A DNA stretch of 64,000 nucleotides, taken from assembly GCA_049304015.1 (NCBI GenBank), contig JBAQNS010000009.1, positions 3,228-67,227 of the forward strand, given 5' to 3'. The stretch comes from Minisyncoccia bacterium. GTDB taxonomy: Bacteria; Patescibacteriota; Minisyncoccia; Phycocordibacterales; Zambryskibacteraceae. The notes beneath the pieces were generated by a model. The model worked only from the letters and a program-made list of their open reading frames with translations, was not told the origin of the DNA and did no database searches. The position numbers and the translations under genes are program-made. This document shows positions 1 through 64,000 of the stretch, piece by piece; positions within the stretch are counted from its first letter, which is position 1, and each line of letters starts with the position of its first letter.

Positions 1-675
1 TCAAGAATTTTACCAGTAGAAGAAATGCCTTATATGGCTGATGGTACTCCTATAGATATTATCCTTACACCACTCGGAGTGCCTTCACGTATGAACCTCG
101 GACAAATCCTTGAACTTCACCTTGGACTCGCAGCTCACACTCTAAATTATCAAGCTATCGTGCCTCCATTTGCTGGAGCAACAGAAGAAGAAATTAGAGA
201 TGAATTGGTTAAATCAGGATTTGAAAAAACAGGAAAGGTGAAACTATTCGATGGACGAACTGGAGAAGAATTCCAGCAAGACATCGCAGTTGGTTATATG
301 TATATCCTTAAACTTCACCACATGGTTGAAGACAAGATACACATGCGTTCTATTGGTCCCTATTCTCTTATCACCCAACAGCCACTTGGAGGAAAGGCTC
401 AAAACGGAGGTCAGAGATTCGGAGAAATGGAAGTGTGGGCTCTCCTCGGACACGGTGCAGGACATACTCTACGAGAAATGCTCACTATAAAATCAGACGA
501 CATTATTGGTCGTTCAGCAGCCTTTGATGCGATTGTGAAGGGTGAGAAGATTCCTCTTCCAAATACACCAGCATCATTTAACGTGCTCTTAAATAATCTT
601 CGTGGCTTAGGTTTGGACATGGAGTTAAAAAAGAAGAAGAGAACATTACCAGAAGCTTCATCATCTAACGAATAA
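1..675 (+). CDS. rpoB: DNA-directed RNA polymerase subunit beta, C-terminal fragment (5' end outside window)
   Basis: Frame-1 ORF runs from the window edge; the C-terminal RpoB motifs ...[20 protein letters not shown]... and [13 protein letters not shown] are present. Confidence 0.9.
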
Positions 676-679
676 AACC

Positions 680-3600
680 ATGAACATCCCACGAAACAAA
701 AACATAGATACAAATGATTTCGATTTGATTTCTATCAAATTGGCGTCTCCAGAGAGAATCAAAGAATGGTCATTCGGTGAAGTTACCAAACCAGAAACTA
801 TCAACTACAGAACTCAACGCAGTGAGAGAAACGGTCTCTTTGATGAGAAAATATTCGGTCCAGACAAGGATTTTGAATGTTACTGTGGAAAATACAGAGG
901 CATAAGATACAAGGGTATTGTTTGTGAGAAATGTGGAGTTGAGATAACTCGCTCAATAGTTCGTCGAGAGAGAATGGGTCACATTGAACTCGCTTCTCCT
1001 GTTGCACACATTTGGTTCCTCAAGAACGTGCCCTCAAGGATTTCTTTGGTTATGGGTATCCCAGTGGCTGACCTTGAAAAGGTTATCTACTTCGCTGGAT
1101 ACATTGTGACTGCGGTTTCTGAAGCAGAGAAATCACGTGTCCTTAAGGATCTCGATTCAGAATTCAAATCAAAAATAAAATCTCTTCAAGATGAGAAGTC
1201 AAAAGACGCTCTAAAGGAACTCGCACTTGCAGCTAAAAAAGACATCGAATCAATAGAATTGGGTAGAGTGCTTGATGAAGTTGAATACCACCGTTTCTCT
1301 ATGAAGTATTCAACAATCTTTGAAGCAGGTATTGGTGCAGAAGCTATCTTCAATATTTTGAAGGCAGTAGATATGGACAAATTGCTAAAGGAAATAGAAA
1401 CCCAAATAGAAACTGCTCCAGCCACTGAGATCTCAAGACTTCATAAACGTTCAAGCACTATAGAGTGGATGAAGCGTGCCAATATTCGTCCTGAATGGAT
1501 GTTCCTTACTCGTATCCCAGTTATCCCTCCAGCTATTCGTCCTATGGTTCCCCTAGATGGAGGACGCTATGCGACAAGTGATGTGAACGACCTCTATAGA
1601 CGTGTTATCAACCGAAACAATCGTTTGAAGAAGCTTATGGATATCAGTGCTCCTGATGTTATCCTTCGTAATGAAAAGAGAATTCTCCAAGAAGCTGTAG
1701 ACGCTCTAATAGATAACTCTATTAGACATGGACAAGCTTCTGGTAATCAATCTCAACGTCGACCACTTAAATCTCTATCAGATAATCTTAAAGGCAAGAG
1801 AGGTCTTTTCCGCGCAAACCTTCTAGGAAAGCGTGTTGACTACTCTGGTCGTTCGGTAATTGTGGTTGGTCCAGAACTTCATCTTCATCAATGTGGTTTG
1901 CCTAAACACATGGCTCTTGAATTGTTCAAACCATTTATTATTTCTGAACTTCTAAAGAAGGAACTTGCATACAACATCCCTGGAGCAAGAAGACTTATTG
2001 AAGATGCTATCCCTGAAGTATGGGCTATCCTTGAAGAAATAATTAAGGGTAAATATGTGCTCTTGAATCGTGCTCCTACTCTGCACAGACTTGGTATTCA
2101 GGCCTTTCAACCAGTTTTGATTGAAGGAAACGCTATCCAACTTCACCCTCTTGTATGTACTGCTTTCAACGCTGACTTCGACGGTGACCAGATGGCTGTT
2201 CATGTGCCTCTATCTGATGAAGCACAAGCAGAAGCAAGACTCATCATGGCCGCAGATAGAAATATTCTAAAGCCAGGTAATGGTAACCTCGTGCTCTCCA
2301 TAGATAAACTGGATTTGGTCCTTGGAAGCTATTGGGCCACTAGAATTGTTGCTGGAGAAAAGGGAGAAGGAAAATATTTCTCAAGTCCAAACAGCGCGAT
2401 TCTTCTAAAGGATTTTGATGCTATTAGCCTTCAAGCCAAGATTCATGTGATGCCTACAGATTCTCCAAAGTACAAAGTCTTCGAAGGCAAAATATTCGAA
2501 ACTTCTGTTGGACGACTTCTCTTCAATGCAGTTTTGCCCGTAGACTATCCATTCCAAAACTATGAGGTAAACAACAAAAAGATGGGTACTCTCATCGATG
2601 ATTTGATTGAACGTTATAACTTAGAAAATATTCCCCCAATTATTGACCGAATTAAATCTTTTGGTTTCAAATACGCTACTCAATCAGGTACCACATGGAG
2701 TTTGACTGATGTGAAGATTCCTGAAGAAAAGAAAGGTTTGATCCAATCAGGACGAGAGAACATTCAAAGTATTGTTGATCAGTTCAATGATGGTCTTATT
2801 TCTGAAAGAGAACGAGTACAAAAATCTGTGGAAGTTTGGCAAGGAGTAAAGGGTGAAGTCGAAGCATTGATTCCTGCTACATTAGGAGACAAAGGTTCAG
2901 TTCATGATTTGATTAAATCTGGCGCCAGAGGATCACTTGGTCAGATTAACCAGATGGCCGGAGTGATTGGTATTATTCAAAATGTTTCTGGAGAAGCTTT
3001 GGAATTCCCAATTCTTTCTTGCTATAAGGAAGGTTTGACTCCGCTTGAATACTTCATCACTACTCACGGTTCAAGAAAAGGTCTCACAGACACAGCCCTA
3101 AACACTTCAAAGGCGGGTTACCTAACTCGAAGACTCTTCGATGTGGCACAAGACGAAATAATTTCTGAAGAAGAGTGTGGTACAAAGGAATTCACTACAA
3201 TTAGTAAGATGACAGCATCTGGTATAGAGATGCCTTACACCAAGACACTCAAGGGTAGATTCCTCGCTGCTGATGTTCTTGATTCAGATAAGAATGTTCT
3301 ATTTAAAAAAGGACACTTTGTCACCAAGTATGATGCAGAAATTATAGACAAGGCTAATGTACCCGCAATAGCAGTTCGTTCTCCAATGTCTTGTAAGTCA
3401 CTCCATGGAGTATGTATTAAGTGCTACGGAGCAGACTTGGGTACAAACAAAGTAGTAGAACTCGGTGAAGCAGTAGGAACAATCGCCGCTCAAGCTATCG
3501 GTGAACCAGGAACCCAGCTTACTATGCGTACTTTCCACGCCGGAGGTATCGCCTCAGTGGGTGGAGACATCACTGCTGGTCTTCCTCGTGTTGAAGAAAT

Positions 3601-4342
3601 CTTTGAGAAGAGAAAGCCAAAGAATCCTGCTTCTATTGCTCATATGGACGGACTTATTTCTGAGATTAGAATTGATGGTGTTGATAGAGTAATAGTTATC
3701 ACTCCAGATATTGCGTTAGAAAAGAAGAAATCCAAGAAACTTGATAATGAATACAGTGTCAGTGCCATGAGAAGTATCTTGGTCAAGGTTGGCCAAGAGG
3801 TGAAGAAGGGGGACTTTCTCACAGATGGTTCAGCAGACCTAGATGAACTATTCAGATATGCAGGTAGAGAAAAGACAGAGAGCTATATCATTCATGAAGT
3901 TTCAAAACTTTATGAACTTCAAGGAGCAGCTGTGTCTCATAAACACATCGAACTTATAGTTCGTCAGATGTTCTCCAGACGAAAGATTAGAAGTGTTGGA
4001 GACACAACCTTTACCCGTGGAGATATTGTTGAAATGTCAGATTATATGGCAGTCAATGATGAGACAAAAGCCAAGGATAAAGAAGAAGCTAAGGGTGATT
4101 CAGTTATCATGGGTATCTCTGAAGTTTCTCTCTCAAGGGCAAGCTTCCTATCTGCTGCTTCGTTCCAACACACTCCTCGTGTGCTCATTCAGGCCGCTAT
4201 TAGGGGCGTAGAAGATGAGCTATTAGGTCTAAAGGAAAATGTTATTATTGGTCGTATGATTCCAGCGGGTACAGGGTTTAAGGGCGGATACAAAGAAAAA
4301 CTCATATGCGAGGAACAGTCGACACCATCAAAGATCGACTAG
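680..4342 (+). CDS. rpoC: DNA-directed RNA polymerase subunit beta'
   Basis: 1220 aa; N-terminal Zn finger CYCGKY..C..C, NADFDGDQMAVHVP catalytic motif, conserved beta' blocks throughout; sits immediately after rpoB. Confidence 0.95.
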   Translation: MNIPRNKNIDTNDFDLISIKLASPERIKEWSFGEVTKPETINYRTQRSERNGLFDEKIFGPDKDFECYCGKYRGIRYKGIVCEKCGVEITRSIVRRERMGHIELASPVAHIWFLKNVPSRISLVMGIPVADLEKVIYFAGYIVTAVSEAEKSRVLKDLDSEFKSKIKSLQDEKSKDALKELALAAKKDIESIELGRVLDEVEYHRFSMKYSTIFEAGIGAEAIFNILKAVDMDKLLKEIETQIETAPATEISRLHKRSSTIEWMKRANIRPEWMFLTRIPVIPPAIRPMVPLDGGRYATSDVNDLYRRVINRNNRLKKLMDISAPDVILRNEKRILQEAVDALIDNSIRHGQASGNQSQRRPLKSLSDNLKGKRGLFRANLLGKRVDYSGRSVIVVGPELHLHQCGLPKHMALELFKPFIISELLKKELAYNIPGARRLIEDAIPEVWAILEEIIKGKYVLLNRAPTLHRLGIQAFQPVLIEGNAIQLHPLVCTAFNADFDGDQMAVHVPLSDEAQAEARLIMAADRNILKPGNGNLVLSIDKLDLVLGSYWATRIVAGEKGEGKYFSSPNSAILLKDFDAISLQAKIHVMPTDSPKYKVFEGKIFETSVGRLLFNAVLPVDYPFQNYEVNNKKMGTLIDDLIERYNLENIPPIIDRIKSFGFKYATQSGTTWSLTDVKIPEEKKGLIQSGRENIQSIVDQFNDGLISERERVQKSVEVWQGVKGEVEALIPATLGDKGSVHDLIKSGARGSLGQINQMAGVIGIIQNVSGEALEFPILSCYKEGLTPLEYFITTHGSRKGLTDTALNTSKAGYLTRRLFDVAQDEIISEEECGTKEFTTISKMTASGIEMPYTKTLKGRFLAADVLDSDKNVLFKKGHFVTKYDAEIIDKANVPAIAVRSPMSCKSLHGVCIKCYGADLGTNKVVELGEAVGTIAAQAIGEPGTQLTMRTFHAGGIASVGGDITAGLPRVEEIFEKRKPKNPASIAHMDGLISEIRIDGVDRVIVITPDIALEKKKSKKLDNEYSVSAMRSILVKVGQEVKKGDFLTDGSADLDELFRYAGREKTESYIIHEVSKLYELQGAAVSHKHIELIVRQMFSRRKIRSVGDTTFTRGDIVEMSDYMAVNDETKAKDKEEAKGDSVIMGISEVSLSRASFLSAASFQHTPRVLIQAAIRGVEDELLGLKENVIIGRMIPAGTGFKGGYKEKLICEEQSTPSKID

Positions 4343-5901
4343 ATATAGTCGAGGTATTAGGCACCTACATTAAACTCGAAAAGGCGGGCAAAAACTACAA
4401 GGGTAAATGCCCATTCCATAACGAGAAAACAGCATCTTTTTCTGTGTCTCAGAATCGTCAGGGCTATTATTGCTTCGGTTGTGGAGCAAAAGGTGACATC
4501 TTCACTTTCGTTCAAGAGATGGAAGGAGTAGATTTTAAATCTGCCCTCAAATCTCTAGCTGAACGAGCGGGGGTAGAACTTGAAGAGTACAGAGGTAAAA
4601 GTGGGGAATCAAAAGAGGAGAAGGAAAAGCTCTATGAAGTACTGGACGCTGTCACTTCATTCTTTGAAAATAATTTAAAAAACAATGAATCATCTTTGGG
4701 GTATTTAAAATCCAGAGGTATTAATTCAGAATCAATCAAAGAATGGAGGTTAGGATTTGCCCTCGATGAGTGGCGAAGCGCGTTTGAGCATCTAAAGTCT
4801 CTTGGATATTCCAAAGAACTACTTTTGAAGGCCGGGCTCATAAAACAAGGAGAAGATTTGGGTAAAGAAGCATACGATGTTTTTAGAAATCGTATTATCT
4901 TCCCAATCTTTGATTCAACTGGTCGAGTCATCGCGTTTTCAGGTAGGTCTTTGGAGAAGGATGCTCTAGCCAAGTATCTTAATACTCCAGAGACAATGCT
5001 CTTTAACAAAAGTGAAGTTTTGTATGGCTTAGATAAAGCTAAAGATGATATCCGCAAGAAGAATTATTCTGTCCTGGTAGAAGGACAGATTGATTTGGTC
5101 CTCTCACATCAGGTTGGGGTGAATAATACTGTAGCTTCTTCTGGCACAGCTTTTACAAGAGAACACTTAGAAAGATTGAAGAAGCTTTCTAATAGGGTCT
5201 TGCTCGCTTTTGATGGTGATTTGGCTGGAGAAAAGGCGGCTGAGAAAAGTGCTGTCCTCGGTTTGTCTATTGGTATGGAAGTAAAAATAGCCAAGCTTCC
5301 AGAGGGTAGTGATCCAGCTGACATGGCAAACAAGTCTCCAGAAGCTTGGAAGGATTGTCTAAGGGAAGCAAAGCATTCTATAGAACACGCCTTAGACAAA
5401 ATCATTAGAGAGGAAAAAGATAAAAGAAAAGTGGGTAAATTAATCGAAAAGATTATTCTACCCATGGTCAGTCTAATTGAGAGTTCTATAGAAAAGTCAC
5501 ATTTTATTTCTCTTATATCTAAGAAATCAGGTATCAAAGAAGAAATAATTTGGGATGATTTAAGGAAAGTTAAGGCTACTCAAGTAGAAAATATTGTTGA
5601 AAATAAAAATATCATTCTAGAAGAGAAGGATAGTTCAATAATTTCTACAAGAGAAAAAATTGAAGCTCGACTACAGGAGGTGAAGGAATGGCAAAAAGAA
5701 TTTACCCCAGATTCAAAAGAGATAGAAGCTTTAAAGAAAGAAGAGGAGGAATTGAACATTAGACTCCTCCTCGCTGTTCTTGATGAAGAGCGGCAAGGGT
5801 TAGTCGATGAGCTTCATAGTGGGGGTAATGATGAAGAAATAAACAAAAAAATTCATGCCGTAGATAAGAAGAGAGATGTGGAGAAACGAAAACTCGTATA
5901 A
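4306..5901 (+). CDS. dnaG: DNA primase
   Basis: N-terminal CHC2 zinc finger (CPFHNEKTASFSV...CFGCGAKGD) followed by a Toprim region (LVEGQIDLV...AFDGDLAGEKAA); overlaps the rpoC end by 37 nt. Confidence 0.9.
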   Translation: MRGTVDTIKDRLDIVEVLGTYIKLEKAGKNYKGKCPFHNEKTASFSVSQNRQGYYCFGCGAKGDIFTFVQEMEGVDFKSALKSLAERAGVELEEYRGKSGESKEEKEKLYEVLDAVTSFFENNLKNNESSLGYLKSRGINSESIKEWRLGFALDEWRSAFEHLKSLGYSKELLLKAGLIKQGEDLGKEAYDVFRNRIIFPIFDSTGRVIAFSGRSLEKDALAKYLNTPETMLFNKSEVLYGLDKAKDDIRKKNYSVLVEGQIDLVLSHQVGVNNTVASSGTAFTREHLERLKKLSNRVLLAFDGDLAGEKAAEKSAVLGLSIGMEVKIAKLPEGSDPADMANKSPEAWKDCLREAKHSIEHALDKIIREEKDKRKVGKLIEKIILPMVSLIESSIEKSHFISLISKKSGIKEEIIWDDLRKVKATQVENIVENKNIILEEKDSSIISTREKIEARLQEVKEWQKEFTPDSKEIEALKKEEEELNIRLLLAVLDEERQGLVDELHSGGNDEEINKKIHAVDKKRDVEKRKLV

Positions 5902-5912
5902 TATATACATAA

Positions 5913-7154
5913 ATGCCCAAAAATAAAAAAACAAAAAAGTTGAATAAAAAAACCAAGCCCGCTAAAAAGTTGGCTAAAAAGGTTTTAAAAAAGGCAAAAA
6001 AAATAAAGAAAGTAGTAAAAAAGGTTAAAGTTAAAAAGGTTATAAAGAAAGCAGTTAAGACTCCAAAAGTTGCAGTTTCAAAAAAAGATTTAGATATTTT
6101 GCATAAACTCAACAAACTTACGTCTAGAGGGAAAGAAAAAGGATTTGTTACCTACGATGAGATTTTGAAAGAGTACCCAACCATAGAGAACGATATTATT
6201 TTCTTGGATGAACTTTATAGCAAACTTCATGTACTAGGTATTGATGTCCTTGAAAGTGGAGGCTTGCTCGAAATGCCTGTAGAAGAGACAGGTAAGAAAT
6301 ATTCTTATGGCAAATCTGATTCGGCATATGATTCTATCCAGATGTATCTAAAGGAAATTGGTCAGTACCCACTTATCTCTGGGAATATGGAAAAGGAACT
6401 AGCGAAGAGGATTGAAGCAGGGGATGAGGATGCGAAGAATCTTTTGGCCAAAGCCAACCTTCGTCTAGTGGTCTCTATAGCCAAGAAGTATGCCAACCGT
6501 TCACCAGACCTTACACTCCTAGACCTCATTCAAGAGGGTAATTTGGGGCTATTTAAGGCCGTAGACAAGTTTGATTGGACCAAGGGCTATAAGTTCTCTA
6601 CTTATGCCACCTGGTGGATTAGGCAGGCTATTACGCGTGCTCTAGCTGACCAATCTAGGACTATTCGAGTGCCTGTGCATATGGTGGAAACTATCGCCAA
6701 ATATAAACAGGTTGTTCGTCGTTTAACCCAAGATTTGGGTCGTGAACCTCTACAAGAAGAGATTGCTACAGAGATGAACCTTGATGTTGATAAAATTTAC
6801 CAAATTGAAAAGATTGACCAATCAACCGTTTCTTTGGAGAATCCAGTGGGGGATGATGGTGATGATAAGAGTAAGCTTGGTGACTTTATCGCTGATGATA
6901 AAATACTTTCTCCGGATATGGAGTCTTCTCGTAGAATTATTCAGGACCAAGTGAAAGAAATTCTAAATGACCTTCCTCCAAAGGAGAGAAAAATTCTTGA
7001 AATGCGTCACGGACTCCTCGATGGATACACGCATACTCTAGAAGAAGTAGGAAAAGTTTTCGGTGTCACTCGAGAGCGTATTAGACAAATCGAAGCCAAA
7101 GCTCATGAGAAGATTCGCCAACACGATAAAATAAATCGCCTAAGAGGATATTAA
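5913..7154 (+). CDS. rpoD: RNA polymerase sigma-70 factor RpoD with ~55-aa Lys/Ala/Val-rich N-terminal tail
   Basis: Regions 2-4 are conserved ([41 protein letters not shown]). The N-terminus is [42 protein letters not shown]. Confidence 0.9.
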
Positions 7155-7155
7155 A

Positions 7156-7461
7156 ATGGAGGGATATAACAAATTAGTTCGCGATAAAATTCCAGAAATA
7201 CTAGATGGAAAAGGTATTACATATGAAAAAAGAATTGCATCTTCAGAGGAATATAAAGCAGAATTAATAAAGAAACTCGGAGAAGAGGCTGTTGAATTTA
7301 CTGAAGCTGGCGATATATATGAATTAGCTGATGTCTTGGAGGTAATTGAAGCATTAAGAGGATTACCAGAATACTCTAATGTTGAGCAAGTCAGAATGCA
7401 GAAAGCCGAGGAGAGAGGAGCGTTTCAACAAAGAATAATTCTAAAAGGAGAAAAACAGTAA
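7156..7461 (+). CDS. MazG/HisE-like all-alpha nucleoside triphosphate pyrophosphohydrolase (small, ~100 aa)
   Basis: The KLVRDKIPEI start and the acidic EEAVEF...ELADVLEVIEAL metal-binding helix pattern match the PRA-PH/MazG family; 1-nt gap after the rpoD stop. Confidence 0.55.
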   Translation: MEGYNKLVRDKIPEILDGKGITYEKRIASSEEYKAELIKKLGEEAVEFTEAGDIYELADVLEVIEALRGLPEYSNVEQVRMQKAEERGAFQQRIILKGEKQ

Positions 7462-7488
7462 TTTGAGCAACATCGGATGTTCCTCACC

Positions 7489-7515
7489 AAAAAACCCTTT
7501 AAATAAGGGTTTTTT
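7489..7515. terminator. Bidirectional rho-independent terminator (AAAAAACCCTT-loop-AAGGGTTTTTT)
   Basis: Perfect 11-bp stem with an A-run 5' and a T-run 3' on both strands, between convergent genes. Confidence 0.6.
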
Positions 7516-7531
7516 GGTATAGCCCTATTAA

Positions 7532-7560
7532 AATTGAGCAACATTCGATGTTGCTCAATT
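7532..7560. repeat. Perfect 13-bp-arm palindrome AATTGAGCAACAT-tcg-ATGTTGCTCAATT; a partial copy lies at 7463-7486
   Basis: Seen directly. The copy at 7463-7481 (TTGAGCAACATCGGATGTT) is itself a shorter inverted repeat. Each copy abuts a stop codon on either side of the terminator. Confidence 0.5.
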
Positions 7561-9067
7561 AGTCGTTTATAAGTTTATATAATTCTCTCCAAATGGCATA
7601 CATTGCATAAGTATCTAGCTTGCAATAGTTTTTTAGGTTTTCAATGATTGTATCGCGTTCAAACGGTTCTAACTCAGATGTGACAATTTTGTTCCATGCT
7701 TGGGTGGCACTACCTCCTTCTTGGATTTCTAAATTCTTATAAGACAAATCTGGTGCAAGGACAGGTAGGACTTTTTTGATGGAGCTTGAACCTTTGTAGT
7801 CTTTGTGGACGTGGTATTGCTTCTTGAAAATATCTTCAAGGTCATAGGTGCGGTTATTAATATCATTCATAAAACCTTTAGCTTCAGGGATTCTTTCTGC
7901 TAATTCTTTGTTTCTATTACACTCAAAACTTTTGTGCCAAACAATAATACTTCCTACATTACCAATATGTCTCTGCATTGAATCCACGAAATCTTTGCTC
8001 GGGTCACCATTCTCTGTATAAAGAAATTCAAAATGTCTTGGTTCACTTTCTGGTTTGTTTACAACATGCAGTGAATATTGGAAGGGAATTTGTTGATATG
8101 GAGAGAAGCCGTTGAAACGAGGAATGGCAGCAGGAAAAGTTTCATAGTCTAAGAAGTAAAGAGGAAATATCAAATCTTCAAATTCTTCTCTAATTTTGTC
8201 ATGGTCAATAATCACTCTGTCGAATATATACGAGTCTATCTGATTTCTCTGTGTTTCTGACAATTCAAATTCCCTAGGTACATCTTTAATGTGAAAGATA
8301 TTTGAGTCTACAAGTTCAGTAAGTTTGACCTTGCTTAAACCAATTCTCGCTATGTCGTGGACACTATAATCAGGCACCTGAGGGTTAGAATAGTGGAAGG
8401 TAGTGCAGTGTTTTGAACGACCCTTGCGTAGACAAGAACAATGACCCACAGGTTCTATCTCTGTACTCAAATATTTCAAGGCAAAGTTCATTTCTCCCAG
8501 TACTTCTTCTACAATATTTTCTACTTGTTCTGTCACATCGGTAAATTCAAAAAGTCTAGTGATCTCAAGTTCTCCATCTCTCTTATATTCTGAATTAAGG
8601 TGGATAACCGTTGCTTTGTTTACTACGAGTCCTACACGACGTAAGACATTAACCTGAAAGGCGAGGTCATGAATATGGACCTTGTCATCCACGCTGTTTG
8701 AGGCCTTAATTTCATATATTGAATATGAATTAGTTTGTGAGTCGTATTTCAATATGTCTGATGCAGCAAGAAAATTATCAATATCAAAAACAGCCTGAAA
8801 GAGTGTGGGCTGTTTTTGATCTATATAATCTGCTGTTAGTTTTTGTGCATCTTCATCTCTGCCCTCTATAAGCACTCCAGTTGGGAAAAGTTGCCTAGCT
8901 ACTAATTCTACCTCATTACCTGTTTCTATGATTGATTTCTCGAATTCAGAAAGTTCCGACTTAAAGTATATGTCTGGTTTATGGATTTTGAGCCAGGTAT
9001 TCTTAGGACAGTCTCTGTAGAGAATGTAATTTGTTTTCGAAAGTGTGACTTGTCCTTTGGTAGTCAA
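7559..9067 (-). CDS. DUF2779-like protein (predicted nuclease; PD-(D/E)XK-like N-terminus plus DEDD-like C-terminal FLDYET motif)
   Basis: 502 aa; contains a ...CSCLRKGRSKHC... cysteine cluster and YFLDYETFPAAIP...PYQQIPFQYSLH, which I recall as the DUF2779 signature. The family assignment is from memory, not a search. Confidence 0.45.
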   Translation of the reverse strand: MTTKGQVTLSKTNYILYRDCPKNTWLKIHKPDIYFKSELSEFEKSIIETGNEVELVARQLFPTGVLIEGRDEDAQKLTADYIDQKQPTLFQAVFDIDNFLAASDILKYDSQTNSYSIYEIKASNSVDDKVHIHDLAFQVNVLRRVGLVVNKATVIHLNSEYKRDGELEITRLFEFTDVTEQVENIVEEVLGEMNFALKYLSTEIEPVGHCSCLRKGRSKHCTTFHYSNPQVPDYSVHDIARIGLSKVKLTELVDSNIFHIKDVPREFELSETQRNQIDSYIFDRVIIDHDKIREEFEDLIFPLYFLDYETFPAAIPRFNGFSPYQQIPFQYSLHVVNKPESEPRHFEFLYTENGDPSKDFVDSMQRHIGNVGSIIVWHKSFECNRNKELAERIPEAKGFMNDINNRTYDLEDIFKKQYHVHKDYKGSSSIKKVLPVLAPDLSYKNLEIQEGGSATQAWNKIVTSELEPFERDTIIENLKNYCKLDTYAMYAIWRELYKLIND

Positions 9068-9069
9068 TT

Positions 9070-9789
9070 TTATTTTAGAAGAGCATCAATTGTGGCCTTA
9101 ACCTGTTCGAATGGTTGAGCACCGTATATTGATGATTTATTTCCAGACTTAGTAATTATTACTGAGAATGGTGTCCCTTGAGCTCCTGCAGCTCCTGCAG
9201 CAGTCACATCGTCTTGAACAGCCTTAGTAAACTTACCGCTCGAAAGGCAGCTATTAAAGGCATTCACATTTACTCCAGCGAAACTTGCTAATTTTGGAAG
9301 CTCTGATTCGTCGAGAGTGTTGCCTGAATTTGTAGTGCTGAACAATTTATCAGTAAAGTCCCAGAAAGCTTTGTTGCCTCCAAGTTCATTCACACAGAGT
9401 GCAGCTTCTGATTCTTTTGGAGCTTTAGAGTGTAGTTGAGCAATAGGGAATTGTCTGTAAACCCAAGCAACTTCGTCTGGTTTGTAGGCATTCATAACCT
9501 GAAGCATGGTGTTGTGGAAAGATTTGCAGAAAGGGCATTCATAATCAGAGTATTCAACTATAACTATCTTGGCATTTGGATTACCTACAATATTATCCTT
9601 TGAAGTGACTGGTTCAACTTGGCCAACTTGACCCGATGGTTGTTGCTGTTGCTGCTGATTATTGTTAGAAGGAGCGGCCGCAATATTTTGTTGGCTGTTC
9701 TTGCCTCCTAAATATATGGCGAAGGCGATGAGTCCACCAGCTATTATTATTGATAAAGGAATAATTAATGGGTTATCTTTTTTAATCAT
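9070..9789 (-). CDS. DsbA-family thiol:disulfide oxidoreductase, membrane-anchored, with poly-Gln/Asn linker
   Basis: N-terminal TM helix, NNNQQQQQQPSGQVGQ linker, and a thioredoxin-fold CPFC active site (YECPFCKSFH). Confidence 0.75.
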   Translation of the reverse strand: MIKKDNPLIIPLSIIIAGGLIAFAIYLGGKNSQQNIAAAPSNNNQQQQQQPSGQVGQVEPVTSKDNIVGNPNAKIVIVEYSDYECPFCKSFHNTMLQVMNAYKPDEVAWVYRQFPIAQLHSKAPKESEAALCVNELGGNKAFWDFTDKLFSTTNSGNTLDESELPKLASFAGVNVNAFNSCLSSGKFTKAVQDDVTAAGAAGAQGTPFSVIITKSGNKSSIYGAQPFEQVKATIDALLK

Positions 9790-9845
9790 TTTTTAAAAAT
9801 TAATTTGTATGCAGTGAATTATATCACGTATGTTAGAATGTAAAC

Positions 9846-10643
9846 ATGTCAATTTTCCACGCCATTATTTTAGGTATTGTAGAAGGCGCCACAGAATTTA
9901 TTCCTGTTTCCTCATCTGGTCATTTAATACTGGCTCACAAAATGTTTAATATTCAAGGCATAAACGATCTTGGTGTCGATGCTATATTCCAATTTGCTAC
10001 AATCCTCGCAGTTTTGGTCTATTTTTGGTCAGATTTATGGCATTTAATGATGGTTTTTATAAGGATGTGTATGAAGAAAATTGTGGCTGATGAAGATAAG
10101 ATTATGATATACGCCATTATAGTAGGTACTATTCCTGCAGTTATTTTTGGGCTCTTTCTTGAGAAATATATGGAGACTATTTTTAGAAGTTCTCAATTAG
10201 TGGCCTGGACACTTATCATAGGGGCACTGGTTATGTATTTGGCAGAAAGATATGCAAAACAAAATAAGACTTTAACTACAAATAAGGGATTTATAATTGG
10301 TCTATTCCAGACATTAGCTCTTGTACCTGGGGTATCTCGTTCCGGAGCAACTATTTCTGGAGGGCTATTTTCTGGATTGACAAGAGAGTCAGCTACAAAA
10401 TTTAGCTTTCTTCTATCTTTCCCTATAATTGTCGGCGCTGGTTTGAAATCTTTCTTAGATGTATATAAAACAGGAGAAATTGCCACTATTGGTTCTCTAC
10501 CTTTAGGTATAGGTTTTTTGGTTTCGTTTTTTGTCGGGTTAGCTTCAATACATTTTCTTATTCAATACTTAAAAACCCACAAGTTAGATATCTTTATCTG
10601 GTATCGTGTTGTATTGGCTGTGTTAATTTTTGTTTTTCTCTAG
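9846..10643 (+). CDS. uppP: Undecaprenyl-diphosphate phosphatase
   Basis: The MSIFHAIILGIVEGATEFIPVSSSGHL N-terminus and the multi-TM profile are typical of the BacA/UppP family. Confidence 0.85.
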   Translation: MSIFHAIILGIVEGATEFIPVSSSGHLILAHKMFNIQGINDLGVDAIFQFATILAVLVYFWSDLWHLMMVFIRMCMKKIVADEDKIMIYAIIVGTIPAVIFGLFLEKYMETIFRSSQLVAWTLIIGALVMYLAERYAKQNKTLTTNKGFIIGLFQTLALVPGVSRSGATISGGLFSGLTRESATKFSFLLSFPIIVGAGLKSFLDVYKTGEIATIGSLPLGIGFLVSFFVGLASIHFLIQYLKTHKLDIFIWYRVVLAVLIFVFL

Positions 10644-11215
10644 AAGGGGAGAGTAAAGGTCAACTTGTTTTCATTCGGTTCTTCCCACTCTGAAGTATCT
10701 AATTTTATTTCATTGAGTACTCCTCCTTCTTTAAAAATAAGCTTGTTGTTTGCACGAGCATATTCATATACTTCCTTAGTTATCTTCACATCTTCAAGGC
10801 AATATTGACGAATTTTATCTATCTCACCCTTTTTCCACCAAATGATGGCATCAAATCCTGACCCTGATTTATTTTTGCCTAATGTGCCTTCTGCTATTTG
10901 ATCAAGCTTCATTCTACGTCCATAAGATTTCTGAATTTCCTTTAATATGTCCAATGATTTAATTTTGGTTAAGTCTCCTGGATAATATTTGTTCAATAAT
11001 GGGATGTCAAAATGATCAGAATTATATCCAATAAGCATGTCAGCTCTCTCAAGTATTGGCCAAAGTTTCGGCAACTCGTCTTCTAAATAAGATGAATACG
11101 TATCTGTTTCTGAGTCATGAATACAGACAATTGATATGTCCAAAAGCGATGGGTCGTTTTTCCCCACGTCAGCAAATACATTTTTTGTTTCTATATCAAA
11201 AACTATTTTACGCAT
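10640..11215 (-). CDS. DEDD-family 3'-5' exonuclease (PolB-exonuclease-like)
   Basis: FDIET motif at the N-terminus, YNSDHFDIPLL motif II, and a C-terminal Y-x3-D region. Confidence 0.6.
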   Translation of the reverse strand: MRKIVFDIETKNVFADVGKNDPSLLDISIVCIHDSETDTYSSYLEDELPKLWPILERADMLIGYNSDHFDIPLLNKYYPGDLTKIKSLDILKEIQKSYGRRMKLDQIAEGTLGKNKSGSGFDAIIWWKKGEIDKIRQYCLEDVKITKEVYEYARANNKLIFKEGGVLNEIKLDTSEWEEPNENKLTFTLPF

Positions 11216-12282
11216 GCAGAAATTTCACTTGGCTTTACTAGTTTTTCTTCTCCTGTACCTAGATTTTTTAGTTTATAGGTTCCAGATTTAACTTCCTCAT
11301 CACCAATTACTATTATGTACGGTACTCTGTGTTTATCTGCTGTTTTTATTTGGTCTCCAATCTTGCGGTCACTAAAATCTATAGACACATTTACACCATC
11401 AGCACGCAAGATATCAGCTAATTTCTCAGCTTCTAGGACAAAATCAAGTGAGAGAAGAGCAATATATAAATTTGTAGTTGATTTATAGTCAGGTAATAAA
11501 TTATGTGTCTCAAGGAAATCTTTTATTGTCACATCTCCAGCCCCGAAACCAACTGCAGGGACATCATCATGGGAGAAAAGGTCTATAAGGTTGTCGTACC
11601 TTCCACCACCAAGGATTGAACGAGGATTTGTAGAGTTGGTGTCAAACAATTCAAAAACCACACCAGTATAATAAGCTTGTCCACGAGCCAAAGTTTCGTC
11701 AATTCTCATATTATTTATACCTTCTTTGTTTAATTCAGAAATAACCTTATTCAATTCCTCAACTGTTGAATGACTGTTTAATCTAATCTCAAAGTCACTA
11801 TCTGTAGCACCAAAATTAAGCATAATTCTATAGGCAATTTTAATTATTTCTACATCCGCCATAAAATTCTTTGCTCCGAATATATCCACGTTCAGTTGCC
11901 AGTGTTCACGTAGGCGACCGCGCTGTGGCGCTTCGTATCTAAAAAGATTAGGAATTGAATACCAACGAAGAGGGAAACCAAGGTCCCTTTTGTGGGCAGC
12001 AACCATACGAGCCACAGTTGGGGTCATCTCAGGTCGAAGGGTAACCTCTCTTTCACCTCGATCAATAAAAGTGAAAGTTTGTTCCTTGACTATTTCCTCG
12101 CCGGATTTTTCTTTATATATTTCTGATGGTTCGAGGATTGATGCTCCGTATTCTACATAACCAAAGCTTTCTATGGTGCTTCTCCAAACACTAAAAATGT
12201 AGCTTTGGACAAATTGGTCTTCTGGATAAAAATCTCTAACTCCCTTATATGAATCTGTGCTTAGTTTATTAGACATAGACAA
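11203..12282 (-). CDS. hisS: Histidine--tRNA ligase (compact form, 359 aa)
   Basis: The RYEAPQRGRLREHWQLNVDIFG HisRS motif and a C-terminal anticodon-binding domain are present. Start is TTG at 12282 or ATG at 12276. Confidence 0.85.
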   Translation of the reverse strand: MSMSNKLSTDSYKGVRDFYPEDQFVQSYIFSVWRSTIESFGYVEYGASILEPSEIYKEKSGEEIVKEQTFTFIDRGEREVTLRPEMTPTVARMVAAHKRDLGFPLRWYSIPNLFRYEAPQRGRLREHWQLNVDIFGAKNFMADVEIIKIAYRIMLNFGATDSDFEIRLNSHSTVEELNKVISELNKEGINNMRIDETLARGQAYYTGVVFELFDTNSTNPRSILGGGRYDNLIDLFSHDDVPAVGFGAGDVTIKDFLETHNLLPDYKSTTNLYIALLSLDFVLEAEKLADILRADGVNVSIDFSDRKIGDQIKTADKHRVPYIIVIGDEEVKSGTYKLKNLGTGEEKLVKPSEISACVK

Positions 12283-12511
12283 AGTATAACAGATTATTTA
12301 TAGTGGGTTAAGAAGTTCAAAATTTGACCAGGAGGTTGTTTTGGGCACAAGGAATGGTGGCTTTGATGATGATGAGTTTGATACTGGACCCATCTTCTCA
12401 CCTGTGACTATCATCTTCATAGTGGTGGTGGTCATAATGCTCGTTTTCACAGCGCTCAAGCCAACCCAAGCGCCGGTGTGTGTGCCAACTGCCACGCATC
12501 ATTGCAAGTAG

Positions 12512-12540
12512 CCTATCTGCTGTTCGGATAGGTTTTTTTT
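12512..12540 (+). terminator. Hairpin CCTATC-N9-GATAGG followed by T8
   Basis: Seen directly; sits 16 nt upstream of the truB start, at the end of a GC-rich 270-bp divergent intergenic region. Confidence 0.5.
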
Positions 12541-12555
12541 ATATAGAATGCGTTT

Positions 12556-13305
12556 ATGGAAACAAAAGTTCTAACCCTTTATAAAAACCTTGGAGAGACA
12601 CCACTTGAATGCATTGAACGCTTTCGGTTGGATAATCCAGAATATAAGGATACAAAGATGACTTATCTTGGGCGACTAGACCCAATGGCTGAAGGATTGC
12701 TTCTAATACTTGCAGGGAATACTAAAGAGAGAGAAGTATATCTTTCTATGGATAAAGCATATGAATTTGAAGTACTTTGGGGCTTTGAGACAGATACTTA
12801 TGATGTATTAGGGCTTATTAGTGCAGGTTCTGGAATGGTGCCACATAAGATTGAACAAAGAATACCAAGCTTATTAGACACTATAAGAAACAAAAAACTT
12901 CAATCATATCCTCCATATTCATCCAAGACAGTAGAAGGTAAACCTTTGTTTCAATGGTCTAGAGAAAGGAAAATAGAAGAAATTGATGTGCCAGAGAGAG
13001 GAATTAAAATATTCTCTATTGAACACTTGGACACAAGATTAATCTCAAAAGATGTGTTATTAGAAGAAATCAAGAGAAAAGTAAATTTAGTTAAAGGTGA
13101 TTTTCGTCAGCAGGATATTTTAGACAGATGGGGTAATTTTCTAATGGAATCCAAAGAGAAAAATTTCTATATATCAAAATTTAAAGCCAGTGTCAGTAGT
13201 GGTACGTATATACGTGGGCTTGCTCATGAGATGGGTAAATACTTTGAAGTTGGGGCTATAGCCTTTTGGATAAAACGAACGAGAGTCGGGGAATACATTT
13301 TATGA
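12556..13305 (+). CDS. truB: tRNA pseudouridine(55) synthase TruB-like
   Basis: GRLDPMAEGLL catalytic Asp motif; 249 aa. Confidence 0.8.
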   Translation: METKVLTLYKNLGETPLECIERFRLDNPEYKDTKMTYLGRLDPMAEGLLLILAGNTKEREVYLSMDKAYEFEVLWGFETDTYDVLGLISAGSGMVPHKIEQRIPSLLDTIRNKKLQSYPPYSSKTVEGKPLFQWSRERKIEEIDVPERGIKIFSIEHLDTRLISKDVLLEEIKRKVNLVKGDFRQQDILDRWGNFLMESKEKNFYISKFKASVSSGTYIRGLAHEMGKYFEVGAIAFWIKRTRVGEYIL

Positions 13306-13314
13306 AAATACCCA

Positions 13315-13710
13315 TCATGATCTGATGGGCGGGATGTTGTTTTGGACGAGGATTGATTCAATTCGATTCCCAAGCTCACTAAGTTTGAACGGTTTACTGA
13401 GTAGGTGTCTATCAGTAATACCAAACTGAGAAAGATGTTCCATCTCATAAATCTGAAGAGAGCCAGAGATGATTAGCACTGGGATGTGTCTATTAGCTGA
13501 ATCCTGTCGAATTAGCCGTATTAACTCACCACCATTCTTACCAGGCATCTCCCAGTCAGTGATCACGAAGTGTATTTCGCGCTCTTGAATGATGTCTGCT
13601 GCCTCGTCTACAGAAGAAGCTTCGATTATCTGGGAATGGCCCATAATATTAAGAGCCTTGATGATAAGTCTTCGAAGAAATGACTCATCATCTACTAGCA
13701 AGATTCTCAT
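13315..13710 (-). CDS. Single-domain response regulator (CheY-like receiver)
   Basis: MRILLVDDE...VITDWEMPGKNGGELIRLIR...IPVLIISG; the receiver-domain acidic residues and Lys are present. Confidence 0.8.
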   Translation of the reverse strand: MRILLVDDESFLRRLIIKALNIMGHSQIIEASSVDEAADIIQEREIHFVITDWEMPGKNGGELIRLIRQDSANRHIPVLIISGSLQIYEMEHLSQFGITDRHLLSKPFKLSELGNRIESILVQNNIPPIRS

Positions 13711-13778
13711 AATGTCGTCCTAGTTTGGGTGTACGAAATTCTCTGTAGACTTTACAGAAAATATGGCTATATGTCAAG

Positions 13779-15596
13779 CTATTTTAAGTCTTTTCTCAAA
13801 GCTTTTGAACGTTCCTGTTGAGTGAGAAACTGTTTGCGTAAACGAGTTGAGGTAGGAGTAATTTCAATATATTCATCTTCGTTCATGATTTCCATGGCTC
13901 TTTCTATAGTTAATGTCCAAGCAGGCACAAGAAAGATTGAATCATCACTTCCTGAAGCGCGCATATTAGTGAGCTGCTTACCTTTGGTAGGGTTCACATA
14001 TAAATCTTCACCTTTTGAGGTGTTGCCTATAACTTGTCCCTCATATACTTCGGTACTCGGTCCAATATACAAAACTCCACGTTGTTGAAGGTTGTCGAGT
14101 GAAAAGGCGAGAACTTTTCCATTTTCCATTGAGACCATAGCTCCCACATGTTTATGTTTTATTTCTCCAGCATAATCTTTGAAGGCGGTGAAGCGTGAGG
14201 AGAAAATACCCAAGCCTCGAGTGTCCACTACGAATTGTCCGCGGTATCCAAGTAGTCCTCGGGTGGGTGCCTCTAGAATTAAACGAGTTTGTCCGTGTTC
14301 AGTTTTCATATCCATAAGAATAGCTCTTCTTTCTGTGAGTTTAGAAATCACTCCACCACTGGCTTCCTCAGGTACATCAATGACTACTTCTTCATAAGGT
14401 TCAAGTTTCTTACCATTTTCTTCTTTGATGATTACATGAGGTTGAGAAACCTGCACCTCAAAACCTTCTCGTCTCATATTTTCAAGTAAGATGGCAATGT
14501 GAAGTTCTCCACGACCAAAGACTGTTAATTCTTCGTTTGAAGAAAAATCCACTTTGAGCCCCACGTTCACCTCGAGTTCTCGTTCAAGTCTCTCTCTAAT
14601 CTGTCTACCAGTTACGTATTTACCCTCTCGTCCTGCGAATGGGGAATCGTTAACAAAGAAGTTTAGAGAAATAGTTGGTTCATCTACATTAATGGCGGGT
14701 AGGGCCTCTATAGAATCAGAACCTCCAATGGTGTCTCCGATGTATATCTCAGGCAATCCAGCAATCATGCAAATATCGCCAGCAATGGCGAATTCATTTT
14801 CTATTCTCTTTATACCCTCAAAAGTGAAGAGTTTAGTAATCTTGCCTTTATATGAAGTGCCATCAGTCTTTTTTACCCAAACTTCTTGTCCATTTTTTAT
14901 AGTACCTTCATAGACACGAGCAATAGCTAACCGACCAAGGAAATTATCATAAGCAAGATTAAATGGTTGCAGACGCACAACTGCTTCAGTATTTTGAGGG
15001 GCAGGGGGTACGTGTTCTAGAACAACATCGAGTAGAGGTGCGAGGCCGTTTGAACCAGTAGGGAATTCATCAGATAGATTTTTCTTGGCTACACCCTCAC
15101 GCCCGATGGCATACACAGTAGGGAAATCAATCTGTTCATTATTGGCTCCAAGTTCAAGGAAAAGTTCGAGAACCATCTCATGTACTGCCTCAGGTCGAGC
15201 CGCAGGTTTATCAATTTTATTTATAACTACAATAGGTTTAAGTCCGAGTTCAAGAGATTTTTTGAGTACGAAACGGGTTTGAGGCATTGGGCCTTCCTGA
15301 GCATCTACTACTAGGAGCACTGTGTCTATGGAGCGAAGCACTCGTTCTACTTCTGAACCGAAGTCTGAGTGTCCTGGAGTGTCTACGATGTTTATCTTTG
15401 TATCTCTATAAAAAATTGAGGTGTTCTTAGAATAAATGGTGATTCCTCGTTCCTTCTCCAAATCATTGGAGTCCATGGACACACCTTCCTCGACCATACC
15501 TGTCTGACGCATCAAAGCATCGGTCAAGGTTGTCTTGCCGTGGTCTACGTGAGCGATAATTGCAATATTGCGGATTTCCATAATAAAAACGGCCAA
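13779..15596 (-). CDS. typA: Translational GTPase TypA/BipA
   Basis: IRNIAIIAHVDHGKTTL G1 motif, DTPGHSDF and NKIDK motifs, about 600 aa; the real start is likely the MEIRN Met at 15581. Confidence 0.9.
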   Translation of the reverse strand: MAVFIMEIRNIAIIAHVDHGKTTLTDALMRQTGMVEEGVSMDSNDLEKERGITIYSKNTSIFYRDTKINIVDTPGHSDFGSEVERVLRSIDTVLLVVDAQEGPMPQTRFVLKKSLELGLKPIVVINKIDKPAARPEAVHEMVLELFLELGANNEQIDFPTVYAIGREGVAKKNLSDEFPTGSNGLAPLLDVVLEHVPPAPQNTEAVVRLQPFNLAYDNFLGRLAIARVYEGTIKNGQEVWVKKTDGTSYKGKITKLFTFEGIKRIENEFAIAGDICMIAGLPEIYIGDTIGGSDSIEALPAINVDEPTISLNFFVNDSPFAGREGKYVTGRQIRERLERELEVNVGLKVDFSSNEELTVFGRGELHIAILLENMRREGFEVQVSQPHVIIKEENGKKLEPYEEVVIDVPEEASGGVISKLTERRAILMDMKTEHGQTRLILEAPTRGLLGYRGQFVVDTRGLGIFSSRFTAFKDYAGEIKHKHVGAMVSMENGKVLAFSLDNLQQRGVLYIGPSTEVYEGQVIGNTSKGEDLYVNPTKGKQLTNMRASGSDDSIFLVPAWTLTIERAMEIMNEDEYIEITPTSTRLRKQFLTQQERSKALRKDLK

Positions 15597-15911
15597 TGCC
15601 GAGAGAAACTATTAAATCACAAAAAACATAAAAGAGCAATGAAGTTTTCCACCATTATTATAAGTTACCCACAATTAATACACAGGTTCTGCACCAAATG
15701 ACCATTTGCACTACATTGACTTTCGTAGTATAGGGTCGACAATTAATATACTCAGTCCTTATGAGGAGCACCAACAATAGATAAAAGTCTCGCTTTGTCG
15801 GGAGTTATGAACTCGATTAGAGACAATAATACTTTAAATTAGTGGTCGCTTCCTAAAAAAAGGAGTGAGCTGCAACACCAAGGCCCTTCGCTAAATGCGG
15901 GGGCTTTTGGT

Positions 15912-16460
15912 TTATTTCACTTCCACTAATAAACCTTTTGAATATATGTAGGTTTTAGTAATACTCAAAGTTGGTTCGGCAGACATTGGTTCATTGGTTC
16001 TTCTGTCTAAATAAGTGAGTGATATCAGTCCATTTTTTATAGTGATAGTTTTTGGTTCTACTCTGTCTCCAACAAAGATTGCATTGGTGCCAAAGTACTT
16101 TAGTGGTGCAGAAACAAACCCTGCAATATATACAAACAATCCTGAACCAGCACCATCTTGTACTAGAACCACAACAGCATCTTCCTTTTTATCATTATTT
16201 AGGTCTCCAAATCCCACAATGTCTGTAAGTGATGTTTCTACTACTGCGGAACTTTTGTCTACTTGCTTTTCATTGACTCCATCTTTAAGTGTTAATGCAC
16301 CATCTTCAAAATCAAATGTGGCATTTGATGGATCAGGGTGAGTAAGTAATGCTTGGTTTGTAACATCGGTCGCAGTTGGGGCTTTAGATGTCTTGTTGTA
16401 CAAAAACCAAATACCTAAAACAATTAGGACCACTACAACGATTTTTAAGAGTGTTTTCAT
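15912..16460 (-). CDS. Hypothetical membrane-anchored/secreted protein
   Basis: N-terminal hydrophobic helix (MKTLLKIVVVVLIVLGIWF) with no recognisable domain. Confidence 0.5.
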   Translation of the reverse strand: MKTLLKIVVVVLIVLGIWFLYNKTSKAPTATDVTNQALLTHPDPSNATFDFEDGALTLKDGVNEKQVDKSSAVVETSLTDIVGFGDLNNDKKEDAVVVLVQDGAGSGLFVYIAGFVSAPLKYFGTNAIFVGDRVEPKTITIKNGLISLTYLDRRTNEPMSAEPTLSITKTYIYSKGLLVEVK

Positions 16461-16495
16461 GCTTCAAGTATACCAAAAAAAGGTATAATTGTTTA

Positions 16496-16780
16496 ATGGA
16501 AAATATAACAATAATATTTGATATAGCCATTGCAATAATTTCTGTTTTAGTTTTAATTAAATTAACAGGATATGGTGGAATTATCGGCCAAACATTACAA
16601 AAAATTGGCTATGGGATTGTGATTATTGGAGTTTCCCAATTAGTGGAAACAATAGGTCTTTATATATTGGGAAATAAAATGAGCGAAGTTGATATTCTTC
16701 ATTTTTTTCACCGTTTAATTTTACTAATTGGGGTATTGCTTGTTTATTCTGGATTCAAAAAATTAATGACGAAAGGATAG
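16496..16780 (+). CDS. Hypothetical small membrane protein (3 predicted TM helices)
   Basis: Internal Met MENITIIFDIAIAIISVLVLIKL...; the longer ORF start at 16388 would overlap the upstream minus-strand gene. Confidence 0.4.
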   Translation: MENITIIFDIAIAIISVLVLIKLTGYGGIIGQTLQKIGYGIVIIGVSQLVETIGLYILGNKMSEVDILHFFHRLILLIGVLLVYSGFKKLMTKG

Positions 16781-16784
16781 TTTT

Positions 16785-16860
16785 TGGCTCCGCGACCAGG
16801 GCTCGAACCTGGGACATCCTCCTTAACAGGGAGGCGCTCTACCGACTGAGCTATCGCGGA
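16785..16860 (-). tRNA. tRNA-Asn (GTT), CCA encoded
   Basis: Reverse complement is TCCGCGATAGCTCAGTCGGTAGAGCGCCTCCCTGTTAAGGAGGATGTCCCAGGTTCGAGCCCTGGTCGCGGAGCCA: a cloverleaf with GTT anticodon and a GGTTCGAGCC T-arm. Confidence 0.9.
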
Positions 16861-16964
16861 ATGTTCTGATGATATCAAATATACTGATTCAAGCAAATAT
16901 TTTCTACATATATACTGCAGACAATTACTCTGATTGTGGGGTAAACTAAAGTACAATTAATGCT

Positions 16965-17726
16965 ATGAAAGAAAGATGGAAAAAGCTGTCTTATTTGATG
17001 CTAATATTCAGTGTCTATTTTATTGCTGTTCCTTCAACATCTTTTGCCCAAAGTACTCCATCTTCATCAACCAGAATTAATGCTCGAATTTTGCCCACTA
17101 TTTGGTATTCATCACTATCTATAAAAGAAGGGGATAAAATAAAAATCTATTCAGGTCTTCAGAATAATTCAGGAGTGGATATTAGTGGCACTGTTAGTTT
17201 TTATATTGATAACAACAAGGTGGCCTCGGACACCTTTGTATCAAAATCAGAAAGTTTAAAGGATGTCTCTATAAATTGGGTGGCTGAACCAGGGACTCAT
17301 GAGGTCCAAGTGAAAATAGTTCCTTCATTACCAGCAGACAAAATATTGATTTCTACTGAGACAGATGTATCAAAGATTAGTGTAGAAAGAATTATTACTC
17401 AGGAAGTCATTCAAGAATCAATCATGAATACTGCTACCTTGGTGGTAGACAAGGTTGACCAAGCAGCGAACGCTTTGGCAGATAAAGTGATTAGTCTAAA
17501 GAGCCCTACAATGAACACATCAGTAACCAATCCTTCCAAATTGACTGGAAGTGTTTTAGGGGCTTCTACTAGCACTAAAGCTAGTGTGAAAAACAGCGAA
17601 GTTCAGTCTAATTCACCATTTAATATTGTTTGGGATTTGTTGGCCACACTTCTTAGGCATTGGAAGTGGACCCTTTCTGGTTTGGTGGTTTTGTTTTTGG
17701 TTGTTAAACTGATTAATAATAAATAA
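16965..17726 (+). CDS. Hypothetical secreted protein with C-terminal TM anchor
   Basis: Signal peptide MKERWKKLSYLMLIFSVYFIAVPSTSFAQ and a C-terminal hydrophobic segment LSGLVVLFLVVKLI. Confidence 0.55.
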   Translation: MKERWKKLSYLMLIFSVYFIAVPSTSFAQSTPSSSTRINARILPTIWYSSLSIKEGDKIKIYSGLQNNSGVDISGTVSFYIDNNKVASDTFVSKSESLKDVSINWVAEPGTHEVQVKIVPSLPADKILISTETDVSKISVERIITQEVIQESIMNTATLVVDKVDQAANALADKVISLKSPTMNTSVTNPSKLTGSVLGASTSTKASVKNSEVQSNSPFNIVWDLLATLLRHWKWTLSGLVVLFLVVKLINNK

Positions 17727-17736
17727 TAATAAAAAT

Positions 17737-18135
17737 ATGAAAGGCTTTCATTCAAACATAGAAAAAGACACAGTAGAAAACAATAATTTTCGCAAAGTTC
17801 TGTATACAGGCAAACACAGTCAGCTAGTGCTTATGAACCTCAGACCATTAGAAGAAATAGGTTTGGAAGTTCACTCAGATAATGATCAATTTTTTAGAAT
17901 TGAGAAGGGAATGGGCAAATGCATTATTGATGGTAATGAATATGAATTAACTGACGGTGTGGCCATAGTGGTACCTTCAGGAGCCGAACATAATGTTGTG
18001 AATACCTCTGAGACTGAAGATTTGAAGTTATACACCATATATTCACCAGCTCATCATAAGGACGGCATAGTGAGAATGACTAAAGCAGAAGCAGAAGCAG
18101 ATGGACCAGAGTTCGATGGGGTGACAACTGAATAA
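17737..18135 (+). CDS. Cupin domain protein
   Basis: Cupin two-motif pattern HSDNDQFFRIEKG...VVPSGAEHNV. Confidence 0.7.
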   Translation: MKGFHSNIEKDTVENNNFRKVLYTGKHSQLVLMNLRPLEEIGLEVHSDNDQFFRIEKGMGKCIIDGNEYELTDGVAIVVPSGAEHNVVNTSETEDLKLYTIYSPAHHKDGIVRMTKAEAEADGPEFDGVTTE

Positions 18136-18136
18136 G

Positions 18137-19159
18137 TTAGACTATTTTATCCTTTGAATGTTTTTCTACGTAGTTTTGGTGATAGTCAATAACTGCTGGG
18201 ATACTGGCGGCAATAGGTAAGGCTAAAAAAGCACCCAAAATACCAAACAAGCTGGCGCCAATAATAACAGCCAAGAAGGCCAAGGCAGGATAAAGGTTCA
18301 GTGCCTTATTATAAATAACTGGAGAGATGAAAGCATTTTCTACTTGTTGATAGACAACAAAGATTATAAGAAGAATAAATCCTTTTAGTGGGGTGATACT
18401 AAAAGCGATTAATAATGATGGGATAGCTCCTATGGAATAGCCAACCATAGGTAACAAATCTAGTATGCCTGAGAAGATAGCTAAAGGTAATGCGAAAGGG
18501 ACACTAAGAGCGATTAAACTAATATAAACTACAACTGTGCTGATTATAGAAATCAAGACATTGCCTCGAATATATTGACCAGTCACCCTTGCGACTTCTC
18601 CAAGTATCTCTTTTAGTTTTGCCTTTTCCTTATAAGGAAAGATGCTAAGAAAAAGTTTCAGTAACCGCTCATAATCAAAAATAAAGTAGATTGTGAGGAT
18701 TATTATTGAGGTAATGGATATTATTGTATTGATAATGTCCCATGAATGACTCACGAAGAAACTATAATGAGATTGAAGATACTGGCTTAAGTCAAAGTCC
18801 GTTAATGAATTAGAAATTATTGGTATGTTCTTTAGAGCATTATTAAAGTGTGAGATTAATTCAGAATATTGGACACTAAAGCTTGGAATAATGGTGATGC
18901 CTATAATAAAGAATGGGATAAGCAGAAGTAAAATAACTACCAATATTGAAAGCAATATAGGAAGTTTTGTTTTTAGATGAATTTTTTGCACTATAGGGAA
19001 TAAGGAGGCAGATATAACCAAAGAGACTAGTATAATAACTACTGCAGAAATAGCTTTCCACATAAGGAAAATACCCAAACCCATTAAAACCACTCGGCTA
19101 AGCGCCTCCCAGCTGAGGAAATGTTCTTGACTTTTCATAAAATTCATTATATCACACAA
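18137..19159 (-). CDS. AI-2E family transporter (PerM/YhhT-like)
   Basis: Eight-TM profile and the conserved GILDLLPMVG...IPSLLIAF core. Confidence 0.8.
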   Translation of the reverse strand: MCDIMNFMKSQEHFLSWEALSRVVLMGLGIFLMWKAISAVVIILVSLVISASLFPIVQKIHLKTKLPILLSILVVILLLLIPFFIIGITIIPSFSVQYSELISHFNNALKNIPIISNSLTDFDLSQYLQSHYSFFVSHSWDIINTIISITSIIILTIYFIFDYERLLKLFLSIFPYKEKAKLKEILGEVARVTGQYIRGNVLISIISTVVVYISLIALSVPFALPLAIFSGILDLLPMVGYSIGAIPSLLIAFSITPLKGFILLIIFVVYQQVENAFISPVIYNKALNLYPALAFLAVIIGASLFGILGAFLALPIAASIPAVIDYHQNYVEKHSKDKIV

Positions 19160-19265
19160 AATGAACCAAAATATTTCTTTAGTCGTATATGTATTTAGTT
19201 AGTAGTGATATTTCTGAAATCACTTATAATTATGTTATTAGAAGCGGTTTGTAATTTGAAACACT

Positions 19266-19661
19266 ATGAAAATAAATCTCAAGGGAACAGGAATTGTGTT
19301 AACTGATGCGATTACCGACTATGCCACTAAAAAAATTGGAACCCTTGAGAAGTTTGTAGACAAGAAACTTGATGGAGTGATATTCAGAGTCGAGGTAGGG
19401 AAGACGACCAAGCACCACAAGGGTGGTGACGTCTTTAAAGCAGAAGTAAATGTTACTGGTGGTGGACTTGATATATATGCAGTGGCAGAAGCAGAAGATT
19501 TGTATGCAGCCATAGACCTCGTAGAAGAAGAAGTGCAGAGGGAATTAGTGCAAGGTAAGACCAGAAAACTAAAACTTCTTCGACGTGGCCAGCGAGCCAT
19601 AAAAGATTTAATGAAAGATTTTCCTTGGGCATTAAAGCGCTTTAAAAAAGGCAAGGAATAA
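19266..19661 (+). CDS. hpf: Ribosome hibernation promoting factor (RaiA/HPF short form)
   Basis: MKINLKGTGIVLTDAITDYATKKIGTLEKF...FRVEV...FKAEVNV is typical of the S30EA family. Confidence 0.85.
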   Translation: MKINLKGTGIVLTDAITDYATKKIGTLEKFVDKKLDGVIFRVEVGKTTKHHKGGDVFKAEVNVTGGGLDIYAVAEAEDLYAAIDLVEEEVQRELVQGKTRKLKLLRRGQRAIKDLMKDFPWALKRFKKGKE

Positions 19662-19689
19662 GGGTAATTCTATATTTTAATATAAGTGC

Positions 19690-19717
19690 TTGACAAAACC
19701 TGTGAAAGGTGTATACT
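19690..19717 (+). promoter_or_regulatory. Consensus sigma70 promoter TTGACA-16 nt-TATACT
   Basis: Seen directly: cTTGACAaaacctgtgaaaggtgTATACTtcttgtA. No protein-coding gene follows on this strand. Confidence 0.5.
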
Positions 19718-19723
19718 TCTTGT

Positions 19724-20017
19724 AGAAGCTTTCTTACCGCCTGTGTGGACTAAGCGGTGAGATTGGAACGGGGCTGAAGTGGTCCACAACCAGTTGTTGG
19801 GAGAAGTAGAAACCAGTGAGTAGTCAATGTTCGATTGTCCAGCAGACTCGTCCCTCGAGACAGGGAAAAGAGGCGCTGAACAAGCAAGACAGGATTGATT
19901 CACCGTAGTACCTACCCGGGAACAAACAACTGGTCGTGTCATCTGCACCGTTCCGTGGATGATAATAGGGGTGTCTCGCATACAAGGCCCCGAAAAAACA
20001 GTTGTCCGGGTTTTTTT
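19724..20017 (+). ncRNA. Candidate structured ncRNA of unknown class (~290 nt, GC-rich)
   Basis: Bounded by the promoter above and a GC stem plus T7 at 20007-20017. Local GC is about 50% in a ~35% genome, with many local complementarities (e.g. TGTGGAC...GTCCACA, ACCGC...GCGGT). Neither overlapping ORF looks protein-like. Confidence 0.4.
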
Positions 20018-20020
20018 AAA

Positions 20021-20075
20021 ACCAAAGTGGCCAAGGCCACAAACAATACAGCGCTCCCTTCGGGTGAGCGCTATT
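20021..20075. terminator. Two tandem hairpins (GTGGCCaaGGCCAC and AGCGCTC-ccUUCGgg-t-GAGCGCT) terminating convergent transcripts
   Basis: Perfect palindromes, one with a UUCG tetraloop. T-rich tracts follow on the minus strand (fmt end) and the plus strand. Confidence 0.45.
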
Positions 20076-20081
20076 TTCATA

Positions 20082-20825
20082 TTAAAAAATTACCTTTGGG
20101 TTACCACGGAGATAATCTTTGTATTCCATTTCTTTCTTACCAGGAGGTATAACTCTGTCTGGCACAAATTTATTATCTTCTATATGAGCCTTAGTGATAA
20201 CTAACTCTCCTTTTCTGGCTCTTGGCCAAATTTCATAAGCACGAACTTTGCGAAGAGCAATTTCTGGAGAATCATTTGTAATATCTGCGTTTTCTTTTCT
20301 TATCATCTTTGTATATGATGTGCTCTCGTTTGTTTGCTCAACTTCCTTCACTTCACCATTAATATATTTGGGTAAAATTTCTACGAGCATTTCTCCTCCG
20401 ACTTTGGCCAATATTCTTTCAGTTTCTGAGTATCCAAGGTTTAGAGGCAACTCAACTTCCTTTTGAGCAAGTATTGGTCCTTCGTCCATTCTTTCATTTA
20501 TTCTTTGGATAGTAACACCGGTTTTTTCACCACTAAGGATGGCTCCTTGAATTGGTGAAGGTCCACGAAGTTTGGGTAATAGAGATGGGTGAACATTTAA
20601 AGTTTTAAACTTCGGCATATAGATAAGCCAATCAGGGAGAATCTTTCCAAACGAAGCTACTATGAATACATCCGCATTAATAGACTCAAGTTTCTCTTTA
20701 TCTAATGGTTCATGAGCAGAAGTAATAGAGAGTGCTGGTGTGAAGCCATGGTCTACAAGCTCCTTTAGAATAAGTTTAGAAAATTCTGATGAACCAAAAT
20801 ATACAAAGCGAATGTTATTTTGCAT
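20082..20825 (-). CDS. fmt: Methionyl-tRNA formyltransferase
   Basis: N-terminal formyltransferase fold (IRFVYFGSSEFS...) and an HPSLLPKLRGPSPIQ motif. Start taken at MQNNIRF; overlaps the def stop by 11 nt. Confidence 0.85.
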   Translation of the reverse strand: MQNNIRFVYFGSSEFSKLILKELVDHGFTPALSITSAHEPLDKEKLESINADVFIVASFGKILPDWLIYMPKFKTLNVHPSLLPKLRGPSPIQGAILSGEKTGVTIQRINERMDEGPILAQKEVELPLNLGYSETERILAKVGGEMLVEILPKYINGEVKEVEQTNESTSYTKMIRKENADITNDSPEIALRKVRAYEIWPRARKGELVITKAHIEDNKFVPDRVIPPGKKEMEYKDYLRGNPKVIF

Positions 20826-21351
20826 TTTTTTGAGGTGGAATGTTTTCCACATTTTCTGCCTTATCAATAAAGAGGACACCATTTAAGTGGTCAACCTCGT
20901 GTTGAAATATCTGAGCCATTAATCCAGACGCACCTTTTTGAAATTTTTTGCCGTATTCATCATAGGCTTCAATGGTAGCTTTGCTACTCCTTTCTACTTG
21001 TCCATATAGCCATCTTACAGAAAGACATCCTTCCTCCATTTTCTTTTTTGTTTTTGAAAGTTTCTTTATGACAGGATTAATGAAAACCTGATCAGGGAAA
21101 ATAGATTTTTCTTTTATATCTTCATCATTGTTACTAATTATAGAGATTGTCCTGCCACTTATCACAAATATTCTTAAACTCTCACCAATCTGAGGTGCTG
21201 CTATGGCTACTCCATCGTCTTCTTTCTTTAGAGCACGTTTCATCTTTTCCAAAACAATTTGAATTCTTTTTGTCTTAATATCTTCAATTTTTACCGGTTT
21301 GGCATGTTGTCTTAGAACCGGTGAAGTCATTTGATGTATTAGTCCTTTCAT
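20815..21351 (-). CDS. def: Peptide deformylase
   Basis: Three Def motifs: GIAAPQIG, EGCLS and QHEVDHLNG. Confidence 0.9.
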   Translation of the reverse strand: MKGLIHQMTSPVLRQHAKPVKIEDIKTKRIQIVLEKMKRALKKEDDGVAIAAPQIGESLRIFVISGRTISIISNNDEDIKEKSIFPDQVFINPVIKKLSKTKKKMEEGCLSVRWLYGQVERSSKATIEAYDEYGKKFQKGASGLMAQIFQHEVDHLNGVLFIDKAENVENIPPQKNAK

Positions 21352-23258
21352 ATAATGCTTATAGGGTCTACTTTAATCAAAAAATCAGAACTAAGCAAAA
21401 GTAATTTATCTACAAGATTTCTATTTGGCCACATATCTCGTTTGAGTCTTAGAATCATCGAGAGGTTAATCTTTCCACTTTTCATACCTTTAGATTTCAT
21501 AAAATCTGGATTAAATTCTCTAAATGTTTGTTCTAGATATACAGATTTCTTCTCTAATTCACTAGGGGTACCTTCTGTGGATACTTTAATGAAAATTGAG
21601 ATGGGAGGGTATTGAAGTTCGTTTCTTTCTTGGATGTCCTTCCTATAGTACTCAAGTATGTCACCTTTAGAGGACATGGAAAGGATTTCTCTGCCTATAT
21701 TTCTAGTTTGAATGATGGCCAATGATTCACATTTCTCTAAAATCCTATTAACCAAATAAAATATCCTTTCATTAATATTAAAATCAGGAATTGAAAAGAG
21801 TGAATCCAAGGATACAACTCCTACATAAGGAATTTTTTCTAAATAAAGCAGTGCTAGTTCTGTCCCTATTAAAACTCCTTGCTCGTCATTCATGAATTTG
21901 CTCACTATTGATAGTGCCTTTGGAGCTGTACTGGCTTTGTCTTTATCCAATATATAAACATTTGCCTCAGGGAAGAGATTTTTGACTTCACTTGAGATTT
22001 TGTCTATACCGATGCCTAATGGGTTAAGGTTCCAGCTCGTGCATTTGTCGCACCTTGTTTCAGCTGTCCTCTTGGCTCCACAGGCGTGGCATAAATAAAA
22101 TCTTTCTTTTGCTTCGTGTAGTACTAGAGGCGCACCACAGTTAGAACACGCAAGCAGGTCTCCACAATCATTACAGATTGTAGAAGAAGCCAAACCTCTG
22201 CGTGTCCCAAATAAGAATATTTTCTTCTTTTCATTTAGTGCCCTTTCTATAAGTTCTTTGAGCTCTCTTGAGAATATTCTAAATTTCACTAACTCTTCTT
22301 CAGTGAGCTTGGCCGGGGCTTTCATATCAATCAGATTTACAGCTGCATCAAATCTAGTTTTCCACTTTAATGGCGATAATTCTGCAAACTTTCCTTGTTT
22401 TTCTAACCACAAAGATTTTATTGACAGCACTGAATCACCGAGGATAAGTGTTTTACCAGTCTCGCGAGCAAGTATTTCAAAAAAAGTTTTTGTATCAATG
22501 TAGGGTCTAGATAAAGTCTTATACGAACGAGAATTTTCTCTTTCTATAATTATCGTATTTAAATCCGTTCTATCAAATGCTCCATAAGATGAGGTGGTTA
22601 CCAATAAAATTGGATGTTTTTCTTTGTGGCATTTAATAAAGGTTTCTTTTAATTTCTTTTGGCTAAGGCCAATAGTAGTGAAGGCAAAGTCCTCAATGCC
22701 CTTGGATAATGTCTCAAATGATCTCTTAGCCTCTTCAACAGTTGGAGTAATAAACAAAATTGAACTACCTCGAGCGAAGGATTCTCTAATAATAGTTTTA
22801 TACTCTCCAAATCTTTCATCAAAAGGTAGTTGAATTAAGAACGGTTCATGAATGGTTTCTGGTTTATTTCTTTCTTTTTGAGTACTTTGAACTAATTCTG
22901 GGAAGTCCAAGAAGAATTTCGGCAGGACGGTACTTATAATGTTGCCGGTGGTAGTGGCAAAATAAGTTGCAGTTTGCTCGCAAGCTCTGATGAATCCTAT
23001 TGAAAGCTTTGTAGAACCACCCTTGGATAGTTTCTTTAAAGCAAACGAAGAACTTTTCAAATCACTCTTTACTGACCTTGCGTCCGAAATATTTGTGACT
23101 AAACCAAGTCCTAATTTATTTCTAATACTTATCCTCACAAAAGAACCAACTAAAACATCATCTTTTGTGAAGTAGGAAAGTGAAGAACGAAGCAATGATC
23201 TGCTTATAGGGATGACGGTTACTACCTTTAGGGTGTTCTTTTTTCCTTCTCTTTTCAT
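21348..23258 (-). CDS. priA: Primosomal protein N' (PriA) homolog with apparently degenerate helicase motifs
   Basis: N-terminal 3'-DNA-binding region (IPISRSLLRSSLSYF...VGSFVRISIRNKLGLGLV) and a 4x CxxC zinc-binding insert (CNDCGDLLACSNCG...CHACG...CDKCTS) are present. The helicase motifs look substituted: Walker A-like GEYKT, motif II EREN in place of DEEH, motif III DSVL in place of SATP, motif VI NRILEK in place of GRAGR. Lies in the conserved priA-def-fmt order. Confidence 0.8.
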   Translation of the reverse strand: MKREGKKNTLKVVTVIPISRSLLRSSLSYFTKDDVLVGSFVRISIRNKLGLGLVTNISDARSVKSDLKSSSFALKKLSKGGSTKLSIGFIRACEQTATYFATTTGNIISTVLPKFFLDFPELVQSTQKERNKPETIHEPFLIQLPFDERFGEYKTIIRESFARGSSILFITPTVEEAKRSFETLSKGIEDFAFTTIGLSQKKLKETFIKCHKEKHPILLVTTSSYGAFDRTDLNTIIIERENSRSYKTLSRPYIDTKTFFEILARETGKTLILGDSVLSIKSLWLEKQGKFAELSPLKWKTRFDAAVNLIDMKAPAKLTEEELVKFRIFSRELKELIERALNEKKKIFLFGTRRGLASSTICNDCGDLLACSNCGAPLVLHEAKERFYLCHACGAKRTAETRCDKCTSWNLNPLGIGIDKISSEVKNLFPEANVYILDKDKASTAPKALSIVSKFMNDEQGVLIGTELALLYLEKIPYVGVVSLDSLFSIPDFNINERIFYLVNRILEKCESLAIIQTRNIGREILSMSSKGDILEYYRKDIQERNELQYPPISIFIKVSTEGTPSELEKKSVYLEQTFREFNPDFMKSKGMKSGKINLSMILRLKRDMWPNRNLVDKLLLLSSDFLIKVDPISII

Positions 23259-23286
23259 ACGGCTATTATAGCGGTATCATAAGGCA

Positions 23287-24303
23287 ATGACAGCCTTTAG
23301 GACAAAAAAACTAGGTATTGACCTGGGGACTACAAATATACTCGTATTTGTACCTGGAGTGGGAATAGTACTCAATGAACCATCAGTAGTGGCAGTTTCT
23401 CAGGATGACAACAAGATTTTGGCTATTGGAGCTGAAGCAAAAACAATGATAGGTAGAACTCCAGATAATATTGTGGCCTATAGACCAATGAAAGATGGAG
23501 TTATCGCTGATTATAGAGTGACCGAAGCCATGCTCCGCTACTATATAAACAAAGCTTTGGGCAAATGGAATATTTTTAAACCTGATGTTTTGATTTCTGT
23601 TCCTGCTGGAGTGACTTCTACAGAGAGACGAGCGGTAGTTGAGGCAGCTATAAAGGCTGGAGCCAAGAATGCTTATGTAGTAAAAGAACCAATCCTTGCT
23701 GCTATTGGTGCGGGTATACCAATTCAAGAAGCCGCAGGACATATGATTGTAGATATTGGAGGAGGCACAACTGATGTGGCTGTTATTTCTCTTGGTGGTA
23801 TTGTGGGATCGACTTCTGTGAAGGTGGCAGGGAACAAAATTGATTTGGCCATAGCTGACTATATAAAGAAAACCTATAACCTTGCGATTGGAGACAAAAC
23901 TGCTGAAGATATAAAAATAAAAGTGGGTTCGGCCGTGCCTCTTGATGAAGAGTTGGTGATGACTGTGAAGGGTAGAGACTTTATATTAGGCTTACCTAGA
24001 ACTATAGAAATTAAATCAAACGAGATTACCAAAGCCATAGGCAAAGAACTTCGTGAGATGGTGAAAGCTATAAAAGATGTGCTCCAAGAAACTCCTCCAG
24101 AACTTTCTTCAGACATTATTGACCGAGGCATAATTATGACTGGAGGTTCTTCTATGCTTCGTCATTTACCAGAACTTGTTTTTAGACGAACAGGAGTGAA
24201 AGCAGTTTTAGCCAAAGATGCTCTCTATTGTGTAGCTAAGGGAACAGGAGTTGCTCTTGAACACTTGGAAGTTTATAAGAAATCAATAATAGCCAAGAGA
24301 TAA
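23287..24303 (+). CDS. mreB: Rod shape-determining protein MreB
   Basis: LGIDLGTTN phosphate-1 motif and actin-fold blocks; 338 aa. Confidence 0.9.
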   Translation: MTAFRTKKLGIDLGTTNILVFVPGVGIVLNEPSVVAVSQDDNKILAIGAEAKTMIGRTPDNIVAYRPMKDGVIADYRVTEAMLRYYINKALGKWNIFKPDVLISVPAGVTSTERRAVVEAAIKAGAKNAYVVKEPILAAIGAGIPIQEAAGHMIVDIGGGTTDVAVISLGGIVGSTSVKVAGNKIDLAIADYIKKTYNLAIGDKTAEDIKIKVGSAVPLDEELVMTVKGRDFILGLPRTIEIKSNEITKAIGKELREMVKAIKDVLQETPPELSSDIIDRGIIMTGGSSMLRHLPELVFRRTGVKAVLAKDALYCVAKGTGVALEHLEVYKKSIIAKR

Positions 24304-25509
24304 GTGAAGCCAATCAAGTTTACTATTCATAAAGAGCTCGATGGGCAATTAGGTCGAGCTGGCAGTATTTCTACTCCGCATGGAGATATTCTGACCCCTG
24401 CGTTTGTGACTGTGGGGACAAAGGCCACAGTGAAAGCCCTTACTCCAGAGGATGTACTCAGCGCTGGTGCGGATGTGGTGCTCGCGAATACATATCACCT
24501 CTATCTTCAACCAGGAGATGAACGAGTGAAAAAGTTTGGGGGACTACACAAATTTATGAATTGGCACGGGCCTATGATGACTGATTCTGGAGGTTTCCAA
24601 GTATTTTCTCTTGGTGCAGCTTATGGTAAGGCGTTGAACAAAGTGGTTTCTATAACTGACCCATCACTCCTTATACCTGAGCGTTCAAATGATAGTGATA
24701 TTCCTCGTTTAGCTACAATTGGTTCTGATGGTGTGTCATTTCGCTCACACATAGATGGTTCTCTTCACTACATCACTCCAGAAAAGTCCATAGAGATTCA
24801 ACATAACCTTGGAGCAGATATAATTTTTGCTTTTGATGAATGTACTTCTCCAACAGAAAAATTTGCTTATCAAGAAGAAGCTTTAGACAGAACTCATAGA
24901 TGGGCAAAGAAAAGTTTTGAATATCATAAATCAAAACCGAATTCCGAAACTCAGGCATTGTTCGGTGTTGTCCAAGGAGGAAGGGAAGAATCTTTAAGGA
25001 AAAAATCGGCAGAATATATTTCTAGTTTAGATTTTGATGGTTTTGGAATCGGTGGAAGCTTCGCCAAGGAGGACATGAGTACTGCGGTTAAATGGGTGAA
25101 CGAAATATTGCCCAAAGATAAACCAAGACACTTATTGGGAATAGGTGAGCCAGAAGATTTGTTTATGGGAGTAGAGAACGGAGTAGATTTGTTTGATTGT
25201 GTGGCTCCAACTCGTAGAGCAAGAGGGGGAACTTTGTATACAAATAATGGGACTATAAATATAGGCAATGCACAATTCGTCGATGCTCAAGGACCAATAG
25301 ATCCAGAATGTGGGTGCTCAACATGCAAAAATTATTCACTCGGATATCTCTCTCACCTGAATCGGTCTCATGAAATGTTGTTTGCCACGCTTGGTTCAAT
25401 TCATAATCTCTACTTCATCATCAATCTAGTAAAAAAAATGCGTCAGAGTATTTTGGATGGGAATTTCAAAGAATATAAAGAAAGTTTTTTAAAAAAATAC
25501 TTAAAATAA
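24304..25509 (+). CDS. tgt: Queuine tRNA-ribosyltransferase
   Basis: TIM-barrel motifs and the Zn site CGCSTC...H (ECGCSTCKNYSLGYLSHL); GTG start directly after the mreB stop. Confidence 0.9.
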   Translation: MKPIKFTIHKELDGQLGRAGSISTPHGDILTPAFVTVGTKATVKALTPEDVLSAGADVVLANTYHLYLQPGDERVKKFGGLHKFMNWHGPMMTDSGGFQVFSLGAAYGKALNKVVSITDPSLLIPERSNDSDIPRLATIGSDGVSFRSHIDGSLHYITPEKSIEIQHNLGADIIFAFDECTSPTEKFAYQEEALDRTHRWAKKSFEYHKSKPNSETQALFGVVQGGREESLRKKSAEYISSLDFDGFGIGGSFAKEDMSTAVKWVNEILPKDKPRHLLGIGEPEDLFMGVENGVDLFDCVAPTRRARGGTLYTNNGTINIGNAQFVDAQGPIDPECGCSTCKNYSLGYLSHLNRSHEMLFATLGSIHNLYFIINLVKKMRQSILDGNFKEYKESFLKKYLK

Positions 25510-25532
25510 GCAATTTGCTATAATACGCAAAT

Positions 25533-27560
25533 ATGACAATTTTTAAGATTAAAAATGACTTTAAACCAGCTGGAGACCAACCCAAGGCCATTAAAGAGTT
25601 GGTCGAAGGTATAAAGAAAGGTAAACGTTACCAAACTCTTTTGGGTGTGACTGGTTCAGGGAAAACTTTCACTGCGGCGAATGTGATAGAGCAAATAGGC
25701 AAGCCAACTCTCGTCATTGCCCACAACAAAACCCTTGCAGCTCAACTCGCTCAGGAGTACAGAGAATTCTTCCCAGACAACGCCGTGCACTACTTTGTGT
25801 CTTACTACGATTACTATCAACCAGAGGCCTATATGCCGGTCACAGATACCTATATAGAGAAGGAAGCGATGATTAATGAAGAGATTGACCGACTTAGACA
25901 CGCTTCAACTCAAGCCTTACTCACAAGAAAAGATGTGATTATTGTGGCTTCAGTGTCTTGTATTTATGGTCTTGGTTCACCAGCAGAATATGAGAAAGTA
26001 AATATGAAGATAGTAAAAGGGGACAAACTTAGTCGCGCAGATTTTATCCGTGACCTTATTGACATACATTTCTCTAGAACTAACGCAGATGTGAAGCCAG
26101 GGACATTTAGAGCCTTGGGGAATGCAGTAGAGATAATGCCCACAGGTGAAAGAATGATTTATAGAATTGAATTAGAAGAAGGACAAATTAAATCTATAAA
26201 ACGTATTGATGCAGTCAGTCGAACTATAATTAGTGAACCAGATTCATTTTTCCTCTTTCCAGCCAAACACTTTATTACTGATGAAGACACAAACAAAAAA
26301 GCTGTACAAAAAATAAAATTAGAATTAGAAGAACAGTTAGAGAAGTTTAAGAAGGAAGGCAAGTTGCTCGAAGCCGAACGGTTAAAACGCAGAACCACAT
26401 GTGACCTTGCGATGATAAGAGAGATTGGATACTGCAACGGGATAGAAAACTATTCTCGTCTTTTCTCAAATAGAAAAGCTGGAGAAGCACCCGATACTCT
26501 GCTCTCGTACTTTCCACACAAAGCAGATGGTTCACCAGACTTCCTCACAGTCATAGACGAATCACACGTGTCACTCCCACAAATAGGAGGAATGTACGCA
26601 GGTGATAAATCGAGAAAAGATACGCTTATAGAACACGGTTTTAGACTACCCTCAGCTCGAGATAATAGACCACTTAGAATAGAAGAATTTAAGGACAGAG
26701 TCGGTCAAATAATATTCACCAGTGCTACTCCAGGTAAATTTGAACTAGAACATAGTGGGGAATTAGTTGAGCAAGTTATTCGTCCAACTGGTCTTATTGA
26801 CCCAGAAGTAACTATTCGACCTATCCAATCCAAAGGTAAATACGAAGGACAAATAAAGGATTTTATAGATGAGACAGAAAAAGCTATCAAGAAGGGCGGG
26901 CGAGTGATAGCTACAACCTTGACCAAGAAAATGGCAGAAGATTTGGCTGAATATTTGAAGGAAAAAAAGATAAAAGCAAGGTACCTACATAGTGAGATAA
27001 AAACAATAGAGCGAATAGAAATTTTGACTGAATTTAGAAAAGGAACTTTTGACTGTTTAGTAGGTGTGAACTTGCTTCGAGAAGGCTTGGATTTACCCGA
27101 AGTTACATTTATAGGAATTTTGGATGCAGACAAAGAAGGTTTTCTCCGCAGTGAGACATCACTTATACAAATTATTGGTCGCGCTGCGAGAAACCTTGAA
27201 GGCAAAGTTATTCTTTATGCAGACAATGTCACTGGTTCTATAGAGAGAGCAATGAGTGAGACTCTAAGAAGAAGAAAAATCCAGATTGCATACAACAAAA
27301 AACACAACATCACTCCAATTAGTATTAAAAAGAAAATTAAAGATATTACTGATACATTAGAACGTGAACACCATAATGCTGTAGGTCTACTTATGGAAAC
27401 AGATGAGGTTTTGTTTATGAAGAATCCAAAGAAATTTATTAAAACAAAAAGAGAAGAAATGGAAGAAGCGGTGAAGGATTTAGACTTTGAAACAGCAGCG
27501 ATAATTAGAGATGAAATCAGAATGCTCGAAGCAAAATTAGAAAAGAAAAAAGCAGCCTGA
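25533..27560 (+). CDS. uvrB: Excinuclease ABC subunit B
   Basis: GVTGSGKTFT Walker A, YYDYYQPEAY beta-hairpin, helicase motifs and a C-terminal UVR domain; 675 aa. Confidence 0.95.
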   Translation: MTIFKIKNDFKPAGDQPKAIKELVEGIKKGKRYQTLLGVTGSGKTFTAANVIEQIGKPTLVIAHNKTLAAQLAQEYREFFPDNAVHYFVSYYDYYQPEAYMPVTDTYIEKEAMINEEIDRLRHASTQALLTRKDVIIVASVSCIYGLGSPAEYEKVNMKIVKGDKLSRADFIRDLIDIHFSRTNADVKPGTFRALGNAVEIMPTGERMIYRIELEEGQIKSIKRIDAVSRTIISEPDSFFLFPAKHFITDEDTNKKAVQKIKLELEEQLEKFKKEGKLLEAERLKRRTTCDLAMIREIGYCNGIENYSRLFSNRKAGEAPDTLLSYFPHKADGSPDFLTVIDESHVSLPQIGGMYAGDKSRKDTLIEHGFRLPSARDNRPLRIEEFKDRVGQIIFTSATPGKFELEHSGELVEQVIRPTGLIDPEVTIRPIQSKGKYEGQIKDFIDETEKAIKKGGRVIATTLTKKMAEDLAEYLKEKKIKARYLHSEIKTIERIEILTEFRKGTFDCLVGVNLLREGLDLPEVTFIGILDADKEGFLRSETSLIQIIGRAARNLEGKVILYADNVTGSIERAMSETLRRRKIQIAYNKKHNITPISIKKKIKDITDTLEREHHNAVGLLMETDEVLFMKNPKKFIKTKREEMEEAVKDLDFETAAIIRDEIRMLEAKLEKKKAA

Positions 27561-27854
27561 CTAGGCTGCGTGTGAGTGACACGAGGTGCGGAATGATTGA
27601 CGAACAGAGCGGGGGCGTTTGTTTTTCTTACGCATCGAATCAAAGAACCTGCGCGATGAGCGTTTACGGCACGGGTGTCCGTAGTGCCAGTGTTCCTTTA
27701 CCTCCGGCGGAAGGTCGGGTCGTTCGCAATGGCAGACATAGGGCTTCAACCCTTTGTCTCCAACTTTTTTCGCTGCGGCATATGCTTCACCGCGAGTGCG
27801 ATACCAATTCTTCTTGCGAGTGCAGCTTTTCCACCGAAATTCGCTGGGTGACAT
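27561..27854 (-). CDS. Hypothetical small basic Cys/His-rich protein (possible Zn-binding) in a GC-rich islet
   Basis: 97 aa: ...KNWYRTRGEAYAAAKKVGDKGLKPYVCHCERPDLPPEVKEHWHYGHPCRKRS.... It spans almost the entire ~400-bp GC-rich island between uvrB and uvrA. The Y..EA.AA..PC..C.P portion loosely resembles Ada-type Zn-binding motifs. No clear SD. Confidence 0.35.
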   Translation of the reverse strand: MSPSEFRWKSCTRKKNWYRTRGEAYAAAKKVGDKGLKPYVCHCERPDLPPEVKEHWHYGHPCRKRSSRRFFDSMRKKNKRPRSVRQSFRTSCHSHAA

Positions 27855-28004
27855 TTCGCCCCGGGTTAAGTGTGAAGAACGCCCTTATTAAAAATATCAC
27901 GTGCGATTTTTATTTAAATACAAAAAGGTGGATAAGAATTATTTAGGATGATATAATCCGTTCGTGTCAAACCCTATGGGCCAACCCGTGGGGGATTTGA
28001 GTAT

Positions 28005-30629
28005 ATGGAGAAAAATAAAAACAAAAATAAAGAGGATTTAATCATAGTGAAGGGTGCCCGAACACACAATCTAAAGAACCTAAGTGTGGAGATGCCTCGC
28101 AACAAAATGATTGTTTTCACAGGACTTTCTGGTTCAGGCAAGTCTTCTTTGGCTTTTGATACTATTTTCGCAGAAGGACAAAGGCGCTATGTAGAATCAC
28201 TATCTTCTTATGCTCGCCAGTTTTTAAAACAAATGCAGAAGCCTGATGTAGATGAAATTAGCGGTCTGTCTCCAGCCATATCCATTGATCAAAAATCCCG
28301 TTCAAATAACCCTCGTTCAACTGTGGCCACTATCACCGAGATATATGACTATCTACGTATTTTGTATGCTCGTATTGGCCGGCCACACTGTTTAGTGTGT
28401 GGTTCAGAAATCAAGAAACTTTCAAATGAAGAAATAAAAACATTTGTCTTAGAAAAAATTGCCACTTATTCAACTGAAAATAAATCTAAAAAGATTGCCT
28501 TACCTGTTTATGTAGAAATTTATTCTCCAATAGTTCGAGGTAGAAAAGGAGAATACTACCAACTTCTATATGACCTCTTAGGTAAGGGCTACACTGAAGT
28601 ATTGGTTGATGGAGAAAGAAAAAAACTTCGAGAGAGAATAGTGCTGACTAAAACCAAAGTACACAATATATCAGTACTGGTTGATTCAATTAGCCTGAAT
28701 GAATTTAAAACAGATGAGAAAACTGCGAGCGAAAGGTTGAGTGAAGCAATAGAGAAAGCTATTCATGAATCAGATGGACTTTTAGTAGTTAGATTTAGAG
28801 ATTTGGCAGATGAACAAAAACCAAAGAAAGAACAAAAAGAGGTAGAAGAATTTCTCATGTCTGCGAAGTGGGCTTGTCCAAAAGACGGATTCTCTTTCCC
28901 AGAAATTGAGCCTCGTTTGTTCTCTTTTAACTCTCCATATGGTGCATGCCCAGAATGCAATGGTCTAGGGACAAAATATCTGTTTGGTAATACTCCATGT
29001 GAAAAGTGTAAGGGTAAAAGACTTAGAGAAGAAGCCTTGCATGTTTTGATTGGTGGTAAGAATATTGTTGAATTAGTGGCTCTGTCTATTCATGATGCAA
29101 ATGAATTTTTTAAAAAATTAAAATTAACAATCAGAGAGAAAAATATTTCTAAGGTGGTGACCAAAGAAATCGAAGCCAGACTAGATTTTATGTTAAACGT
29201 GGGTATTGATTATTTAACCCTAGACAGACGAGCTCACACACTCTCGGGTGGAGAAGCTCAGCGTATTAGACTTGCGTCTCAGCTCGGTTCTGGTCTTGTG
29301 GGAGCCCTCTACGTGCTCGATGAGCCAACTATAGGTCTACACAGCAGAGATAATGATAGGCTAATAAAAACTCTTCATGAGCTACGCGATTTGGGGAACA
29401 CTATACTTATAGTTGAACACGATGAAGATACAATATATTCTTCTGATTATATTGTGGACATTGGTCCGGGCGCAGGCACACACGGTGGGCATGTGGTAGT
29501 GGCTGATTATTTGGACACTCTCCTCACAGCTAAAAAAAATGATTCAAAATCTTTAACTCTTTCTTATCTCAGAGAAGAATCAAGAATTGAAACTCCAGAA
29601 GTTCGAAGAACTAGTGAAAAGGGTGAAATAAAAATTCGCGCTGGGAAAATATTTAATATTAGACATTTGAATGTTGATATTCCCCTTGGTCGACTTATTG
29701 CAGTCACCGGAGTGTCTGGCTCAGGGAAATCTTCTTTTGTTTATGAAATTTTATACAAAAATTTACAAGCAAGATTAGAAAAAAGATATAGAAGTGCAGA
29801 GACATACAATGCTCAGTCTTTCACTGGTAGTGAGTATATTGGGAGAGCCATCATGATTGACCAGTCACCAATTGGTCGAACACCAAGAAGTAATCCAGCA
29901 ACTTATACTGGAGCATTTACATTTATTCGTGATCTCTTCGCAGAGTCTGCAGAAGCACGTGCTCGTGGATGGAAAGCTAATAGATTCTCATTCAATGTGA
30001 AAGGAGGTCGGTGTGAGACCTGTCAGGGCAATGGCATGATTGAAGTTGAGATGCATTTCCTTCCAACTGTCTATGTGCCTTGTGATGTCTGTAAGGGTAA
30101 AAGATTTATGAAAGAAACTCTGGAGGTTGAATACAAAAAGAAAAATATTTTTCAAATCCTAGAGATGACTGTTGAAGAAGCTTTAAAGTTTTATGAAGAT
30201 ATACCAGCAATCTATGACAGATTAAAATGTTTATGTGATGTTGGGCTTGGTTATCTTAAATTAGGTCAATCTGCTACCACTTTGTCTGGTGGGGAGGCCC
30301 AAAGAGTGAAGATTGCTTCCGAACTCTATCGTCCTCAACATCAAAAAACTATTTATATTTTGGACGAACCAACTATAGGACTCCATTATGAGGATGTGAA
30401 AAAACTTATAGAAATTCTCCAAATACTAGTAGACAAGGGCAATACAGTAATAGTCATTGAACACAATCTAGATTTTATTAAGAGTTGTGATTATGTATTA
30501 GATATTGGTCCAGAAGGTGGAAACAATGGTGGGGAATTAGTGGCTCAAGGGACACCTGAGGAGGTGGCTAATACAGATACTCATACAGGTGTTTATCTAA
30601 GAAAAATACTTAAAAAGCCTCGCCCGTAG
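28005..30629 (+). CDS. uvrA: Excinuclease ABC subunit A
   Basis: Two ABC ATPase modules ([12 protein letters not shown] and [11 protein letters not shown] Walker A, LSGGEAQR signatures) and zinc-finger CxxC pairs; 874 aa. Confidence 0.95.
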
Positions 30630-30643
30630 GCTATGGCCGAGGG
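30617..30643. repeat. GC-rich palindromic element copy A (GCCTCGCCC-gtaggctat-GGCCGAGGG) overlapping the uvrA stop codon
   Basis: Seen directly. The imperfect inverted repeat supplies the last codons (..PRP-stop) of uvrA. Confidence 0.55.
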
Positions 30644-31056
30644 AAAGAAAAAAGCAGAGTGCTAGCTCTGCTACCCATCGACGAGTGTCTGCCCGTTGCC
30701 TATTCGGCGAAGTGGGAGATCAAGCTCGAGAGGGTAATTCGGCATGCTCCCGTCTTCGTGCACAAGATCAGATATGTGCACAAGAATCATGTAGAGCTCG
30801 AACCAATCGGATCGTTTCATTAGTTGTTACTCGCTCGATGCTGGTCGGGTTTCAGTCACTCCATCGCATCTCATCCTTGTATCTACGAGCGCTGAGTGAT
30901 CAGGAGTTGAAGTTCGAAGCATCAACAATGTTTCTCTGTTGAGCTCGCGAACAGTCTTCTTGGCTTTAGGTTCACCTTGGCCATCTTTTGCACATGGCAT
31001 TCAAAGCTCCGGCTGAGGGTTTGTGCGAAGTCTTTTATGATAGTAAGATAGAAACA

Positions 31057-32307
31057 ATGAACAGTCAAGACTACAAGAAAATAGCCTTACCTGATGCACC
31101 GGGGGTGTATTTTTTCCTCGGACTTAAAAATGCCTCGCCCAAAAGCCTACGGCCGAGGGAAATCTTATATATAGGCAAGGCTACTAGTCTAAAGGATAGG
31201 GTGAAGAGTTATTTCTCAAACGATCTCATAGATACTCGTGGACCAAGATTAGTTCAGATGGTAGAAAAAGCTCAAAATATTAAATTTATTGAGACTCAAT
31301 CTGTGCTCGAAGCACTTATACTTGAAGCCAGTCAAATCAAAAAACACCAACCATATTTTAATTCTAAGGAAAAAGATGATAAGAGTTATAACTATGTGAC
31401 CATTACCGATGAAGATTTTCCTCAAATATTTATCACACGTGGACAAGGTACTTATGGCCCCTTCCCAAATGGTAGTGAACTAAGAGAAGCTCTAAAGATA
31501 ATCAGACGAATATTCCCATATAGAGACAATAAGTGCACCATGAAGAAACCCCTCGGCCATAGCTCGGCCACGGGCGAGGCTTGCTTTAATTCGCAAATAG
31601 GTCTTTGCCCTGGTGTTTGTGCTGGTCTCATGAGCAAGAGAGATTATAGAAAGCGAATTAAGTACATCAAACTTTTCTTTGAAGCCAAGAAAGATTTACT
31701 TATAAAAAATATTGAGAAAGAAATGAAACAGTTAGCTAAATTAGAAAAATTTGAAGAAGCAGAAAAGCTGAAGAGAACATTATATGCTCTCGAACATATT
31801 CAAGATATTGCACTAATAAAAAGAGATATAGAGAGAGGAACTTTAGAGAATGCTTATAGAATAGAAGCCTATGACATTGCGCATTTATCAGGCAAAGATA
31901 CAGTTGGAGTGATGACTGTGGTATTAAATGGCGAATTAGCCAAAGATCAATACAGAAAATTTAAAATAATTGGACAAAATAAGAAAGTAAACATTGATGA
32001 TACTGCTAATCTAAGGGAAATAATTAGACGCCGTCTTGGACACGCAGAGTGGGCACTGCCAAATCTTATAGTCATAGATGGGAGCACCGCCCAGATAAAT
32101 GCAGCAAGGAGTGTATTAAAGGAAAGAGGATTTCTAATAGAGATAGTTTCAGTAGTAAAGGATGAAAGGCACAAGGCTAAGGACATGATTGGTCTAAAAG
32201 GCACTGTAGAAAAGTGGGGTAGATCAATTCTTCTAGCTAACTCTGAAGCACACAGGTTCGCCATAAATTTTCATCGCAAATTGCGAAGCAAGGGATTTAG
32301 GATATAA
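31057..32307 (+). CDS. uvrC: Excinuclease ABC subunit C (short form lacking C-terminal HhH2)
   Basis: GIY-YIG motif (PGVYFF...ILYIGKATSLKDRVKSYF) and the C-terminal RNase-H-like endonuclease region (LIVIDGSTAQINAA). Start taken at MNSQDYKK; the upstream in-frame extension lies in GC-rich non-genic sequence. Confidence 0.85.
   Translation: MNSQDYKKIALPDAPGVYFFLGLKNASPKSLRPREILYIGKATSLKDRVKSYFSNDLIDTRGPRLVQMVEKAQNIKFIETQSVLEALILEASQIKKHQPYFNSKEKDDKSYNYVTITDEDFPQIFITRGQGTYGPFPNGSELREALKIIRRIFPYRDNKCTMKKPLGHSSATGEACFNSQIGLCPGVCAGLMSKRDYRKRIKYIKLFFEAKKDLLIKNIEKEMKQLAKLEKFEEAEKLKRTLYALEHIQDIALIKRDIERGTLENAYRIEAYDIAHLSGKDTVGVMTVVLNGELAKDQYRKFKIIGQNKKVNIDDTANLREIIRRRLGHAEWALPNLIVIDGSTAQINAARSVLKERGFLIEIVSVVKDERHKAKDMIGLKGTVEKWGRSILLANSEAHRFAINFHRKLRSKGFRI
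31132..31159. repeat. GC-rich palindromic element copy B inside the uvrC GIY-YIG coding region (in-frame)
   Basis: GCCTCGCCC-aaaagcctac-GGCCGAGGG encodes ASPKSLRPR, a ~9-aa insertion relative to the canonical GVY...(I/L)Y(V/I)GKA spacing. Confidence 0.55.
31550..31580. repeat. GC-rich palindromic element copy C (reverse orientation) inside uvrC coding region (in-frame)
   Basis: CCCTCGGCC-atagctcggccac-GGGCGAGGC is the reverse complement of the A/B arms; it encodes PLGHSSATGEA. Confidence 0.5.
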
Positions 32308-32314
32308 TTTCTGC

Positions 32315-33307
32315 ATGGGTATTTCTTCTAATTCAAAAATCAAGGTAGCCGTTCTTCGAGGAGGACCTTCTCAGGATTATGATGCTTCACTCAAGACAGG
32401 TGAATACGTTCTTTATTTACTTAGAGAAAAATTAGAAAACTATGAACCGATAGATATTTTTATATCTAAGGATGGAGAGTGGCATCTAAAAGGAGTAAGG
32501 GTAGAACCTCATAAGGCACTCGAATATGCTGATATGGTTTTCAATGCTCTTCATGGCAAGTATGCCGACGAAGGCGGTGTACAGAAGATGCTTACTGCTA
32601 TGAACAAACCTTATACAGGTTCATCAGCTTTAGGTTCGGTGATGGCACTTAATAAAGATTTGGCCAAGAGTGCGTATTTGAATCATGGACTTTTCACTCC
32701 TCGCCACGAGATGGTGACTTCAGAAGATGAATTGGATAGATTAGTAGAAATTTTTAGAAATTATATGCATCCCTTGGTGATTAAACCAAATACAGAAAAT
32801 TCTAGAAGAGGTATAAAACTGGCATATACCTTCGAAGAGTTGGCTAAGTATATTGATGAAGCACTAGAATATTCTCCAAAGGTTATGGTTGAAGAATTTA
32901 TTAGGGGTAGGGAAGCACGATGTGGGGTGATAGAAGGCTTTAGAGGTGAAAAGTATTATGCCCTAGTCCCCGTAGAAGTGGTTACTCCAAGACGCAACAA
33001 AAGTTTGCCTGATTATGATTTGAAATTTAATTCTGTTCATGATTATTTGGATAAGAGTACTTTTACCCCCAGAGAGAACAAAGTTCTTGAACATGTAGCC
33101 AAAATGGCGCATGAAGCACTTGGATTGAGGCATTATTCTTGTACAGATTTAATTATGACTCCCCAAGGCAAGGTTTATGTTTTGGAGACAGGGACCTCAC
33201 CTGATTTATCCAAAAATTCCCTCTTTCACAAGTCACTTGAGAGCTTAGGAGCCTCCCCAGAGAGATTTTTGGAGCATATTTTGATATTGGCGCGCGAATC
33301 CAAATAA
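32315..33307 (+). CDS. ddl: D-alanine--D-alanine ligase
   Basis: ATP-grasp architecture with the N-terminal KVAVLRGGPS motif; 330 aa. Confidence 0.85.
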   Translation: MGISSNSKIKVAVLRGGPSQDYDASLKTGEYVLYLLREKLENYEPIDIFISKDGEWHLKGVRVEPHKALEYADMVFNALHGKYADEGGVQKMLTAMNKPYTGSSALGSVMALNKDLAKSAYLNHGLFTPRHEMVTSEDELDRLVEIFRNYMHPLVIKPNTENSRRGIKLAYTFEELAKYIDEALEYSPKVMVEEFIRGREARCGVIEGFRGEKYYALVPVEVVTPRRNKSLPDYDLKFNSVHDYLDKSTFTPRENKVLEHVAKMAHEALGLRHYSCTDLIMTPQGKVYVLETGTSPDLSKNSLFHKSLESLGASPERFLEHILILARESK

Positions 33308-33345
33308 CTTGCTATAATTGTTTTATTAAGAGTAACCATCAAAAA

Positions 33346-33567
33346 ATGCTTAATTTTGATATTCCCCCACAGGAACCAGTAAAAAAAGAAGGACCAGATA
33401 TAGAGAATCCAGATATTCCGTTTGTAAGATTTCCTGTTGAAGCTATAAAAAGAATGAAGGAGAAAGAGGGATTAACTGATGCAGAAATTTTGCAGAGAGC
33501 TAGAGATGCTGCTAGAGATATTATGCTGGCCAACGAAGAAAAAGATAAAAAAAGGAGAAGGGCCTAA
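33346..33567 (+). CDS. Hypothetical small protein (73 aa)
   Basis: ORF only; charged and low-complexity; no recognisable domain. Confidence 0.35.
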   Translation: MLNFDIPPQEPVKKEGPDIENPDIPFVRFPVEAIKRMKEKEGLTDAEILQRARDAARDIMLANEEKDKKRRRA

Positions 33568-33929
33568 TTTCCTTTTTTCCACTTAAAACCTTCCATAGTC
33601 ATCCCAACTCTGGTGATAACTACAAATCCAACAGCCCAAGCGATTGGGAGCCATGCTGGTATACCCATAAGTGATGCATCCTCCCAAAACTGTTTACGAG
33701 AGATTAGTCCTAGAACAATTTCTATAAAAGAACCTATTACTAATCCTAGTAAGAAAACCTTGTACTCGTTCTTATGAGTTTTAACTTTGAATATTAGGGC
33801 GGTGAACAAGATGGCAATAATAGTCAGGCTAAGTTCTGACATATGTGCCAAAGCTTTAAAAATAAAAAACATTATAAACAAAGCCAGAGGCACTACTACA
33901 TTTCCATTTTCTTTACTGAACAAATCCAT
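33564..33929 (-). CDS. Hypothetical 4-TM membrane protein
   Basis: Hydrophobic-helix profile; no recognisable motif. Confidence 0.5.
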   Translation of the reverse strand: MDLFSKENGNVVVPLALFIMFFIFKALAHMSELSLTIIAILFTALIFKVKTHKNEYKVFLLGLVIGSFIEIVLGLISRKQFWEDASLMGIPAWLPIAWAVGFVVITRVGMTMEGFKWKKGN

Positions 33930-33930
33930 T

Positions 33931-34006
33931 TGGTGGACCCTACCGGATTCGAACCGGTGACCTCCTCATTGCAAATGAGGCGCTCTACCAACTAAGCTAA
34001 GGGCCC
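33931..34006 (-). tRNA. tRNA-Ala (TGC), CCA encoded, with G3:U70
   Basis: Reverse complement is GGGCCCTTAGCTTAGTTGGTAGAGCGCCTCATTTGCAATGAGGAGGTCACCGGTTCGAATCCGGTAGGGTCCACCA: anticodon TGC, G3:U70 Ala identity pair, GGTTCGAATCC T-arm. Confidence 0.9.
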
Positions 34007-34069
34007 AAACTACTACAAGCGATAATAATAGTGGACAAAGGCCGAAAAATCAAGAAAATATAGTGTATT

Positions 34070-34140
34070 GGGCCTATAGTATAGTAGTAACACACGTCCA
34101 TGGCATGGACGAATCGCGGGTGCGATTCCCGCTAGGTCCA
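34070..34140 (+). tRNA. Non-canonical tRNA-like element, anticodon GGC (Ala-like, G3:U70), 71 nt, no encoded CCA
   Basis: GGGCCUA/UAGGUCC acceptor stem with G3:U70 and an anticodon stem-loop CGUCC-AUGGCAU-GGACG. The T-loop is UGCGAUU (G at the usual Psi55 position) and the D-arm is short/imperfect. Divergent to tRNA-Ala(TGC). Confidence 0.4.
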
Positions 34141-34153
34141 CTAATAAATAATT

Positions 34154-35011
34154 ATGAATATAGAAAATAAGCAAAATCAGGAGGGTCAAAATGAAAAAAA
34201 ATCAATAGAATTTCATCTTAAGGCAAGACTGGAGAAACCGGATATATATCCTACAAGGTTTCAAGTTCCTGATGATAAAGTTGATTGGGCAGTAGATTTC
34301 CCGGAATATAGTCCTGTTAGGTTCACAGCGGAAAAAGTTTTAATTGAGGCGCAAAAGCAAAATGGTTGGGCTGAGTCAGAAGATATAAGTGCAGTAAAAC
34401 AAAAACGAGAATTTCATAGTTATGAGGACGTCTTAAATTTTGATAAGAACGGCCTACCATTAAACCCTAGGGGTAGAACTGGAATAGAAGGTCGTGGTTT
34501 ATTAGGCAAGTGGGGAGCCAACTTTGCTGCTGATCCAATAGTCACTAGGCTCAATCCACAAACAGGTTTGCTTGAGATGCTAGCTATACAGAGGAATGAT
34601 AATGGTGAGTGGGCCATACCAGGAGGTATGGTGGACGAAGGGGAGTCGGCCACAGAAACTCTAAAGAGAGAGTTTAAAGAGGAAGTGGGAATTGATTTGG
34701 ATATGAGTGATGCTGTGGAAGTATACAAAGGCTATGTAGATGATCCAAGAAATACTGATAATGCTTGGATGGAAACAACAGCGCGACACAAACATCTACT
34801 TAGTGAATTAGCAGAAAGATTAAATCCTGAGGCAGGTTCAGACGCAAAGGACTTTCAGTGGCTTGCCTTGAATAAGGAAAGTATGAGCACCTTATATGCG
34901 AGCCACAGTGATTTAATTCGAAAGGCAATTAAGTCATTTTATGATAGAGAAAAAGATAACCTTTCTACAATAATGAGACAGCAACTAGAAGAAATATTGC
35001 TCATAAACTAA
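34154..35011 (+). CDS. Nudix hydrolase, NUDT9-like ADP-ribose pyrophosphatase
   Basis: NPRGRTGIEGRGLLGKWGANFAADPIVTR (the NUDT9-type N-terminal motif) plus the Nudix box GGMVDEGESATETLKREFKEEVG. Confidence 0.75.
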   Translation: MNIENKQNQEGQNEKKSIEFHLKARLEKPDIYPTRFQVPDDKVDWAVDFPEYSPVRFTAEKVLIEAQKQNGWAESEDISAVKQKREFHSYEDVLNFDKNGLPLNPRGRTGIEGRGLLGKWGANFAADPIVTRLNPQTGLLEMLAIQRNDNGEWAIPGGMVDEGESATETLKREFKEEVGIDLDMSDAVEVYKGYVDDPRNTDNAWMETTARHKHLLSELAERLNPEAGSDAKDFQWLALNKESMSTLYASHSDLIRKAIKSFYDREKDNLSTIMRQQLEEILLIN

Positions 35012-35031
35012 GCTAAACATATTGCAATTTA

Positions 35032-35223
35032 TTGACTGAGTGGTATAGTAGTCCAATGGATACAAATGAAAAAATAATAGGTTATTGCGTAAAATGCAAA
35101 GAAAAGAGAGAAATGAAGGATGTTAAAAAGGTTGAGATAAAGCCTGGACGTCCAGCAGCAAAAGGTACTTGTACCGTTTGTGGCACAGGAATGTACAAAA
35201 TCCTTCCTTCAGCAAAAAAGTAA
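35032..35223 (+). CDS. Small four-Cys zinc-ribbon protein (DUF5679-like)
   Basis: CVKCKEK ... CTVCGTG; 63 aa. Confidence 0.6.
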   Translation: MTEWYSSPMDTNEKIIGYCVKCKEKREMKDVKKVEIKPGRPAAKGTCTVCGTGMYKILPSAKK

Positions 35224-35245
35224 TTTAATAAAATAACGTTATTCA

Positions 35246-35272
35246 AAAAGACGGCTTGAGCCGTTTTTTTGT
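35246..35272 (+). terminator. Rho-independent terminator (GACGGC-ttga-GCCGT followed by T7)
   Basis: Seen directly, just after the zinc-ribbon gene. Confidence 0.65.
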
Positions 35273-35309
35273 TTGGAAAAATGACTAAGACTGAGTATAA
35301 TGGCTGTAT

Positions 35310-35534
35310 ATGGGAATCAAAAGCTTTTTCACCAGACAAATATTAAAATCCAAAATGAAGGGTGTGCCTGAGGCTCAGCAAGAGAAATTAATAAACGCCA
35401 TGGAAAGAAATCCAGAATTTTTCAAAATGATAGGGGAGGAGATAGAAGCTAAGAAGAAAGCCGGCAAATCAGAAATGGAAGCCTCTATGGAAGTGATGCG
35501 CAAACATCAAGCAGAATTTCAAAAGTTACTATGA
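35310..35534 (+). CDS. Hypothetical small helical protein
   Basis: ORF only (MKGVPEAQQEKLINAMERNPEFFKMIGEEIEAKKKAGK...); overlaps the next gene start by 4 nt. Confidence 0.35.
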   Translation: MGIKSFFTRQILKSKMKGVPEAQQEKLINAMERNPEFFKMIGEEIEAKKKAGKSEMEASMEVMRKHQAEFQKLL

Positions 35535-36118
35535 GTAGAAAAAGCAAAAAAGTTTTTATTTTGCTCGGACATCCAGACACAGATAGTTTGAACGGTACTT
35601 TGGCTAATGAATATGAACGTGGTGCAATGGAGAATGGTCATGAAGTAAGGAGAATGAATGTAGGGGAAATGATATTTGATCCAATGCTTCATCATGGTTA
35701 TAGATTAAGACAAGAACTCGAGCCAGACCTACTCTCCTTTCAAGAGAATATTAGATGGGCAGATCATTTTGTTATTATTTATCCTTCTTGGTGGTCTACA
35801 ATGCCTGCGAAGCTTAAAGGTCTATTTGATAGAGCTTGGTTACCTGGGTTCGCTTTTAATTTTCCTGAAAAAGGATTTTTATGGAAGAAACTAATGAAAG
35901 GTAAGTCTGCATCAATGATTATTACTTCTGATACAGCTCCAATTATTCAAAGAATTATTTTTGGTGATACTACGAATGAATTAAAAAAGGGTATCCTTTG
36001 GTTCGCTGGATTTGGACCTATTTATGTACACAAATTTGGTTATCTAAAACACTTTGGGATGTGGCGTAGAGAAAGGATGAAAAGAGCTGTGTATGATTTG
36101 GGCAGAAAATCTAAGTAG
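35531..36118 (+). CDS. Flavodoxin-like fold NAD(P)H-dependent oxidoreductase (KefF/NQO-like)
   Basis: KVFILLGHPDTDSLNGTLANEY...HFVIIYPSWWSTMPAKLKGLFDRAW is typical of the Flavodoxin_2 family. Confidence 0.75.
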   Translation: MSRKSKKVFILLGHPDTDSLNGTLANEYERGAMENGHEVRRMNVGEMIFDPMLHHGYRLRQELEPDLLSFQENIRWADHFVIIYPSWWSTMPAKLKGLFDRAWLPGFAFNFPEKGFLWKKLMKGKSASMIITSDTAPIIQRIIFGDTTNELKKGILWFAGFGPIYVHKFGYLKHFGMWRRERMKRAVYDLGRKSK

Positions 36119-36215
36119 TCTAAATTTCCAAGAAATGTTTGTTTATATGAATATTGTAATGGATTGAATAGTCCGTCGGCTTTGTTGTTATAGAAACCCT
36201 AAAAATAACAACAAT

Positions 36216-37922
36216 ATGAAATCATTAATAAAATCTGCTTATAACCCAATTGCAGTGGGAGTAATACTCGCTTCTGCTCTTTTTCTGTTCGCAAATAATG
36301 CCCTTGCTTATGCAAATCCCGCTGTAGTTAATCTTGGTGGAGCTGCAAACTTCGCAGTTCTATCTTCAACAGCAATTACTAATACTCCAGCTTCAGTCAT
36401 AACTGGGGATATTGGGGTTAGCCCAGCTGCAGCTACATTCATAACTGGCTTCACTTGTCCTGCTGTCACAGGAACTGTGCATGTAGTCAGTGCTGGTGGT
36501 CCCACTCTAGCATGTCAGACAATTGACCCCGCTTACCTTACTCCAACTGTTTTAGAGTACGAGGCTGCTTATAGTGATGCACAAGGAAGAACTGCTGATG
36601 CCACTATCACTACAGCACTTGATGGTCTTACATACACACCAGGTGTATACAGTGCAGCGAATCTTGATTTGAACAACGGCAGTAGTGTCACATTAGATTG
36701 TAGTAGTAATGCGAATGGCGTTTTCATTTTTCAAACAGCCGGACACCTAAATGTTGGCACGAGTGCTCATGTGAACATTGGTAGCTGTAATTCAGGGAAC
36801 ATTTTCTGGGTTGTTGCGGGTACTACTAACATCCTCGGAGGGACAGGCACAGAGTCTACATTTCAGGGTACAGTTCTTGGTGGCCAGGGCACAACAGAAA
36901 TATCCTTAGGCGTTGGTTCAACTATACTTGGAAGATTGATGAGCGATAAAACTATTTCACTACAAGGAAATATAATTACTGTACCCACGACTCCTCCAGT
37001 ACCTGGTCCAATATTCATTGATTTGAATACCAATGGAACTCTGGATTCAGGAGAACAATCATTCACTACTATCCAAGCAGCAATAACTGCAGCAACAATA
37101 GGAGATAAAATCATTCTTACTTCAGATATAACCACCACAGCACAAATTCTAATCAATAAAGCTCTTACAATTGATGGTCTTGGACATACACTATTTGCGA
37201 CAATAACTAGCGGGGCAAACTCAGCTATAACAATTAGTGCAAATGATGTCACTATTAAAAATCTTGTAGAAAATGGTACTGGAAGTACAGGTATTCATGG
37301 GTTCAATATTTATCAAGCAAGCAATGTAACTCTTGATGCTGTAACCGCTTCAAACAATAATAAATCTGGAATTACAGTAAACGGTTCAGTTGTAACAGTT
37401 AATAACATTAAAACAGCCGGTAATGCGTGGGGTGGTATCAATGTTGATTTGGGCAGTGGTGTTGTTGGTCCAGCTACACTCACAGTAAATGGCACCAGTG
37501 CTCACACTGAGGTTAACGCAGATATCTGGAAAGATGACAACGCAAAGATGAATGTGACAGTAGTAGATACCAACCATCAATATTCTAATTCAACTTATAC
37601 TCATGATGTAAGTATTGTTGGAACAAAATACAAACTTCTTGTAGCTGAGCAAACACCTCCAGAAGAAGTTGACACCACTCCTGCTGTGCCAGTTCCTGGA
37701 GGACACAGAAGGAATAATAATGCTGCTACACCATCACTACCATCACAGGCTTCTCCTGTCGCTGTAGGACGTGTCCTTGGTGCCTTCACTGGACCAGATG
37801 GCTCAAGTGAAACATCACTTCAAATCATTGCTATTAAAACTCAACTTGTTGGTCTAATCAGAGAGTTAATCGCAATGCTCCAGATACAACTACAAGCAGC
37901 TAAGGATGCTGGTCAGTACTAA
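36216..37922 (+). CDS. Secreted surface protein: DUF3494 (ice-binding-like) N-domain plus parallel beta-helix repeats plus conserved C-terminal heptad module
   Basis: Signal/TM N-terminus; LGGAANFAVLSSTAITNTPASVITGDIGVSPAAATFITGF matches the DUF3494 signature; NxxxNG beta-helix repeats; C-terminal QASPVAVGRVLGA...LQIIAIKTQLVGLIRELIAMLQIQLQ. Confidence 0.7.
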   Translation: MKSLIKSAYNPIAVGVILASALFLFANNALAYANPAVVNLGGAANFAVLSSTAITNTPASVITGDIGVSPAAATFITGFTCPAVTGTVHVVSAGGPTLACQTIDPAYLTPTVLEYEAAYSDAQGRTADATITTALDGLTYTPGVYSAANLDLNNGSSVTLDCSSNANGVFIFQTAGHLNVGTSAHVNIGSCNSGNIFWVVAGTTNILGGTGTESTFQGTVLGGQGTTEISLGVGSTILGRLMSDKTISLQGNIITVPTTPPVPGPIFIDLNTNGTLDSGEQSFTTIQAAITAATIGDKIILTSDITTTAQILINKALTIDGLGHTLFATITSGANSAITISANDVTIKNLVENGTGSTGIHGFNIYQASNVTLDAVTASNNNKSGITVNGSVVTVNNIKTAGNAWGGINVDLGSGVVGPATLTVNGTSAHTEVNADIWKDDNAKMNVTVVDTNHQYSNSTYTHDVSIVGTKYKLLVAEQTPPEEVDTTPAVPVPGGHRRNNNAATPSLPSQASPVAVGRVLGAFTGPDGSSETSLQIIAIKTQLVGLIRELIAMLQIQLQAAKDAGQY

Positions 37923-37967
37923 AAAAGCTATCAACAGTTTCTACACATGTTAGACACTTTGTCTACA

Positions 37968-37996
37968 TTGACACCTCTATATATAAGGCGTATACC
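37968..37996 (+). promoter_or_regulatory. Sigma70-like promoter TTGACA-17 nt-TATACC upstream of second beta-helix gene
   Basis: Seen directly; same -35/-10 hexamers as at 40151 and nearly the same as at 19690. Confidence 0.5.
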
Positions 37997-38084
37997 GAAA
38001 GCAACAACTTATTAGAGGTGTTTTTGTGTGTTAAGTTGCCTTAATCAAGTATTATTTAAATTAACTAGTATTAATAACATTAAA

Positions 38085-40085
38085 ATGAAATCTTTAATCA
38101 AATCAGCTTACAGGCTAACAGCCGTGGGTGGAATCCTCGCAGTAGCCTTCTTCGCTTTCGCGGGGAATGCGAAAGCGTATACTCAAGCAGACTTTGCAGC
38201 ATTTGATGGTGTTAATATCGGAACAAACAGTTATACGGTAAGTTCTGATATTACAGCGACATATATTAGTGGTACTGGTACTGAAACTGATCCAGTTAAG
38301 TTAACGTTAACAGGACATGCACCAATAATAACCCCATGGTTTGGCCAAAATTGGACAACGTATAACTATGTAGCAATAGGAATTAAACTACCGACGACAG
38401 GTTTTATTGGAACCCAAATAACTGGTGGAACTGCTGTATATCAAGCAGATGTGATGAGATATGATGATCTGACTAACTTTCCGAATGGCTATTACACAGT
38501 AGGATATGGAAGTATCCCATTGGCAACAGGAGGTGCCGCGCTCGGTTATTTGGACTATGAATTCGCAGCTAATTCAAATAATACTAAGAAAGACGGATTA
38601 GTTAAACTGAAAGTAATTTGGAATACAGATAGTGCACCCGAATATTTCACGATTGATATTAACGGCCTGCAATTAGATACCGCTACACACAAGTTTGTTT
38701 CTACTATTGGACAACTTACGTCAGCACTTGCTGCCGCAAATTCTGGCGACACAATTACACTAACCTCCAACATAACCACAAGTTCTGAGCTTGATATAAA
38801 CAAAGCTCTAACACTAGATGGTGCAGGACATAAATTAAGTGCTTCTTTTTTGAGAACAGATAATAGTAATAATTCTGCTATAGGAATTAAAAGTGTTGAC
38901 GGTGTAACAATAAAAAATCTTATAGTTGACGGAACAGGTGGGAGTTCAGTTTGGTTGAGTCAACTTCACGGGATAAATATATATTTATCAACAAATGTAA
39001 ACTTGAATGATGTAACAGCAATGAATTTTGGTGGTGCCGGCATTAATGTTAACGGTTCTTTAGTAACTGTAAACAACATCACAACATCAGGCAATTCATG
39101 GGGCGGTATTAATGTTGATAGACCAACAGTTACAAATACAACCACACTAACAGTAAATGGAATAAGTTCTCACAACGAAGTTAATGCTGCAATATGGAGA
39201 GATGATAATGCAAAAACAAACGTAACTGTTATAGATATGGATCACCAGTATTCTCAATCCACATATACTCATGATACAAATGTTGTAGGAACCTTGTGGA
39301 AGTTACTTGCAACAGGTCAAATTGTTCCAGAAAATGGTGAGGCTACAGTTACTCCAACAAATAAAGAAGTTGTTGTTACTGCAACGACACCAATCACGGT
39401 TAATCTGGGAAGTGTTGAAGACGCAACTATAAACTTTGATTCACTTATTACAAATGGAGAAGGAGTTATTCCTCAGACAACCATTATTTCAAATGTTGCA
39501 GAAGTAAAAATTGATGATGGTACAAAAGTCACTGCAACTGATACTAATTGGAATGGAGTGATGCAGGCACCAACAGCCGGTGATACATCAGGAACAGCTC
39601 CTGCCAGTTTCTCTGTTGGTAATACGGTTATTGAAATGGGTTCATCTCAATATACTCTGAACTTTGACAAGGCGGTGAAGATTACACTTCCTGGTGTCAC
39701 AGGTAGAGTTGGTTATAGACCAGCTGGTTCTACAGAGTGGCAGCTAATTACAACTCAGTGCACAAGTTCAACAGTTCCAGGTATCACCTCTGGTGAATGC
39801 TATGTTGCTGAAGGTGGAAATACTGTCATTTGGACTTACCACTTCACATCTTTTGGAGGACTAGAACCCATTTCTGTAAATAAATCTGGTGGAAGAAGTG
39901 GTGGAGGCAGAGCCACAATCTTACCTCCTCAAGCCTCTCCTGTAGCAGTAGGACGAGTACTCGGCGCAGAGACAGAAAATGCTGCAGCTGTAGCTCTACA
40001 GATTGCCTCCATTAAAGCTCAGTTAGCAGATTTGATTAGACAACTAATTACTCTTCTTCAAGCTCAGATAGATTCACAGAGATAA
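38085..40085 (+). CDS. Secreted parallel beta-helix surface protein (paralog) with conserved C-terminal heptad module
   Basis: Signal peptide MKSLIKSAY... (the same N-terminal 9 aa as the upstream gene); the beta-helix block NLIVDGTGGSS...GINIYLSTNVNLNDVTAMNFGGAGINVNGSLVTVNNITTSGNSWGGINVD is shared with the upstream gene; C-terminal QASPVAVGRVLGAETENAAAVALQIASIKAQLADLIRQLITLLQAQI. Confidence 0.7.
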   Translation: MKSLIKSAYRLTAVGGILAVAFFAFAGNAKAYTQADFAAFDGVNIGTNSYTVSSDITATYISGTGTETDPVKLTLTGHAPIITPWFGQNWTTYNYVAIGIKLPTTGFIGTQITGGTAVYQADVMRYDDLTNFPNGYYTVGYGSIPLATGGAALGYLDYEFAANSNNTKKDGLVKLKVIWNTDSAPEYFTIDINGLQLDTATHKFVSTIGQLTSALAAANSGDTITLTSNITTSSELDINKALTLDGAGHKLSASFLRTDNSNNSAIGIKSVDGVTIKNLIVDGTGGSSVWLSQLHGINIYLSTNVNLNDVTAMNFGGAGINVNGSLVTVNNITTSGNSWGGINVDRPTVTNTTTLTVNGISSHNEVNAAIWRDDNAKTNVTVIDMDHQYSQSTYTHDTNVVGTLWKLLATGQIVPENGEATVTPTNKEVVVTATTPITVNLGSVEDATINFDSLITNGEGVIPQTTIISNVAEVKIDDGTKVTATDTNWNGVMQAPTAGDTSGTAPASFSVGNTVIEMGSSQYTLNFDKAVKITLPGVTGRVGYRPAGSTEWQLITTQCTSSTVPGITSGECYVAEGGNTVIWTYHFTSFGGLEPISVNKSGGRSGGGRATILPPQASPVAVGRVLGAETENAAAVALQIASIKAQLADLIRQLITLLQAQIDSQR

Positions 40086-40104
40086 TTAGGATTAGATAAA
40101 TATT

Positions 40105-40132
40105 AAAAACTACCCTATTTAGGGTAGTTTTT
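40105..40132. terminator. Bidirectional-type terminator (CTACCCT-attt-AGGGTAG flanked by A5/T5)
   Basis: Seen directly. Confidence 0.6.
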
Positions 40133-40150
40133 ATATGCACTTTTTATCTA

Positions 40151-40179
40151 TTGACACACGGTGTTATTGAGAGTATACC
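40151..40179 (+). promoter_or_regulatory. Sigma70-like promoter TTGACA-17 nt-TATACC upstream of MBG gene
   Basis: Seen directly; it lies inside the annotated 5' extension of ORF 40151, so the true start is the ATG at 40193. Confidence 0.5.
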
Positions 40180-40192
40180 GAGGGTATCAAAT

Positions 40193-40678
40193 ATGTTGAC
40201 AAAGACAAAAAATTATAGGCAAGCAAACTATGTAGTGTTTTTAGCACTTGTTTTTACTGTAAATTTTTTATTTGTTTCTACTACCTTTGCAGTCGGTTCT
40301 ACCCAACAAACAATTTTGTTTGCTTCCATACCAGATAAGATTTATGGGGATAGTGACTTTATCATTAATGCCACATCAACAGATTCTGTTACTGGAGAAC
40401 CTACAGGACTACCAATTAACTTTGTTCTAAATCAAGGACCTTGCTCGATTAATTTGGTATCAGGAAGTACAACAATTCACATCATCGCAGCTTCAAGTAC
40501 TCCATGTAGACTCAAGGCAAACCAGGAAGGAAATGATACTTATGCGCCTATTGATAATGTTAACGTATCATTTTTAGTGTCACCCAAACCAATTACTATA
40601 AGTGTTTCTAATACAGAAAATAAAATTTTTGGAGAGCCAGATCCGGAGTTTGCATATACTGGAGCAGATTCCTTATGA
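40193..40678 (+). CDS. MBG-domain surface protein, N-terminal part (gene interrupted by frameshift at the 3' end)
   Basis: Signal/TM N-terminus; ends inside an MBG domain (KPITISVSNTENKIFGEPDPEFAYTGADSL-stop). Confidence 0.5.
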   Translation: MLTKTKNYRQANYVVFLALVFTVNFLFVSTTFAVGSTQQTILFASIPDKIYGDSDFIINATSTDSVTGEPTGLPINFVLNQGPCSINLVSGSTTIHIIAASSTPCRLKANQEGNDTYAPIDNVNVSFLVSPKPITISVSNTENKIFGEPDPEFAYTGADSL

Positions 40679-41202
40679 CGTTTAATGCGGGTATGCTGAA
40701 TATTGATGCGAGACCTTTAACTATAACTGGTGTGACAAATTCAAAAATATATGATGGTTCAATTTCAGCTGCTGCCATTCCAATAATCACCTCAGGCACA
40801 TTGGCTCCTGGTGATGTGGCGACCTTGTCTGAAACTTATGACTCTGAAGGAGTCGGCTCTGGCATAGCACTTAATGTTGATATTTTGATAAATAATGCTC
40901 TTGGTGCAGATGTAAGTGACAACTATATTACTACAACAATAAGTGGTGTTGGAGATATATTAGCAGTCCCTCAAGAGGTTCAAACACCAGAGCCTGTAAG
41001 GAGCTCTGGTGGGGGAAGATCGACATCAAGATTACAGACATCTACAGCTTTAACCGCACCAACGGTTGGTCGTGTTCTTGGTGCAGAGACAGAGAACACT
41101 GCTGCTGTAGCTCTACAGATTGCCTCAATCAAAGCTCAACTGGCTGATTTAATTAGACAATTAATAGCACTTCTACAAGCACAGATTCTTTCTGCACAGT
41201 AG
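40675..41202 (+). CDS. MBG-domain surface protein, C-terminal part with conserved C-terminal heptad module (ATGA overlap with upstream part)
   Basis: Begins with the tail of an MBG repeat (TFNAGMLNIDARPLTITG), then a second MBG repeat, then TVGRVLGAETENTAAVALQIASIKAQLADLIRQLIALLQAQI. Confidence 0.5.
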   Translation: MTFNAGMLNIDARPLTITGVTNSKIYDGSISAAAIPIITSGTLAPGDVATLSETYDSEGVGSGIALNVDILINNALGADVSDNYITTTISGVGDILAVPQEVQTPEPVRSSGGGRSTSRLQTSTALTAPTVGRVLGAETENTAAVALQIASIKAQLADLIRQLIALLQAQILSAQ

Positions 41203-41274
41203 AAATAAAATCAGAATAATCAAACAAAAAACTTGCCCATAGACTTGGGTGAGTTTTTGATTTATAATCATATT

Positions 41275-42258
41275 ATGATTAAGTGGTTCAAAAAACACTT
41301 TATACCTCATGAAGGCAATGACCATCAGCCTCATTTTCTTCGTACCAAAAATATTCGAGCAGTCGTTCTAATTCTTTTTGTTTTGGAGTTAGGAGTTTTT
41401 GCCATTCCTTATATACCTGCAATAGGTCCAGCATACAACAATTACCTCGCAGCAGTTTTGCCCGGAGTGTTGGACAGTCTTTCTAATCAAACAAGACAAG
41501 AAAATCATTTAGCCACCCTTACTGTTAGCCCACTCTTAAATAAAGTGGCTGAACTGAAAGCGAAGGACATGGCAGAAAAAGGATACTTTGCCCACACCAG
41601 TCCCGAAGGCAGAGCGCCTTGGTATTGGTTCGATAAAGCTGGTTATAAATATTTGTTCGCTGGAGAGAACTTAGCAGTAGACTTCACTGATTCAAAAGAT
41701 GTTACTTTGGCCTGGATGAATTCTCCTACACATAGAGCCAATATAGTGAAAGGCGTCTATACAGAAATGGGTACTGGAGTAGTGAGTGGTAACTTTGAAG
41801 GTCACCCAACTATTTTTGTTGTCCAAGTCTATGCGAGACCACTAACTACGATTGCTACTGTTTCTGAACCAAGTGCAGTTTCAAATATTAAGCCAACAAC
41901 AACTCAAACTACTAAGACTGTTGAATCCAAGGTCCTCGGTGCAGAAGTGGCCTTAGATGCAAACGTCACTTCACCCACACAACCTAAATCAAATTTGCTC
42001 ATGCAGTATGTTACTTCTCCTGGACGTGTAGCCAATATGATTTTTGTTATTTTGGGCATAATGATTTTACTCGCCTTAGTACTGAAATTATTTATAAGAA
42101 CAGATAAACGACATCCAAAACTCATTACCAATGGACTTGTTGTTTTGGTACTAATCTTTGGAATTTATAGTGTGAATAGTTACATAACCAAGAATAAAAT
42201 TTCACATAATATTACTTTCTACAGCTTTAACAATGAGAACCTTACTGACACTTACTAG
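41275..42258 (+). CDS. CAP/SCP/PR-1 (YkwD-like) domain protein, membrane-anchored at both ends
   Basis: CAP motifs (HYTQVVWRATxxVGCA-like: GHPTIFVVQVY; HRANIVKGVYTEMGTGVV) and N- and C-terminal TM helices. Start taken at MIKWFKK, downstream of a TATAAT box. Confidence 0.7.
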   Translation: MIKWFKKHFIPHEGNDHQPHFLRTKNIRAVVLILFVLELGVFAIPYIPAIGPAYNNYLAAVLPGVLDSLSNQTRQENHLATLTVSPLLNKVAELKAKDMAEKGYFAHTSPEGRAPWYWFDKAGYKYLFAGENLAVDFTDSKDVTLAWMNSPTHRANIVKGVYTEMGTGVVSGNFEGHPTIFVVQVYARPLTTIATVSEPSAVSNIKPTTTQTTKTVESKVLGAEVALDANVTSPTQPKSNLLMQYVTSPGRVANMIFVILGIMILLALVLKLFIRTDKRHPKLITNGLVVLVLIFGIYSVNSYITKNKISHNITFYSFNNENLTDTY

Positions 42259-42998
42259 AGCACCTCTATTTCAGAAATTTTATTTGATTTAAATTCATAT
42301 AGACTGGCTGGTCGGGAACGATTACCAATTCTCTTGTGATGTAGTCTCTCTAGTATCTTTAATTTCAATATTTTCTTCCTAAAATTACGCTTATCCAAAT
42401 CAGCCTTGAGGATACTCTCGTATGCTTGTTCGAGTTCAGTGAGAGTAAATTCTTTGGGCATCAGTTTGCACATCAATGTTGTATAAGTGATTCTTGATTG
42501 GAGTCTCCTTAGAGCTACTTTGAGAACTTCATCGTGGTCATAGGCAAGATTTGATAATTGATCAACATGTTTCCATGACAATTCTCTAGTATTAATTTTT
42601 TCTGTTTCAGTTAATGATTCCCATGGCACTAATCCAATATAGGCGACTGCCACAACGCGTCCACGAGGATCTCTATTAATGCGGCTAAATGTATATAATT
42701 GCTCAATATGAATTTTTTTAGTTGAAATCATGCCCGCTCTATCTTTCACTAGACGTACTACCGCTTGCTCAGCTGTTTCAGTAGGGAGCATAAGGCCACC
42801 AGGAAGTCCTGGTCTATCTACAAAGTGGGGGATATGGTTGACTTTCATGATGCGGACAAGAAGTTCCTTATTGTGAATAGTGAATAAGGCTATATCTGCG
42901 GCCAAGACAGCGAAACGTAGGTGTTTAGGAGAACTATTTTTAGGCATAAATAATTTATAGCAACATACAGATATATTGTCAAATATACACTTATCCAC
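42255..42998 (-). CDS. NrtR-like regulator (degenerate Nudix domain plus C-terminal winged-helix)
   Basis: Nudix fold with an incomplete Nudix box (GLPGGLMLPTETAEQAVVRLVKDRAG lacks the REx2EE glutamates) and a C-terminal DNA-binding-like region. The likely start is the Met at 42947. Confidence 0.6.
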   Translation of the reverse strand: MDKCIFDNISVCCYKLFMPKNSSPKHLRFAVLAADIALFTIHNKELLVRIMKVNHIPHFVDRPGLPGGLMLPTETAEQAVVRLVKDRAGMISTKKIHIEQLYTFSRINRDPRGRVVAVAYIGLVPWESLTETEKINTRELSWKHVDQLSNLAYDHDEVLKVALRRLQSRITYTTLMCKLMPKEFTLTELEQAYESILKADLDKRNFRKKILKLKILERLHHKRIGNRSRPASLYEFKSNKISEIEVL

Positions 42999-43132
42999 AG
43001 TTTAGTAATTGTATAGTTGACACTAAGTAAATTAAGGAATAGTGTGAGGTTAGACATATAAACCAAGCACTATTCTGAACCATTGACTGTGTCTTATAAG
43101 TGTTATAGAGTAGTGCGGGTTTAGACCGTTCT

Positions 43133-44023
43133 TTGTCAGAGAGATTTAGTTTAGCTGACAATCTATTTAGTTCAATTTTGACCTCAAAAGGAGGGATATT
43201 GATTATCAAAGATCCTGGCTCTGGGAAGAGCTATGAAGTTGGTCAAAGAGTGGCTGAGACCGAAAGGTATCGGCTTTATCTCTGTAGACCAGAGGGTGAG
43301 TCTTCGGACCACCTGCTTCAAATCGCGGTGGAGGTGGAGCATAATGCTGCCCTCGATCGCGCGTCGTACGTTCTGGAAAGGCTCGAAGAAGAAGCTCGCA
43401 AGATCGAGGAAGAGTTCGCCAAGGTGAAAACCGAGCCGAATCACTTCCTGAATTACCAACTCTGTTTCCCCAAGGTCGTGGGTTCATTCATACCAGACGA
43501 TCAGGGTGGCAGACGAGTAAACATCCTTTGCTTCAGAGAGGTGGAGGATGTAGGCAAGGTTGTACCGCTACAGAACCTCGTAGAGACGGACAAGCTTCGT
43601 GCAGATTTGAGGTCGAGTGCTTGGATCATGGGGAAACTCCTCAAGATCCTCATCTTCCTCAATGATGCGAATGTGGTTGCTCATGATCTGTCGCTCGGCA
43701 ATGTTCTCATCGAACCCGAGCAACACTACGTCATCATTTTCAGTTGGGCTGACGCCGAATTGAAAGCTGGTGCAGTAGGTAGAGCAATCACGAGAAGTGA
43801 AATTCAAGCAGCTGCTCGCGTTGTCATCGAAGTGCTGGGAGGTACTCTCGAAGGAGGTATCCCCGGTGATGGTGGTCAAGAGCATGTTCAGTATCAGAAG
43901 TTTCTCTTCGACCTCGCACATGGCAGTGAAAGTAACGCGGCACTGGCTCACATGTCGTTCTACAAGTTGGTTGATAGTTTGTGGCCACGCGGTTTCTATC
44001 CATTCACCACCCACTCTCGGTAA
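43133..44023 (+). CDS. Protein-kinase-like/APH-family phosphotransferase (divergent) - first gene of high-GC island
   Basis: Gly-rich loop IKDPGSGKSYEV and catalytic loop VAHDLSLGNVLIE (compare HGDLHPGNIL of APH/CotS and HRDLKPENIL of kinases), followed by IIFSWADAE. High-GC codon usage. The start is ambiguous: TTG at 43133, or TTG at 43199 after an AAGGAGGG SD. Confidence 0.55.
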   Translation: MSERFSLADNLFSSILTSKGGILIIKDPGSGKSYEVGQRVAETERYRLYLCRPEGESSDHLLQIAVEVEHNAALDRASYVLERLEEEARKIEEEFAKVKTEPNHFLNYQLCFPKVVGSFIPDDQGGRRVNILCFREVEDVGKVVPLQNLVETDKLRADLRSSAWIMGKLLKILIFLNDANVVAHDLSLGNVLIEPEQHYVIIFSWADAELKAGAVGRAITRSEIQAAARVVIEVLGGTLEGGIPGDGGQEHVQYQKFLFDLAHGSESNAALAHMSFYKLVDSLWPRGFYPFTTHSR

Positions 44024-44040
44024 AACGGGAAGGAAGGACG

Positions 44041-45165
44041 ATGGGAAGCAGAACATTCTCGAGGGATGCCTACGTCAAGGCGAGCAGCTTGTACACCAAG
44101 CCGGGTGAGTCAACGACTGCCCGAGGTGAACAAGAAGTTCGTCGGACAGGCAAGCTGAATCCACTTGTGGATCCGGCTGAATTCGGAGTAGTGCGTGAAT
44201 CACGCATTCGCCTCGAAGATCGAGAAGGAGGTGGCTTCACTGTCACCGTGGGCACACCAGTGCCTGTCGAGTATCGTCTGGACACCACTGGTTCCATGGG
44301 TGACAACGTCGAACGGGCGTACAAGGCACTGCCGCATACGTGCGAGCATGTGGCCGCTGTACTGCCAGGCCGAGACCCCTTCTACTGCGCTTCGATTTTC
44401 GGTGATGTCGTCGACCAGTTCGTACTGTGTCGAGGACAATTCGAAGCCGAAGCAGAGAAGATGGTCAACCAACTCACGCTCATGGTTCCAGAAGGTAGCG
44501 GTGGAGACACCCCAGAAGATCCTCAGTACGGACTCTTCGGTGCCGCCTACCTTACCAACGCTTATCTGCAACGTATCGGTTTGCGCTCCTATGACTTCAC
44601 TGTCACGGACGCACCGATGCATGATCTGATTAGCGCCAAGCAGCTCAAGCGTATCTTCGGTGATGAAGTGTTCGAGAAGCTGAAGGAAAATGGCCAGTCG
44701 ATTTCAGCGAAGGATTTACCCTCCAATACAGAGATCGTCAAGGATCTCTTGAAGAGGGCTCATGCCTTTGCTTTCATGGTTGGCAATTCTGCCACCCACG
44801 CCTGGACCAGCCTCTACGGTTCCGAACACGTGATTCTTCTGCCCCGGATCGAGTACACTCCTCACATCATGGCCGTTATCATTGGCCTGACGGAAGGAAC
44901 TCTCGATTTGCGTTCATCCAAGGATTTCTTGACTGAACGCAACCTCAGCAAGGTCGAAGCACAGGGCATCATCGACGCAGTGGCGCACATCCCGCTCGGT
45001 GCACAGACCATGTGCCCCAATTTCGACAAGTTGCCCAAGGCAGGTGACATCTTCAAGGAGAAGACCGACCTCTGGCCGATCGATCCGGAAGACATTCCTA
45101 CTTCTGCTGCTCCGAAGAAGGGCAAGAAGGGCGGCAAGGAATCTGGCAAGGGTGGGTGGCTCTAG
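44041..45165 (+). CDS. von Willebrand factor A (vWA) domain protein with MIDAS motif
   Basis: RLDTTGSMGDN (DxTGS MIDAS), a later VTDAPMHD element, and a Lys/Gly-rich C-tail. GGAAGGAAGGA SD before the ATG at 44041. Confidence 0.7.
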   Translation: MGSRTFSRDAYVKASSLYTKPGESTTARGEQEVRRTGKLNPLVDPAEFGVVRESRIRLEDREGGGFTVTVGTPVPVEYRLDTTGSMGDNVERAYKALPHTCEHVAAVLPGRDPFYCASIFGDVVDQFVLCRGQFEAEAEKMVNQLTLMVPEGSGGDTPEDPQYGLFGAAYLTNAYLQRIGLRSYDFTVTDAPMHDLISAKQLKRIFGDEVFEKLKENGQSISAKDLPSNTEIVKDLLKRAHAFAFMVGNSATHAWTSLYGSEHVILLPRIEYTPHIMAVIIGLTEGTLDLRSSKDFLTERNLSKVEAQGIIDAVAHIPLGAQTMCPNFDKLPKAGDIFKEKTDLWPIDPEDIPTSAAPKKGKKGGKESGKGGWL

Positions 45166-45192
45166 GCTTTCACTTCGACCGAGGACGTGACG

Positions 45193-46566
45193 ATGAAAAA
45201 GATTTACGTCGTCACGGACCTTGGTCCTGGTGACGGTGGTAAGGGTGGTGTGGTCCACAAGATCAGCCACATGCAAGGTGCTCACACTATCCTCAAGGTA
45301 GGAGGAGCACAGGGAAGTCATGGAGTATCTACTTCGAGTGGAAAACGATTTGCCTTTAGTCAATTTGGTTGTGGCACCTTCGAAGGTGTTCGCACTCACT
45401 TGACCAAGAGGTTCGTTGCTTCACCTGAAGGGATACTCAACGAAGCGCAAGCTTTGGATCAAGGTTGTGGTTTGAGTGATGTCTACAGTCTGCTCACAGT
45501 GGATGAGGATGTCATTTGTGCCACTCCGTATCATGGCATCTCTTCACGCTTGAAAGAGCTTGCAAGAGGAGATAATCTTCGCGGTACGATTGGGACAGGG
45601 GTTGGTGAGGCGTTTCGCTACAACCAACGTTTTCCTGAACTGACTATCCGTGCGAAGGATCTCTTCAGCCAAAACCTAAGAGAGCTGCTGGCTGCAGTTA
45701 GAGACCAACTACACGTTGACCTCGAATCTGTAATTAGTGGTACTTTCTTAGAAAGTGATAGGGTCTTAGTTGAACAAGAAGTAGATCGTCTGCTTGATCC
45801 GAAATACCTTGAATTTATTTTGCATCGTTTTCGAACGGCTGCAAAGCATGTCCGAATAGTAGGCCAAGAGTATTTTCATGATCTTACCACCAGCTATGGT
45901 GTGATGGTTGTTGAAAGTTCTCATGGTGTACTGACGGATCATTTTCAAGGGTTTCATCCTCATACTTCAGCCATTCGAACACTTCCTCGCTTCACGCGTG
46001 GGATGCTCGAAGAAGTTGGATATGATGGCGAACTGGTGAACATTGGGGTAACCCGTGCATATCAAATTCGTCATGGTGCAGGGCCTATGCCAACAGCCGA
46101 TGAGGCTATGGCAGAAAACCTTTTACCAGGAAGTTCGAAGGATGAGAATCGCTATCAGGGAAAGGTGCGTGTTGGTCCACTTGATTTGGTACTGCTTCGT
46201 TATGCGATAGCAGCCTGTGGTGGACCAGATGCATTCGACGGCTTGGCTGTCACCTGGTTCGATCAAATCCAGGAGAATGGATCTTGGTTTTTGTGTCGGA
46301 GCTACAAGGGAGCAACAGATCAAAACTTTTTCACCCCACAAGGTGAGTTGAAGGTTCGATTTGGAGATGATGAAGAACAGTTGAAGTATCAGGAGGAACT
46401 TGGTCACCATCTAGAAAGGTGCGTACCAGTGCTCACAGAGCACACAGTTTCTCCTGGTCCCAACTTTAACTTCCTCACTTGCTCTGCAGTATTGAATGAA
46501 GCACTTCGAGTACCTGTACGGATGGTCTCGTTCGGATCTACCGAACAAGAAAAATTGTGTAGGTGA
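45193..46566 (+). CDS. Adenylosuccinate synthetase (PurA)-family protein, highly divergent
   Basis: PurA hallmarks present: GDGGKGG (cf. GDEGKGK), GGAQGSHG (cf. GGHNAGHT), GTIGTGVGEA (cf. GTTGRGIGP), TRAYQIRHGAGPMPT (cf. TRVGAGPFPTE), VRVGPLDLVLLRYA (cf. GWLDTVAVRRA). The Asp-binding GATTGRRRR loop is replaced by NRYQGKVRVG and Gln224 (EGAQG) is replaced by His (ESSHG). Confidence 0.75.
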   Translation: MKKIYVVTDLGPGDGGKGGVVHKISHMQGAHTILKVGGAQGSHGVSTSSGKRFAFSQFGCGTFEGVRTHLTKRFVASPEGILNEAQALDQGCGLSDVYSLLTVDEDVICATPYHGISSRLKELARGDNLRGTIGTGVGEAFRYNQRFPELTIRAKDLFSQNLRELLAAVRDQLHVDLESVISGTFLESDRVLVEQEVDRLLDPKYLEFILHRFRTAAKHVRIVGQEYFHDLTTSYGVMVVESSHGVLTDHFQGFHPHTSAIRTLPRFTRGMLEEVGYDGELVNIGVTRAYQIRHGAGPMPTADEAMAENLLPGSSKDENRYQGKVRVGPLDLVLLRYAIAACGGPDAFDGLAVTWFDQIQENGSWFLCRSYKGATDQNFFTPQGELKVRFGDDEEQLKYQEELGHHLERCVPVLTEHTVSPGPNFNFLTCSAVLNEALRVPVRMVSFGSTEQEKLCR

Positions 46567-46588
46567 ATTCAAACCACAAGGAGTAACC

Positions 46589-47737
46589 GTGGGAACTTCT
46601 GCAGAACCGACCGTTGGTGACGCTGTCACCACGAGGCTCACCGAATTGGGTGTCGAACCGACTGTGATCGAGAAGATCAGGACGGACCTCGGCGCCACTT
46701 CGGTGGACGATCTGGCTGGCCTCAACGAGAGTGATCTCGTCGGCGCCGGCATGAAGGCTCTTCCGGCGAGGAATCTCGTCGCAAAGCTCAGGAAGGCCGC
46801 AGCGGAAGCTGCTGCTCCTGCCGCAAGTGCAGTCAGCACGATGTCGTTCGAAGGCGTACTGCCGGCAGTGCCGGATGATACGTCATGGCTTGCGGCACTT
46901 CGTGCAGGTGGAGTTCTGAAGGTCGATCAGTCGACCGTCATCTCCGCCGTTCGTGCAGGACTCGCTCACCGGGTCGGACTCTTCGAAGTTCCGGATCTGC
47001 TCGTCGCAGAGATGGAGCGGTTCTCGGATGCGAACGAAGAGCAGGTCGACCCGGAGTTCTTCAAGCTCCGCAAGATGCTGACTCGCAAGTCGTACGGCGA
47101 TATCTTCGAGGCCATCGAAGGACTCGAAGGCTCGTACGTCACCGAGGGTCGCAAGAAGGAACTCTTCAGCCGTCTCGATGGCAAGTTGTGGCCGGCAATC
47201 ATCAGCTTCAACGGCGCCCTTAAGGCGTGGCAGGAAGCATGGATGCAGGGTGCAGCCAATCCTGCCATCATGATGAGCGCGATCTTTGCGGCTTCTGGTA
47301 CTGGTGGTGGAGCGATGCCTCCGGGCATGATGCAGCCACCCGATACCGGCGTCCTGCGTGACAACGCGGCAGCCGTGGCGGACGCAGTCAATCGCGTTTT
47401 CGCTGGGACTGGCGTGCAGATCGCCGCGGCCCTCGCATACGAGGCGTCGCGTATCAAGGAGACTCTCACGAACCCGCGGTTGCCCGCCCTTATCGGTGCG
47501 GCCAATCGCGACCAGATGCTTCGTCAGCTGGGTGTGGCCGTTTCGGCGACCTATCCTCGCCTCGAGATGAACCTGACCAAGTTCGTGCTGGCGGTTCTGC
47601 AGGCACAGGACCAGCCGGCCGGCAACGAAGAGCTTCAGTACTTCGGTGCCATGTACATGCTCGGGTCCCAGATCCCCTGGGAGCAGCTGGGTTCGACTGG
47701 CAAGCCGTCGGGTATCGGCGGCGGTCGTCGCCTCTAG
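46589..47737 (+). CDS. Hypothetical protein with tandem N-terminal HeH/SAP-like motifs and Gly/Met/Pro-rich central segment
   Basis: GTG start after a GGAG SD; LTELGVEPTVIEKIR and LAGLNESDLVGAGMKALPARNLVAKLRKAA helix-extension-helix patterns; GTGGGAMPPGMMQPP segment; high-GC codon usage. Confidence 0.55.
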   Translation: MGTSAEPTVGDAVTTRLTELGVEPTVIEKIRTDLGATSVDDLAGLNESDLVGAGMKALPARNLVAKLRKAAAEAAAPAASAVSTMSFEGVLPAVPDDTSWLAALRAGGVLKVDQSTVISAVRAGLAHRVGLFEVPDLLVAEMERFSDANEEQVDPEFFKLRKMLTRKSYGDIFEAIEGLEGSYVTEGRKKELFSRLDGKLWPAIISFNGALKAWQEAWMQGAANPAIMMSAIFAASGTGGGAMPPGMMQPPDTGVLRDNAAAVADAVNRVFAGTGVQIAAALAYEASRIKETLTNPRLPALIGAANRDQMLRQLGVAVSATYPRLEMNLTKFVLAVLQAQDQPAGNEELQYFGAMYMLGSQIPWEQLGSTGKPSGIGGGRRL

Positions 47738-47766
47738 AACCAAATCTCTCAATAAGTACATTAGTT

Positions 47767-47797
47767 GGGCGGATACGATTAGTGTCCGCCCTTTTTC
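47767..47797 (+). terminator. Rho-independent terminator (GGGCGGA-N11-TCCGCCC followed by T5) closing the high-GC island
   Basis: Seen directly; composition returns to low GC immediately after. Confidence 0.6.
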
Positions 47798-47807
47798 ATT
47801 GCCTAAT

Positions 47808-49583
47808 TTATGAAAGTTTAGGGAGAAAAACTCTTTGGGTAAAAAGTTTAAGTGCAGTTTGTCTAAATCCTGAATCCCAAAATACACTCTTTCCATCAAC
47901 AAGTTCGGAATGTTCAGTATGCAATCCGCCGGAGGGAGGTAAAAATTTCTTGTACCCCTTGTGCATCAGTCTGTATTGCAAGGTGTCTCTTTCAAGTTCC
48001 TCTAAGAAAACTCTTCGTGCAGGCAATCCATAAATTTCACCATTATTGTAAAAATATTGAGTCAAAAGTTTTTCGTGCAAATCTTTTATCACTTGTTTGT
48101 CTCCATCCCAAACTGCTCCAAACAAAACATGGGTCCAGTAACTTTCTCCTACGAATGGTTCTGGTTTATCAAAATCATGAACCTTTAATCCAATTGGTGC
48201 TTCCTCTAACCAAAACTCTATAGTGTCTCCATGAGCATATTTTTGAGGAAGCTTTGACTTGAGTAACTCCTTAACTCTCTCCTTATCCTCCAATTTAATT
48301 TCAGGTTTAACAAAAATAGCCAAATCTAAGTCAGAATTTGATGTCCCATAGCCCTTAAGTTTTGAGCCAAAATACAATGCCACAGGGTATAAATACTGTG
48401 CCAGCTCTGCATCATTTTCGATTATTGAGGTAATATTATTCATAATTTCTTGATCATTATTAGCCTCAGTCAAATTTTTTGAAAACGGTCCTGATAGGGA
48501 AGTGAGTTTTAGACCAAGACTCAAAAATACAGCTTCATCCAAAATATTTAATTTGTTTAATCTATAGAAAAGAGTTGAAAGTTCATCTACAGTCTCTGGA
48601 GTTTTTTTATCCCAAAGTGACATTATGATATCCTCATATTTTTTGTATATTTTTATAGCTTCATCTTGATTTACTGCTGTTGTTGACTCTATGGCATCTC
48701 GGATACCAATAACCAAGGCGAGTTTGTCATCACTAGTTACGACCTTTTCATCCTCTAGTACTAGTTTTGCTATATCACGGGCTTTTGATTCTGTATCCCT
48801 TCTCTTTCTTTCACTACTTAACCAAGCAGTGCGTCCTTCTGTGACTATTTCTGGTTCTTCAATTTCAATTCTAGCTTCAGAAACATTAATTTGCCCCAAG
48901 TATTTATCCTCCACAAGTCCCAGGTCGACCGCTACAGTGAGTGCTTCATATGCATTTTGTCTAAAGACGTCATCATCACTTTCACTGATTAAGTTTAAAA
49001 CTTTATCTACACTAATTAATTCCTTTTCTATTAATTTAGGGATTAAGTGCGCAGCCTTTACCACTCTGGGCAAATCACTTTCTCTTAATTCTACTTCTAA
49101 TACATCTCCATCAACAAAATTTGCTCGGACATCATGTATATCTAAGCATGCTTCCCATGCATTCATGTATGTTGCTCTAAATTTTTCTGCAGCTTGTGAC
49201 AGTTCACTATCAGGAGCACCTAAATTTACACTCGGTAAATATTCGAATGGCACATAAAGCAAAGCTCTTTTATAATCTGGGTTTTCAAGTAAATGACTCA
49301 ATGATTCAAACAAATCTATAACCTGCTTCTCACTCAGCTGGCCTTCATTTAGTGCCAGTTCTAACTCAATATTAGGTTTTCGCATATTAGAAATCACAGC
49401 TTCAACACTTTCAATTATTTTTTTGCGTTCTTCTATTTGTTTAATGAATACCTCATTGTCCAAAATCTTTTCTGGCCAAACATTCGACTGATTAGTTGAA
49501 TCAAGTAGTGATTCAACTGCAGGTACGGTAAATTGTCTTTTCTCTGCTGATTCTTCGTTTAGATTTGTGCCCTCTCTATACAT
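47808..49583 (-). CDS. Pol-beta-superfamily nucleotidyltransferase domain protein with large N-terminal helical region
   Basis: C-terminal GS...D.D motif (FGSKLKGYGTSNSDLDLAIFV); 591 aa. The true start is probably downstream of 49583 because of the divergent overlap with ychF. Confidence 0.5.
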   Translation of the reverse strand: MYREGTNLNEESAEKRQFTVPAVESLLDSTNQSNVWPEKILDNEVFIKQIEERKKIIESVEAVISNMRKPNIELELALNEGQLSEKQVIDLFESLSHLLENPDYKRALLYVPFEYLPSVNLGAPDSELSQAAEKFRATYMNAWEACLDIHDVRANFVDGDVLEVELRESDLPRVVKAAHLIPKLIEKELISVDKVLNLISESDDDVFRQNAYEALTVAVDLGLVEDKYLGQINVSEARIEIEEPEIVTEGRTAWLSSERKRRDTESKARDIAKLVLEDEKVVTSDDKLALVIGIRDAIESTTAVNQDEAIKIYKKYEDIIMSLWDKKTPETVDELSTLFYRLNKLNILDEAVFLSLGLKLTSLSGPFSKNLTEANNDQEIMNNITSIIENDAELAQYLYPVALYFGSKLKGYGTSNSDLDLAIFVKPEIKLEDKERVKELLKSKLPQKYAHGDTIEFWLEEAPIGLKVHDFDKPEPFVGESYWTHVLFGAVWDGDKQVIKDLHEKLLTQYFYNNGEIYGLPARRVFLEELERDTLQYRLMHKGYKKFLPPSGGLHTEHSELVDGKSVFWDSGFRQTALKLFTQRVFLPKLS

Positions 49584-49611
49584 AAGGCCATTATATGGCT
49601 ATTATTTGGGT

Positions 49612-50427
49612 ATGTCACTTTCTATAGGTATTGTCGGACTACCAAATGTGGGCAAATCAACGCTTTTTAATGCATTGACCAAGAAATCTGTGCCCGCGGA
49701 GAATTATCCCTTCTGCACCATTGACCCATCAGTGGGTATTGTGCCTGTACCAGATGAACGCCTTACAAAACTTGCAGAAATGAGTAAATCAAAAAAAGTT
49801 ATCCCTGCTGTCGTTGAATTCGTAGATATTGCCGGTTTAGTTAAAGGAGCGTCAGAGGGTGCAGGATTAGGGAATAAATTTCTCTCTCATATAAGAGAAG
49901 TAGATGCCATTATCCAAGTAGTTCGAATCTTTGAAGATAAAGATATTATTCATGTCCACGACAAGGTTGACCCACTTTTTGATATAGAAATAATAAATAT
50001 GGAGCTAGTAGCAGCAAACATAAATAAACCAATTCTTTATGTGATAAATACTTCAGAAGCCTCAGAGAATCATAGAGAAGTACTTTCGAAGATACCTGGA
50101 CCTTATATAGAGATAGATCCAATCTTTGGGACTGGTTTAGAGAATCTTATTAAAGCTGGATATGATTTATTGGATTTAATTACTTTCTTCACTACTGGAG
50201 AAAAGGAGTCTAGGGCTTGGACTACAAAGAGAAACTCAACAGCACCTGAAGCAGGCAGGGCCATTCATAATGATTTTAAAGAGAAGTTTATTAGAGCCGA
50301 GGTTATAGAGAATGAGAAGCTACTTGAAGCTGGTTCATATGCTGCAGCCAGAGCCAAAGGTTGGGTTAGGACAGAAGGTAAGGAATATATTGTGAAGGAT
50401 GGGGATGTGGTAGAATTCCTTATATGA
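49612..50427 (+). CDS. ychF: Ribosome-binding ATPase YchF (short form without helical insertion)
   Basis: GIVGLPNVGKSTLFNALT G1 motif and a C-terminal TGS domain (AWTTKRNSTAPEAGRAIHNDFKEKFIRAEV...DGDVVEF). Confidence 0.85.
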   Translation: MSLSIGIVGLPNVGKSTLFNALTKKSVPAENYPFCTIDPSVGIVPVPDERLTKLAEMSKSKKVIPAVVEFVDIAGLVKGASEGAGLGNKFLSHIREVDAIIQVVRIFEDKDIIHVHDKVDPLFDIEIINMELVAANINKPILYVINTSEASENHREVLSKIPGPYIEIDPIFGTGLENLIKAGYDLLDLITFFTTGEKESRAWTTKRNSTAPEAGRAIHNDFKEKFIRAEVIENEKLLEAGSYAAARAKGWVRTEGKEYIVKDGDVVEFLI

Positions 50428-50954
50428 ACAATCAATCAAAAATACTTAGGTGGACAGTTATTATTGGCATAGTGATAGTCCTTAATATGTTTTTTAACTA
50501 CGCTCTTTCACTTGTTTATAAAGAGCCTGATTTTAATGTTTTTTGTCCAAATACAACTCAGGTAGTTGAAGCTAATACAAAAGATTTGTGTGTCTCTAAA
50601 GGTGGTCAATGGAACCAAAATACTGCCTATGCTCCACAAAAAATGGAAGCTAGCGGTTATTGCGACCTTCAATTTACCTGCAGAAATGACTATGATGTAG
50701 CCAGAAAGAATTATGACAGGAATGTTTTTGTTACTTTAGTTATCCTTGGAGCACTTTGTGTATTATTAGGTAATTATTTAAAAGGCAATCTTGTATTAGG
50801 ACAATCACTATCAATCGCTGGAGTACTGTCTTTCATTATTGCTTCAGTCAGATATTGGTCATCTGCAGATAACCTTATTAAAGTAATCATTCTAGCCATT
50901 GCTCTGGGTATACTAATCTGGATAGCAATGAAGAAATTTAAAGATTCAATCTAA
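50424..50954 (+). CDS. Hypothetical membrane protein with Cys-containing extracytoplasmic segment
   Basis: Three hydrophobic helices and four Cys in the loop (FCPNTT...CVSKGG...GYCDLQFTCRNDYD). Confidence 0.5.
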   Translation: MNNQSKILRWTVIIGIVIVLNMFFNYALSLVYKEPDFNVFCPNTTQVVEANTKDLCVSKGGQWNQNTAYAPQKMEASGYCDLQFTCRNDYDVARKNYDRNVFVTLVILGALCVLLGNYLKGNLVLGQSLSIAGVLSFIIASVRYWSSADNLIKVIILAIALGILIWIAMKKFKDSI

Positions 50955-53194
50955 TGCAGGATTACGATCCAAAACAAATAGAACCTAAATGGCAAAAATT
51001 TTGGGAAGAAAACAATGCAGGTAAAGCCGAAGAAGACTCAAACAAGCCCAGATACTATTGTCTAGTAGAGTTTCCTTATCCCTCTGGAGACGGGCTCCAC
51101 GTTGGTCATGTTAGGAGCTACTCGGCCCTCGATGCCTTGGCCCGTAAACGCCGTATGGAAGGCTACAACGTCCTTTATCCAATAGGATGGGATGCTTTCG
51201 GACTACCCACAGAAAACTACGCTATCAAGACAGGCAAGGACCCAAAAATTGTTACCAAGGAGAATACAGATGTTTTTAGAAGGCAATTAAAGGCACTGGG
51301 ACTTTCATTCGATTGGTCAAGAGAAATAAATACCACCGATCCAAAATACTATAAGTGGACTCAGTGGTTATTCCTTCAATTCCTAAAACATGATCTTGCA
51401 TATAAAGCCAAGATTGCCATCAATTGGTGCCCAAAGGACAAAATTGGTTTAGCCAACGAAGAAGTAGTGAATGGTTGTTGTGAGAGATGTGGCACAAAAG
51501 TGGAGAAGAGAGACAAGGAACAATGGATGCTCGCCATAACCAAATACGCGGATAGGTTAGATAAAGATTTAGAGACAGTTGATTTTCCTGAGAGAGTTAA
51601 ATTGAGTCAAAAAAATTGGATAGGTAAGTCGGAAGGATCCGAAATTGTTTTCAATGGAGATAAAGAAATAAAAGTTTTTACCACTCGTCCAGACACTATT
51701 TTTGGTGCCACCTTCCTTGCTATTGCTCCAGAAATTTCAAAGAAATTAATAGGGGATGATTTTGGTGTAGTGTTAGATACAGATAGAGAAAACAAAGAAA
51801 AGATAGGTGTTAATACTGGACTCGTAGTCAAAAATCCCGCCAATGGTGAAGAAATACCAGTTTGGGTAGTGAATTATGTCTCAGCAGATTATGGGACGGG
51901 CGCCATTATGGGAGTGCCTGCAGATGATGAGAGAGATATGGAGTTTGCAGAAAAATATAAACTACCAATTATTAAAGATTATAAGAAGGCAGGTTTTGAG
52001 GATTTTGGGCAAAAAGTCACAAGATTTAAACTCAGAGATTGGGTCTTTAGTAGGCAAAGATATTGGGGGGAACCTATACCAGTGATTCATTGTGCCAAAT
52101 GTGGCACAGTGCCTGTACCAGAGGAGAACTTGCCAGTTTTATTACCGGATGTAGCCAAATATGAACCCACAGACAACGGCGAATCACCTCTAGCCTCTAT
52201 AGATTCTTGGGTAAATACAAAGTGTCCAAAATGCGGAGATGAAGCGAAACGAGAAACAGATACCATGCCAAACTGGGCTGGTTCAAGCTGGTACTTTATG
52301 CGCTATACAGATCCAAATAATGACAAAGTTTTTGCTTCAAAAGAAAGATTAGAACATTGGATGCCAGTAGATTGGTACAACGGAGGTATGGAGCACACCA
52401 CCCTTCATCTTCTCTATTCTCGTTTTTGGAATAAGTTTTTGTTTGATATTGGTTTGGTACCTACAAGTGAACCATACAAAAAGAGAACCTCTCATGGATT
52501 GGTTTTAGGTGAAGGCGGAGAAAAAATGAGTAAGTCTATTGGTAATGTTATTAACCCAGATGACATCATAAGTCGTTTTGGAGCGGATACATTGCGTTTG
52601 TACGAGATGTTCATGGGTCCATTTGAGCAGGCTATTGCCTGGAACGAAAGTTCGCTGGTTGGACCAAGAAGATTTATAGAGAAAGTATGGAAACTTAAAG
52701 ATAAAATTGATTCTAGTATTGTAGAAATATTTCCTGAAGATGAGATATTGATGAACCAAACTATAAAAAAAATATCAGATGACCTAGAAAATGTCGGTTT
52801 TAATACTGCCATCTCTAGTTTAATGATTTATACAAATGCTCTAGAAAAACGTGCTTCTATTTCTAAGATTGAGTACGAAACACTGCTTCTATTATTAGCG
52901 CCCTTTGCCCCACATGTATGTGAGGAGTTGAATTTTAAAATTAACAACTCAAATTCAATTTTTGAAAAAGAATGGCCAAAATACGATGAGAACAAGCTCA
53001 CAAATAGGGAAGTAACGCTTGGAATTCAAATAAATGGCAAGCTTAGATCTACTATAAAGGTTCATATTGACATTTTTGATGAGGAATTGAAGAAAAAAGT
53101 TTTAGAGCAAGAAGAAGTCAAAAAATGGCTTAACCACAACGAGATAAGAAAAATTATCATTGTTGCTGGCAAAATTGTCAATATCGTGATATAA
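50954..53194 (+). CDS. leuS: Leucine--tRNA ligase
   Basis: HVGH (HIGH) and KMSKS motifs, with LeuRS-specific blocks (PYPSGDGLHVGH, GWDAFGLPTEN). Confidence 0.95.
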   Translation: MQDYDPKQIEPKWQKFWEENNAGKAEEDSNKPRYYCLVEFPYPSGDGLHVGHVRSYSALDALARKRRMEGYNVLYPIGWDAFGLPTENYAIKTGKDPKIVTKENTDVFRRQLKALGLSFDWSREINTTDPKYYKWTQWLFLQFLKHDLAYKAKIAINWCPKDKIGLANEEVVNGCCERCGTKVEKRDKEQWMLAITKYADRLDKDLETVDFPERVKLSQKNWIGKSEGSEIVFNGDKEIKVFTTRPDTIFGATFLAIAPEISKKLIGDDFGVVLDTDRENKEKIGVNTGLVVKNPANGEEIPVWVVNYVSADYGTGAIMGVPADDERDMEFAEKYKLPIIKDYKKAGFEDFGQKVTRFKLRDWVFSRQRYWGEPIPVIHCAKCGTVPVPEENLPVLLPDVAKYEPTDNGESPLASIDSWVNTKCPKCGDEAKRETDTMPNWAGSSWYFMRYTDPNNDKVFASKERLEHWMPVDWYNGGMEHTTLHLLYSRFWNKFLFDIGLVPTSEPYKKRTSHGLVLGEGGEKMSKSIGNVINPDDIISRFGADTLRLYEMFMGPFEQAIAWNESSLVGPRRFIEKVWKLKDKIDSSIVEIFPEDEILMNQTIKKISDDLENVGFNTAISSLMIYTNALEKRASISKIEYETLLLLLAPFAPHVCEELNFKINNSNSIFEKEWPKYDENKLTNREVTLGIQINGKLRSTIKVHIDIFDEELKKKVLEQEEVKKWLNHNEIRKIIIVAGKIVNIVI

Positions 53195-53220
53195 TAGTTT
53201 CTATAAGTAATAACAATGGT

Positions 53221-54303
53221 TTGACAGATATCGGGCCAAGTGATACAAATAGACTTTATAAACATATGAGTGAAAAAATTATTTTAAGCTTTAAACCAAA
53301 ACAAGTGACCAAGTCGCTTCTTTCTGGGCTTACTAAGCGAGGTAAGGATGTCATTGAATCAAGATACGGACTTGGTGCAAAGGCTACAAAAATGACTCTT
53401 GATGCCATAGGCAAAAAATACGGTATTACTAGAGAGAGAGTCAGACAAATTGAGAATCACTCCTTGGCTGCTATTCGTAAATCTAAATCATATAAAGATT
53501 CTCAAGCATCATTTACTGAATTAAAGGAAGTCATATTGGGTTTGGGTGGTATTGTGTCAGAAAAAGATTTATTGACTCATCTATCCAAAGACTCAACAAC
53601 TCAGAATCATCTAAATTTTATTTTAGTAATTGGAGACGAATTTAAGAAAGAAAAGGAGGACGATGAATTCAAACATCGATGGCATGTAGATTCTGAGCTT
53701 TCAAAAAAGATTCAAAATGCGATTAGAAAACTTTACTCCAAACTTTCTGATGATGAATTAGTAGTAGAAGGTGATCTCATTAACAATTTTTTGGATGAAG
53801 TTAAGGATATTAATGAAAAGTATAAAAATGAGGAAGTTATTAAGAGATGGCTTTCTATTTCCCATAAAATAGGGAAAAACCCACTGGGTGAATGGGGTAA
53901 GACTACTTCTCCTAATGTAAATGCAAAGGGTATGAGAGATTATGCTTTTCTTGTTATTAGAAAGCATGGTTCACCTATTCACTTTAAGGAGGTGGCCAAG
54001 GCTATCTCTCAATATTTTGACAAGAAAGCGCATGTTGCTACCACCCACAATGAACTTATAAAGGACCCAAGATTTGTACTAGTTGGTCGTGGATTATACG
54101 CCCTTGCAGAATGGGGTTATATGTCAGGAGTGGTTAAGGATGTTATCAAGAAAATACTCGAAAAGGATGGGCCGCTCAGCAAAGACAAAATTATAGAGAA
54201 AGTGCTCAAAGAAAGATATGTAAAGGAAAACACTATTATGGTGAATCTTCAAAATTCGAAATTCTTCAGAAAAGACAAAGAAGGAAAATACTCTATTGCT
54301 TAG
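53221..54303 (+). CDS. DNA-binding protein: sigma-70 region-4-like HTH plus C-terminal HARE-HTH domain
   Basis: ESRYGL...TLDAIGKKYGITRERVRQIENHSLAAIRK (sigma region 4 type) and a C-terminal ...SPIHFKEVAKAI...FVLVGRGLYALAEWGY (HARE-HTH signature). Confidence 0.55.
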   Translation: MTDIGPSDTNRLYKHMSEKIILSFKPKQVTKSLLSGLTKRGKDVIESRYGLGAKATKMTLDAIGKKYGITRERVRQIENHSLAAIRKSKSYKDSQASFTELKEVILGLGGIVSEKDLLTHLSKDSTTQNHLNFILVIGDEFKKEKEDDEFKHRWHVDSELSKKIQNAIRKLYSKLSDDELVVEGDLINNFLDEVKDINEKYKNEEVIKRWLSISHKIGKNPLGEWGKTTSPNVNAKGMRDYAFLVIRKHGSPIHFKEVAKAISQYFDKKAHVATTHNELIKDPRFVLVGRGLYALAEWGYMSGVVKDVIKKILEKDGPLSKDKIIEKVLKERYVKENTIMVNLQNSKFFRKDKEGKYSIA

Positions 54304-54337
54304 TGCTTTTTGCTCTCAGGTTGTGTAAAATATAAAT

Positions 54338-55543
54338 ATGTTAATGACATCTGTTTCTCTGTTGAAACTATATGCTCCTATTTGGGTGCCGCTATTATTT
54401 CTTTTGGTTTGGTTTGATCTTTGGATGAATTATAAAAGAAGAGAATACATCAAGGCTCAAGGTGGCATTGTCCTTGAGATAAAGATACCGAGGGAAATTC
54501 TAAAATCTCCTGTCTCTATGGAAATATTTATGAATACCCTACACCAGACAAGTGTTGGTAGCCTTGTTGATGTTTATTATAAGGGGCGCCTTCGTCCTTG
54601 GTTCTCGCTTGAGATCGCATCAATAGGCGGCCACGTACATTTTTACATTTGGACTCCTCCAAAGTTCAAAACAATTATTGAATCTCAACTCTATGCACAG
54701 TTCCCAAATATAGAAGTTCATGAGACAAAGGATTATGCCTTGGACGTTCACCATAATCCAGAGAAGCTTTCATTTGGATGGATTGGACAATTCGCCCTTA
54801 CTAAAGCAGATGCATATCCTATTAGGTCCTATATTGAATATGGGCTAGACAAAGATCCAGAGGAAGAATACAAAAATGATCCAATAGTCCCAACACTAGA
54901 ATTTCTTGGTTCTTTAAAGAAAGGTGAACAAGCTTGGATACAAATATTGGTCCAAGGACACACCAAAGAGGGAATCAAATATGGACGACTTTCATTAAAG
55001 CCAGATTGGACTGCTGGTGTTAAAAAGGAAATAGAAGAAATAGTTAAGAAGGGAACAATGAAGGCTGCTGATGAAAAGAAAATTAGCTATTTAAATTTAT
55101 CTGAAGCTCAAAAAGATACTATAAAAGCAATAGAAAGAACTCTTTCTAAACCAGCTTTTGATACTATGATTAGAGCGGCTTACATTGCAGAAAAAGATGT
55201 TTTTAATGCCAACAATATTGGTGGATTACTTGGTAGCTTTAAACAATTTGGTTCCAATAGTTTAAATGGTTTTAAACCAGGATTTAATGCTGGCTATGAC
55301 TATCCATGGCAAGATTTTAAGGGTATTAGAAAAAAGAGAAACGAAATTAAGCTACTTGAGGCTTATAAAAGACGTTCTTTCTTTAATGCACCGTTCAAGC
55401 ATTTTCATGGCAAACCATTCATACTAACCTCAGAAGAGTTAGCAACTATTTGGCACTTCCCAAGCTCTATTGTAGCCGCCACTCCAACTCTTGTTCGCCT
55501 TCCTTCTAAGAAAGGCGAAGCTCCTTCAAACTTACCAATGTAG
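54338..55543 (+). CDS. Hypothetical protein with N-terminal TM helix
   Basis: 401-aa ORF with tight operon spacing; no domain recognised. Confidence 0.5.
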   Translation: MLMTSVSLLKLYAPIWVPLLFLLVWFDLWMNYKRREYIKAQGGIVLEIKIPREILKSPVSMEIFMNTLHQTSVGSLVDVYYKGRLRPWFSLEIASIGGHVHFYIWTPPKFKTIIESQLYAQFPNIEVHETKDYALDVHHNPEKLSFGWIGQFALTKADAYPIRSYIEYGLDKDPEEEYKNDPIVPTLEFLGSLKKGEQAWIQILVQGHTKEGIKYGRLSLKPDWTAGVKKEIEEIVKKGTMKAADEKKISYLNLSEAQKDTIKAIERTLSKPAFDTMIRAAYIAEKDVFNANNIGGLLGSFKQFGSNSLNGFKPGFNAGYDYPWQDFKGIRKKRNEIKLLEAYKRRSFFNAPFKHFHGKPFILTSEELATIWHFPSSIVAATPTLVRLPSKKGEAPSNLPM

Positions 55544-56490
55544 TGTCTATGGAGAATCCCTTTCAATCTTTGGCAGAGAAATTCTTGATTTGGCTTGATA
55601 ATAGTATCAAAGAATTTAATCTAAAGAAGAAGCAGAATTTTATTTTTGTAGGTCTTTTTTTAGTTAGCCTTGTTTATTATTTTTTTATAAGCCCTCCTAG
55701 CAACTTTCCAACAAAAAATATTATTAACATTAAAGAAGGTTCTGGTTTATACTCACTCTCAATTAGTTTAGAAAAAGAAGGCATTGTTCGTTCAGCTATA
55801 AGTTTTAGAACATTGGCAATCATTTTGGGTGGAGAAAAAGATATGAAGGCTGGAGACTACTATCTACGGACACCACAGAGTTCTTTGACCTTAGCTTGGA
55901 GAATATTGAACGGTGAAAGAGATATTGAGAAAGCAAGAATTACTATTCCAGAGGGATTTACTAAACAAGAAATATCAAAATTATTTTCGAATAAATTTTC
56001 TAAATTTGACCACGAGACTTTTATACAAAAGGCCAATGAAGGTTATTTATTTCCTGATACATATTTTATAGAAATCAGTGCTACAGCCACTTCTACAGTA
56101 GATTTACTAAATAATAATTTTAATAGAAGAATTGCCCCATTGCAGAGTGATATAAACAAATCTAAACACACCTTAAATGAAATAATCATTATGGCTTCAA
56201 TACTAGAAGCAGAAGCAAAATTACCAGAAGAAATGTCTATGGCCTCAGGTATTTTATGGAAGAGAATTTCTATAGGTATGCCCTTGCAAGTTGACTCTGA
56301 CATGAGTACTTATAAAGTACCCGGATTACCTAAGGAACCAATTAATAATCCAGGCTTAAACGCCATAAGCGCCGCTCTTTATCCGAAGAGTTCACAATAT
56401 CTGTATTTCTTGACTGACAAGCTTGGTGTAATGCATTATGCAAGGACATTTGATGAACACAAAGCAAATAAAGCCAAATATCTCAGGTAA
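55543..56490 (+). CDS. mltG: Endolytic murein transglycosylase MltG/YceG-like
   Basis: N-terminal TM helix and YceG blocks (IPEGFT, FPDTYF, EAE, VPGLP...GLNAISAALYP). Confidence 0.8.
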   Translation: MSMENPFQSLAEKFLIWLDNSIKEFNLKKKQNFIFVGLFLVSLVYYFFISPPSNFPTKNIINIKEGSGLYSLSISLEKEGIVRSAISFRTLAIILGGEKDMKAGDYYLRTPQSSLTLAWRILNGERDIEKARITIPEGFTKQEISKLFSNKFSKFDHETFIQKANEGYLFPDTYFIEISATATSTVDLLNNNFNRRIAPLQSDINKSKHTLNEIIIMASILEAEAKLPEEMSMASGILWKRISIGMPLQVDSDMSTYKVPGLPKEPINNPGLNAISAALYPKSSQYLYFLTDKLGVMHYARTFDEHKANKAKYLR

Positions 56491-57526
56491 AAAAGTTTTT
56501 GTAGGGCTTTCTGGAGGAGTAGACAGCGCTGTTTCTGCAGCCCTATTAAAAGAACAAGGTTTTGATGTTACTGGAGTCTTCATAAAGGTATGGTCACCTG
56601 ATTTTTTACCTTGCACCTGGAGAGATGAGAGAAGAGATGCAATGCGTGCGGCCGCACAACTGGATATTCCTTTTTTATTTTTTGACTTTGAGAAGGAATA
56701 TAAAAAGGAGGTAGCAGATTATATGGTGAACGAATATAAAGAAGGACGAATACCTAATCCTGATGTGATGTGCAACAAAGAAATTAAATTTGGAATATTT
56801 TGGAAAAAGGCTGAAGAATTGGGTGTGAATTTCATAGCCACAGGTCATTATGCTCAAAACATAGAAGGTAAATTATTTGAAAGTGTTGATAAGGAGAAAG
56901 ATCAAAGTTATTTCCTCTGGACTTTAACCAAAAACGATTTGAAACATATTATTTTTCCTGTGGGTAATTTAAACAAAAAAGAAGTAAGAAGATTAGCGGA
57001 GAAATACAAACTTTCTGTTTCAACAAAAAAAGATAGCCAAGGAATATGTTTTTTGGGTGAGATAAGTTTAGAGGAATTTCTCCCTCATTTTATTCAAGTT
57101 AGACCAGGAAATGTTTTAGACACTCAAGGCAATATAATAGGCACTCATAAAGGAGCAATATACTTTACTCTAGGAGAGAGACACGGTTTTGATGTGACCA
57201 CAAAAGGTCCTGACAATAAGGCCTATTATGTTGTATCAAAAAATATGAATGACAACACTATTACTGTCTCAAACGATGAGAAAGTGATTTCAGAACTTTC
57301 GGCAAAAAAGGTTTTATTGAAAGAGATAAATTTTAATGGAGAAACCAAAGCCCAAAACTTACTCGCAAGGGTAAGATACAGAGGCGAAAAGATTCAAGTT
57401 AAGTTTAATGATGATAAAGTTGAATTTATATCTCGAATAAATGGAGTGGCAGTTGGTCAATCACTCGTACTTTATGATGGAGATTTTTGTGTGGGAGGTG
57501 GAATTATTGATGAGATTATAGAATAA
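56453..57526 (+). CDS. mnmA: tRNA-specific 2-thiouridylase MnmA
   Basis: PP-loop motif VGLSGGVDSAV, the catalytic Cys region and a C-terminal beta-barrel. Confidence 0.9.
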   Translation: MNTKQIKPNISGKKVFVGLSGGVDSAVSAALLKEQGFDVTGVFIKVWSPDFLPCTWRDERRDAMRAAAQLDIPFLFFDFEKEYKKEVADYMVNEYKEGRIPNPDVMCNKEIKFGIFWKKAEELGVNFIATGHYAQNIEGKLFESVDKEKDQSYFLWTLTKNDLKHIIFPVGNLNKKEVRRLAEKYKLSVSTKKDSQGICFLGEISLEEFLPHFIQVRPGNVLDTQGNIIGTHKGAIYFTLGERHGFDVTTKGPDNKAYYVVSKNMNDNTITVSNDEKVISELSAKKVLLKEINFNGETKAQNLLARVRYRGEKIQVKFNDDKVEFISRINGVAVGQSLVLYDGDFCVGGGIIDEIIE

Positions 57527-57551
57527 ATAAGAACTGGGCTATAATTTTCTT

Positions 57552-58268
57552 ATGAATCAAAATAATACAGAAAGAGAAATTATTATTCAGAAAGCAAATG
57601 GTGACAAGGAGCCATTTGATATGAACAAACTTCGTTCATCATTATTTAGAGCAGGAGCTACAGAAGACACAATAGAGAAGGTAGTCAGTCATGTGAGAAC
57701 AGAGCTTAAGGATAATATGACTACTGGTGATATATATAAATATGCTTTTAATATTCTACACAGAATAGAAAGTCATGTGGCTAAAAGATACTCCATCAGG
57801 AGATTGGTTATGAGTCTTGGACCTTCTGGTTTTCCATTTGAGAAATTTGTTGCCAGATTACTTGAAGCTAAGGGTTATAGCACTCTCACTGATCAGACTA
57901 TTTTAGGTAGTTGTGTAGCTCATGAGGTGGATGTGGTGGCTTGGAACAAAGAAAAGTTAATTATGTGTGAAGCAAAGTACCACAATGAATTAGGTACTAA
58001 ATCAGATTTGAAAGTAGCTTTATATGTAAAGGCTCGTTTTGATGACATTAAAGAGGCGGGTACTGTTTTTGATTATGGAGGTAAAAAACGAGTCTTAGAT
58101 GAGGGCTGGCTTATTACTAATACAAAATTTTCTTCTACGGCCATTCATTATGGTGAATGCAAGAACCTAATTATGATAGGATGGAATTATCCAGAAGTTG
58201 GTAATTTGCAAGATATGATAGAAGAAACTGGCATTTTAGATACATTAGAAGTTCCTCATAATATATAA
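57552..58268 (+). CDS. ATP-cone domain fused to Mrr-like (PD-(D/E)xK) restriction endonuclease domain
   Basis: N-terminal ATP-cone pattern (IIIQKANGDKEPFDMNKLRSSLFRAGA...) and a C-terminal FVARLLEAKGY...HEVDVVAW...IMCEAKYH (D...E.K nuclease core). Confidence 0.6.
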   Translation: MNQNNTEREIIIQKANGDKEPFDMNKLRSSLFRAGATEDTIEKVVSHVRTELKDNMTTGDIYKYAFNILHRIESHVAKRYSIRRLVMSLGPSGFPFEKFVARLLEAKGYSTLTDQTILGSCVAHEVDVVAWNKEKLIMCEAKYHNELGTKSDLKVALYVKARFDDIKEAGTVFDYGGKKRVLDEGWLITNTKFSSTAIHYGECKNLIMIGWNYPEVGNLQDMIEETGILDTLEVPHNI

Positions 58269-58274
58269 TTATTT

Positions 58275-58742
58275 ATGTACAACCCAGATATAGTTTCAAT
58301 TTTTTTTGAGCTTGTGATAGCAATGCTACTCGGTGCCTGTCTTGGACTCGAGAGGACCTTCGCAGGTAAAACTGCCGGTATGAGAACTTATGGACTTGTA
58401 GCCATGGGTTCCTGTCTATTTATTATTCTTAGTAAGCTAGTGACTCCGGTCGCAGATCCTGGCTCACCAGGGCATATGTATGTTCTCCAAGGTTTAATTA
58501 TGGGTATTGGTTTTATTGGTGGAGGGGCAATTCTTCATAACCATAATCACAATCAGGACCACACATCAGGGATTACAACTGCAGCAGGACTATGGATTAC
58601 TGCTGGTATTGGTGCCACTGTCGGATATGGATACATGCCTATTGCCTTTTTTGTGACCGTGGCCACACTCTTTGCTTTCACTGTACTATGGTTTTTTGAA
58701 CATAAAATTACTGGCAATAGCTTGAGAAAAACTGATAATTAA
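58275..58742 (+). CDS. MgtC/SapB family membrane protein
   Basis: MLLGACLGLERTFAGKTAGMRTYGLVAMGSCLF is typical of the MgtC N-terminal domain. Confidence 0.75.
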   Translation: MYNPDIVSIFFELVIAMLLGACLGLERTFAGKTAGMRTYGLVAMGSCLFIILSKLVTPVADPGSPGHMYVLQGLIMGIGFIGGGAILHNHNHNQDHTSGITTAAGLWITAGIGATVGYGYMPIAFFVTVATLFAFTVLWFFEHKITGNSLRKTDN

Positions 58743-59338
58743 TGGACGAACGTACACAGAGGTTAAAAGAAATTAAAGACGAGGTTATAAACCTAAGGGC
58801 TTCACCTTTATATGAGGAAAGAATAAAAAATAATGTCCTCCCAGTCATAGGTGAAGGCGACCACTATGCCAAAATTGTGTTTGTAGGCGAGGCGCCAGGA
58901 GAGAATGAAGCCAAAACTGGCAAACCTTTTTGTGGTCGTTCAGGGAAACTGCTGGATGAGTTATTAATTTCTATAGGGATACCAAGAGAGACAGTTTATG
59001 TGACAAATATAGTGAAAGATCGTCCACCCAAAAATCGAGATCCACTACCAAGTGAAATAGATATCTATGCTCCGTTTTTGGATAGACAAATTGAAATTAT
59101 TAAACCTAAAGTAATAGCTACTCTTGGTCGGTTTTCTATGCAGTACATAATGAATCGCTATGGTTTAGACTTTGAGCTTGGACCTATTAGTTCACTACAC
59201 GGCAACGTCTTTGAATCAGAGATAGGAGGAGAAAAGGTAAAAGTTGTACCTCTATATCATCCTGCTGTGGCTATATATAATCAACATTCTAAAGCCACAC
59301 TATTTGATGATTTCAAAATTCTAAAAACTCTCATTTAG
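58742..59338 (+). CDS. Uracil-DNA glycosylase, family 4
   Basis: GEAPGENEAKTGKPFCGRSGKLLD motif A and the HPA motif (HPAVAIYN). Confidence 0.8.
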   Translation: MDERTQRLKEIKDEVINLRASPLYEERIKNNVLPVIGEGDHYAKIVFVGEAPGENEAKTGKPFCGRSGKLLDELLISIGIPRETVYVTNIVKDRPPKNRDPLPSEIDIYAPFLDRQIEIIKPKVIATLGRFSMQYIMNRYGLDFELGPISSLHGNVFESEIGGEKVKVVPLYHPAVAIYNQHSKATLFDDFKILKTLI

Positions 59339-59353
59339 TGTTATATTGCTTCT

Positions 59354-61099
59354 ATGAATTCGAACGACATTCGCAGTAAATATCTGAGGTTTTTTGAAGA
59401 AAAAGATCACAAAATTATACCTTCTGCTTCTTTAATACCAGAAAACGACCCTTCGGTTCTTTTTACCACAGCAGGCATGCATCCATTGGTACCATTTCTA
59501 CTTGGAGAAAAGCACCCTGCTGGGAATCGCCTCACAGACGTCCAAAAATGCATTCGTACAGGAGATATAGACGAAGTGGGGGATTATTCACACCATACTT
59601 TTTTTGAAATGTTGGGAAATTGGTCACTTGGTGATTATTTTAAAGAAAATGCCATAAGGTGGAGTTTTGAATTCCTTACTTCGGACAAATGGCTTGGGTT
59701 AGACAAAAATAAAATTGCAGTTTCAGTTTTTAGAGGAGATGAAGATGCGCCTTTTGATGAGGAAGCCTATAACATTTGGAAAGATTTAGGTATTAGTGAG
59801 AGCAGAATTGCAAAGCTTCCAAAGAAAAACAATTGGTGGGGACCAGCCGGAGAAACAGGTCCATGTGGACCAGATACAGAAATGTTTTATTGGGTAGGAG
59901 ATTTAAATAATGTGCCAGATAGTTTCAATGATGATAATCCACTTTGGCTTGAAATTTGGAATGATGTTTTCATGCAATACAATAAAACTAAAGATGGTAA
60001 ATTTGAGCCCTTAATCCAAAAAAATGTAGACACAGGAATGGGGTTAGAAAGAACTCTTGCTGTAGTTAATGGTCTAGATGATAACTACAAAACAGAGTTA
60101 TTCTGGCCAATCATTAAAAAAATTGAAGAATTATCGGGTAAGAAATATGAGGAAAACCAAAAAGCAATGCGTATTATTGCTGACCATATTAAAGCAGCCA
60201 CATTTATTCTTGGTGACGAGAAGGGAATTGCTCCATCAAACACAGGCCAAGGATACGTACTAAGAAGATTAATTAGACGAGCTGTAAGATATGGAAGACA
60301 ACTTGGTATTATGTCGTTCACTAGTGATACCGCTGAAGTAATAATAAATATTTACAGCAGTATTTATCCAGAGCTGCTAAAAAACAAAAGTTTTACTCTC
60401 AACAACTTTAAAATAGAAGAAGATAAGTTTGAAAAAACCCTTGAGAACGGTATTAAGGAATTTGAGAAAGGTACAGATGCTTTCACTCTCTTTACTTCTT
60501 ATGGCTTCCCATTAGAACTAAGTGTTGAGATGGCCAGGGAAATTGGAAAGGTTATCGATGTAGAAGAATTTAATAGAAAATTCAAAGAACATCAAAAACT
60601 TTCTCAAACATCATCTGCAGGTATGTTTAAAGGTGGTTTATCTGACGCCAGTGAGGAAAATACTAAGTTACACACTGCCACCCACATGCTCCATCAAGCC
60701 TTGCATGATGTTCTTGGAGACGAAGTCGGCCAAAAGGGAAGCAATATCACTTCAGAAAGACTACGCTTTGACTTTTCATTTCCACGCAAACTTACAGATG
60801 AAGAAAAGAAAAGAGTAGAGGAAATAGTTAATCAAAAAATAGAAGATGCTCTACCAATGCAAAATGTAATTCTCCCTAAAGTTGAAGCAGAAAAGATTGG
60901 TGCCAGACATTTTTTTGACCAAAAGTATCCAGATCAAATTTCTATTTATTTTATAGGCAATTCTCTTGAATCTGCCTGGTCCAAGGAATTTTGTGGAGGT
61001 CCCCATGTGAAGAATACGAAGGAACTCGGAAAATTTAGAATCACCAAAGAAGAGGCAGTATCTGCTGGTGTCAGAAGAATCAAAGCGGTGCTAGAATAA
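59354..61099 (+). CDS. alaS: Alanine--tRNA ligase (truncated form: catalytic plus editing core, no C-Ala domain)
   Basis: Class II aaRS motifs (FTTAGMHP, FFEMLGNWSLGDYFK) and the editing-site HxxxH...CGGPH (HTATHMLHQALH...CGGPHV); 581 aa. Confidence 0.85.
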   Translation: MNSNDIRSKYLRFFEEKDHKIIPSASLIPENDPSVLFTTAGMHPLVPFLLGEKHPAGNRLTDVQKCIRTGDIDEVGDYSHHTFFEMLGNWSLGDYFKENAIRWSFEFLTSDKWLGLDKNKIAVSVFRGDEDAPFDEEAYNIWKDLGISESRIAKLPKKNNWWGPAGETGPCGPDTEMFYWVGDLNNVPDSFNDDNPLWLEIWNDVFMQYNKTKDGKFEPLIQKNVDTGMGLERTLAVVNGLDDNYKTELFWPIIKKIEELSGKKYEENQKAMRIIADHIKAATFILGDEKGIAPSNTGQGYVLRRLIRRAVRYGRQLGIMSFTSDTAEVIINIYSSIYPELLKNKSFTLNNFKIEEDKFEKTLENGIKEFEKGTDAFTLFTSYGFPLELSVEMAREIGKVIDVEEFNRKFKEHQKLSQTSSAGMFKGGLSDASEENTKLHTATHMLHQALHDVLGDEVGQKGSNITSERLRFDFSFPRKLTDEEKKRVEEIVNQKIEDALPMQNVILPKVEAEKIGARHFFDQKYPDQISIYFIGNSLESAWSKEFCGGPHVKNTKELGKFRITKEEAVSAGVRRIKAVLE

Positions 61100-61100
61100 A

Positions 61101-62240
61101 GTGATGAAACTGTGGTCCAAATCAAGTGATGACAAAACAATATTGGTTTTGGATATTTCTTCTGGATCAGTTGGAGCTGGACTCATTAGACTCAAGTCAG
61201 ATAGCATCCCTCTTATTCTAAATACTTCTAGAGTCCCTTTATATCTTTCGAATAAACCAAATCTTGAGTCAATAGAAAAGGCTCTAATAAAAAGTGTCAG
61301 AGAGGCTATAAGTAATGTTGGGAATATGAGTGTTGATAAGGTATTAGTATCATTTTCATCTCCATGGATAGCTTCAAGACTCAGGACATATATGGAAAAG
61401 TCTGAAAAGCCCTTTACTGTGAATCAGAAGTTAATAAGAAATGTTTTGGAGAAAGAAGAAGAAATTTTTATAAATGATCTATCTAAGAGGTACATAGACG
61501 AGAGTGTGATGTTTGATTCAAAAATAACAAGCATCGCATTAAATGGTTATGAATCAGATTTATCTTCTTCCCAAAAAACTACTGATTTGAAAATTCAATT
61601 TATGCTTTATGCCGGTCAAAAATCATTAATCAATAAAATTGAAGAAGAGATAACTAGTTTGATTGGTGTGAGGGATGGATTGGTACTTGAAAACTTCATG
61701 TTCATATTCATGAAGGTATTCACAAAAACATTTCATAATATGCATTCTGTATTATTAGTGAACATGTCCAATGAAGCTTTGGATTTATTACTCATAAAGG
61801 AATCGTGCCCGCTGGTTACTATTTCATTACCATTTGGTCCAGCTTATATGGCCAGAGCTATTCAAAAAGAATTCAATGTTCCACTTGAAGTAGCTTATTC
61901 ATATATTTCGCTTTTTTCAGATAATGTTTTAGATACTAAAACTAAAGAGAGAATTGATAATTTATTTGAAAGAATTGAAGCCAAATGGGGGGAATCTTGG
62001 AACAAAGTCACAAGTGAAATACCAAAAGATCAAGTTATTCCTTATAAAATATTCTTAATTGGGGCCGCCCAAAATGAATCTATTATTAAGACTTTACTGT
62101 CTGGCACTTTTGATAATCACAAGGTAGAACAAATAAATAAAAATAGTGAGTTCATAAAACTCATAACAAAATTCTCTGATGAATCTAGAGTTGATGAAAG
62201 GCTTTCAATCCTGTCAGCATACTCAAACTTGAGTTTTTAG
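61101..62240 (+). CDS. Hypothetical actin-fold (PilM/FtsA-like) protein
   Basis: The N-terminal ILVLDISSGSVGAGLIRL resembles the phosphate-1 motif of PilM/FtsA/Ppx-type ATPases; the rest is unassigned. Confidence 0.4.
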   Translation: MMKLWSKSSDDKTILVLDISSGSVGAGLIRLKSDSIPLILNTSRVPLYLSNKPNLESIEKALIKSVREAISNVGNMSVDKVLVSFSSPWIASRLRTYMEKSEKPFTVNQKLIRNVLEKEEEIFINDLSKRYIDESVMFDSKITSIALNGYESDLSSSQKTTDLKIQFMLYAGQKSLINKIEEEITSLIGVRDGLVLENFMFIFMKVFTKTFHNMHSVLLVNMSNEALDLLLIKESCPLVTISLPFGPAYMARAIQKEFNVPLEVAYSYISLFSDNVLDTKTKERIDNLFERIEAKWGESWNKVTSEIPKDQVIPYKIFLIGAAQNESIIKTLLSGTFDNHKVEQINKNSEFIKLITKFSDESRVDERLSILSAYSNLSF

Positions 62241-62292
62241 TCATCCACATATTGCAGTGTTCGGGATTTGATATACAATTGTAATTAAATAT

Positions 62293-63621
62293 ATGCCAAG
62301 AAACATTGAAGATATCATCGTGCCAGAAAAAAATGATAGGAAGTCTATTCGCAATATCCCGATCCCTGAAGGCAGGGTGAGAAATGAGAGGAAAATTCCA
62401 ATTAATATTCATCCTTCTAAGTCAGAAATGAATGATAGGAAAATTGAGAAAAACGCAGATGAAGATTCTAGCTTTATATTTAAACCAAAAAAGAGATCCC
62501 CTAAAAAAGTTATAATTATTTCTTCTGTTGTTGGGTTATTGTTAGTAATATTTGCTTTACTATCTATTTTCAAAAGTGCCACTCTTACTTATGATCCAAA
62601 GATTTTTAATCTAACATTTAATAAGGATTCTTATACTGCCTATAAAACTGGTGGAGAGAAAGATTTAATGTTTAGTGTCATAAAGCTTTCAGGTACAAAG
62701 GGGGTTGAAGCCAAAGCCAGCGGTGAGGAGAAGGTGTCTATAAAGGCTAATGGCAAGGCGGTGGTGTATAACAACACTGATACAGTGGTGAAGCTTATAA
62801 GAAATACTAGATTCCAAGCAGTCGATGGGAAAATCTTTAGAATTTTGGCAGACATAAGTGTTCCAGCTAAAAAAGGCACTACCCCTGGATCACTTGAGGT
62901 TAATCTATATGCTGATGTAGCAGGAGTTGAATACAACATAGGTTTGACTGATTTTACTGTCCCCGGACTCAAGGGTGACCCAAAATATTCAAAAGTTTAT
63001 GCAAGGTCTAAAACAGCTATGACTGGAGGTTTTGTCGGTGTTAGAAAACAAGTAAGTGATACTGATTTGGCTAAGGCTAAAGCAACATTGGAAGTAACTT
63101 TGAAATCTGAACTTATGCTTCAAGCCAAAGCACAAGTACCAGCAGACTTTATACTCTATCCAAATTTGATTGTTATTAATTATTCTGATTTGCCACAAAC
63201 TTCACCGAAAGCAGATTCAGTGACTCTAAACGAGCAGGCTGATTTCTATGGGGTGATGTTTAAAAGAAGCGATTTAAACAATTATCTGGCTCAAAAGAAA
63301 GCTAGCCAAGGCATCATAGGGAGTGTTGAGATTGTTGATTTGGCATCATTGGATGCCACCTTACAGAAACAATCTACACAGGATTTTATTAAAGCTGAAC
63401 AAATTAGTTTTGAATTGTCTGGTAATGCAAGAGCAGTAGCCATAGTGCCAGAGGAGAATTTAAAGAAAGATTTAGTCGGTTCAAATAAATCAGATTTGGC
63501 TAGTATTCTAATAAAATATCCAAGTATCGATAATGCGCATGTGAAAATTCATCCATTTTGGAAAAATTCATTCCCAACAAACGTAAACGACATCAAAATA
63601 ATAAAAAACCCTTTAAAATAA
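62293..63621 (+). CDS. Hypothetical bitopic membrane protein with large extracytoplasmic domain
   Basis: Charged N-terminus, a single TM helix (VIIISSVVGLLLVIFALLSIF) and a ~350-aa C-terminal domain. Confidence 0.45.
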   Translation: MPRNIEDIIVPEKNDRKSIRNIPIPEGRVRNERKIPINIHPSKSEMNDRKIEKNADEDSSFIFKPKKRSPKKVIIISSVVGLLLVIFALLSIFKSATLTYDPKIFNLTFNKDSYTAYKTGGEKDLMFSVIKLSGTKGVEAKASGEEKVSIKANGKAVVYNNTDTVVKLIRNTRFQAVDGKIFRILADISVPAKKGTTPGSLEVNLYADVAGVEYNIGLTDFTVPGLKGDPKYSKVYARSKTAMTGGFVGVRKQVSDTDLAKAKATLEVTLKSELMLQAKAQVPADFILYPNLIVINYSDLPQTSPKADSVTLNEQADFYGVMFKRSDLNNYLAQKKASQGIIGSVEIVDLASLDATLQKQSTQDFIKAEQISFELSGNARAVAIVPEENLKKDLVGSNKSDLASILIKYPSIDNAHVKIHPFWKNSFPTNVNDIKIIKNPLK

Positions 63622-63645
63622 GGAAATTTAGTATACAATACATAA

Positions 63646-63861
63646 ATGGCAGAAAATAAAGATCTAGAGAGAACAGCTATAGTAATGGAGGCACTCCCAA
63701 ACATTATGTTCAAGGTCAGAATTGAAGGTGAAGAGACAGAATCATTGGCTTATCTTTCAGGTAAAATGAGGCTACACAGAATCCGTGTTTTAGTTGGAGA
63801 TAAGGTAATTTTGCAGTTAGAACCATATGGAGGTAAGGCAAAAATCATAAAAAGACTCTAA
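63646..63861 (+). CDS. infA: Translation initiation factor IF-1
   Basis: S1-like fold sequence AIVMEALPNIMFKVRIEGEETESLAYLSGKMRLHRIRVLVGDKV. Confidence 0.9.
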   Translation: MAENKDLERTAIVMEALPNIMFKVRIEGEETESLAYLSGKMRLHRIRVLVGDKVILQLEPYGGKAKIIKRL

Positions 63862-63926
63862 ATGATGGTTTTTTCTAACTTAAAGGTTTGACAAATTTAT
63901 AAAGTTAGCTAAAATAGCTATTCACT

Positions 63927-64000
63927 ATGAAAGTTAAAGCTTCAGTCAAAAAGATATGCTCAAAATGCCAAATTGTAAGGCGTAAGGGCTATGTCTATGT
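63927..64000 (+). CDS. rpmJ: 50S ribosomal protein L36 (3' end outside window)
   Basis: MKVKASVKKICSKCQIVRRKGYVYV matches the L36 zinc-ribbon N-terminus. Confidence 0.8.
   Translation, partial: MKVKASVKKICSKCQIVRRKGYVY

What the first reader, a model, noticed from the sequence alone, without database searches (positions are those of the whole stretch)
43133..47800. A 4.7-kb high-GC foreign island encoding a four-gene cassette: APH/kinase-like, vWA, divergent PurA-family enzyme, HeH-domain protein
GC content jumps from about 35% to about 57% at roughly 43.2 kb, and the four co-directional genes show strong GC3 bias (GTC/GGC/GCC/CTC codons). The cassette has its own upstream AAGGAGGG SD, inter-gene SDs (GGAAGGAAGGA, GAGGA, GGAG) and a clean terminator at 47767-47797, after which host composition resumes. 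I do not recognise the domain set as any known operon or defence system: an APH/protein-kinase-like phosphotransferase, a vWA protein with MIDAS, a PurA-like GTP-dependent ligase with an altered substrate pocket, and a HeH/SAP-like protein. A kinase plus a carbonyl-activating amide ligase plus a vWA scaffold suggests a small-molecule or nucleotide modification pathway, or a conflict/defence module acquired from a high-GC donor. The cassette sits in an accessory-looking stretch that begins at the tRNA-Ala pair near 34.0 kb.
Basis: partly seen in the sequence, partly recalled or inferred. Interest (0 to 1): 0.85.

Follow-up and report, generated by a model that had tools for sequence, protein, structure and literature searches.

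The report
Conserved Patescibacteria vWA–PurA-like gene module
The GC-rich "island" is real, but it is a five-gene module of unknown function that is kept in the same order in many Patescibacteria (tiny candidate-phyla bacteria), has relatives in large phages, and sits next to the regulator and genes of NAD metabolism.

Summary
Bases 43.1-47.8 kb are 53% GC against 37.7% elsewhere. Two independent assemblies reproduce both junctions exactly.

The "imported from a high-GC donor" reading does not hold. The same gene order, plus a convergent Pol-beta nucleotidyltransferase gene, occurs in about 80 Patescibacteria species. In 71 of 73 loci the four genes are GC-richer than their flanks. The nucleotidyltransferase gene co-evolves with them yet has host-like GC.

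- **p1:** kinase fold, but it lacks the catalytic residues.
- **p2:** a vWA protein with an invariant MIDAS motif.
- **p3:** a PurA-superfamily ligase. It keeps the catalytic residues but has lost the IMP-phosphate and aspartate ligands. It is neither PurA nor PurZ.
- **p4:** an N-terminal SAM domain (not HeH) followed by an unmatched all-helical domain.

A vWA plus PurA-like pair lies adjacent in all 11 phage loci examined, including Bxz1-type mycobacteriophages. NrtR abuts the module in 7 loci, and every recurrent extra neighbour is an NAD gene.

I infer an NrtR-controlled protein complex built around a nucleotide ligase of new specificity. No description was found in the literature searched.

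The parts
42255..42998 (-). NrtR-family regulator (NUDIX domain plus NrtR winged-helix domain), divergent from the cassette
   Evidence: Pfam gives NrtR_WHD 3.2e-22, AraR_C 3.5e-12 and NUDIX 3e-6, all above the gathering scores. NCBIfam gives 'ADPR responsive transcriptional repressor NtrR' at 117 bits, below the equivalog cut-off of 400. GC is host-like at 37.5%.
43037..43075 (.). Imperfect 39-nt palindrome in the NrtR/p1 intergenic region; a candidate operator, not proven
   Evidence: The arms are 15 nt and 80% complementary. The core AATAGTG...CACTATT is unique in the window, with 0 matches expected from shuffles. A related half-site, AATAAGTGTC-N5-GACACTTATT, lies between NrtR and p1 in L019. 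No motif common to all NrtR-linked loci was found.
43199..44023 (+). p1: protein-kinase-like fold, probably catalytically inactive (274 aa; the alternative start 43133 gives 296 aa)
   Evidence: The family profile hits the CK2-alpha catalytic-loop region at E 1e-5 and phrog_3043 'kinase' at 5.5e-5. hhalign against mycobacteriophage Gizmo gp267 'ser/thr kinase' gives probability 98.7%, E 1.7e-16. In the alignment the beta3 Lys is Gln in most members, there is no conserved HRD Asp, and the DFG Asp is Ser in this protein. A natural p1-p2 fusion exists, P0410.
44041..45165 (+). p2: vWA-domain protein with a MIDAS motif (374 aa)
45193..46566 (+). p3: PurA-superfamily ligase of a distinct clade (457 aa)
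   Evidence: PF00709 scores 1.7e-29 and phrog_1211 5.5e-40. NCBIfam PurA equivalog models score 71 bits against a cut-off of 402, and the PurZ model gives no hit. D13, K16, H41 and D333 are kept. N38 is Q, T129 is I/V, R143 is lost, Q224 is H, V273 is H, T300 is W/Y, T301 is Q, the R303-R305 cluster is lost, and K331 is W.
46589..47737 (+). p4: N-terminal SAM domain plus an all-helical domain of about 280 aa with no detectable relatives (382 aa)
47767..47791 (.). Intrinsic terminator between the convergent p4 and nucleotidyltransferase genes
   Evidence: GGGCGGATAC-GATTA-GTGTCCGCCC followed by TTTTT; 10 stem pairs, 7 of them GC.
47808..49583 (-). Convergent Pol-beta-type nucleotidyltransferase with a large conserved N-terminal region (591 aa); the fifth module gene
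   Evidence: Pfam Polbeta or NTP_transf_2 hits occur in 26 and 22 of 33 orthologues. G406, S407, D418 and D420 are invariant. PDB profile hits are HI0073 and GLD-2. The gene was detected in 78 of the 86 CPR loci fetched, convergent and directly downstream of p4 in nearly all. Its GC is host-like, 35.8% and a mean of +0.6 points across loci. It co-evolves with p1-p4, r = 0.73-0.89.

Best explanation
This is a chromosomal five-gene module that is conserved across Patescibacteria. It is not a recent import.

**Core (shown).** The core is a vWA/MIDAS protein (p2) paired with a PurA-superfamily ligase (p3). The same pair lies adjacent in large phages.

**Chemistry (inferred).** p3 most likely performs PurA-type chemistry. 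An NTP, probably GTP, would phosphorylate a ring carbonyl of a purine-like nucleotide, and an amine would then displace the phosphate. Both substrate pockets are rebuilt, so the nucleotide is not bound the way IMP is and the amine is probably not free L-aspartate.

**Accessory proteins (inferred).** p1 is an inactive kinase-fold protein, fused to p2 in one homologue. p1 and p2 would be non-catalytic partners that bind or present the substrate, or regulate p3. The SAM domain of p4 would oligomerise or anchor the complex. The convergent Pol-beta nucleotidyltransferase would be a co-inherited regulatory or modifying partner.

**Regulation (inferred from gene neighbourhood).** In this genome and several others the module would be under NrtR, the ADP-ribose-responsive repressor of NAD genes. 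The product or activity would therefore serve NAD or adenine-nucleotide homeostasis.

**What is shown and what is not.** Shown: conservation, synteny, folds, the residue pattern, the phage relatives and the NAD neighbourhood. Inferred: complex formation, NrtR control, the chemistry and the physiological role.
For: **Conservation and synteny.** The order p1-p2-p3-p4 followed by the convergent nucleotidyltransferase gene holds in nearly all of 80 species-level Patescibacteria loci. The same is seen on contigs of 0.2-1 Mb. Clustering of flanking genes shows that only these five genes are shared across loci. Pairwise identities of the five proteins correlate at r = 0.71-0.92.

**Folds and residues.**
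- p2 has a vWA fold and an invariant MIDAS motif.
- p3 keeps catalytic D13, K16 and H41, the guanine-contacting D333 and the C-terminal SxGP motif. It loses N38, T129 and R143 (IMP phosphate) and T300, T301 and the R303-R305 cluster (aspartate). The same derived states occur in the phage clade.
- p1 has a kinase fold without the catalytic residues.
- P0410 is a p1-p2 fusion.
- p4 has a SAM fold.

**Phage relatives.**
- A vWA gene lies directly upstream of the PurA-like gene in 11 of 11 phage loci, and a kinase-like gene is found in at least 8 of them.
- 202 Bxz1-type mycobacteriophages carry a p3 homologue at 34% identity.

**NAD link.**
- NrtR is confirmed here.
- It abuts the module within 400 bp in 7 of 82 loci, on either side, and NAD genes lie within 10 kb in 15 of 82.
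- All recurrent non-module neighbours are NAD-related: NrtR, ADP-ribosylglycohydrolase, NAPRTase, PncA, NadE, NMNAT and NAD-dependent ligase.
- In L005 the module sits inside a NadB-NadA...NadE-NadK-NAPRTase-PncA cluster.
- Rhizobium phage RHph_TM3_3_6 has genes annotated as a phosphoribosyltransferase-like protein and an NMN adenylyltransferase/NUDIX protein about 4 kb upstream of its vWA-PurA-like pair.
Against: - There is no biochemical evidence. No substrate can be named.
- The NAD neighbourhood is present in only about 18% of loci. Most loci, and the Bxz1-type phages, show no NAD genes nearby.
- No NrtR operator shared between loci could be defined.
- p3 could have lost activity on any nucleotide and act on a protein instead.
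- The components (vWA, kinase-like, SAM, nucleotidyltransferase) are also typical of conflict systems.
- This explanation does not account for the strong excess of GC3. Whether it reflects high expression could not be tested, because the window holds no ribosomal-protein genes for calibration. In L003 the housekeeping genes have similarly high GC3.
Confidence: 0.5

Rival explanations
1. An anti-phage defence or other conflict module, or a phage-derived counter-defence module that the host has taken over. vWA, pseudokinase and SAM parts would sense infection, and the ligase or nucleotidyltransferase would make or destroy a nucleotide signal, possibly tied to NAD depletion.
For: - Close functional relatives of the p1-p2-p3 trio are phage genes.
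- The phage versions of p1 carry J-domains.
- vWA, kinase-like, SAM and Pol-beta nucleotidyltransferase domains are common in conflict systems (my own knowledge of the comparative-genomics literature).
- The flanking genes vary between genomes.
- NAD is a frequent battleground, and NAD salvage genes lie beside the pair in a Rhizobium phage.
- The C-terminal domain of p4 is swapped in some lineages.
Against: - No PADLOC family matches p1-p4.
- One copy was found per locus fetched, and the order is fixed in about 80 species from many classes.
- Sequence conservation is high (p2-p4 are 45-52% identical on average across the phylum), and all five genes co-evolve.
- The neighbours are housekeeping genes such as YchF, LeuRS and a sigma factor, not defence islands, integrases or transposases.
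- The link to a metabolic repressor, NrtR, fits housekeeping better.
Confidence: 0.2
2. One reading: a recently acquired foreign island from a high-GC donor, inserted between host genes.
For: The GC boundaries are sharp at 43.1 and 47.8 kb, and codon usage is strongly atypical: Lys AAG 92% against 44% in host genes, and Leu CTC+CTG 71% against 22%. The flanking NrtR and nucleotidyltransferase genes have host-like composition.
Against: - The best homologues are all from Patescibacteria, at 59-80% identity. No near-identical donor was found.
- The cassette occupies the same position relative to the nucleotidyltransferase gene in about 80 species and co-evolves with that host-GC gene.
- The GC excess appears in 71 of 73 loci in the same gene order, p4 > p2 > p3 ~ p1. 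That points to a gene-specific equilibrium rather than an unameliorated import.
- There are no integrase genes, direct repeats or tRNA genes at the junctions. The tRNA-Ala pair lies 9 kb away.
Confidence: 0.06
3. p3 is simply the organism's housekeeping adenylosuccinate synthetase (IMP to AMP salvage), and the other genes are unrelated neighbours.
For: The Pfam PurA domain is present, and the catalytic Asp, His and P-loop Lys are kept. Sources name the protein 'adenylosuccinate synthetase'. Patescibacteria depend on nucleotide salvage (established knowledge).
Against: - p3 scores 71 bits against the curated PurA equivalog cut-off of 402.
- The ligands for the IMP phosphate and for aspartate are replaced throughout the family.
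- No adenylosuccinate lyase gene was seen in any of the loci whose flanking genes were annotated.
- Strict co-occurrence with p1, p2 and p4 across about 80 genomes and in phages excludes chance neighbours.
Confidence: 0.08
4. An assembly chimera joining a high-GC contig to a low-GC genome.
For: Only the abrupt change in composition.
Against: Two separate assemblies from different sequencing runs are 100% identical across both junctions. An NCBI MAG contig of 76 kb carries the identical p2 protein. The same junction architecture, NrtR or flank - p1..p4 - nucleotidyltransferase gene, recurs in other genomes.
Confidence: 0.01

Closest known systems
The 'ser/thr kinase - hypothetical protein - PurA-like adenylosuccinate synthetase' gene trio of Bxz1-type (cluster C1) mycobacteriophages, e.g. 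Gizmo gp267, gp268 and gp270. The PHROG families are phrog_3043, phrog_2971 and phrog_1211. The trio is annotated but, as far as I could find, not characterised.
   Same: All three proteins are homologous and in the same order. p1 against gp267 gives hhalign 98.7%, p2 against gp268 gives 97.8%, and p3 against gp270 is 34% identical over 85% of its length. The derived substitutions in the PurA pocket are shared: N38Q, V273H, T300 to an aromatic residue, T301Q, loss of R303-R305 and loss of K331.
   Different: - The phage sets have no p4 (SAM) and no Pol-beta nucleotidyltransferase.
- Phage kinase-like proteins in the metagenomic phage loci carry an N-terminal J-domain, and some keep the HxD Asp.
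- Phage enzymes keep Q224, L228 and T239, where the Patescibacteria enzymes have H, T and S.
- The Patescibacteria p3 has an extra C-terminal segment of about 80 aa.
- The Patescibacteria module is chromosomal, and in a subset of genomes it lies next to NrtR.
Adenylosuccinate synthetase PurA (E. coli, PDB 1ADE)
   Same: The fold and the Pfam family are the same. The P-loop GD-GKG, catalytic Asp13 and His41, Lys16, Asp333 and the C-terminal SxGP motif are kept.
   Different: The profile match is only E 1e-15 to 1e-16. p3 scores 71 bits against the equivalog cut-off of 402. The IMP 5'-phosphate ligands (N38, T129, R143) and the aspartate ligands (T300, T301, R303-R305) are replaced, and Q224 is His. 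PurA needs no vWA or kinase-like partner.
PurZ, the 2-aminoadenine (Z-base) pathway enzyme of S-2L and PhiVC8-type phages
   Same: It is a phage-borne PurA homologue with changed specificity. Aromatic residues occupy the NTP-base site: PurZ has F295 and Y298 according to bioRxiv 10.1101/2025.10.22.683976, and here the motif is W-F-D.
   Different: PurZ has Ser in place of PurA Asp13 (same preprint), whereas p3 keeps Asp in 77 of 78 sequences. The NCBIfam PurZ model NF038379 gives no hit for p3. No DatZ or MazZ-type genes are adjacent.
The NrtR regulon of NAD metabolism (Nudix-related, ADP-ribose-responsive repressor)
   Same: An NrtR-family gene lies divergent to or adjacent to the module, and NAD salvage and synthesis genes lie nearby in 15 of 82 loci.
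   Different: None of the five module proteins belongs to a known NAD enzyme family. Regulation by NrtR is inferred from position only.
The TerY-P triad (vWA protein + Ser/Thr kinase + PP2C phosphatase), from my own knowledge of the Ter-system comparative-genomics literature
   Same: A vWA/MIDAS protein is encoded next to a kinase-fold protein.
   Different: There is no PP2C phosphatase. The kinase-fold protein lacks catalytic residues. A PurA-like ligase is the constant partner.

Membership tests
Adenylosuccinate synthetase (PurA) - superfamily | Pfam PF00709 domain above the gathering score | tested here: met
   103.3 bits against a cut-off of 27, covering residues 15-378.
Adenylosuccinate synthetase (PurA) - functional equivalog | Score above the curated NCBIfam/TIGRFAM equivalog cut-off | tested here: not met
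   NF002223 gives 71.1 bits against 402, and TIGR00184 gives 63 bits against 395.6.
Adenylosuccinate synthetase (PurA) - functional equivalog | Catalytic Asp13, His41, Lys16 and the P-loop | tested here: met
   D in 77 of 78 sequences; H and K in 78 of 78.
Adenylosuccinate synthetase (PurA) - functional equivalog | IMP 5'-phosphate ligands Asn38, Thr129 and Arg143 | tested here: not met
   N38 is Q in 76 of 78; T129 is I or V in 78 of 78; R143 is E, D, G or A.
Adenylosuccinate synthetase (PurA) - functional equivalog | L-aspartate ligands Thr300, Thr301, Arg303 and Arg305 | tested here: not met
   T300 is W, Y or F; T301 is Q in 77 of 78; R303 aligns to a gap; R305 aligns to V or I in the MAFFT alignment. 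The HMM alignment places one retained Arg nearby, so the exact register is uncertain, but the Thr-Thr pair and the Arg cluster are gone.
Adenylosuccinate synthetase (PurA) - functional equivalog | Guanine-specificity motif (T/N)KxD (Lys331, Asp333) | tested here: inconclusive
   D333 is kept in 78 of 78, but K331 is W in 76 of 78, so the motif reads TWFD. The choice of NTP cannot be decided from sequence.
PurZ (2-aminoadenylosuccinate synthetase) | Ser at the position of PurA Asp13, and a match to the PurZ model NF038379 | tested here: not met
   Asp is kept. NF038379 gives no hit for p3, whereas Gizmo gp270 gets a weak hit of 59 bits against a cut-off of 300. The definition of the residue comes from bioRxiv 10.1101/2025.10.22.683976.
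vWA domain with MIDAS | Rossmann-like vWA fold | tested here: met
vWA domain with MIDAS | DxSxS-type metal-site motif | tested here: met
   In the motif 'RLDTTGSMG', D81, T83 and S85 are invariant in 46 sequences. The phage homologues keep it as LDVTGS or LDFSGSMG. Metal binding itself was not tested.
Active protein kinase / APH-type phosphotransferase | Kinase fold | tested here: inconclusive
   Only the alphaE to catalytic-loop segment matches CK2-alpha, at E 1e-5. Pfam Pkinase hits 2 of 27 members at 0.019. The match to a phage protein annotated as a kinase is strong. No structure model was made.
Active protein kinase / APH-type phosphotransferase | Catalytic residues: beta3 Lys, HRD/HGD Asp and DFG Asp | tested here: not met
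   In the alignment, the 'LLQIA' segment has Gln where the Saccharibacteria members have Lys. No Asp is conserved before the Asn of 'GNILIEP'. The 'FDW' Asp is Ser in the window protein.
SAM (sterile alpha motif) domain | Five-helix SAM fold | tested here: met
Pol-beta superfamily nucleotidyltransferase (MNT-like) | G-S...D-x-D catalytic motif and Pfam Polbeta or NTP_transf_2 | tested here: met
   G406, S407, D418 and D420 are invariant. Polbeta hits 26 of 33 orthologues, with a best E of 7.5e-7. The window protein itself, at 25.3 bits, is just below the gathering score of 26.9.
NrtR (ADP-ribose-responsive NAD regulator) | NUDIX-like domain plus a C-terminal NrtR winged-helix domain | tested here: met
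   Both domains score above the Pfam gathering scores.
NrtR (ADP-ribose-responsive NAD regulator) | Binds an operator upstream of its target genes and is released by ADP-ribose | not testable with these tools
   There is only a candidate palindrome at 43037-43075. The NCBIfam equivalog score is 117 against a cut-off of 400.
Known anti-phage defence systems (PADLOC-DB v2) | Any component matching a PADLOC model | tested here: not met
   There were no hits for p1-p4 at E <= 0.1. The nucleotidyltransferase was not scanned against PADLOC.
Phage kinase-like / vWA / PurA-like trio (phrog_3043, phrog_2971, phrog_1211) | Homology of all three proteins and the same gene order | tested here: met
   The vWA-PurA-like adjacency holds in 11 of 11 phage loci.
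TerY-P triad | vWA + active Ser/Thr kinase + PP2C phosphatase | tested here: not met
   No PP2C domain is present in the module or its immediate neighbours, and the kinase residues are absent.

The most novel reading that the evidence does not exclude
The vWA + PurA-like pair, with its pseudokinase, is a previously unrecognised enzyme machine shared by large phages and Patescibacteria. On this reading it makes or repairs a non-canonical purine or NAD-related nucleotide. Examples would be an N6-substituted adenylate formed with an amine other than aspartate, or re-amination of a hypoxanthine-containing dinucleotide or ADP-ribose analogue. In Patescibacteria the machine would have been fixed as an NrtR-controlled part of NAD and adenylate homeostasis, with a SAM-domain scaffold and a nucleotidyltransferase added.
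Probability: 0.3. Interest if true: 0.85.

Novelty: new variant of a known kind. Interest (0 to 1): 0.7.

Why it matters
Patescibacteria make up a large share of bacterial diversity. They have tiny genomes that shed most metabolism, so a five-gene module of unknown function that they keep intact, in fixed order and with strong sequence conservation, is likely to matter for how they live.

The link to NrtR and NAD salvage genes gives a concrete hypothesis that can be tested. The module's core also occurs in hundreds of sequenced phages, including the well-studied Bxz1-type mycobacteriophages. There it is annotated only as 'PurA-like', and the vWA partner is annotated as hypothetical. Those phages can be manipulated genetically, so the chemistry could be solved in a tractable system and the result carried over to Patescibacteria.

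If p3 uses a new nucleotide or amine substrate, it would add a third specificity class to the PurA family, after PurA and PurZ.

The family-wide GC3 excess of a gene set inside low-GC genomes is also a caution. Composition alone is not a safe indicator of horizontal transfer.

Tried and rejected
1. **Exact-protein look-up of p3 with the GTG start.** Nothing was on record. The ATG start, and the p2 and p4 products, did lead to the public copies of the contig.
2. **Literature.** Seven full-text searches combining adenylosuccinate synthetase or PurA-like with NrtR, Patescibacteria, Saccharibacteria, von Willebrand, kinase, phage and anti-defense found no description of the module. They returned only PurZ papers and phage genome announcements.
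3. **Sequence-profile searches of p2 and p4 against PDB.** Nothing useful came back. p2 needed a structure model.
5. **NrtR operator.** The palindrome in the window is unique to this genome. Inverted repeats in six other NrtR-adjacent intergenic regions share no clear motif apart from a similar half-site in L019. I dropped this as unproven.
6. **SelO-like AMPylase idea for p1 and gp267.** I considered this because Gizmo gp267 reads 'HGAITPDN'. I rejected it because the catalytic-loop residues vary freely among the phage homologues (HGA, HAA, HGN, HRE, HGD, HND, HHD).
7. **High expression as the cause of the high GC3.** This could not be tested. The other high-GC3 ORFs in the window are small proteins that are unannotated or regulatory, and there are no ribosomal proteins. 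In L003, S15 and PNPase have similarly high GC3, so the question stays open.
8. **tblastn of p2 against the phage collection.** There was no hit. The relationship shows only at profile level, or through the phage vWA proteins as intermediates.
9. **Kinase-like partner in the Rhizobium and Vibrio phages.** The candidate upstream ORFs are not p1 homologues.

Full report
**1. The observation**

Between about 43.0 and 48.0 kb, GC in 500-base windows rises to 44-61%. Most flanking windows lie at 33-41%. The island averages 53.0% GC and the rest of the window 37.7%.

Four co-directional ORFs fill the island. I refined their starts using gene calls on public copies of the same contig and by reading the sequence:
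- p1: 43199-44023 (TTG after AAGGAGGG; 43133 is also possible)
- p2: 44041-45165
- p3: 45193-46566
- p4: 46589-47737

The hairpin at 47767-47791 is a clean intrinsic terminator.

GC3 is 0.52, 0.62, 0.39 and 0.69 for p1 to p4, against 0.26-0.32 for the neighbouring genes. p4, p2 and p1 have the three highest GC3 values of 57 ORFs in the window.

The worry about a chimera can be set aside. Two Logan assemblies from different runs are 100% identical to the window over 19.3 kb and 10.2 kb, and each spans both junctions. An NCBI MAG labelled 'Minisyncoccia bacterium' carries the identical p2 protein on a 76-kb contig.

**2. It is not a one-off island**

p3 has hundreds of homologues at 59-70% identity. 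Where sources name them, almost all are from Patescibacteria, and some sit on contigs up to 1 Mb. p2 and p4 behave the same way.

In three unrelated large contigs the same four genes are present and are followed by a convergent gene of about 640 aa. A scan of one genome per GTDB species returned 80 loci. They include Saccharibacteria, Peribacteria, Falkow-, Uhr-, Davies-, Wildermuth- and Moranbacteria, Paceibacterota and Nanosyncoccus. tblastn shows the order p1-p2-p3-p4 plus the convergent gene in almost all of them.

Clustering every flanking ORF from 82 loci shows that only these five genes are shared. The surroundings differ from genome to genome.

Pairwise identities of the five proteins correlate, with Pearson r between 0.71 and 0.92. 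The five genes have therefore travelled together.

**3. The GC signal belongs to the cassette, not to this genome**

In 71 of 73 loci with enough flanking sequence, p1-p4 are GC-richer than their flanks. The mean excess is +7.8 points and the maximum +20.8. The order p4 > p2 > p3 ~ p1 recurs. The adjacent convergent gene is host-like, at +0.6 points.

Most of the excess is at synonymous sites. The mean GC3 excess is +19.5 points for p4, +12.5 for p2, +6.7 for p1 and +3.7 for p3, against -3.2 for the convergent gene. In the window the cassette avoids A-ending codons: AAG makes up 92% of Lys codons against 44% in host genes, and CTC plus CTG make up 71% of Leu codons against 22%.

A gene that co-evolves with the cassette but keeps host composition argues against repeated import. 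It argues for a gene-specific cause, either selection on codons or mRNA, or very high expression. I could not tell which. This stays unexplained.

**4. What the proteins are**

- **p3** belongs to the PurA superfamily (PF00709, 1.7e-29). It is far from any PurA: 71 bits against a curated equivalog cut-off of 402, and no hit to the PurZ model. I aligned 78 Patescibacteria sequences and 11 phage sequences to E. coli PurA.
  - Kept: the P-loop, Asp13, Lys16, His41, Asp333 and the C-terminal SxGP motif.
  - Replaced, IMP 5'-phosphate ligands: N38 to Q, T129 to I or V, R143 lost.
  - Replaced, aspartate ligands: T300 to W or Y, T301 to Q, the R303-R305 cluster lost.
  - Other changes: Q224 to His, V273 to His, and K331 to Trp.
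  - PurZ is defined by Ser at the Asp13 position (bioRxiv 10.1101/2025.10.22.683976). Here Asp is kept.
- **p1** matches only the catalytic-loop region of CK2 at profile level, E 1e-5. It is clearly homologous to a phage protein annotated as a ser/thr kinase. The alignment lacks the beta3 Lys in most members, has no conserved catalytic Asp, and in this protein also lacks the DFG Asp. I read it as a pseudokinase.
- **The convergent 591-aa protein** is a Pol-beta-type nucleotidyltransferase. Its G-S...D-x-D residues are invariant, and it has a large conserved N-terminal region of unknown fold.

**5. Phage relatives**

A scan of IMG/VR with the p3 profile found three Patescibacteria-type modules and eight contigs of 14-608 kb flagged as viral, with PurA-like genes at 26-35% identity. 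tblastn and PHROGs show a vWA gene (phrog_2971) directly upstream of each of those PurA-like genes, and a kinase-like gene (phrog_3043) in most. These are the same three PHROG families that p1-p3 hit weakly at the start.

In GenBank phages, p3 matches 220 genomes. Of these, 202 are Bxz1-type mycobacteriophages, at 34% identity over 85% of the protein, where the gene is annotated 'PurA-like adenylosuccinate synthetase'.

In phage Gizmo the order is gp267 'ser/thr kinase', gp268 hypothetical, gp269, then gp270 PurA-like. hhalign links p1 to gp267 at 98.7% and p2 to gp268 at 97.8%. Rhizobium and Vibrio phages have the vWA-PurA-like pair without the kinase-like gene.

The phage and Patescibacteria enzymes share the derived pocket residues, so they form one clade with a changed specificity.

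Two further points bear on how the parts work together. The kinase-like proteins in the metagenomic phage loci carry N-terminal J-domains, and only some keep an HxD Asp. A 679-aa protein found in an exhaustive search with the p2 profile is a natural p1-p2 fusion, which suggests the two proteins act together. That search found only 572 representatives in 1.84 billion proteins, so the p2 family is small and specific.

**6. The NAD connection**

The gene divergent from p1 is an NrtR-family regulator. It hits NCBI's model for the 'ADPR responsive transcriptional repressor', though below the equivalog cut-off.

Across 82 loci, NrtR is the only non-module gene found in more than six loci; it is present in 12. 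The next most frequent neighbours are ADP-ribosylglycohydrolase, NAPRTase, nicotinamidase-type isochorismatase, NAD synthase, an NMNAT-like gene and NAD-dependent DNA ligase.

NrtR abuts the module within 400 bp in seven loci. In some it lies upstream of p1 and in others upstream of the nucleotidyltransferase gene. Fifteen loci have at least one NAD gene within 10 kb. In L005 the module sits between NadB-NadA and NadE-NadK-NAPRTase-PncA.

Independently, Rhizobium phage RHph_TM3_3_6 has genes annotated as a phosphoribosyltransferase-like protein and an NMN adenylyltransferase/NUDIX protein about 4 kb upstream of its pair.

The different arrangements imply repeated juxtaposition, which is good guilt-by-association evidence. 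It covers only about a fifth of the loci, and I could not define a shared operator.

**7. Most likely mechanism**

- **Shown:** a co-inherited five-gene unit; the folds; retention of the phosphotransfer residues in p3; loss of the IMP-phosphate and aspartate ligands; an inactive-looking kinase fold; a p1-p2 fusion; phage homologues; the NAD neighbourhood.
- **Inferred:** p3 still activates a ring carbonyl of a nucleotide with an NTP and couples it to an amine, but with a different nucleotide context and a different amine. p1 and p2 are non-catalytic partners that bind p3 or its substrate through the MIDAS site. The SAM domain of p4 oligomerises or anchors the assembly. The nucleotidyltransferase modifies or regulates one of these parts. 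NrtR turns the module on when ADP-ribose signals NAD turnover.

My confidence differs between the parts of this account:
- About 0.9 that this is a conserved Patescibacteria module and not an import.
- About 0.6 for a functional link to NAD or adenylate metabolism.
- About 0.25 for the specific chemistry.

**8. Rivals**

- **Defence or conflict.** This fits the domain types and the phage relatives. It fits poorly with the absence of PADLOC hits, the fixed order, the high conservation, the co-evolution, the housekeeping neighbours and a metabolic repressor.
- **Recent import from a high-GC donor.** Sections 2 and 3 contradict this.
- **Plain PurA.** The equivalog score and the pocket residues contradict this.
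- **Chimera.** Excluded by the independent assemblies.

**9. Novelty**

Seven full-text searches found no description of the module. In databases its proteins are 'hypothetical' or 'adenylosuccinate synthetase'. I rate it a new variant of a known kind: a PurA-superfamily ligase clade with obligate vWA and pseudokinase partners. There is a real chance that the chemistry is new.

Noticed in passing
L092 5873-6922, L095 4817-5968, L096 6079-6921, L097 1501-2646, L098 6067-7029, L099 4310-5335: The phage homologues of p1 are fusions of an N-terminal J-domain (HPD motif) with the kinase-like domain. The catalytic-loop His-x-Asp survives in only some of them (HGD, HND, HHD). The Patescibacteria p1 has no J-domain.
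   Followed up: partly
P0410 (679 aa; from the exhaustive search with the p2 profile): A natural fusion of the kinase-like protein (residues 14-293) and the vWA protein (residues 347-669). It points to a physical partnership between the two. It could also be a gene-calling or frameshift artefact, because only one such representative was seen.
   Followed up: partly
L001 11407-12405, L005 11528-12505, L009 11428-12414, L040 11346-12383: In some lineages the gene at the p4 position keeps the N-terminal SAM domain but has a different, shorter C-terminal domain (about 330-345 aa in total). The C-terminal module is therefore exchangeable.
   Followed up: partly
window 43133-47800 and 73 related loci: The excess of GC3 in p4 and p2 (+19.5 and +12.5 points on average) is conserved across the phylum, while the co-inherited convergent gene is host-like. 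The cause is unknown; it could be expression level, mRNA structure or something else.
   Followed up: partly
window 46883-47902 (-), 46966-47505 (-), 43568-44056 (-): Long antisense ORFs of 160-339 aa lie inside the GC-rich cassette. They are best explained as artefacts of a stop-poor composition. In my ORF clustering the antisense ORF even displaced p4.
   Followed up: yes
window 33931-34006 (-), 34070-34141 (+), 34154-35011 (+): A divergent pair of tRNA-Ala genes (TGC and GGC) is followed directly by a 285-aa NUDIX-domain protein. This is a second NUDIX gene, 8 kb from NrtR. Its substrate, and any link to ADP-ribose, were not examined.
   Followed up: no
window 36216-42258: The stretch upstream of NrtR encodes probable surface or secreted proteins: an ice-binding-like domain (36216-37922), a YDG domain (40675-41202), and a CAP domain with a C-terminal membrane segment (41233-42258). 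Its GC is host-like, so 'accessory-looking' describes gene content rather than composition.
   Followed up: partly
L013, L019, L022, L034, L046, L052 (record titles); L015; L027: Several contigs that carry the full Patescibacteria-type module are titled 'uncultured Gammaproteobacteria', 'Fibrobacteres' or 'Omnitrophota' in their records. These are likely placeholder or mis-binned taxonomy rather than real occurrences outside Patescibacteria. I did not verify this.
   Followed up: no
L089-L091 (IMG/VR contigs, 30-408 kb): Three contigs classed as viral in IMG/VR carry the Patescibacteria-type module; the two whose DNA extends past p3 also carry p4 and the nucleotidyltransferase gene. They may be Patescibacteria genome fragments or prophage-containing contigs. 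I did not check whether real phage genes are present.
   Followed up: no
L096 5170-6039: In one huge-phage contig an ATP-grasp protein of the R2K clade (PF14243, 5.4e-19) lies immediately upstream of the kinase-like, vWA and PurA-like genes. It is another amide-forming ligase sitting next to the trio.
   Followed up: no

Follow-up and report, generated by a model that had tools for sequence, protein, structure and literature searches.

A degenerate Hanks-type kinase-fold protein, probably a pseudokinase, in a conserved Patescibacteria gene module under predicted NrtR control

Does the kinase-like protein encoded at the head of a GC-rich group of genes in a Minisyncoccia bacterium still carry out phosphotransfer, to which kinase family does it belong, and what do the genes beside it suggest about its role? 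These questions were raised by a 64,000-nucleotide stretch of DNA (GCA_049304015.1 JBAQNS010000009.1:3228-67227), here called the window, in which a divergent APH/kinase-like gene had been predicted from the sequence alone. The open reading frame that this original prediction had placed between 43,133 bp and 44,023 bp was found on the plus strand and encoded 296 amino acids if read from TTG.

The start of this gene, which we have designated g1, had been described as ambiguous, and three gene callers indeed disagreed on it, giving proteins of 296, 281 and 274 amino acids for the identical sequence. The maximal reading frame began at 43,133 bp and the NCBI call at 43,178 bp. A TTG codon at 43,199 bp, from which g1 (43,199 bp–44,023 bp, + strand) encodes 274 amino acids, is likely to be the start in preference to that at 43,133 bp: the homologues were 272–276 amino acids long with an N-terminus (‘MII...’) that matched residue 23, a strong Shine-Dalgarno sequence (AAAGGAGGG) was present between 43,187 bp and 43,195 bp, 5′ of this codon, and residues 1–20 of the long form had a pLDDT below 50 in the AF2 model. 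A promoter-like site (TTGACT-17-TAGAGT; 43,083 bp–43,111 bp, + strand), which is a consensus match only and agreed with the consensus at 9 of 12 positions in the scan, was located 5′ of g1.

The AF2 model of g1 (pLDDT 90.3, pTM 0.86) had the bilobal kinase fold, with an N-lobe comprising a beta-sheet and alphaC and a helical C-lobe. A Foldseek search with this model returned the STK40 pseudokinase as the best match (E 2.9e-10), so the PKL fold proposed in the original prediction was recovered and, as an E-value of 3e-10 was obtained with a model of this pLDDT, the kinase likeness is not a matter of chance. The closest structures also included active kinases such as PknB. As modelled, g1 is a genuine protein-kinase fold of the Hanks (eukaryotic-like) type. 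Sequence searches gave weak matches to the PHROG ‘kinase’ family (5.5e-5) and to mycobacteriophage Ser/Thr kinases (5e-4). No match to g1 was found in Pfam at E ≤ 1, Pkinase (PF00069) included, or in PADLOC, and NCBIfam returned just LanL below threshold (E 0.18). Even the best members of the g1 family scored only 16–19 bits against PF00069, for which the gathering threshold is 31.7 bits. A few longer members of the family carried N-terminal extensions, and these had no recognisable domain.

The affinity to APH and other small-molecule kinases that had been suggested for g1 was not upheld. All of the top structural matches were Hanks-type protein kinases, with APH, CotS and FN3K absent among them, and membership of the APH/CotS/FN3K group, as defined by a HxDxxxxN Brenner motif, a downstream metal-binding Asp and an APH-type C-lobe, was rejected. 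The HD....N stretch of g1 superficially resembles Brenner's motif and, like small-molecule kinases, g1 has a short activation segment; against the structural matches, we consider it very improbable that g1 is a kinase of this type.

Residue counts at the canonical kinase positions covered 121 close and 253 wider relatives of g1. The catalytic loop (AHDLSLGNVLIE, residues 183–194) and the FSWADA stretch (residues 203–208) had been placed correctly by the original prediction, as phmmer aligned AHDLSLGN of g1 with HRDLKLGN of STK40 and the family profile aligned FDW with the DWG of CK2alpha, the best match of that profile among PDB sequences (9.6e-5). The same CK2alpha alignment put Gln63 on the VAIK lysine (the lysine of VIKIL in CK2). 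The Gly-rich loop GxGxxG was absent; the equivalent residues 37–45 were VGQRVAETE in g1 and were variable across the family. At the beta3 (VAIK) lysine position 161 of the 253 relatives had Gln, as in g1, and 75 had Lys. The DFG-Asp position, which is Ser204 in g1, was Asp in 198, Asn in 39 and Ser in four of the 253, Asp and Asn together accounting for 94% of the family, and Trp took the place of the DFG Phe in 234 of 253, matching the DWG of CK2. From residue 204 to the next helix (residue 217) the chain is very short, leaving insufficient room for a normal activation/P+1 loop, and it had no APE-like motif. The alphaC-Glu position could be placed only tentatively: the weak CK2 alignment put Ala77 there, and an invariant Glu92 is located further along the same long helix.

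The Asp and Asn of the catalytic loop had both been described as preserved. This held for the Asn, since Asn190 was kept in 223 of 253 relatives (88%), and did not hold for the Asp as a family feature, since the column of the HRD-Asp, occupied by D185 in g1, was Asp in only 32 of 253 (13%) and otherwise Leu, Asn, Gln, Arg, Lys or a gap. By these counts there is no family-wide constraint to keep the catalytic base in any member lineage, and the presence of D185 in g1 therefore cannot be read as evidence of activity. In approximately 30% of the family, here called the K-type group, Lys, Asn and the DFG-Asp were all present, and on this residue pattern the K-type proteins might still bind ATP-Mg. 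The g1 of the window belonged to the Q-type group and its DFG residue was the rarest and most degenerate state. None of the best-conserved residues of the family (N71, D158, W164, G167, K171, H198 and Y277) belonged to a canonical catalytic motif, a pattern consistent with a conserved core or a conserved surface for interactions. One of them, the invariant His198, was located in the beta7–beta8 turn, beside the nucleotide pocket.

As the Gly-rich loop, the beta3 Lys and the DFG Asp are lost, and the catalytic-loop Asn alone is conserved throughout, g1 is best read as a pseudokinase, and on these residues it is likely that it does not catalyse phosphotransfer. The pseudokinase option offered in the original prediction agrees with this pattern of Gln63, Ser204 and a missing Gly-rich loop. 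The Asp that g1 itself has at the HRD position, and the K-type relatives that could bind ATP-Mg, speak against it. A decaying pseudogene, which was also considered, was ruled out by the more than 250 relatives, which are intact and do not vary in length. An active atypical Ser/Thr or dual-specificity kinase that phosphorylates the vWA protein or another component of the module, with D185 as the base and compensating residues elsewhere, is quite unlikely. D185 and N190 do align with the HRD-Asp and the catalytic Asn of STK40 and CK2, the fold is closest to those of active kinases such as PknB, and kinases with displaced catalytic residues exist, WNK being an example. However, D185 is a minority state in its own family, the beta3 Lys, the metal-binding Asp and the Gly-rich loop are all missing, and the activation segment (residues 204–217) and the unmatched Pfam Pkinase model also argue against it.

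Compared to the bacterial Hanks kinases PknB of M. tuberculosis, YabT and PpkA, g1 had no Gly-rich loop, Gln in place of Lys, an unconserved HRD Asp, Ser in place of the DFG Asp, a very short activation segment and no sensor or PASTA domains, and it fell below the Pfam Pkinase threshold. The eukaryotic pseudokinases STK40/SgK495 (Tribbles-related) and VRK3 were, with the PknB-type kinases, among the closest structures; orthology with STK40 and VRK3 was not detectable at 14–19% identity, and the g1 family differs from them in being bacterial, in being found only in Patescibacteria-type genomes and in sharing an operon with a vWA gene. In CK2 alpha, whose match to the family profile was the best among PDB sequences, the DFG motif likewise has an unusual Trp (DWG in CK2, FDW in the g1 family). 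In contrast to g1, CK2 alpha is constitutively active with all of its catalytic residues present, and the similarity between the two was limited to the N-lobe strands and the stretch from the catalytic loop to the DFG motif.

The gene following g1 after a spacing of 17 nt, g2 (44,041 bp–45,165 bp, + strand), encoded a vWA-domain protein with a C-terminal helical region. Its MIDAS was intact (D81-T-T83-G-S85, T146 and D190) and was invariant in the g2 family, and a structure model supported the vWA assignment, for which a Rossmann-like fold and a DxSxS...T...D metal site are the criteria. The g2 family profile had no match among PDB sequences, Pfam gave sub-threshold matches only, and NCBIfam and PADLOC gave nothing useful for g2. 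A vWA gene adjoining a kinase-fold gene is reminiscent of the TerY-P triad (vWA TerY, PP2C and Ser/Thr kinase), and TerY-P kinases had been among the families named for comparison with g1. This reading was excluded because no PP2C phosphatase was present in the cassette of any locus and PADLOC had no match for g1–g4. The module further differs from TerY-P in that its kinase-fold protein is degenerate, and its PurA-like, HhH/helical and nucleotidyltransferase proteins have no TerY-P counterpart.

The third gene, g3 (45,187 bp–46,566 bp, + strand), encoded a divergent adenylosuccinate-synthetase (PurA/PurZ)-like ligase, with matches to Pfam PF00709 (1.7e-29) and to phrog_1211, a phage PurA/PurZ-like family (5.5e-40). 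Its score against the NCBIfam PurA equivalog was 71 bits, well short of the cut-off of 402. The equivalents of the P-loop Asp/Lys and of the catalytic His were invariant in the g3 family, and three changes were family-wide: TGR to QGK at the aspartate-binding site, His for the IMP-contacting Gln, and TKLD to TWFD at the guanine-specificity site. We take the corresponding E. coli PurA residues to be Thr301 and Arg303 (Asp-binding) and Lys331 (guanine-specific). On these motifs g3 looks like an active ligase and, as the changes affect the aspartate, IMP and guanine sites, its substrates would differ from those of adenylosuccinate synthetase.

The fourth gene, g4 (46,589 bp–47,737 bp, + strand; P0392, 382 amino acids), started at a GTG codon at 46,589 bp preceded by the Shine-Dalgarno sequence AAGGAG, and encoded a RAD51-N/SAM-like (HhH)2 domain joined by an Ala/Pro-rich linker to a helical domain. 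The g4 profile matched the RAD51 N-domain at 9.5e-4. Its 458 homologues were all annotated as hypothetical and came from many lineages, with 63–79% identity among the top matches, making g4 the most conserved protein of the module; the helical domain, which carries a PPGMMQPPDTG loop and a GIGG tail, was the best-conserved part. The one NCBIfam match to g4, to the NirA family, was below threshold (E 0.1), as were all of its Pfam matches (SAM_TNK, E 0.042; TetR_C_11, E 0.1). A terminator-like GC-rich hairpin followed by a T-run (47,767 bp–47,791 bp, + strand), in which the scan found a 10-bp stem with seven GC pairs, separated g4 from the convergent g5 (47,808 bp–49,583 bp, − strand), which also faces g1–g3. 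The g5 protein (591 amino acids) contained a Pol-beta-type nucleotidyltransferase core (Pfam Polbeta, 1.7e-5; profile match to the HI0073 nucleotidyltransferase, 4.4e-4) with the motif G406-S407...D418-x-D420, of which the GS and DxD were invariant in the family. Large conserved N- and C-terminal regions flanked this core. When the leader and the complete cassette were scanned with Rfam, no riboswitch was detected.

The nature of these neighbours bears on another use of the kinase fold. Some so-called pseudokinases were later found to catalyse other reactions, and g1 may be imagined to do so, by AMPylation in the manner of SelO or glutamylation in that of SidJ, or to sense a nucleotide or metabolite. 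The conserved Asn190, the Asp or Asn retained at the DFG position in most of the family, the invariant His198 near the nucleotide pocket and the existence of a subfamily with Lys, Asn and Asp together are all in keeping with this, as is a nucleotide-centred module in which a PurA-like enzyme, whose product would be a candidate ligand, is encoded with a nucleotidyltransferase. Against it, the g1 of the window had neither the Lys nor the DFG Asp, and SelO, SidJ and FAM20-type folds were not ranked above canonical kinases, so we regard this possibility as unlikely.

A search with the g1 profile revealed the gene order g1-g2-g3-(g4)-g5 in 41 GTDB species-representative loci. The same order was also present in contigs retrieved by protein identity and in three loci seeded from g2, such that the module was found in more than 45 Patescibacteria loci. 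Across these loci the proteins were similar in size (g1 approximately 275, g2 372, g3 461, g4 400 and g5 590–650 amino acids); g4 was occasionally detached, and g5 was on the opposite strand, convergent with the cassette and in every case adjacent to it. In none of these loci did g1 occur by itself. The carriers were Minisyncoccia, Saccharibacteria, Paceibacteria and Falkow-, Moran-, Davies-, Wildermuth-, Nomura- and Peribacteria, together with a few MAGs with other or generic labels. The most divergent cassette, in locus L045 (8799 bp–13,139 bp), encoded a g1 with 25% and a g2 with 23% identity; it retained nrtR, the boxes described below, g1, g2, g3 and g5, contained approximately 1.9 kb of additional DNA between g2 and g3, and had no detectable g4. 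The Tn-seq tables of the sole genetically tractable Saccharibacterium, the only Tn-seq set of the phylum, list no adenylosuccinate-synthetase gene, and this organism is therefore probably without the module.

Divergent from g1, the window encoded an nrtR-like regulator (42,255 bp–42,947 bp, − strand) with Nudix and NrtR winged-helix regions (Pfam NrtR_WHD 3.2e-22, AraR_C 3.5e-12 and NUDIX 3e-6). Its reading frame extends to a GTG codon at 42,998 bp, the ATG at 42,947 bp being the likelier start. An nrtR homologue was directly upstream of the cassette in approximately 10 of 45 loci, including L045, the most distant. The intergenic region between nrtR and g1 contained two tandem 21-bp palindromes (42,973 bp–43,026 bp) that resemble NrtR boxes, the first between 42,973 bp and 42,993 bp (ATATTGTCAAATATACACTTA) and the second between 43,006 bp and 43,026 bp (TAATTGTATAGTTGACACTAA). 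The published NrtR operator signature is a 21-bp palindrome with a GT-N7-AC core, and NrtR is freed from DNA by ADP-ribose (PMC2330246); judged by that signature, the boxes of the module have the sequence of NrtR operators. Between these boxes and the promoter-like site of g1 there was also a 15-nt inverted repeat (GAATAGTGTGAGGTT / AACCAAGCACTATTC, 9 nt apart; 43,037 bp–43,075 bp), the half-sites of which resemble NrtR half-sites (TAGTGT / CACTA) in a non-standard spacing.

Searching 664 kb of loci and the window for TTAGTGT-N7-ACACTAA, with up to two mismatches and the GT/AC core fixed, gave 27 matches, of which 14 were at most 400 bp upstream of g1, an approximately 38-fold enrichment. The support is comparative, as the five matches in the window itself, against 4.4 expected, were not significant. 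Most of the boxes upstream of g1 were located at −139 to −214, including those of loci without an adjacent nrtR, and at this mismatch limit g1 was preceded by a box in just 15 or so of 50 loci. Boxes upstream of module genes were found in the window and in loci L003, L005, L023, L027, L030–L034, L037, L045 and L050, and they also preceded separately transcribed g4 (L027 and L030) and g5 (L015 and L034). In L050 the same box was present ahead of both g1 and a pncA-pncB (isochorismatase-NAPRTase) pair. Genes related to NAD and ADP-ribose, encoding NAPRTase, isochorismatase/PncA-like protein, ADP-ribosylglycohydrolase, NAD kinase and the ITPase-like NTPase_I-T, were found around the cassette in unrelated lineages (L050, 1 bp–5856 bp and 14,302 bp–15,119 bp; L003, 4000 bp–5061 bp and 14,692 bp–16,828 bp).

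From these sites we infer that the module is a member of the NrtR regulon in many of its carriers, which is a prediction. The 21-bp GT-N7-AC palindrome upstream of g1, the adjacent nrtR and the same box on pncA/pncB in related loci are features shared with the NrtR NAD-salvage regulons (Rodionov et al. 2008, PMC2330246). The module differs from those regulons in that g1–g5 include no known NAD-biosynthesis or salvage enzyme, and among the regulon members in the abstract and motif passages of that paper we saw no pseudokinase, vWA protein or PurA-like protein.

The original prediction had also described g1 as the first gene of a foreign island. The GC content between 43.2 kb and 47.75 kb was 0.50–0.63, compared to 0.33–0.42 on both flanks, and the GC3 values of g1, g2, g3 and g4 were 0.54, 0.62, 0.39 and 0.70, respectively, whereas g5 (0.26) and nrtR (0.32) were host-like, the neighbouring genes overall having values of 0.23–0.32. 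In most of the other loci the GC content of g1–g4 was likewise above that of the flanks, and g5 followed the host. The compositional anomaly of g1–g4 thus stood, and a one-off insertion did not, as the anomaly is limited to four genes out of five and is also seen in other genomes, g5 is host-like, and the arrangement and its operator are found in more than 45 Patescibacteria loci. The simplest reading is that the module is lineage-typical and that g1–g4 have been exchanged among Patescibacteria, possibly replaced in place by a xenologue. The mosaic of GC3 values between 43,199 bp and 49,583 bp, in which the always-linked g5 and nrtR look native, suggests that part of a conserved module was replaced in this way, and a recombination joint may lie around g3.

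In the flank on the nrtR side of the window, two putative surface proteins (38,028 bp–40,085 bp and 40,675 bp–41,202 bp) had nearly identical C-terminal tails of approximately 45 amino acids, VGRVLGAETEN(A/T)AAVALQIASIKAQLADLIRQLI(T/A)LLQAQI, and the next gene after them encoded a CAP-domain protein with a related SKVLGAE stretch. Such a tail may act as a common module for anchoring or sorting.

Carriage by mobile elements was considered with the same loci. Two cassette matches were found in 2.9 million IMG/VR viral contigs. One of these (L047, UViG_3300028454_000294) carried a complete cassette (1134 bp–4404 bp and 7192 bp–12,911 bp) within a few kb of a ParB-N/DNA-methylase gene and a GH25-CW_7-LysM lysin, so that occasional carriage on a mobile or phage-like element is possible. 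In the other, L046, phage hallmark genes were not seen, and the neighbours were a PRTase-domain protein and a small nucleotidyltransferase. A tblastn search with g2 found no match in 50,697 phage genomes, and the cassette is thus not a known phage module. It could nevertheless be argued that g1–g4 are passengers of a mobile or phage-derived island, for instance an anti-defence or NAD-related accessory, and that their association with the host is incidental. The raised GC3 of g1, g2 and g4, the higher GC content of the cassette than of its flanks in most loci, the two IMG/VR contigs and the best match of g3 to a phage PurA/PurZ-like PHROG would all suit such an origin. However, those two viral contigs have to be set against 41 species-representative genomes, g2 is unmatched in phages, the edges of the island within the window showed no integrase, tRNA or repeat boundaries, and g5 and the NrtR operator are host-like in composition yet always linked to the cassette. 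We therefore hold the passenger explanation to be distinctly improbable.

Our preferred reading, to which we assign a probability of roughly 0.6, is that the g1 pseudokinase is a non-catalytic subunit of a complex formed from the products of the module genes, with the vWA protein g2 as its likeliest partner, g3 and g5 as the catalytic components, and NrtR in control. In such a complex, among the products of the co-transcribed genes, g1 would provide a scaffold, exert allosteric regulation or sense a ligand. It would most likely bind the adjacent vWA protein directly, a proposal based only on the adjacency of the two genes, and the MIDAS of g2 would clamp an acidic residue of its partner via a metal ion. 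The PurA-like ligase and the Pol-beta nucleotidyltransferase would carry out the chemistry, with a nucleotide or a nucleotide-linked compound as the substrate. NrtR would repress g1–g5, and ADP-ribose from NAD breakdown would lead to their induction alongside the NAD-salvage genes.

A more speculative extension, which we consider doubtful at present, is that g1–g5 form a previously undescribed, Patescibacteria-specific and NAD/ADP-ribose-responsive system that transforms nucleotides: derepression by NrtR during NAD breakdown would be followed by sensing or scaffolding through the pseudokinase and the vWA protein, and g3 and g5 would make or attach a non-canonical purine nucleotide. If so, this nucleotide would serve salvage in auxotrophic epibionts, or a stress or anti-phage response, and g3 would be a neofunctionalised PurA-like ligase with altered amine and NTP sites.

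A literature search found nothing relevant on this combination of genes, on PurA-like defence systems or on pseudokinases of Patescibacteria. Bacterial pseudokinases are few and poorly understood, and g1 represents a family of probable pseudokinases that lacks annotation and whose operon context is new. It comprises several hundred sequence clusters that no Pfam model matched above threshold, that matched no NCBIfam family and that bore no functional name in the source records; the whole module could be something new. Among the products of the module, only a re-tooled homologue of adenylosuccinate synthetase and a nucleotidyltransferase are recognisable as enzymes. An anonymous cluster of ‘hypothetical proteins’ thereby becomes a testable unit: its genes are delimited, an operator is predicted, its subunits are predicted to be either active or inactive, and there are specific residues to mutate. 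Through its predicted NrtR control, and through the pncA/pncB genes that recur beside it, this module is connected to NAD turnover. Such turnover is a central vulnerability of the reduced, host-dependent Patescibacteria, and depletion of NAD is a common result of phage-defence systems.

Follow-up and report, generated by a model that had tools for sequence, protein, structure and literature searches.

A non-canonical PurA-superfamily protein in a conserved kinase-like/vWA/PurA-like gene module of Patescibacteria and phages

Introduction

To our knowledge, few substrates are known for the chemistry of PurA, in which an oxygen atom is activated at the expense of GTP and then displaced by an amine. 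PurZ and PurZ0 of the Z-genome phages are phage-carried members of the PurA superfamily with an altered substrate; PurZ has kept the ligation of aspartate and acts alongside companion genes of the Z genome. Among proteins with a vWA domain, it is common to act with a dedicated NTPase, and the TerY-P triad combines a vWA protein with a kinase/phosphatase. The MoxR-vWA pair is an example of the former arrangement (PMC7824862). NrtR regulators respond to ADP-ribose as their effector, and their regulons are marked by a Nudix and winged-helix gene beside the operon and by a 21-bp palindromic operator with a GT-N7-AC core (Rodionov et al. 2008, PMC2330246), while regulators of the NrtR type also control non-NAD regulons, such as that of AraR (PMC9503650). 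Accounts of ARG-centred systems mention vWA proteins and Nudix regulators, but not a kinase-like/vWA/PurA-like module (PMC9503650). Among the pathways by which phages reconstitute NAD+, NARP1 (Adps and Namat) uses phosphoryl transfer to activate ADP-ribose before nicotinamide is coupled to it, and NARP3 consists of PnuC and NadR.

The locus described here, from a member of the Patescibacteria, shares elements with these systems. Its central gene, gene C, has a phage-carried family and a predicted altered substrate in common with PurZ and PurZ0, but the aspartate site is gone. Like the TerY-P triad and the MoxR-vWA pairs, it couples a cytoplasmic vWA/MIDAS protein to a kinase-type and an NTP-using protein, but without a PP2C phosphatase or an AAA+ MoxR, and with a putative PurA-fold enzyme as the NTP-using partner. 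In common with NrtR regulons, it has a Nudix and winged-helix gene beside the operon and palindromes that resemble the GT-N7-AC operator, though a search of the literature found no listing of kinase-like, vWA and PurA-like genes as NrtR targets. The NARP1, NARP2 and NARP3 families (PRPP-synthetase-like, Nampt-like, PnuC/NadR) are unrelated to the proteins of the module. A functional analogy to them, as phage-borne genes that answer NAD+ cleavage products, is possible and is drawn only from the NrtR/NAD context of the Patescibacteria cassette.

Results

The window (the whole 64,000-nucleotide stretch that was analysed) contains four genes on the plus strand, A–D, flanked by a divergent regulator gene and a convergent nucleotidyltransferase-like gene:

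42255–42947, minus strand: nrtR, divergent from the operon and encoding an NrtR-family regulator with Nudix and winged-helix parts (Pfam NrtR_WHD 3.2e-22, AraR_C 3.5e-12, NUDIX 3e-6)
42974–42992 and 43007–43025, unstranded: two NrtR-box-like palindromes, together an inverted repeat, between nrtR and gene A, TATTGTCAAATATACACTT and AATTGTATAGTTGACACTA
43083–43111, plus strand: candidate sigma-70-like promoter of the A–D operon (TTGACT-17-TAGAGT, from a consensus scan only)
43133–44023, plus strand: gene A, degenerate protein-kinase-like protein (phrog_3043 'kinase', 5.5e-5)
44041–45165, plus strand: gene B, protein with a vWA domain, whose MIDAS motif DTTGS is intact, and a disordered tail; the C-terminal Trp-Leu is conserved
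45187–46566, plus strand: gene C, putative non-canonical PurA-superfamily enzyme
46589–47737, plus strand: gene D, N-terminal HhH/SAM-like domain and an all-helical domain of no recognisable fold
47767–47791, unstranded: G+C-rich hairpin and T run between convergent D and E, likely terminator (terminator scan: stem of 10 bp, 7 of them GC, followed by TTTTT)
47808–49583, minus strand: gene E, 591 aa, Pol-beta-type nucleotidyltransferase core (GS...SDLDLA) after a ~370-aa helical region (Pfam Polbeta 1.7e-5, MTPAP-like 4.4e-4, NTP_transf_2 2.8e-3)

The nrtR open reading frame extends to 42998, with Met18 at 42947 as the likely start. Gene C is a single open reading frame of 459 aa that begins with GTG at 45187; an in-frame ATG lies two codons further on (45193), and the upstream start is favoured because homologues begin MTxK. 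Values of GC3 were 0.52–0.70 in genes A, B and D and 0.39 in gene C, compared to 0.24–0.34 in host genes, and the A–D block was GC-richer than its flanks in 28/28 loci.

The family profile of gene A matched the CK2 catalytic-loop/DWG region (E 2e-5), and the alignment of gene A with the Ser/Thr kinase gp267 of phage Gizmo had an hhalign probability of 98.5. In the window copy, Gln takes the place of the beta3 Lys and Ser that of the DWG Asp, and there is no HRD Asp; across the 31 gene A sequences, the beta3 Lys is Gln in 21 and the HRD Asp is not conserved. The residues of an active Ser/Thr protein kinase (beta3 Lys, HRD Asp, DFG Asp) are lacking, and gene A is probably a pseudokinase in the source genome. 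Gene B had no match when its profile was compared to PDB sequences; its fold was revealed only by the predicted structure, according to which it is a vWA protein with a Rossmann-like fold and a MIDAS of the DxSxS type. Gene D belongs only to the form of the module seen in Patescibacteria. Gene E is syntenic in Patescibacteria loci, where it converges on the operon, and is fused full-length to a PurA-like enzyme in two proteins (P0398, hmmsearch E 3e-126; P0478, 3e-121). Neither D nor E had a tblastn match in 50,697 phage records. A 623-aa 'nucleotidyltransferase' near the Gizmo triad was considered as a phage counterpart of E and rejected, as it is the RNA-repair enzyme RlaP and unrelated to E.

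Gene C matched the Pfam family PF00709 (Adenylsucc_synt) at 103.3 bits (cutoff, 27; E 1.7e-29) over residues 15–378, corresponding to profile positions 8–346 of 416, and its C-terminal S-x-G-P element also aligned to PurA. By these alignments gene C belongs to the PurA superfamily and has the PurA fold over its full length. With E. coli PurA (1ade, 1kjx, 1cg0) it also shares the P-loop GDxGKG with the catalytic Asp, H41, the guanine-specifying Asp333, S-x-G-P and GAGP. A first-pass annotation of the sequence had proposed a PurA-fold protein that is neither a normal PurA nor of the PurZ type, and both parts were borne out. Gene C scored far below the cutoffs of all five NCBIfam purA equivalog models (71.1 vs 402 bits, 63 vs 395.6, 54 vs 700, 50 vs 445 and 33 vs 368; NF002223, TIGR00184 and others), and the best PDB PurA match reached only E 3e-12, which supports the conclusion that gene C, only ~25% identical to E. 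coli PurA, is not a bona fide PurA (EC 6.3.4.4) despite the name 'adenylosuccinate synthetase' given to the family in the source databases. In a profile search of the PDB, long bacterial PurA chains matched at 1e-17 and no PurZ chain was among the 21 matches at E ≤ 10, in a PDB copy that may lack PurZ chains; the neighbours of gene C are not Z-genome genes. The best PHROG was phrog_1211, with the RefSeq name '2-aminooxy adenylosuccinate synthetase'. No Lyase_1/ADSL (purB) gene occurred within 8–10 kb of gene C in the Pfam-annotated neighbourhoods of eight loci. Compared to PurA, gene C was never next to purB and nearly always next to kinase-like and vWA genes in the loci examined.

Residues of gene C were placed on E. 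coli PurA by HMMER and hhalign alignments, with the E. coli sequence checked against PDB 1kjx, and all pocket assignments are alignment-based. Conservation was assessed in 32 homologues of 59–70% identity and, for the whole clade, in 134 representatives. Every motif quoted in the first-pass annotation (GDGGKGG, GGAQGSHGV, GTIGTGVGEA, ESSHG, HGAGPMPT and NRYQGKVRVGPLD) was present at the expected position. The motif residues are invariant or nearly so in the 32 homologues and thus represent a family trait rather than chance. The P-loop supplies D16 and K19 (E. coli D13 and K16), GGAQGSHGV supplies H45 (the catalytic H41), and the GTP-base ligands are kept as D359, S448 and G450 (D333, S414 and G416); all six positions are conserved in the 134 clade representatives. 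The annotation had described the GTP- and IMP-site motifs together as retained, which holds for the GTP site and the catalytic Asp, Lys and His but only in part for the IMP site. There, N38 is replaced by Gln (Q42), T129 by Ile/Val/Cys across the clade (I135 in gene C) and V273 by an invariant His (His296), the R131 position is hydrophobic, and the position of R143, the 5′-phosphate ligand from the partner subunit, has no conserved Arg in the clade; T239 is S261, keeping a Ser/Thr. As the 5′-phosphate ligands are changed too, the acceptor of gene C probably differs from the IMP-like acceptor assumed originally.

The aspartate-binding loop, GATTGRRRRTG in PurA, reads ENRYQGKVRVG in gene C, and across the clade TT-G-R-x-R-R has become x-W/Y-Q-G-x-F/V-R. 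The loop of gene C (R322-Y323-Q324-G325-K326-V327-R328) is one residue shorter than T300-T301-G-R303-x-R305-R306, so the equivalences of R303, R305 and R306 are ambiguous short of a structure; K326 lies at or near the R303 position. The proposed loss of the Arg cluster holds in that the loop is rebuilt, with Thr-Thr and two or more Arg gone, but one loop Arg, R328, is retained and invariant across the whole clade. The replacement of Gln224 by His noted in the annotation stands, with H246 of ESSHG aligned at this position. Invariant pocket residues outside the GTP site comprise H246, S261, R264, R295-H296, N321, R322, Q324 and R328.

The clade of gene C contains 1351 clusters (50% identity) at E ≤ 1e-30. 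The best 120 matches were all from Patescibacteria, ~460 aa long and 59–70% identical. In nearly all cases a clade member is preceded by genes for a kinase-like and a vWA/MIDAS protein, and this A-B-C triad was found in ~50 Patescibacteria loci, 11/11 viral contigs (IMG/VR relatives), >200 Bxz1-type mycobacteriophages and distant high-GC bacteria. A scan of genome contigs with the single gene C protein returned only two loci; a metagenome scan with the alignment yielded far more. The full arrangement, A-B-C-D with convergent E, occurred in essentially every locus that has a C of at least 38% identity and extends far enough. The kinase-like, vWA and PurA-like genes are a conserved module, common to Patescibacteria and many phages, in line with the initial suggestion that the kinase-like and vWA neighbours point to a dedicated pathway. 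The further partners D and E, the NrtR/NAD link and the occurrence in phages go beyond that annotation. No description of this module was found in the literature, nor a match to it as a known system in PADLOC. One relative with gene C only adjoins Cas3, and an integrase adjoins the cassette in one locus (L003).

The triad was seen in 203 records of Mycobacterium/Mycolicibacterium phages, whose listed annotations are all PurA-like. Gizmo gp270 (a 'PurA-like adenylosuccinate synthetase' from a Bxz1-type/cluster C1 mycobacteriophage) is 34% identical to gene C, belongs to the same clade and has the rebuilt loop (W-Q-G-x-F-R); before it lie gp267 and gp268, which are homologous to A and B (hhalign probability 98.5 and 97.9, respectively). 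Unlike gene C, gp270 keeps Gln224, and its kinase partner is more canonical than gene A, with generic Ser/Thr kinase matches. There are no homologues of D or E in the Gizmo triad and no NrtR gene nearby, and a literature search found no record of a function test for a protein of the gp270 type. Neighbours of the phage triads were heterogeneous (ATP-grasp, DnaB, histidine phosphatase, amidase, AAA), and no further partner conserved in phages stood out.

Homologues of nrtR lie directly upstream of gene A in ~10 other loci, with nrtR adjacent in only about a quarter of loci overall, and in two loci (L072 and L075) C shows translational coupling to an NrtR-like gene. One locus (L089) has the order NrtR-NadB-NadA-[cassette]-NadE-rSAM-NadK-Nudix-NadD-PncB-PncA, and NAD genes are also carried by L001, L007, L010, L028 and L041; loci with NAD genes beside the cassette are a minority, and some of them may come from related lineages. 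No NAD genes were found near the phage copies of the triad. Among k-mers enriched upstream of gene A, the −35 box TTGACAA was at first the only one to emerge, and similar boxes precede gene A in 15/31 loci. Each palindrome in the window matches TAGTGT-N7-ACACTA with two mismatches. This motif was 18- to 37-fold enriched upstream of gene A (41 loci; derived post hoc from two of the same regions); across the window its frequency was not significant (5 found vs 2.4 expected). NrtR-box-like palindromes of 19–21 bp also precede nrtR, nadB, nadE and pncA, and the core GT-N7-AC is the published NrtR consensus (PMC2330246). Based on this context, the Patescibacteria operon appears to be switched on with NAD-making genes.

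Discussion

The reading we favour, at about even odds (probability ~0.5), is that gene C would be a ligase that depends on GTP and whose acceptor and nucleophile are both new, and that it would take part, with the conserved module, in an ADP-ribose/NAD-linked response. Gene C would transfer phosphate from GTP to an oxygen of a nucleotide-type acceptor, and this phosphate would then give way to a nitrogen nucleophile, following the reaction logic of PurA; we infer this chemistry from the retained D13, K16 and H41 and the GTP-site residues. The acceptor would not be IMP, nor the nucleophile aspartate, and the new pocket would be lined by His296, His246, Tyr/Trp323 and Gln324. NrtR would repress the operon until ADP-ribose builds up from NAD+ cleavage; the induced module would then serve to salvage or reconstitute NAD+/ADP-ribose nucleotides, and in phages the triad would be a means of altering that nucleotide pool. 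More speculatively, the substrate that gene C activates may be ADP-ribose or an intermediate related to it, with nicotinamide or another amine as the coupling partner. That the triad as a whole is an ADP-ribose-controlled nucleotide-ligase machine is unlikely: it would form new C-N bonds with GTP on a substrate derived from NAD+/ADP-ribose, making for example NAD+ from ADP-ribose and nicotinamide, or a new N-substituted nucleotide. Against the favoured reading stand the post hoc origin of the box motif and the two mismatches in each window copy, the minority of loci with an adjacent nrtR or flanking NAD genes, the phage copies with no NAD genes nearby, the control of non-NAD regulons by NrtR-type regulators, and the roles of the vWA protein, the pseudokinase, D and E, which a simple metabolic model does not explain.

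A role in conflict, in which the triad would serve anti-phage defence or phage counter-defence by making or destroying a modified nucleotide, with the vWA/kinase pair as sensor or effector and the NrtR-type regulator only reporting NAD+ cleavage during attack, overlaps with the favoured explanation and differs from it in being immune rather than metabolic. It is a tentative alternative, to which the triads of all 11 IMG/VR relatives and the 203 mycobacterial phage records lend weight, together with the foreign-looking composition of A–D (GC3, and GC-richer than the flanks in 28/28 loci), the integrase in L003, the C-only relative beside Cas3 and the Nudix-HTH regulators and vWA proteins predicted in ADP-ribose-centred conflict systems (PMC9503650). 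The Patescibacteria copies, however, share 59–70% identity and a strict gene order in many classes, and they lie among core genes or in NAD operons, unlike patchy and fast-evolving defence islands, and no effector domain (nuclease, NADase, pore) is present. Furthermore, B, C and D match no model in PADLOC-DB (v2.0.0), where A–D of the window and B and C of three distant triads gave no match and the only matches were to generic kinase domains, for A proteins from outside the Patescibacteria; membership of a known defence system was rejected on this basis. It is less probable still that gene C, by analogy to the MoxR-vWA pairs, is not a ligase but mainly serves the vWA/MIDAS protein and the pseudokinase as a scaffold or as a switch driven by GTP. 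In its favour, vWA proteins often have a dedicated NTPase; gene A is catalytically degenerate, gene B has a conserved flexible tail whose hydrophobic end resembles a docking motif, and gene C has lost the classical PurA substrate ligands. Yet gene C retains both catalytic base and acid (D13, H41), many invariant pocket residues lie outside the GTP site, as expected of an enzyme with a defined small substrate, and the fusion to a nucleotidyltransferase suggests consecutive chemistry.

The two readings closest to the existing database names fare worst. A divergent but genuine adenylosuccinate synthetase, making AMP from IMP in organisms without de novo purine synthesis, would agree with the PF00709 score, the family name and the kept catalytic triad and GTP site. 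We consider it very improbable and rejected it, given the equivalog scores far below cutoff, the loss of the loop Thr-Thr and two or more Arg, the changes at N38, T129, R143, Q224 and V273, the lack of an adenylosuccinate lyase gene within 8–10 kb in annotated loci, and a gene that is tied to kinase-like and vWA genes and occurs in phages. A PurZ-type enzyme, forming 2-aminoadenylosuccinate for Z-base (2-aminoadenine) DNA, is barely credible. The name of phrog_1211 and the occurrence of the family in phages speak for it, but that name denotes a family rather than a tested function; no PurZ chain appeared among the PDB matches at E ≤ 10, against 1e-17 for bacterial PurA, the scanned neighbours included no Z-genome companion genes, and the aspartate loop, which PurZ also needs, is absent, and this reading was likewise rejected.

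More than 1300 clusters at 50% identity have dropped the aspartate and IMP-phosphate sites while keeping the catalytic machinery. Patescibacteria genomes are ~1 Mb in size and have very few accessory genes, and within this group the module is near-universal and highly conserved, and its control appears to be shared with NAD synthesis. Once worked out, the reaction of gene C would probably be a new enzyme activity and perhaps reveal a new NAD+/ADP-ribose pathway; it could account for the cassette in >200 sequenced mycobacteriophages and would mend the systematic database mis-annotation as 'adenylosuccinate synthetase'. If the triad were indeed a nucleotide-ligase machine, it would give the Patescibacteria a private route of NAD recovery and phages a further means against NAD+-depleting immunity.

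Conserved and altered residues of the PurA-like protein

The protein under study (C, 459 aa) matches the Pfam family Adenylsucc_synt at 103 bits. It was aligned to E. coli PurA (sequence checked against PDB 1kjx) using HMMER, hhalign and MAFFT, and all of the motifs quoted in the first-pass annotation were present, each at its expected E. coli position, with residues invariant or nearly so across 32 homologues (59–70% identity). In a residue table of 134 representatives of the C clade (E. coli numbering), D13, K16, H41, T128 (as S/T), T239 (as S/T), R272, G274, D333, S414 and G416 are kept. Clade-wide, N38 is replaced by Gln, T129 by Cys/Val/Ile, R131 by a hydrophobic residue, V273 by an invariant His and K331 by Trp/Cys/His, conservation of R143 is lost, and the aspartate loop T300-T301-G-R303-x-R305-R306 becomes x-(W/Y)-Q-G-x-(F/V)-R. 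Q224 is His only in the Patescibacteria branch (27 of 134) and Gln in the remaining 107.

At the level of sequence, the earlier observation that C has lost the Arg cluster and Gln224 is confirmed with two corrections. The loop is rebuilt throughout the clade and one Arg survives in it (R328 in C numbering, invariant); the claim that the IMP site is retained was overstated, because the residues that bind the IMP 5'-phosphate have changed too. The alignments place C in the PurA fold: its GTP site is intact, the base, acid and lysine used in catalysis are kept, and new residues stand at the aspartate and IMP-phosphate contacts.

C as a variant distinct from PurA and PurZ

Where a source name is given, C-family proteins are called ‘adenylosuccinate synthetase’, which would make C a genuine PurA. 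All five NCBIfam equivalog models for bona fide PurA scored C at 33–71 bits against cutoffs of 368–700, and the best match to a solved PurA had an E-value of 3e-12 with the single C sequence and 5e-17 with the family profile. As for C being a PurZ, a reading already set aside in the first-pass annotation, no PurZ chain occurred among the PDB matches even at E ≤ 10. When 1.84 billion cluster representatives were searched exhaustively, 1351 clusters came up at E ≤ 1e-30 and canonical PurA scored far lower, placing C in a very large non-canonical clade. The label is not supported by this evidence, and C is a new variant within the PurA superfamily.

Gene layout and composition of the locus

C lies among the following genes:

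42255–42947, divergent from A–D: Nudix and winged-helix regulator, NrtR family
43133–44023, co-directional with B–D: A, kinase-like
44041–45165, co-directional with A, C and D: B, vWA/MIDAS
45187–46566, co-directional with A, B and D: C, PurA-like
46589–47737, co-directional with A–C: D, HhH/helical
47808–49583, convergent with A–D: E, Pol-beta-type nucleotidyltransferase, 591 aa

A hairpin terminator is predicted between D and E. The start codons of B and D are fixed by 100% identical proteins (P0241, from a ‘Minisyncoccia bacterium’ MAG, and P0121, respectively), with B starting at 44041 and not 43981; these matches also assign the window to Patescibacteria. At 46496–46588, the longest D ORF runs 71 nt into the 3' end of C, an ORF-calling artefact since the identical protein begins at GTG 46589, leaving a true gap of 22 nt. 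The nrtR start is probably 42947 and not 42998.

G+C content is ~37% for the window and 52–55% at 43.1–47.75 kb, the A–D block (43133–47737) forming an island of 0.53 overall compared to 0.38 in its flanks. GC3 values are 0.52 (A), 0.62 (B), 0.39 (C) and 0.70 (D) compared to 0.24–0.34 in adjoining genes, and E is host-like (0.26). All 28 related loci compared show such an excess (mean, +0.083), which may reflect either repeated lateral movement or selection for G+C at silent sites.

Elsewhere in the window (38028–40085, 40675–41202 and 41233–42258), two adjacent predicted surface proteins share a near-identical C-terminal segment of ~45 aa, reading GRVLGAETEN.AAVALQIASIKAQLADLIRQLI.LLQAQI, and the third protein of the group has KVLGAEV; the segment may be a common C-terminal anchoring or sorting module.

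Partner proteins

The loci came from metagenomes (80) and genomes (2), joined by 11 viral contigs and several long contigs. The order A-B-C-D with convergent E was found in essentially every locus with C at least 38% identical and a contig of sufficient length. The A profile matches the CK2 catalytic-loop/DWG region of protein kinases (E-value 2e-5); A is degenerate in Patescibacteria (beta3 Lys replaced by Gln, HRD Asp missing), and its metal-binding Asp is Ser in the window's copy. D has an N-terminal HhH/SAM-like domain, and no structural neighbour of its helical domain was found. E carries a Pol-beta nucleotidyltransferase core and occurs fused end-to-end with C in P0398 (1129 aa, E-value 3e-126 against the E profile; gene order A-B-C::E) and P0478 (1102 aa, 3e-121). 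In locus L093 (3421–6810) the fusion comes after A and B homologues, and D is absent. Such natural fusions argue that C and E act together.

Another PurA-like protein, P0423 (700 aa), has a C-terminal extension of ~230 aa with no match in Pfam or the A–E profiles, in which kinase-like strands were seen by eye (...VIVLDLGAL...). The C-terminus of B (45120–45165) and of its homologues in L062–L087 is a low-complexity tail, predicted to be disordered, with a conserved terminal hydrophobic residue (...GGWL in Patescibacteria, with phage and high-G+C forms ending in ...[D/R]L or RF); by sequence it looks like a docking peptide.

The triad in phages and distant bacteria

A ‘PurA-like’ protein of Bxz1-type mycobacteriophages is 34% identical to C and is present in 203 Mycobacterium/Mycolicibacterium phage records. 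In one such phage, Gizmo, two genes come ahead of the PurA-like gene: the first, Ser/Thr-kinase-like, is an A homologue (hhalign probability 98.5), and the second, of 351 aa, a B homologue (97.9). The Gizmo triad (L087, 152782–156555) comprises gp267 (kinase), gp268 (vWA) and gp270 (PurA-like). Profile HMMs placed A and B a short way upstream of the PurA-like gene, both in high-G+C bacterial loci and in 11 of 11 IMG/VR contigs, extending to C relatives of only 25–35% identity. D and E had no match in the phage records searched, so the conserved core is kinase-like, vWA and PurA-like, with D and E as Patescibacteria additions.

Within ~4 kb of the triad, Bxz1-type phages (L087, L092) encode gp264, a polynucleotide kinase, and gp3, an RlaP RNA-repair nucleotidyltransferase that contains an intein, which could be an RNA-repair link or coincidence. 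In a phage-like locus (L078, 6312–6977), B and C are separated by an inserted endonuclease VII gene, and a Cas3 gene adjoins a distant PurA-like relative without A/B partners (L082, 2472–5645).

NrtR and the NAD neighbourhood

In the window and ~10 other loci, the gene directly upstream of A encodes an NrtR. In L089 the cassette sits within a complete NAD cluster (NrtR-NadB-NadA-[A-B-C-D, E]-NadE-rSAM-NadK-Nudix-NadD-PncB-PncA), and L001 reads NrtR-[cassette]-PncA-NadK-Nudix-PncB; PncA is just upstream of the cassette in L007 and L028, and NadK and PncB or PncA are downstream in L010 and L041. In the distant high-G+C triads L072 and L075, a Nudix and winged-helix gene overlaps the C stop codon, its product aligning full-length to the window's NrtR (25% identity, E-value 8e-15).

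The palindromic motif TAGTGT-N7-ACACTA is found ahead of nrtR, nadB, nadE, pncA and A. Across 41 non-redundant loci, copies with ≤1 mismatch reach 0.39 per kb within 450 nt upstream of A compared to 0.010 per kb elsewhere, the motif having been derived from the same upstream regions in which it was scored. The window has two copies (2 mismatches each) at 42974–43025, between nrtR and A; its window-wide count by itself is not significant. The putative operator agrees in length and core (GT-N7-AC) with the published NrtR operator, from which NrtR is released by ADP-ribose (PMC2330246).

Proposed function and significance

C would use the GTP gamma-phosphate to phosphorylate an oxygen of a nucleotide-type acceptor other than IMP, and a nitrogen nucleophile other than aspartate would displace that phosphate, in a putative new pocket that is aromatic and His-rich (Y/W323, Q324, H296 and H246 in C numbering). 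The putative NrtR control and the NAD neighbourhoods make it probable that the substrate belongs to the NAD+/ADP-ribose pool, which phages would then probably manipulate through the triad; activation of ADP-ribose for nicotinamide coupling would fit the chemistry, as pure hypothesis. Two rival readings cast the triad as a conflict system, against which B, C and D each lack a match in PADLOC-DB, or C as a GTP-driven switch serving a vWA chaperone.

The finding on C is real, and the NAD-linked function is proposed only. Literature searches found no description of the module, and C is of more interest than a lone odd enzyme because the gene module it points to is widespread and apparently undescribed.
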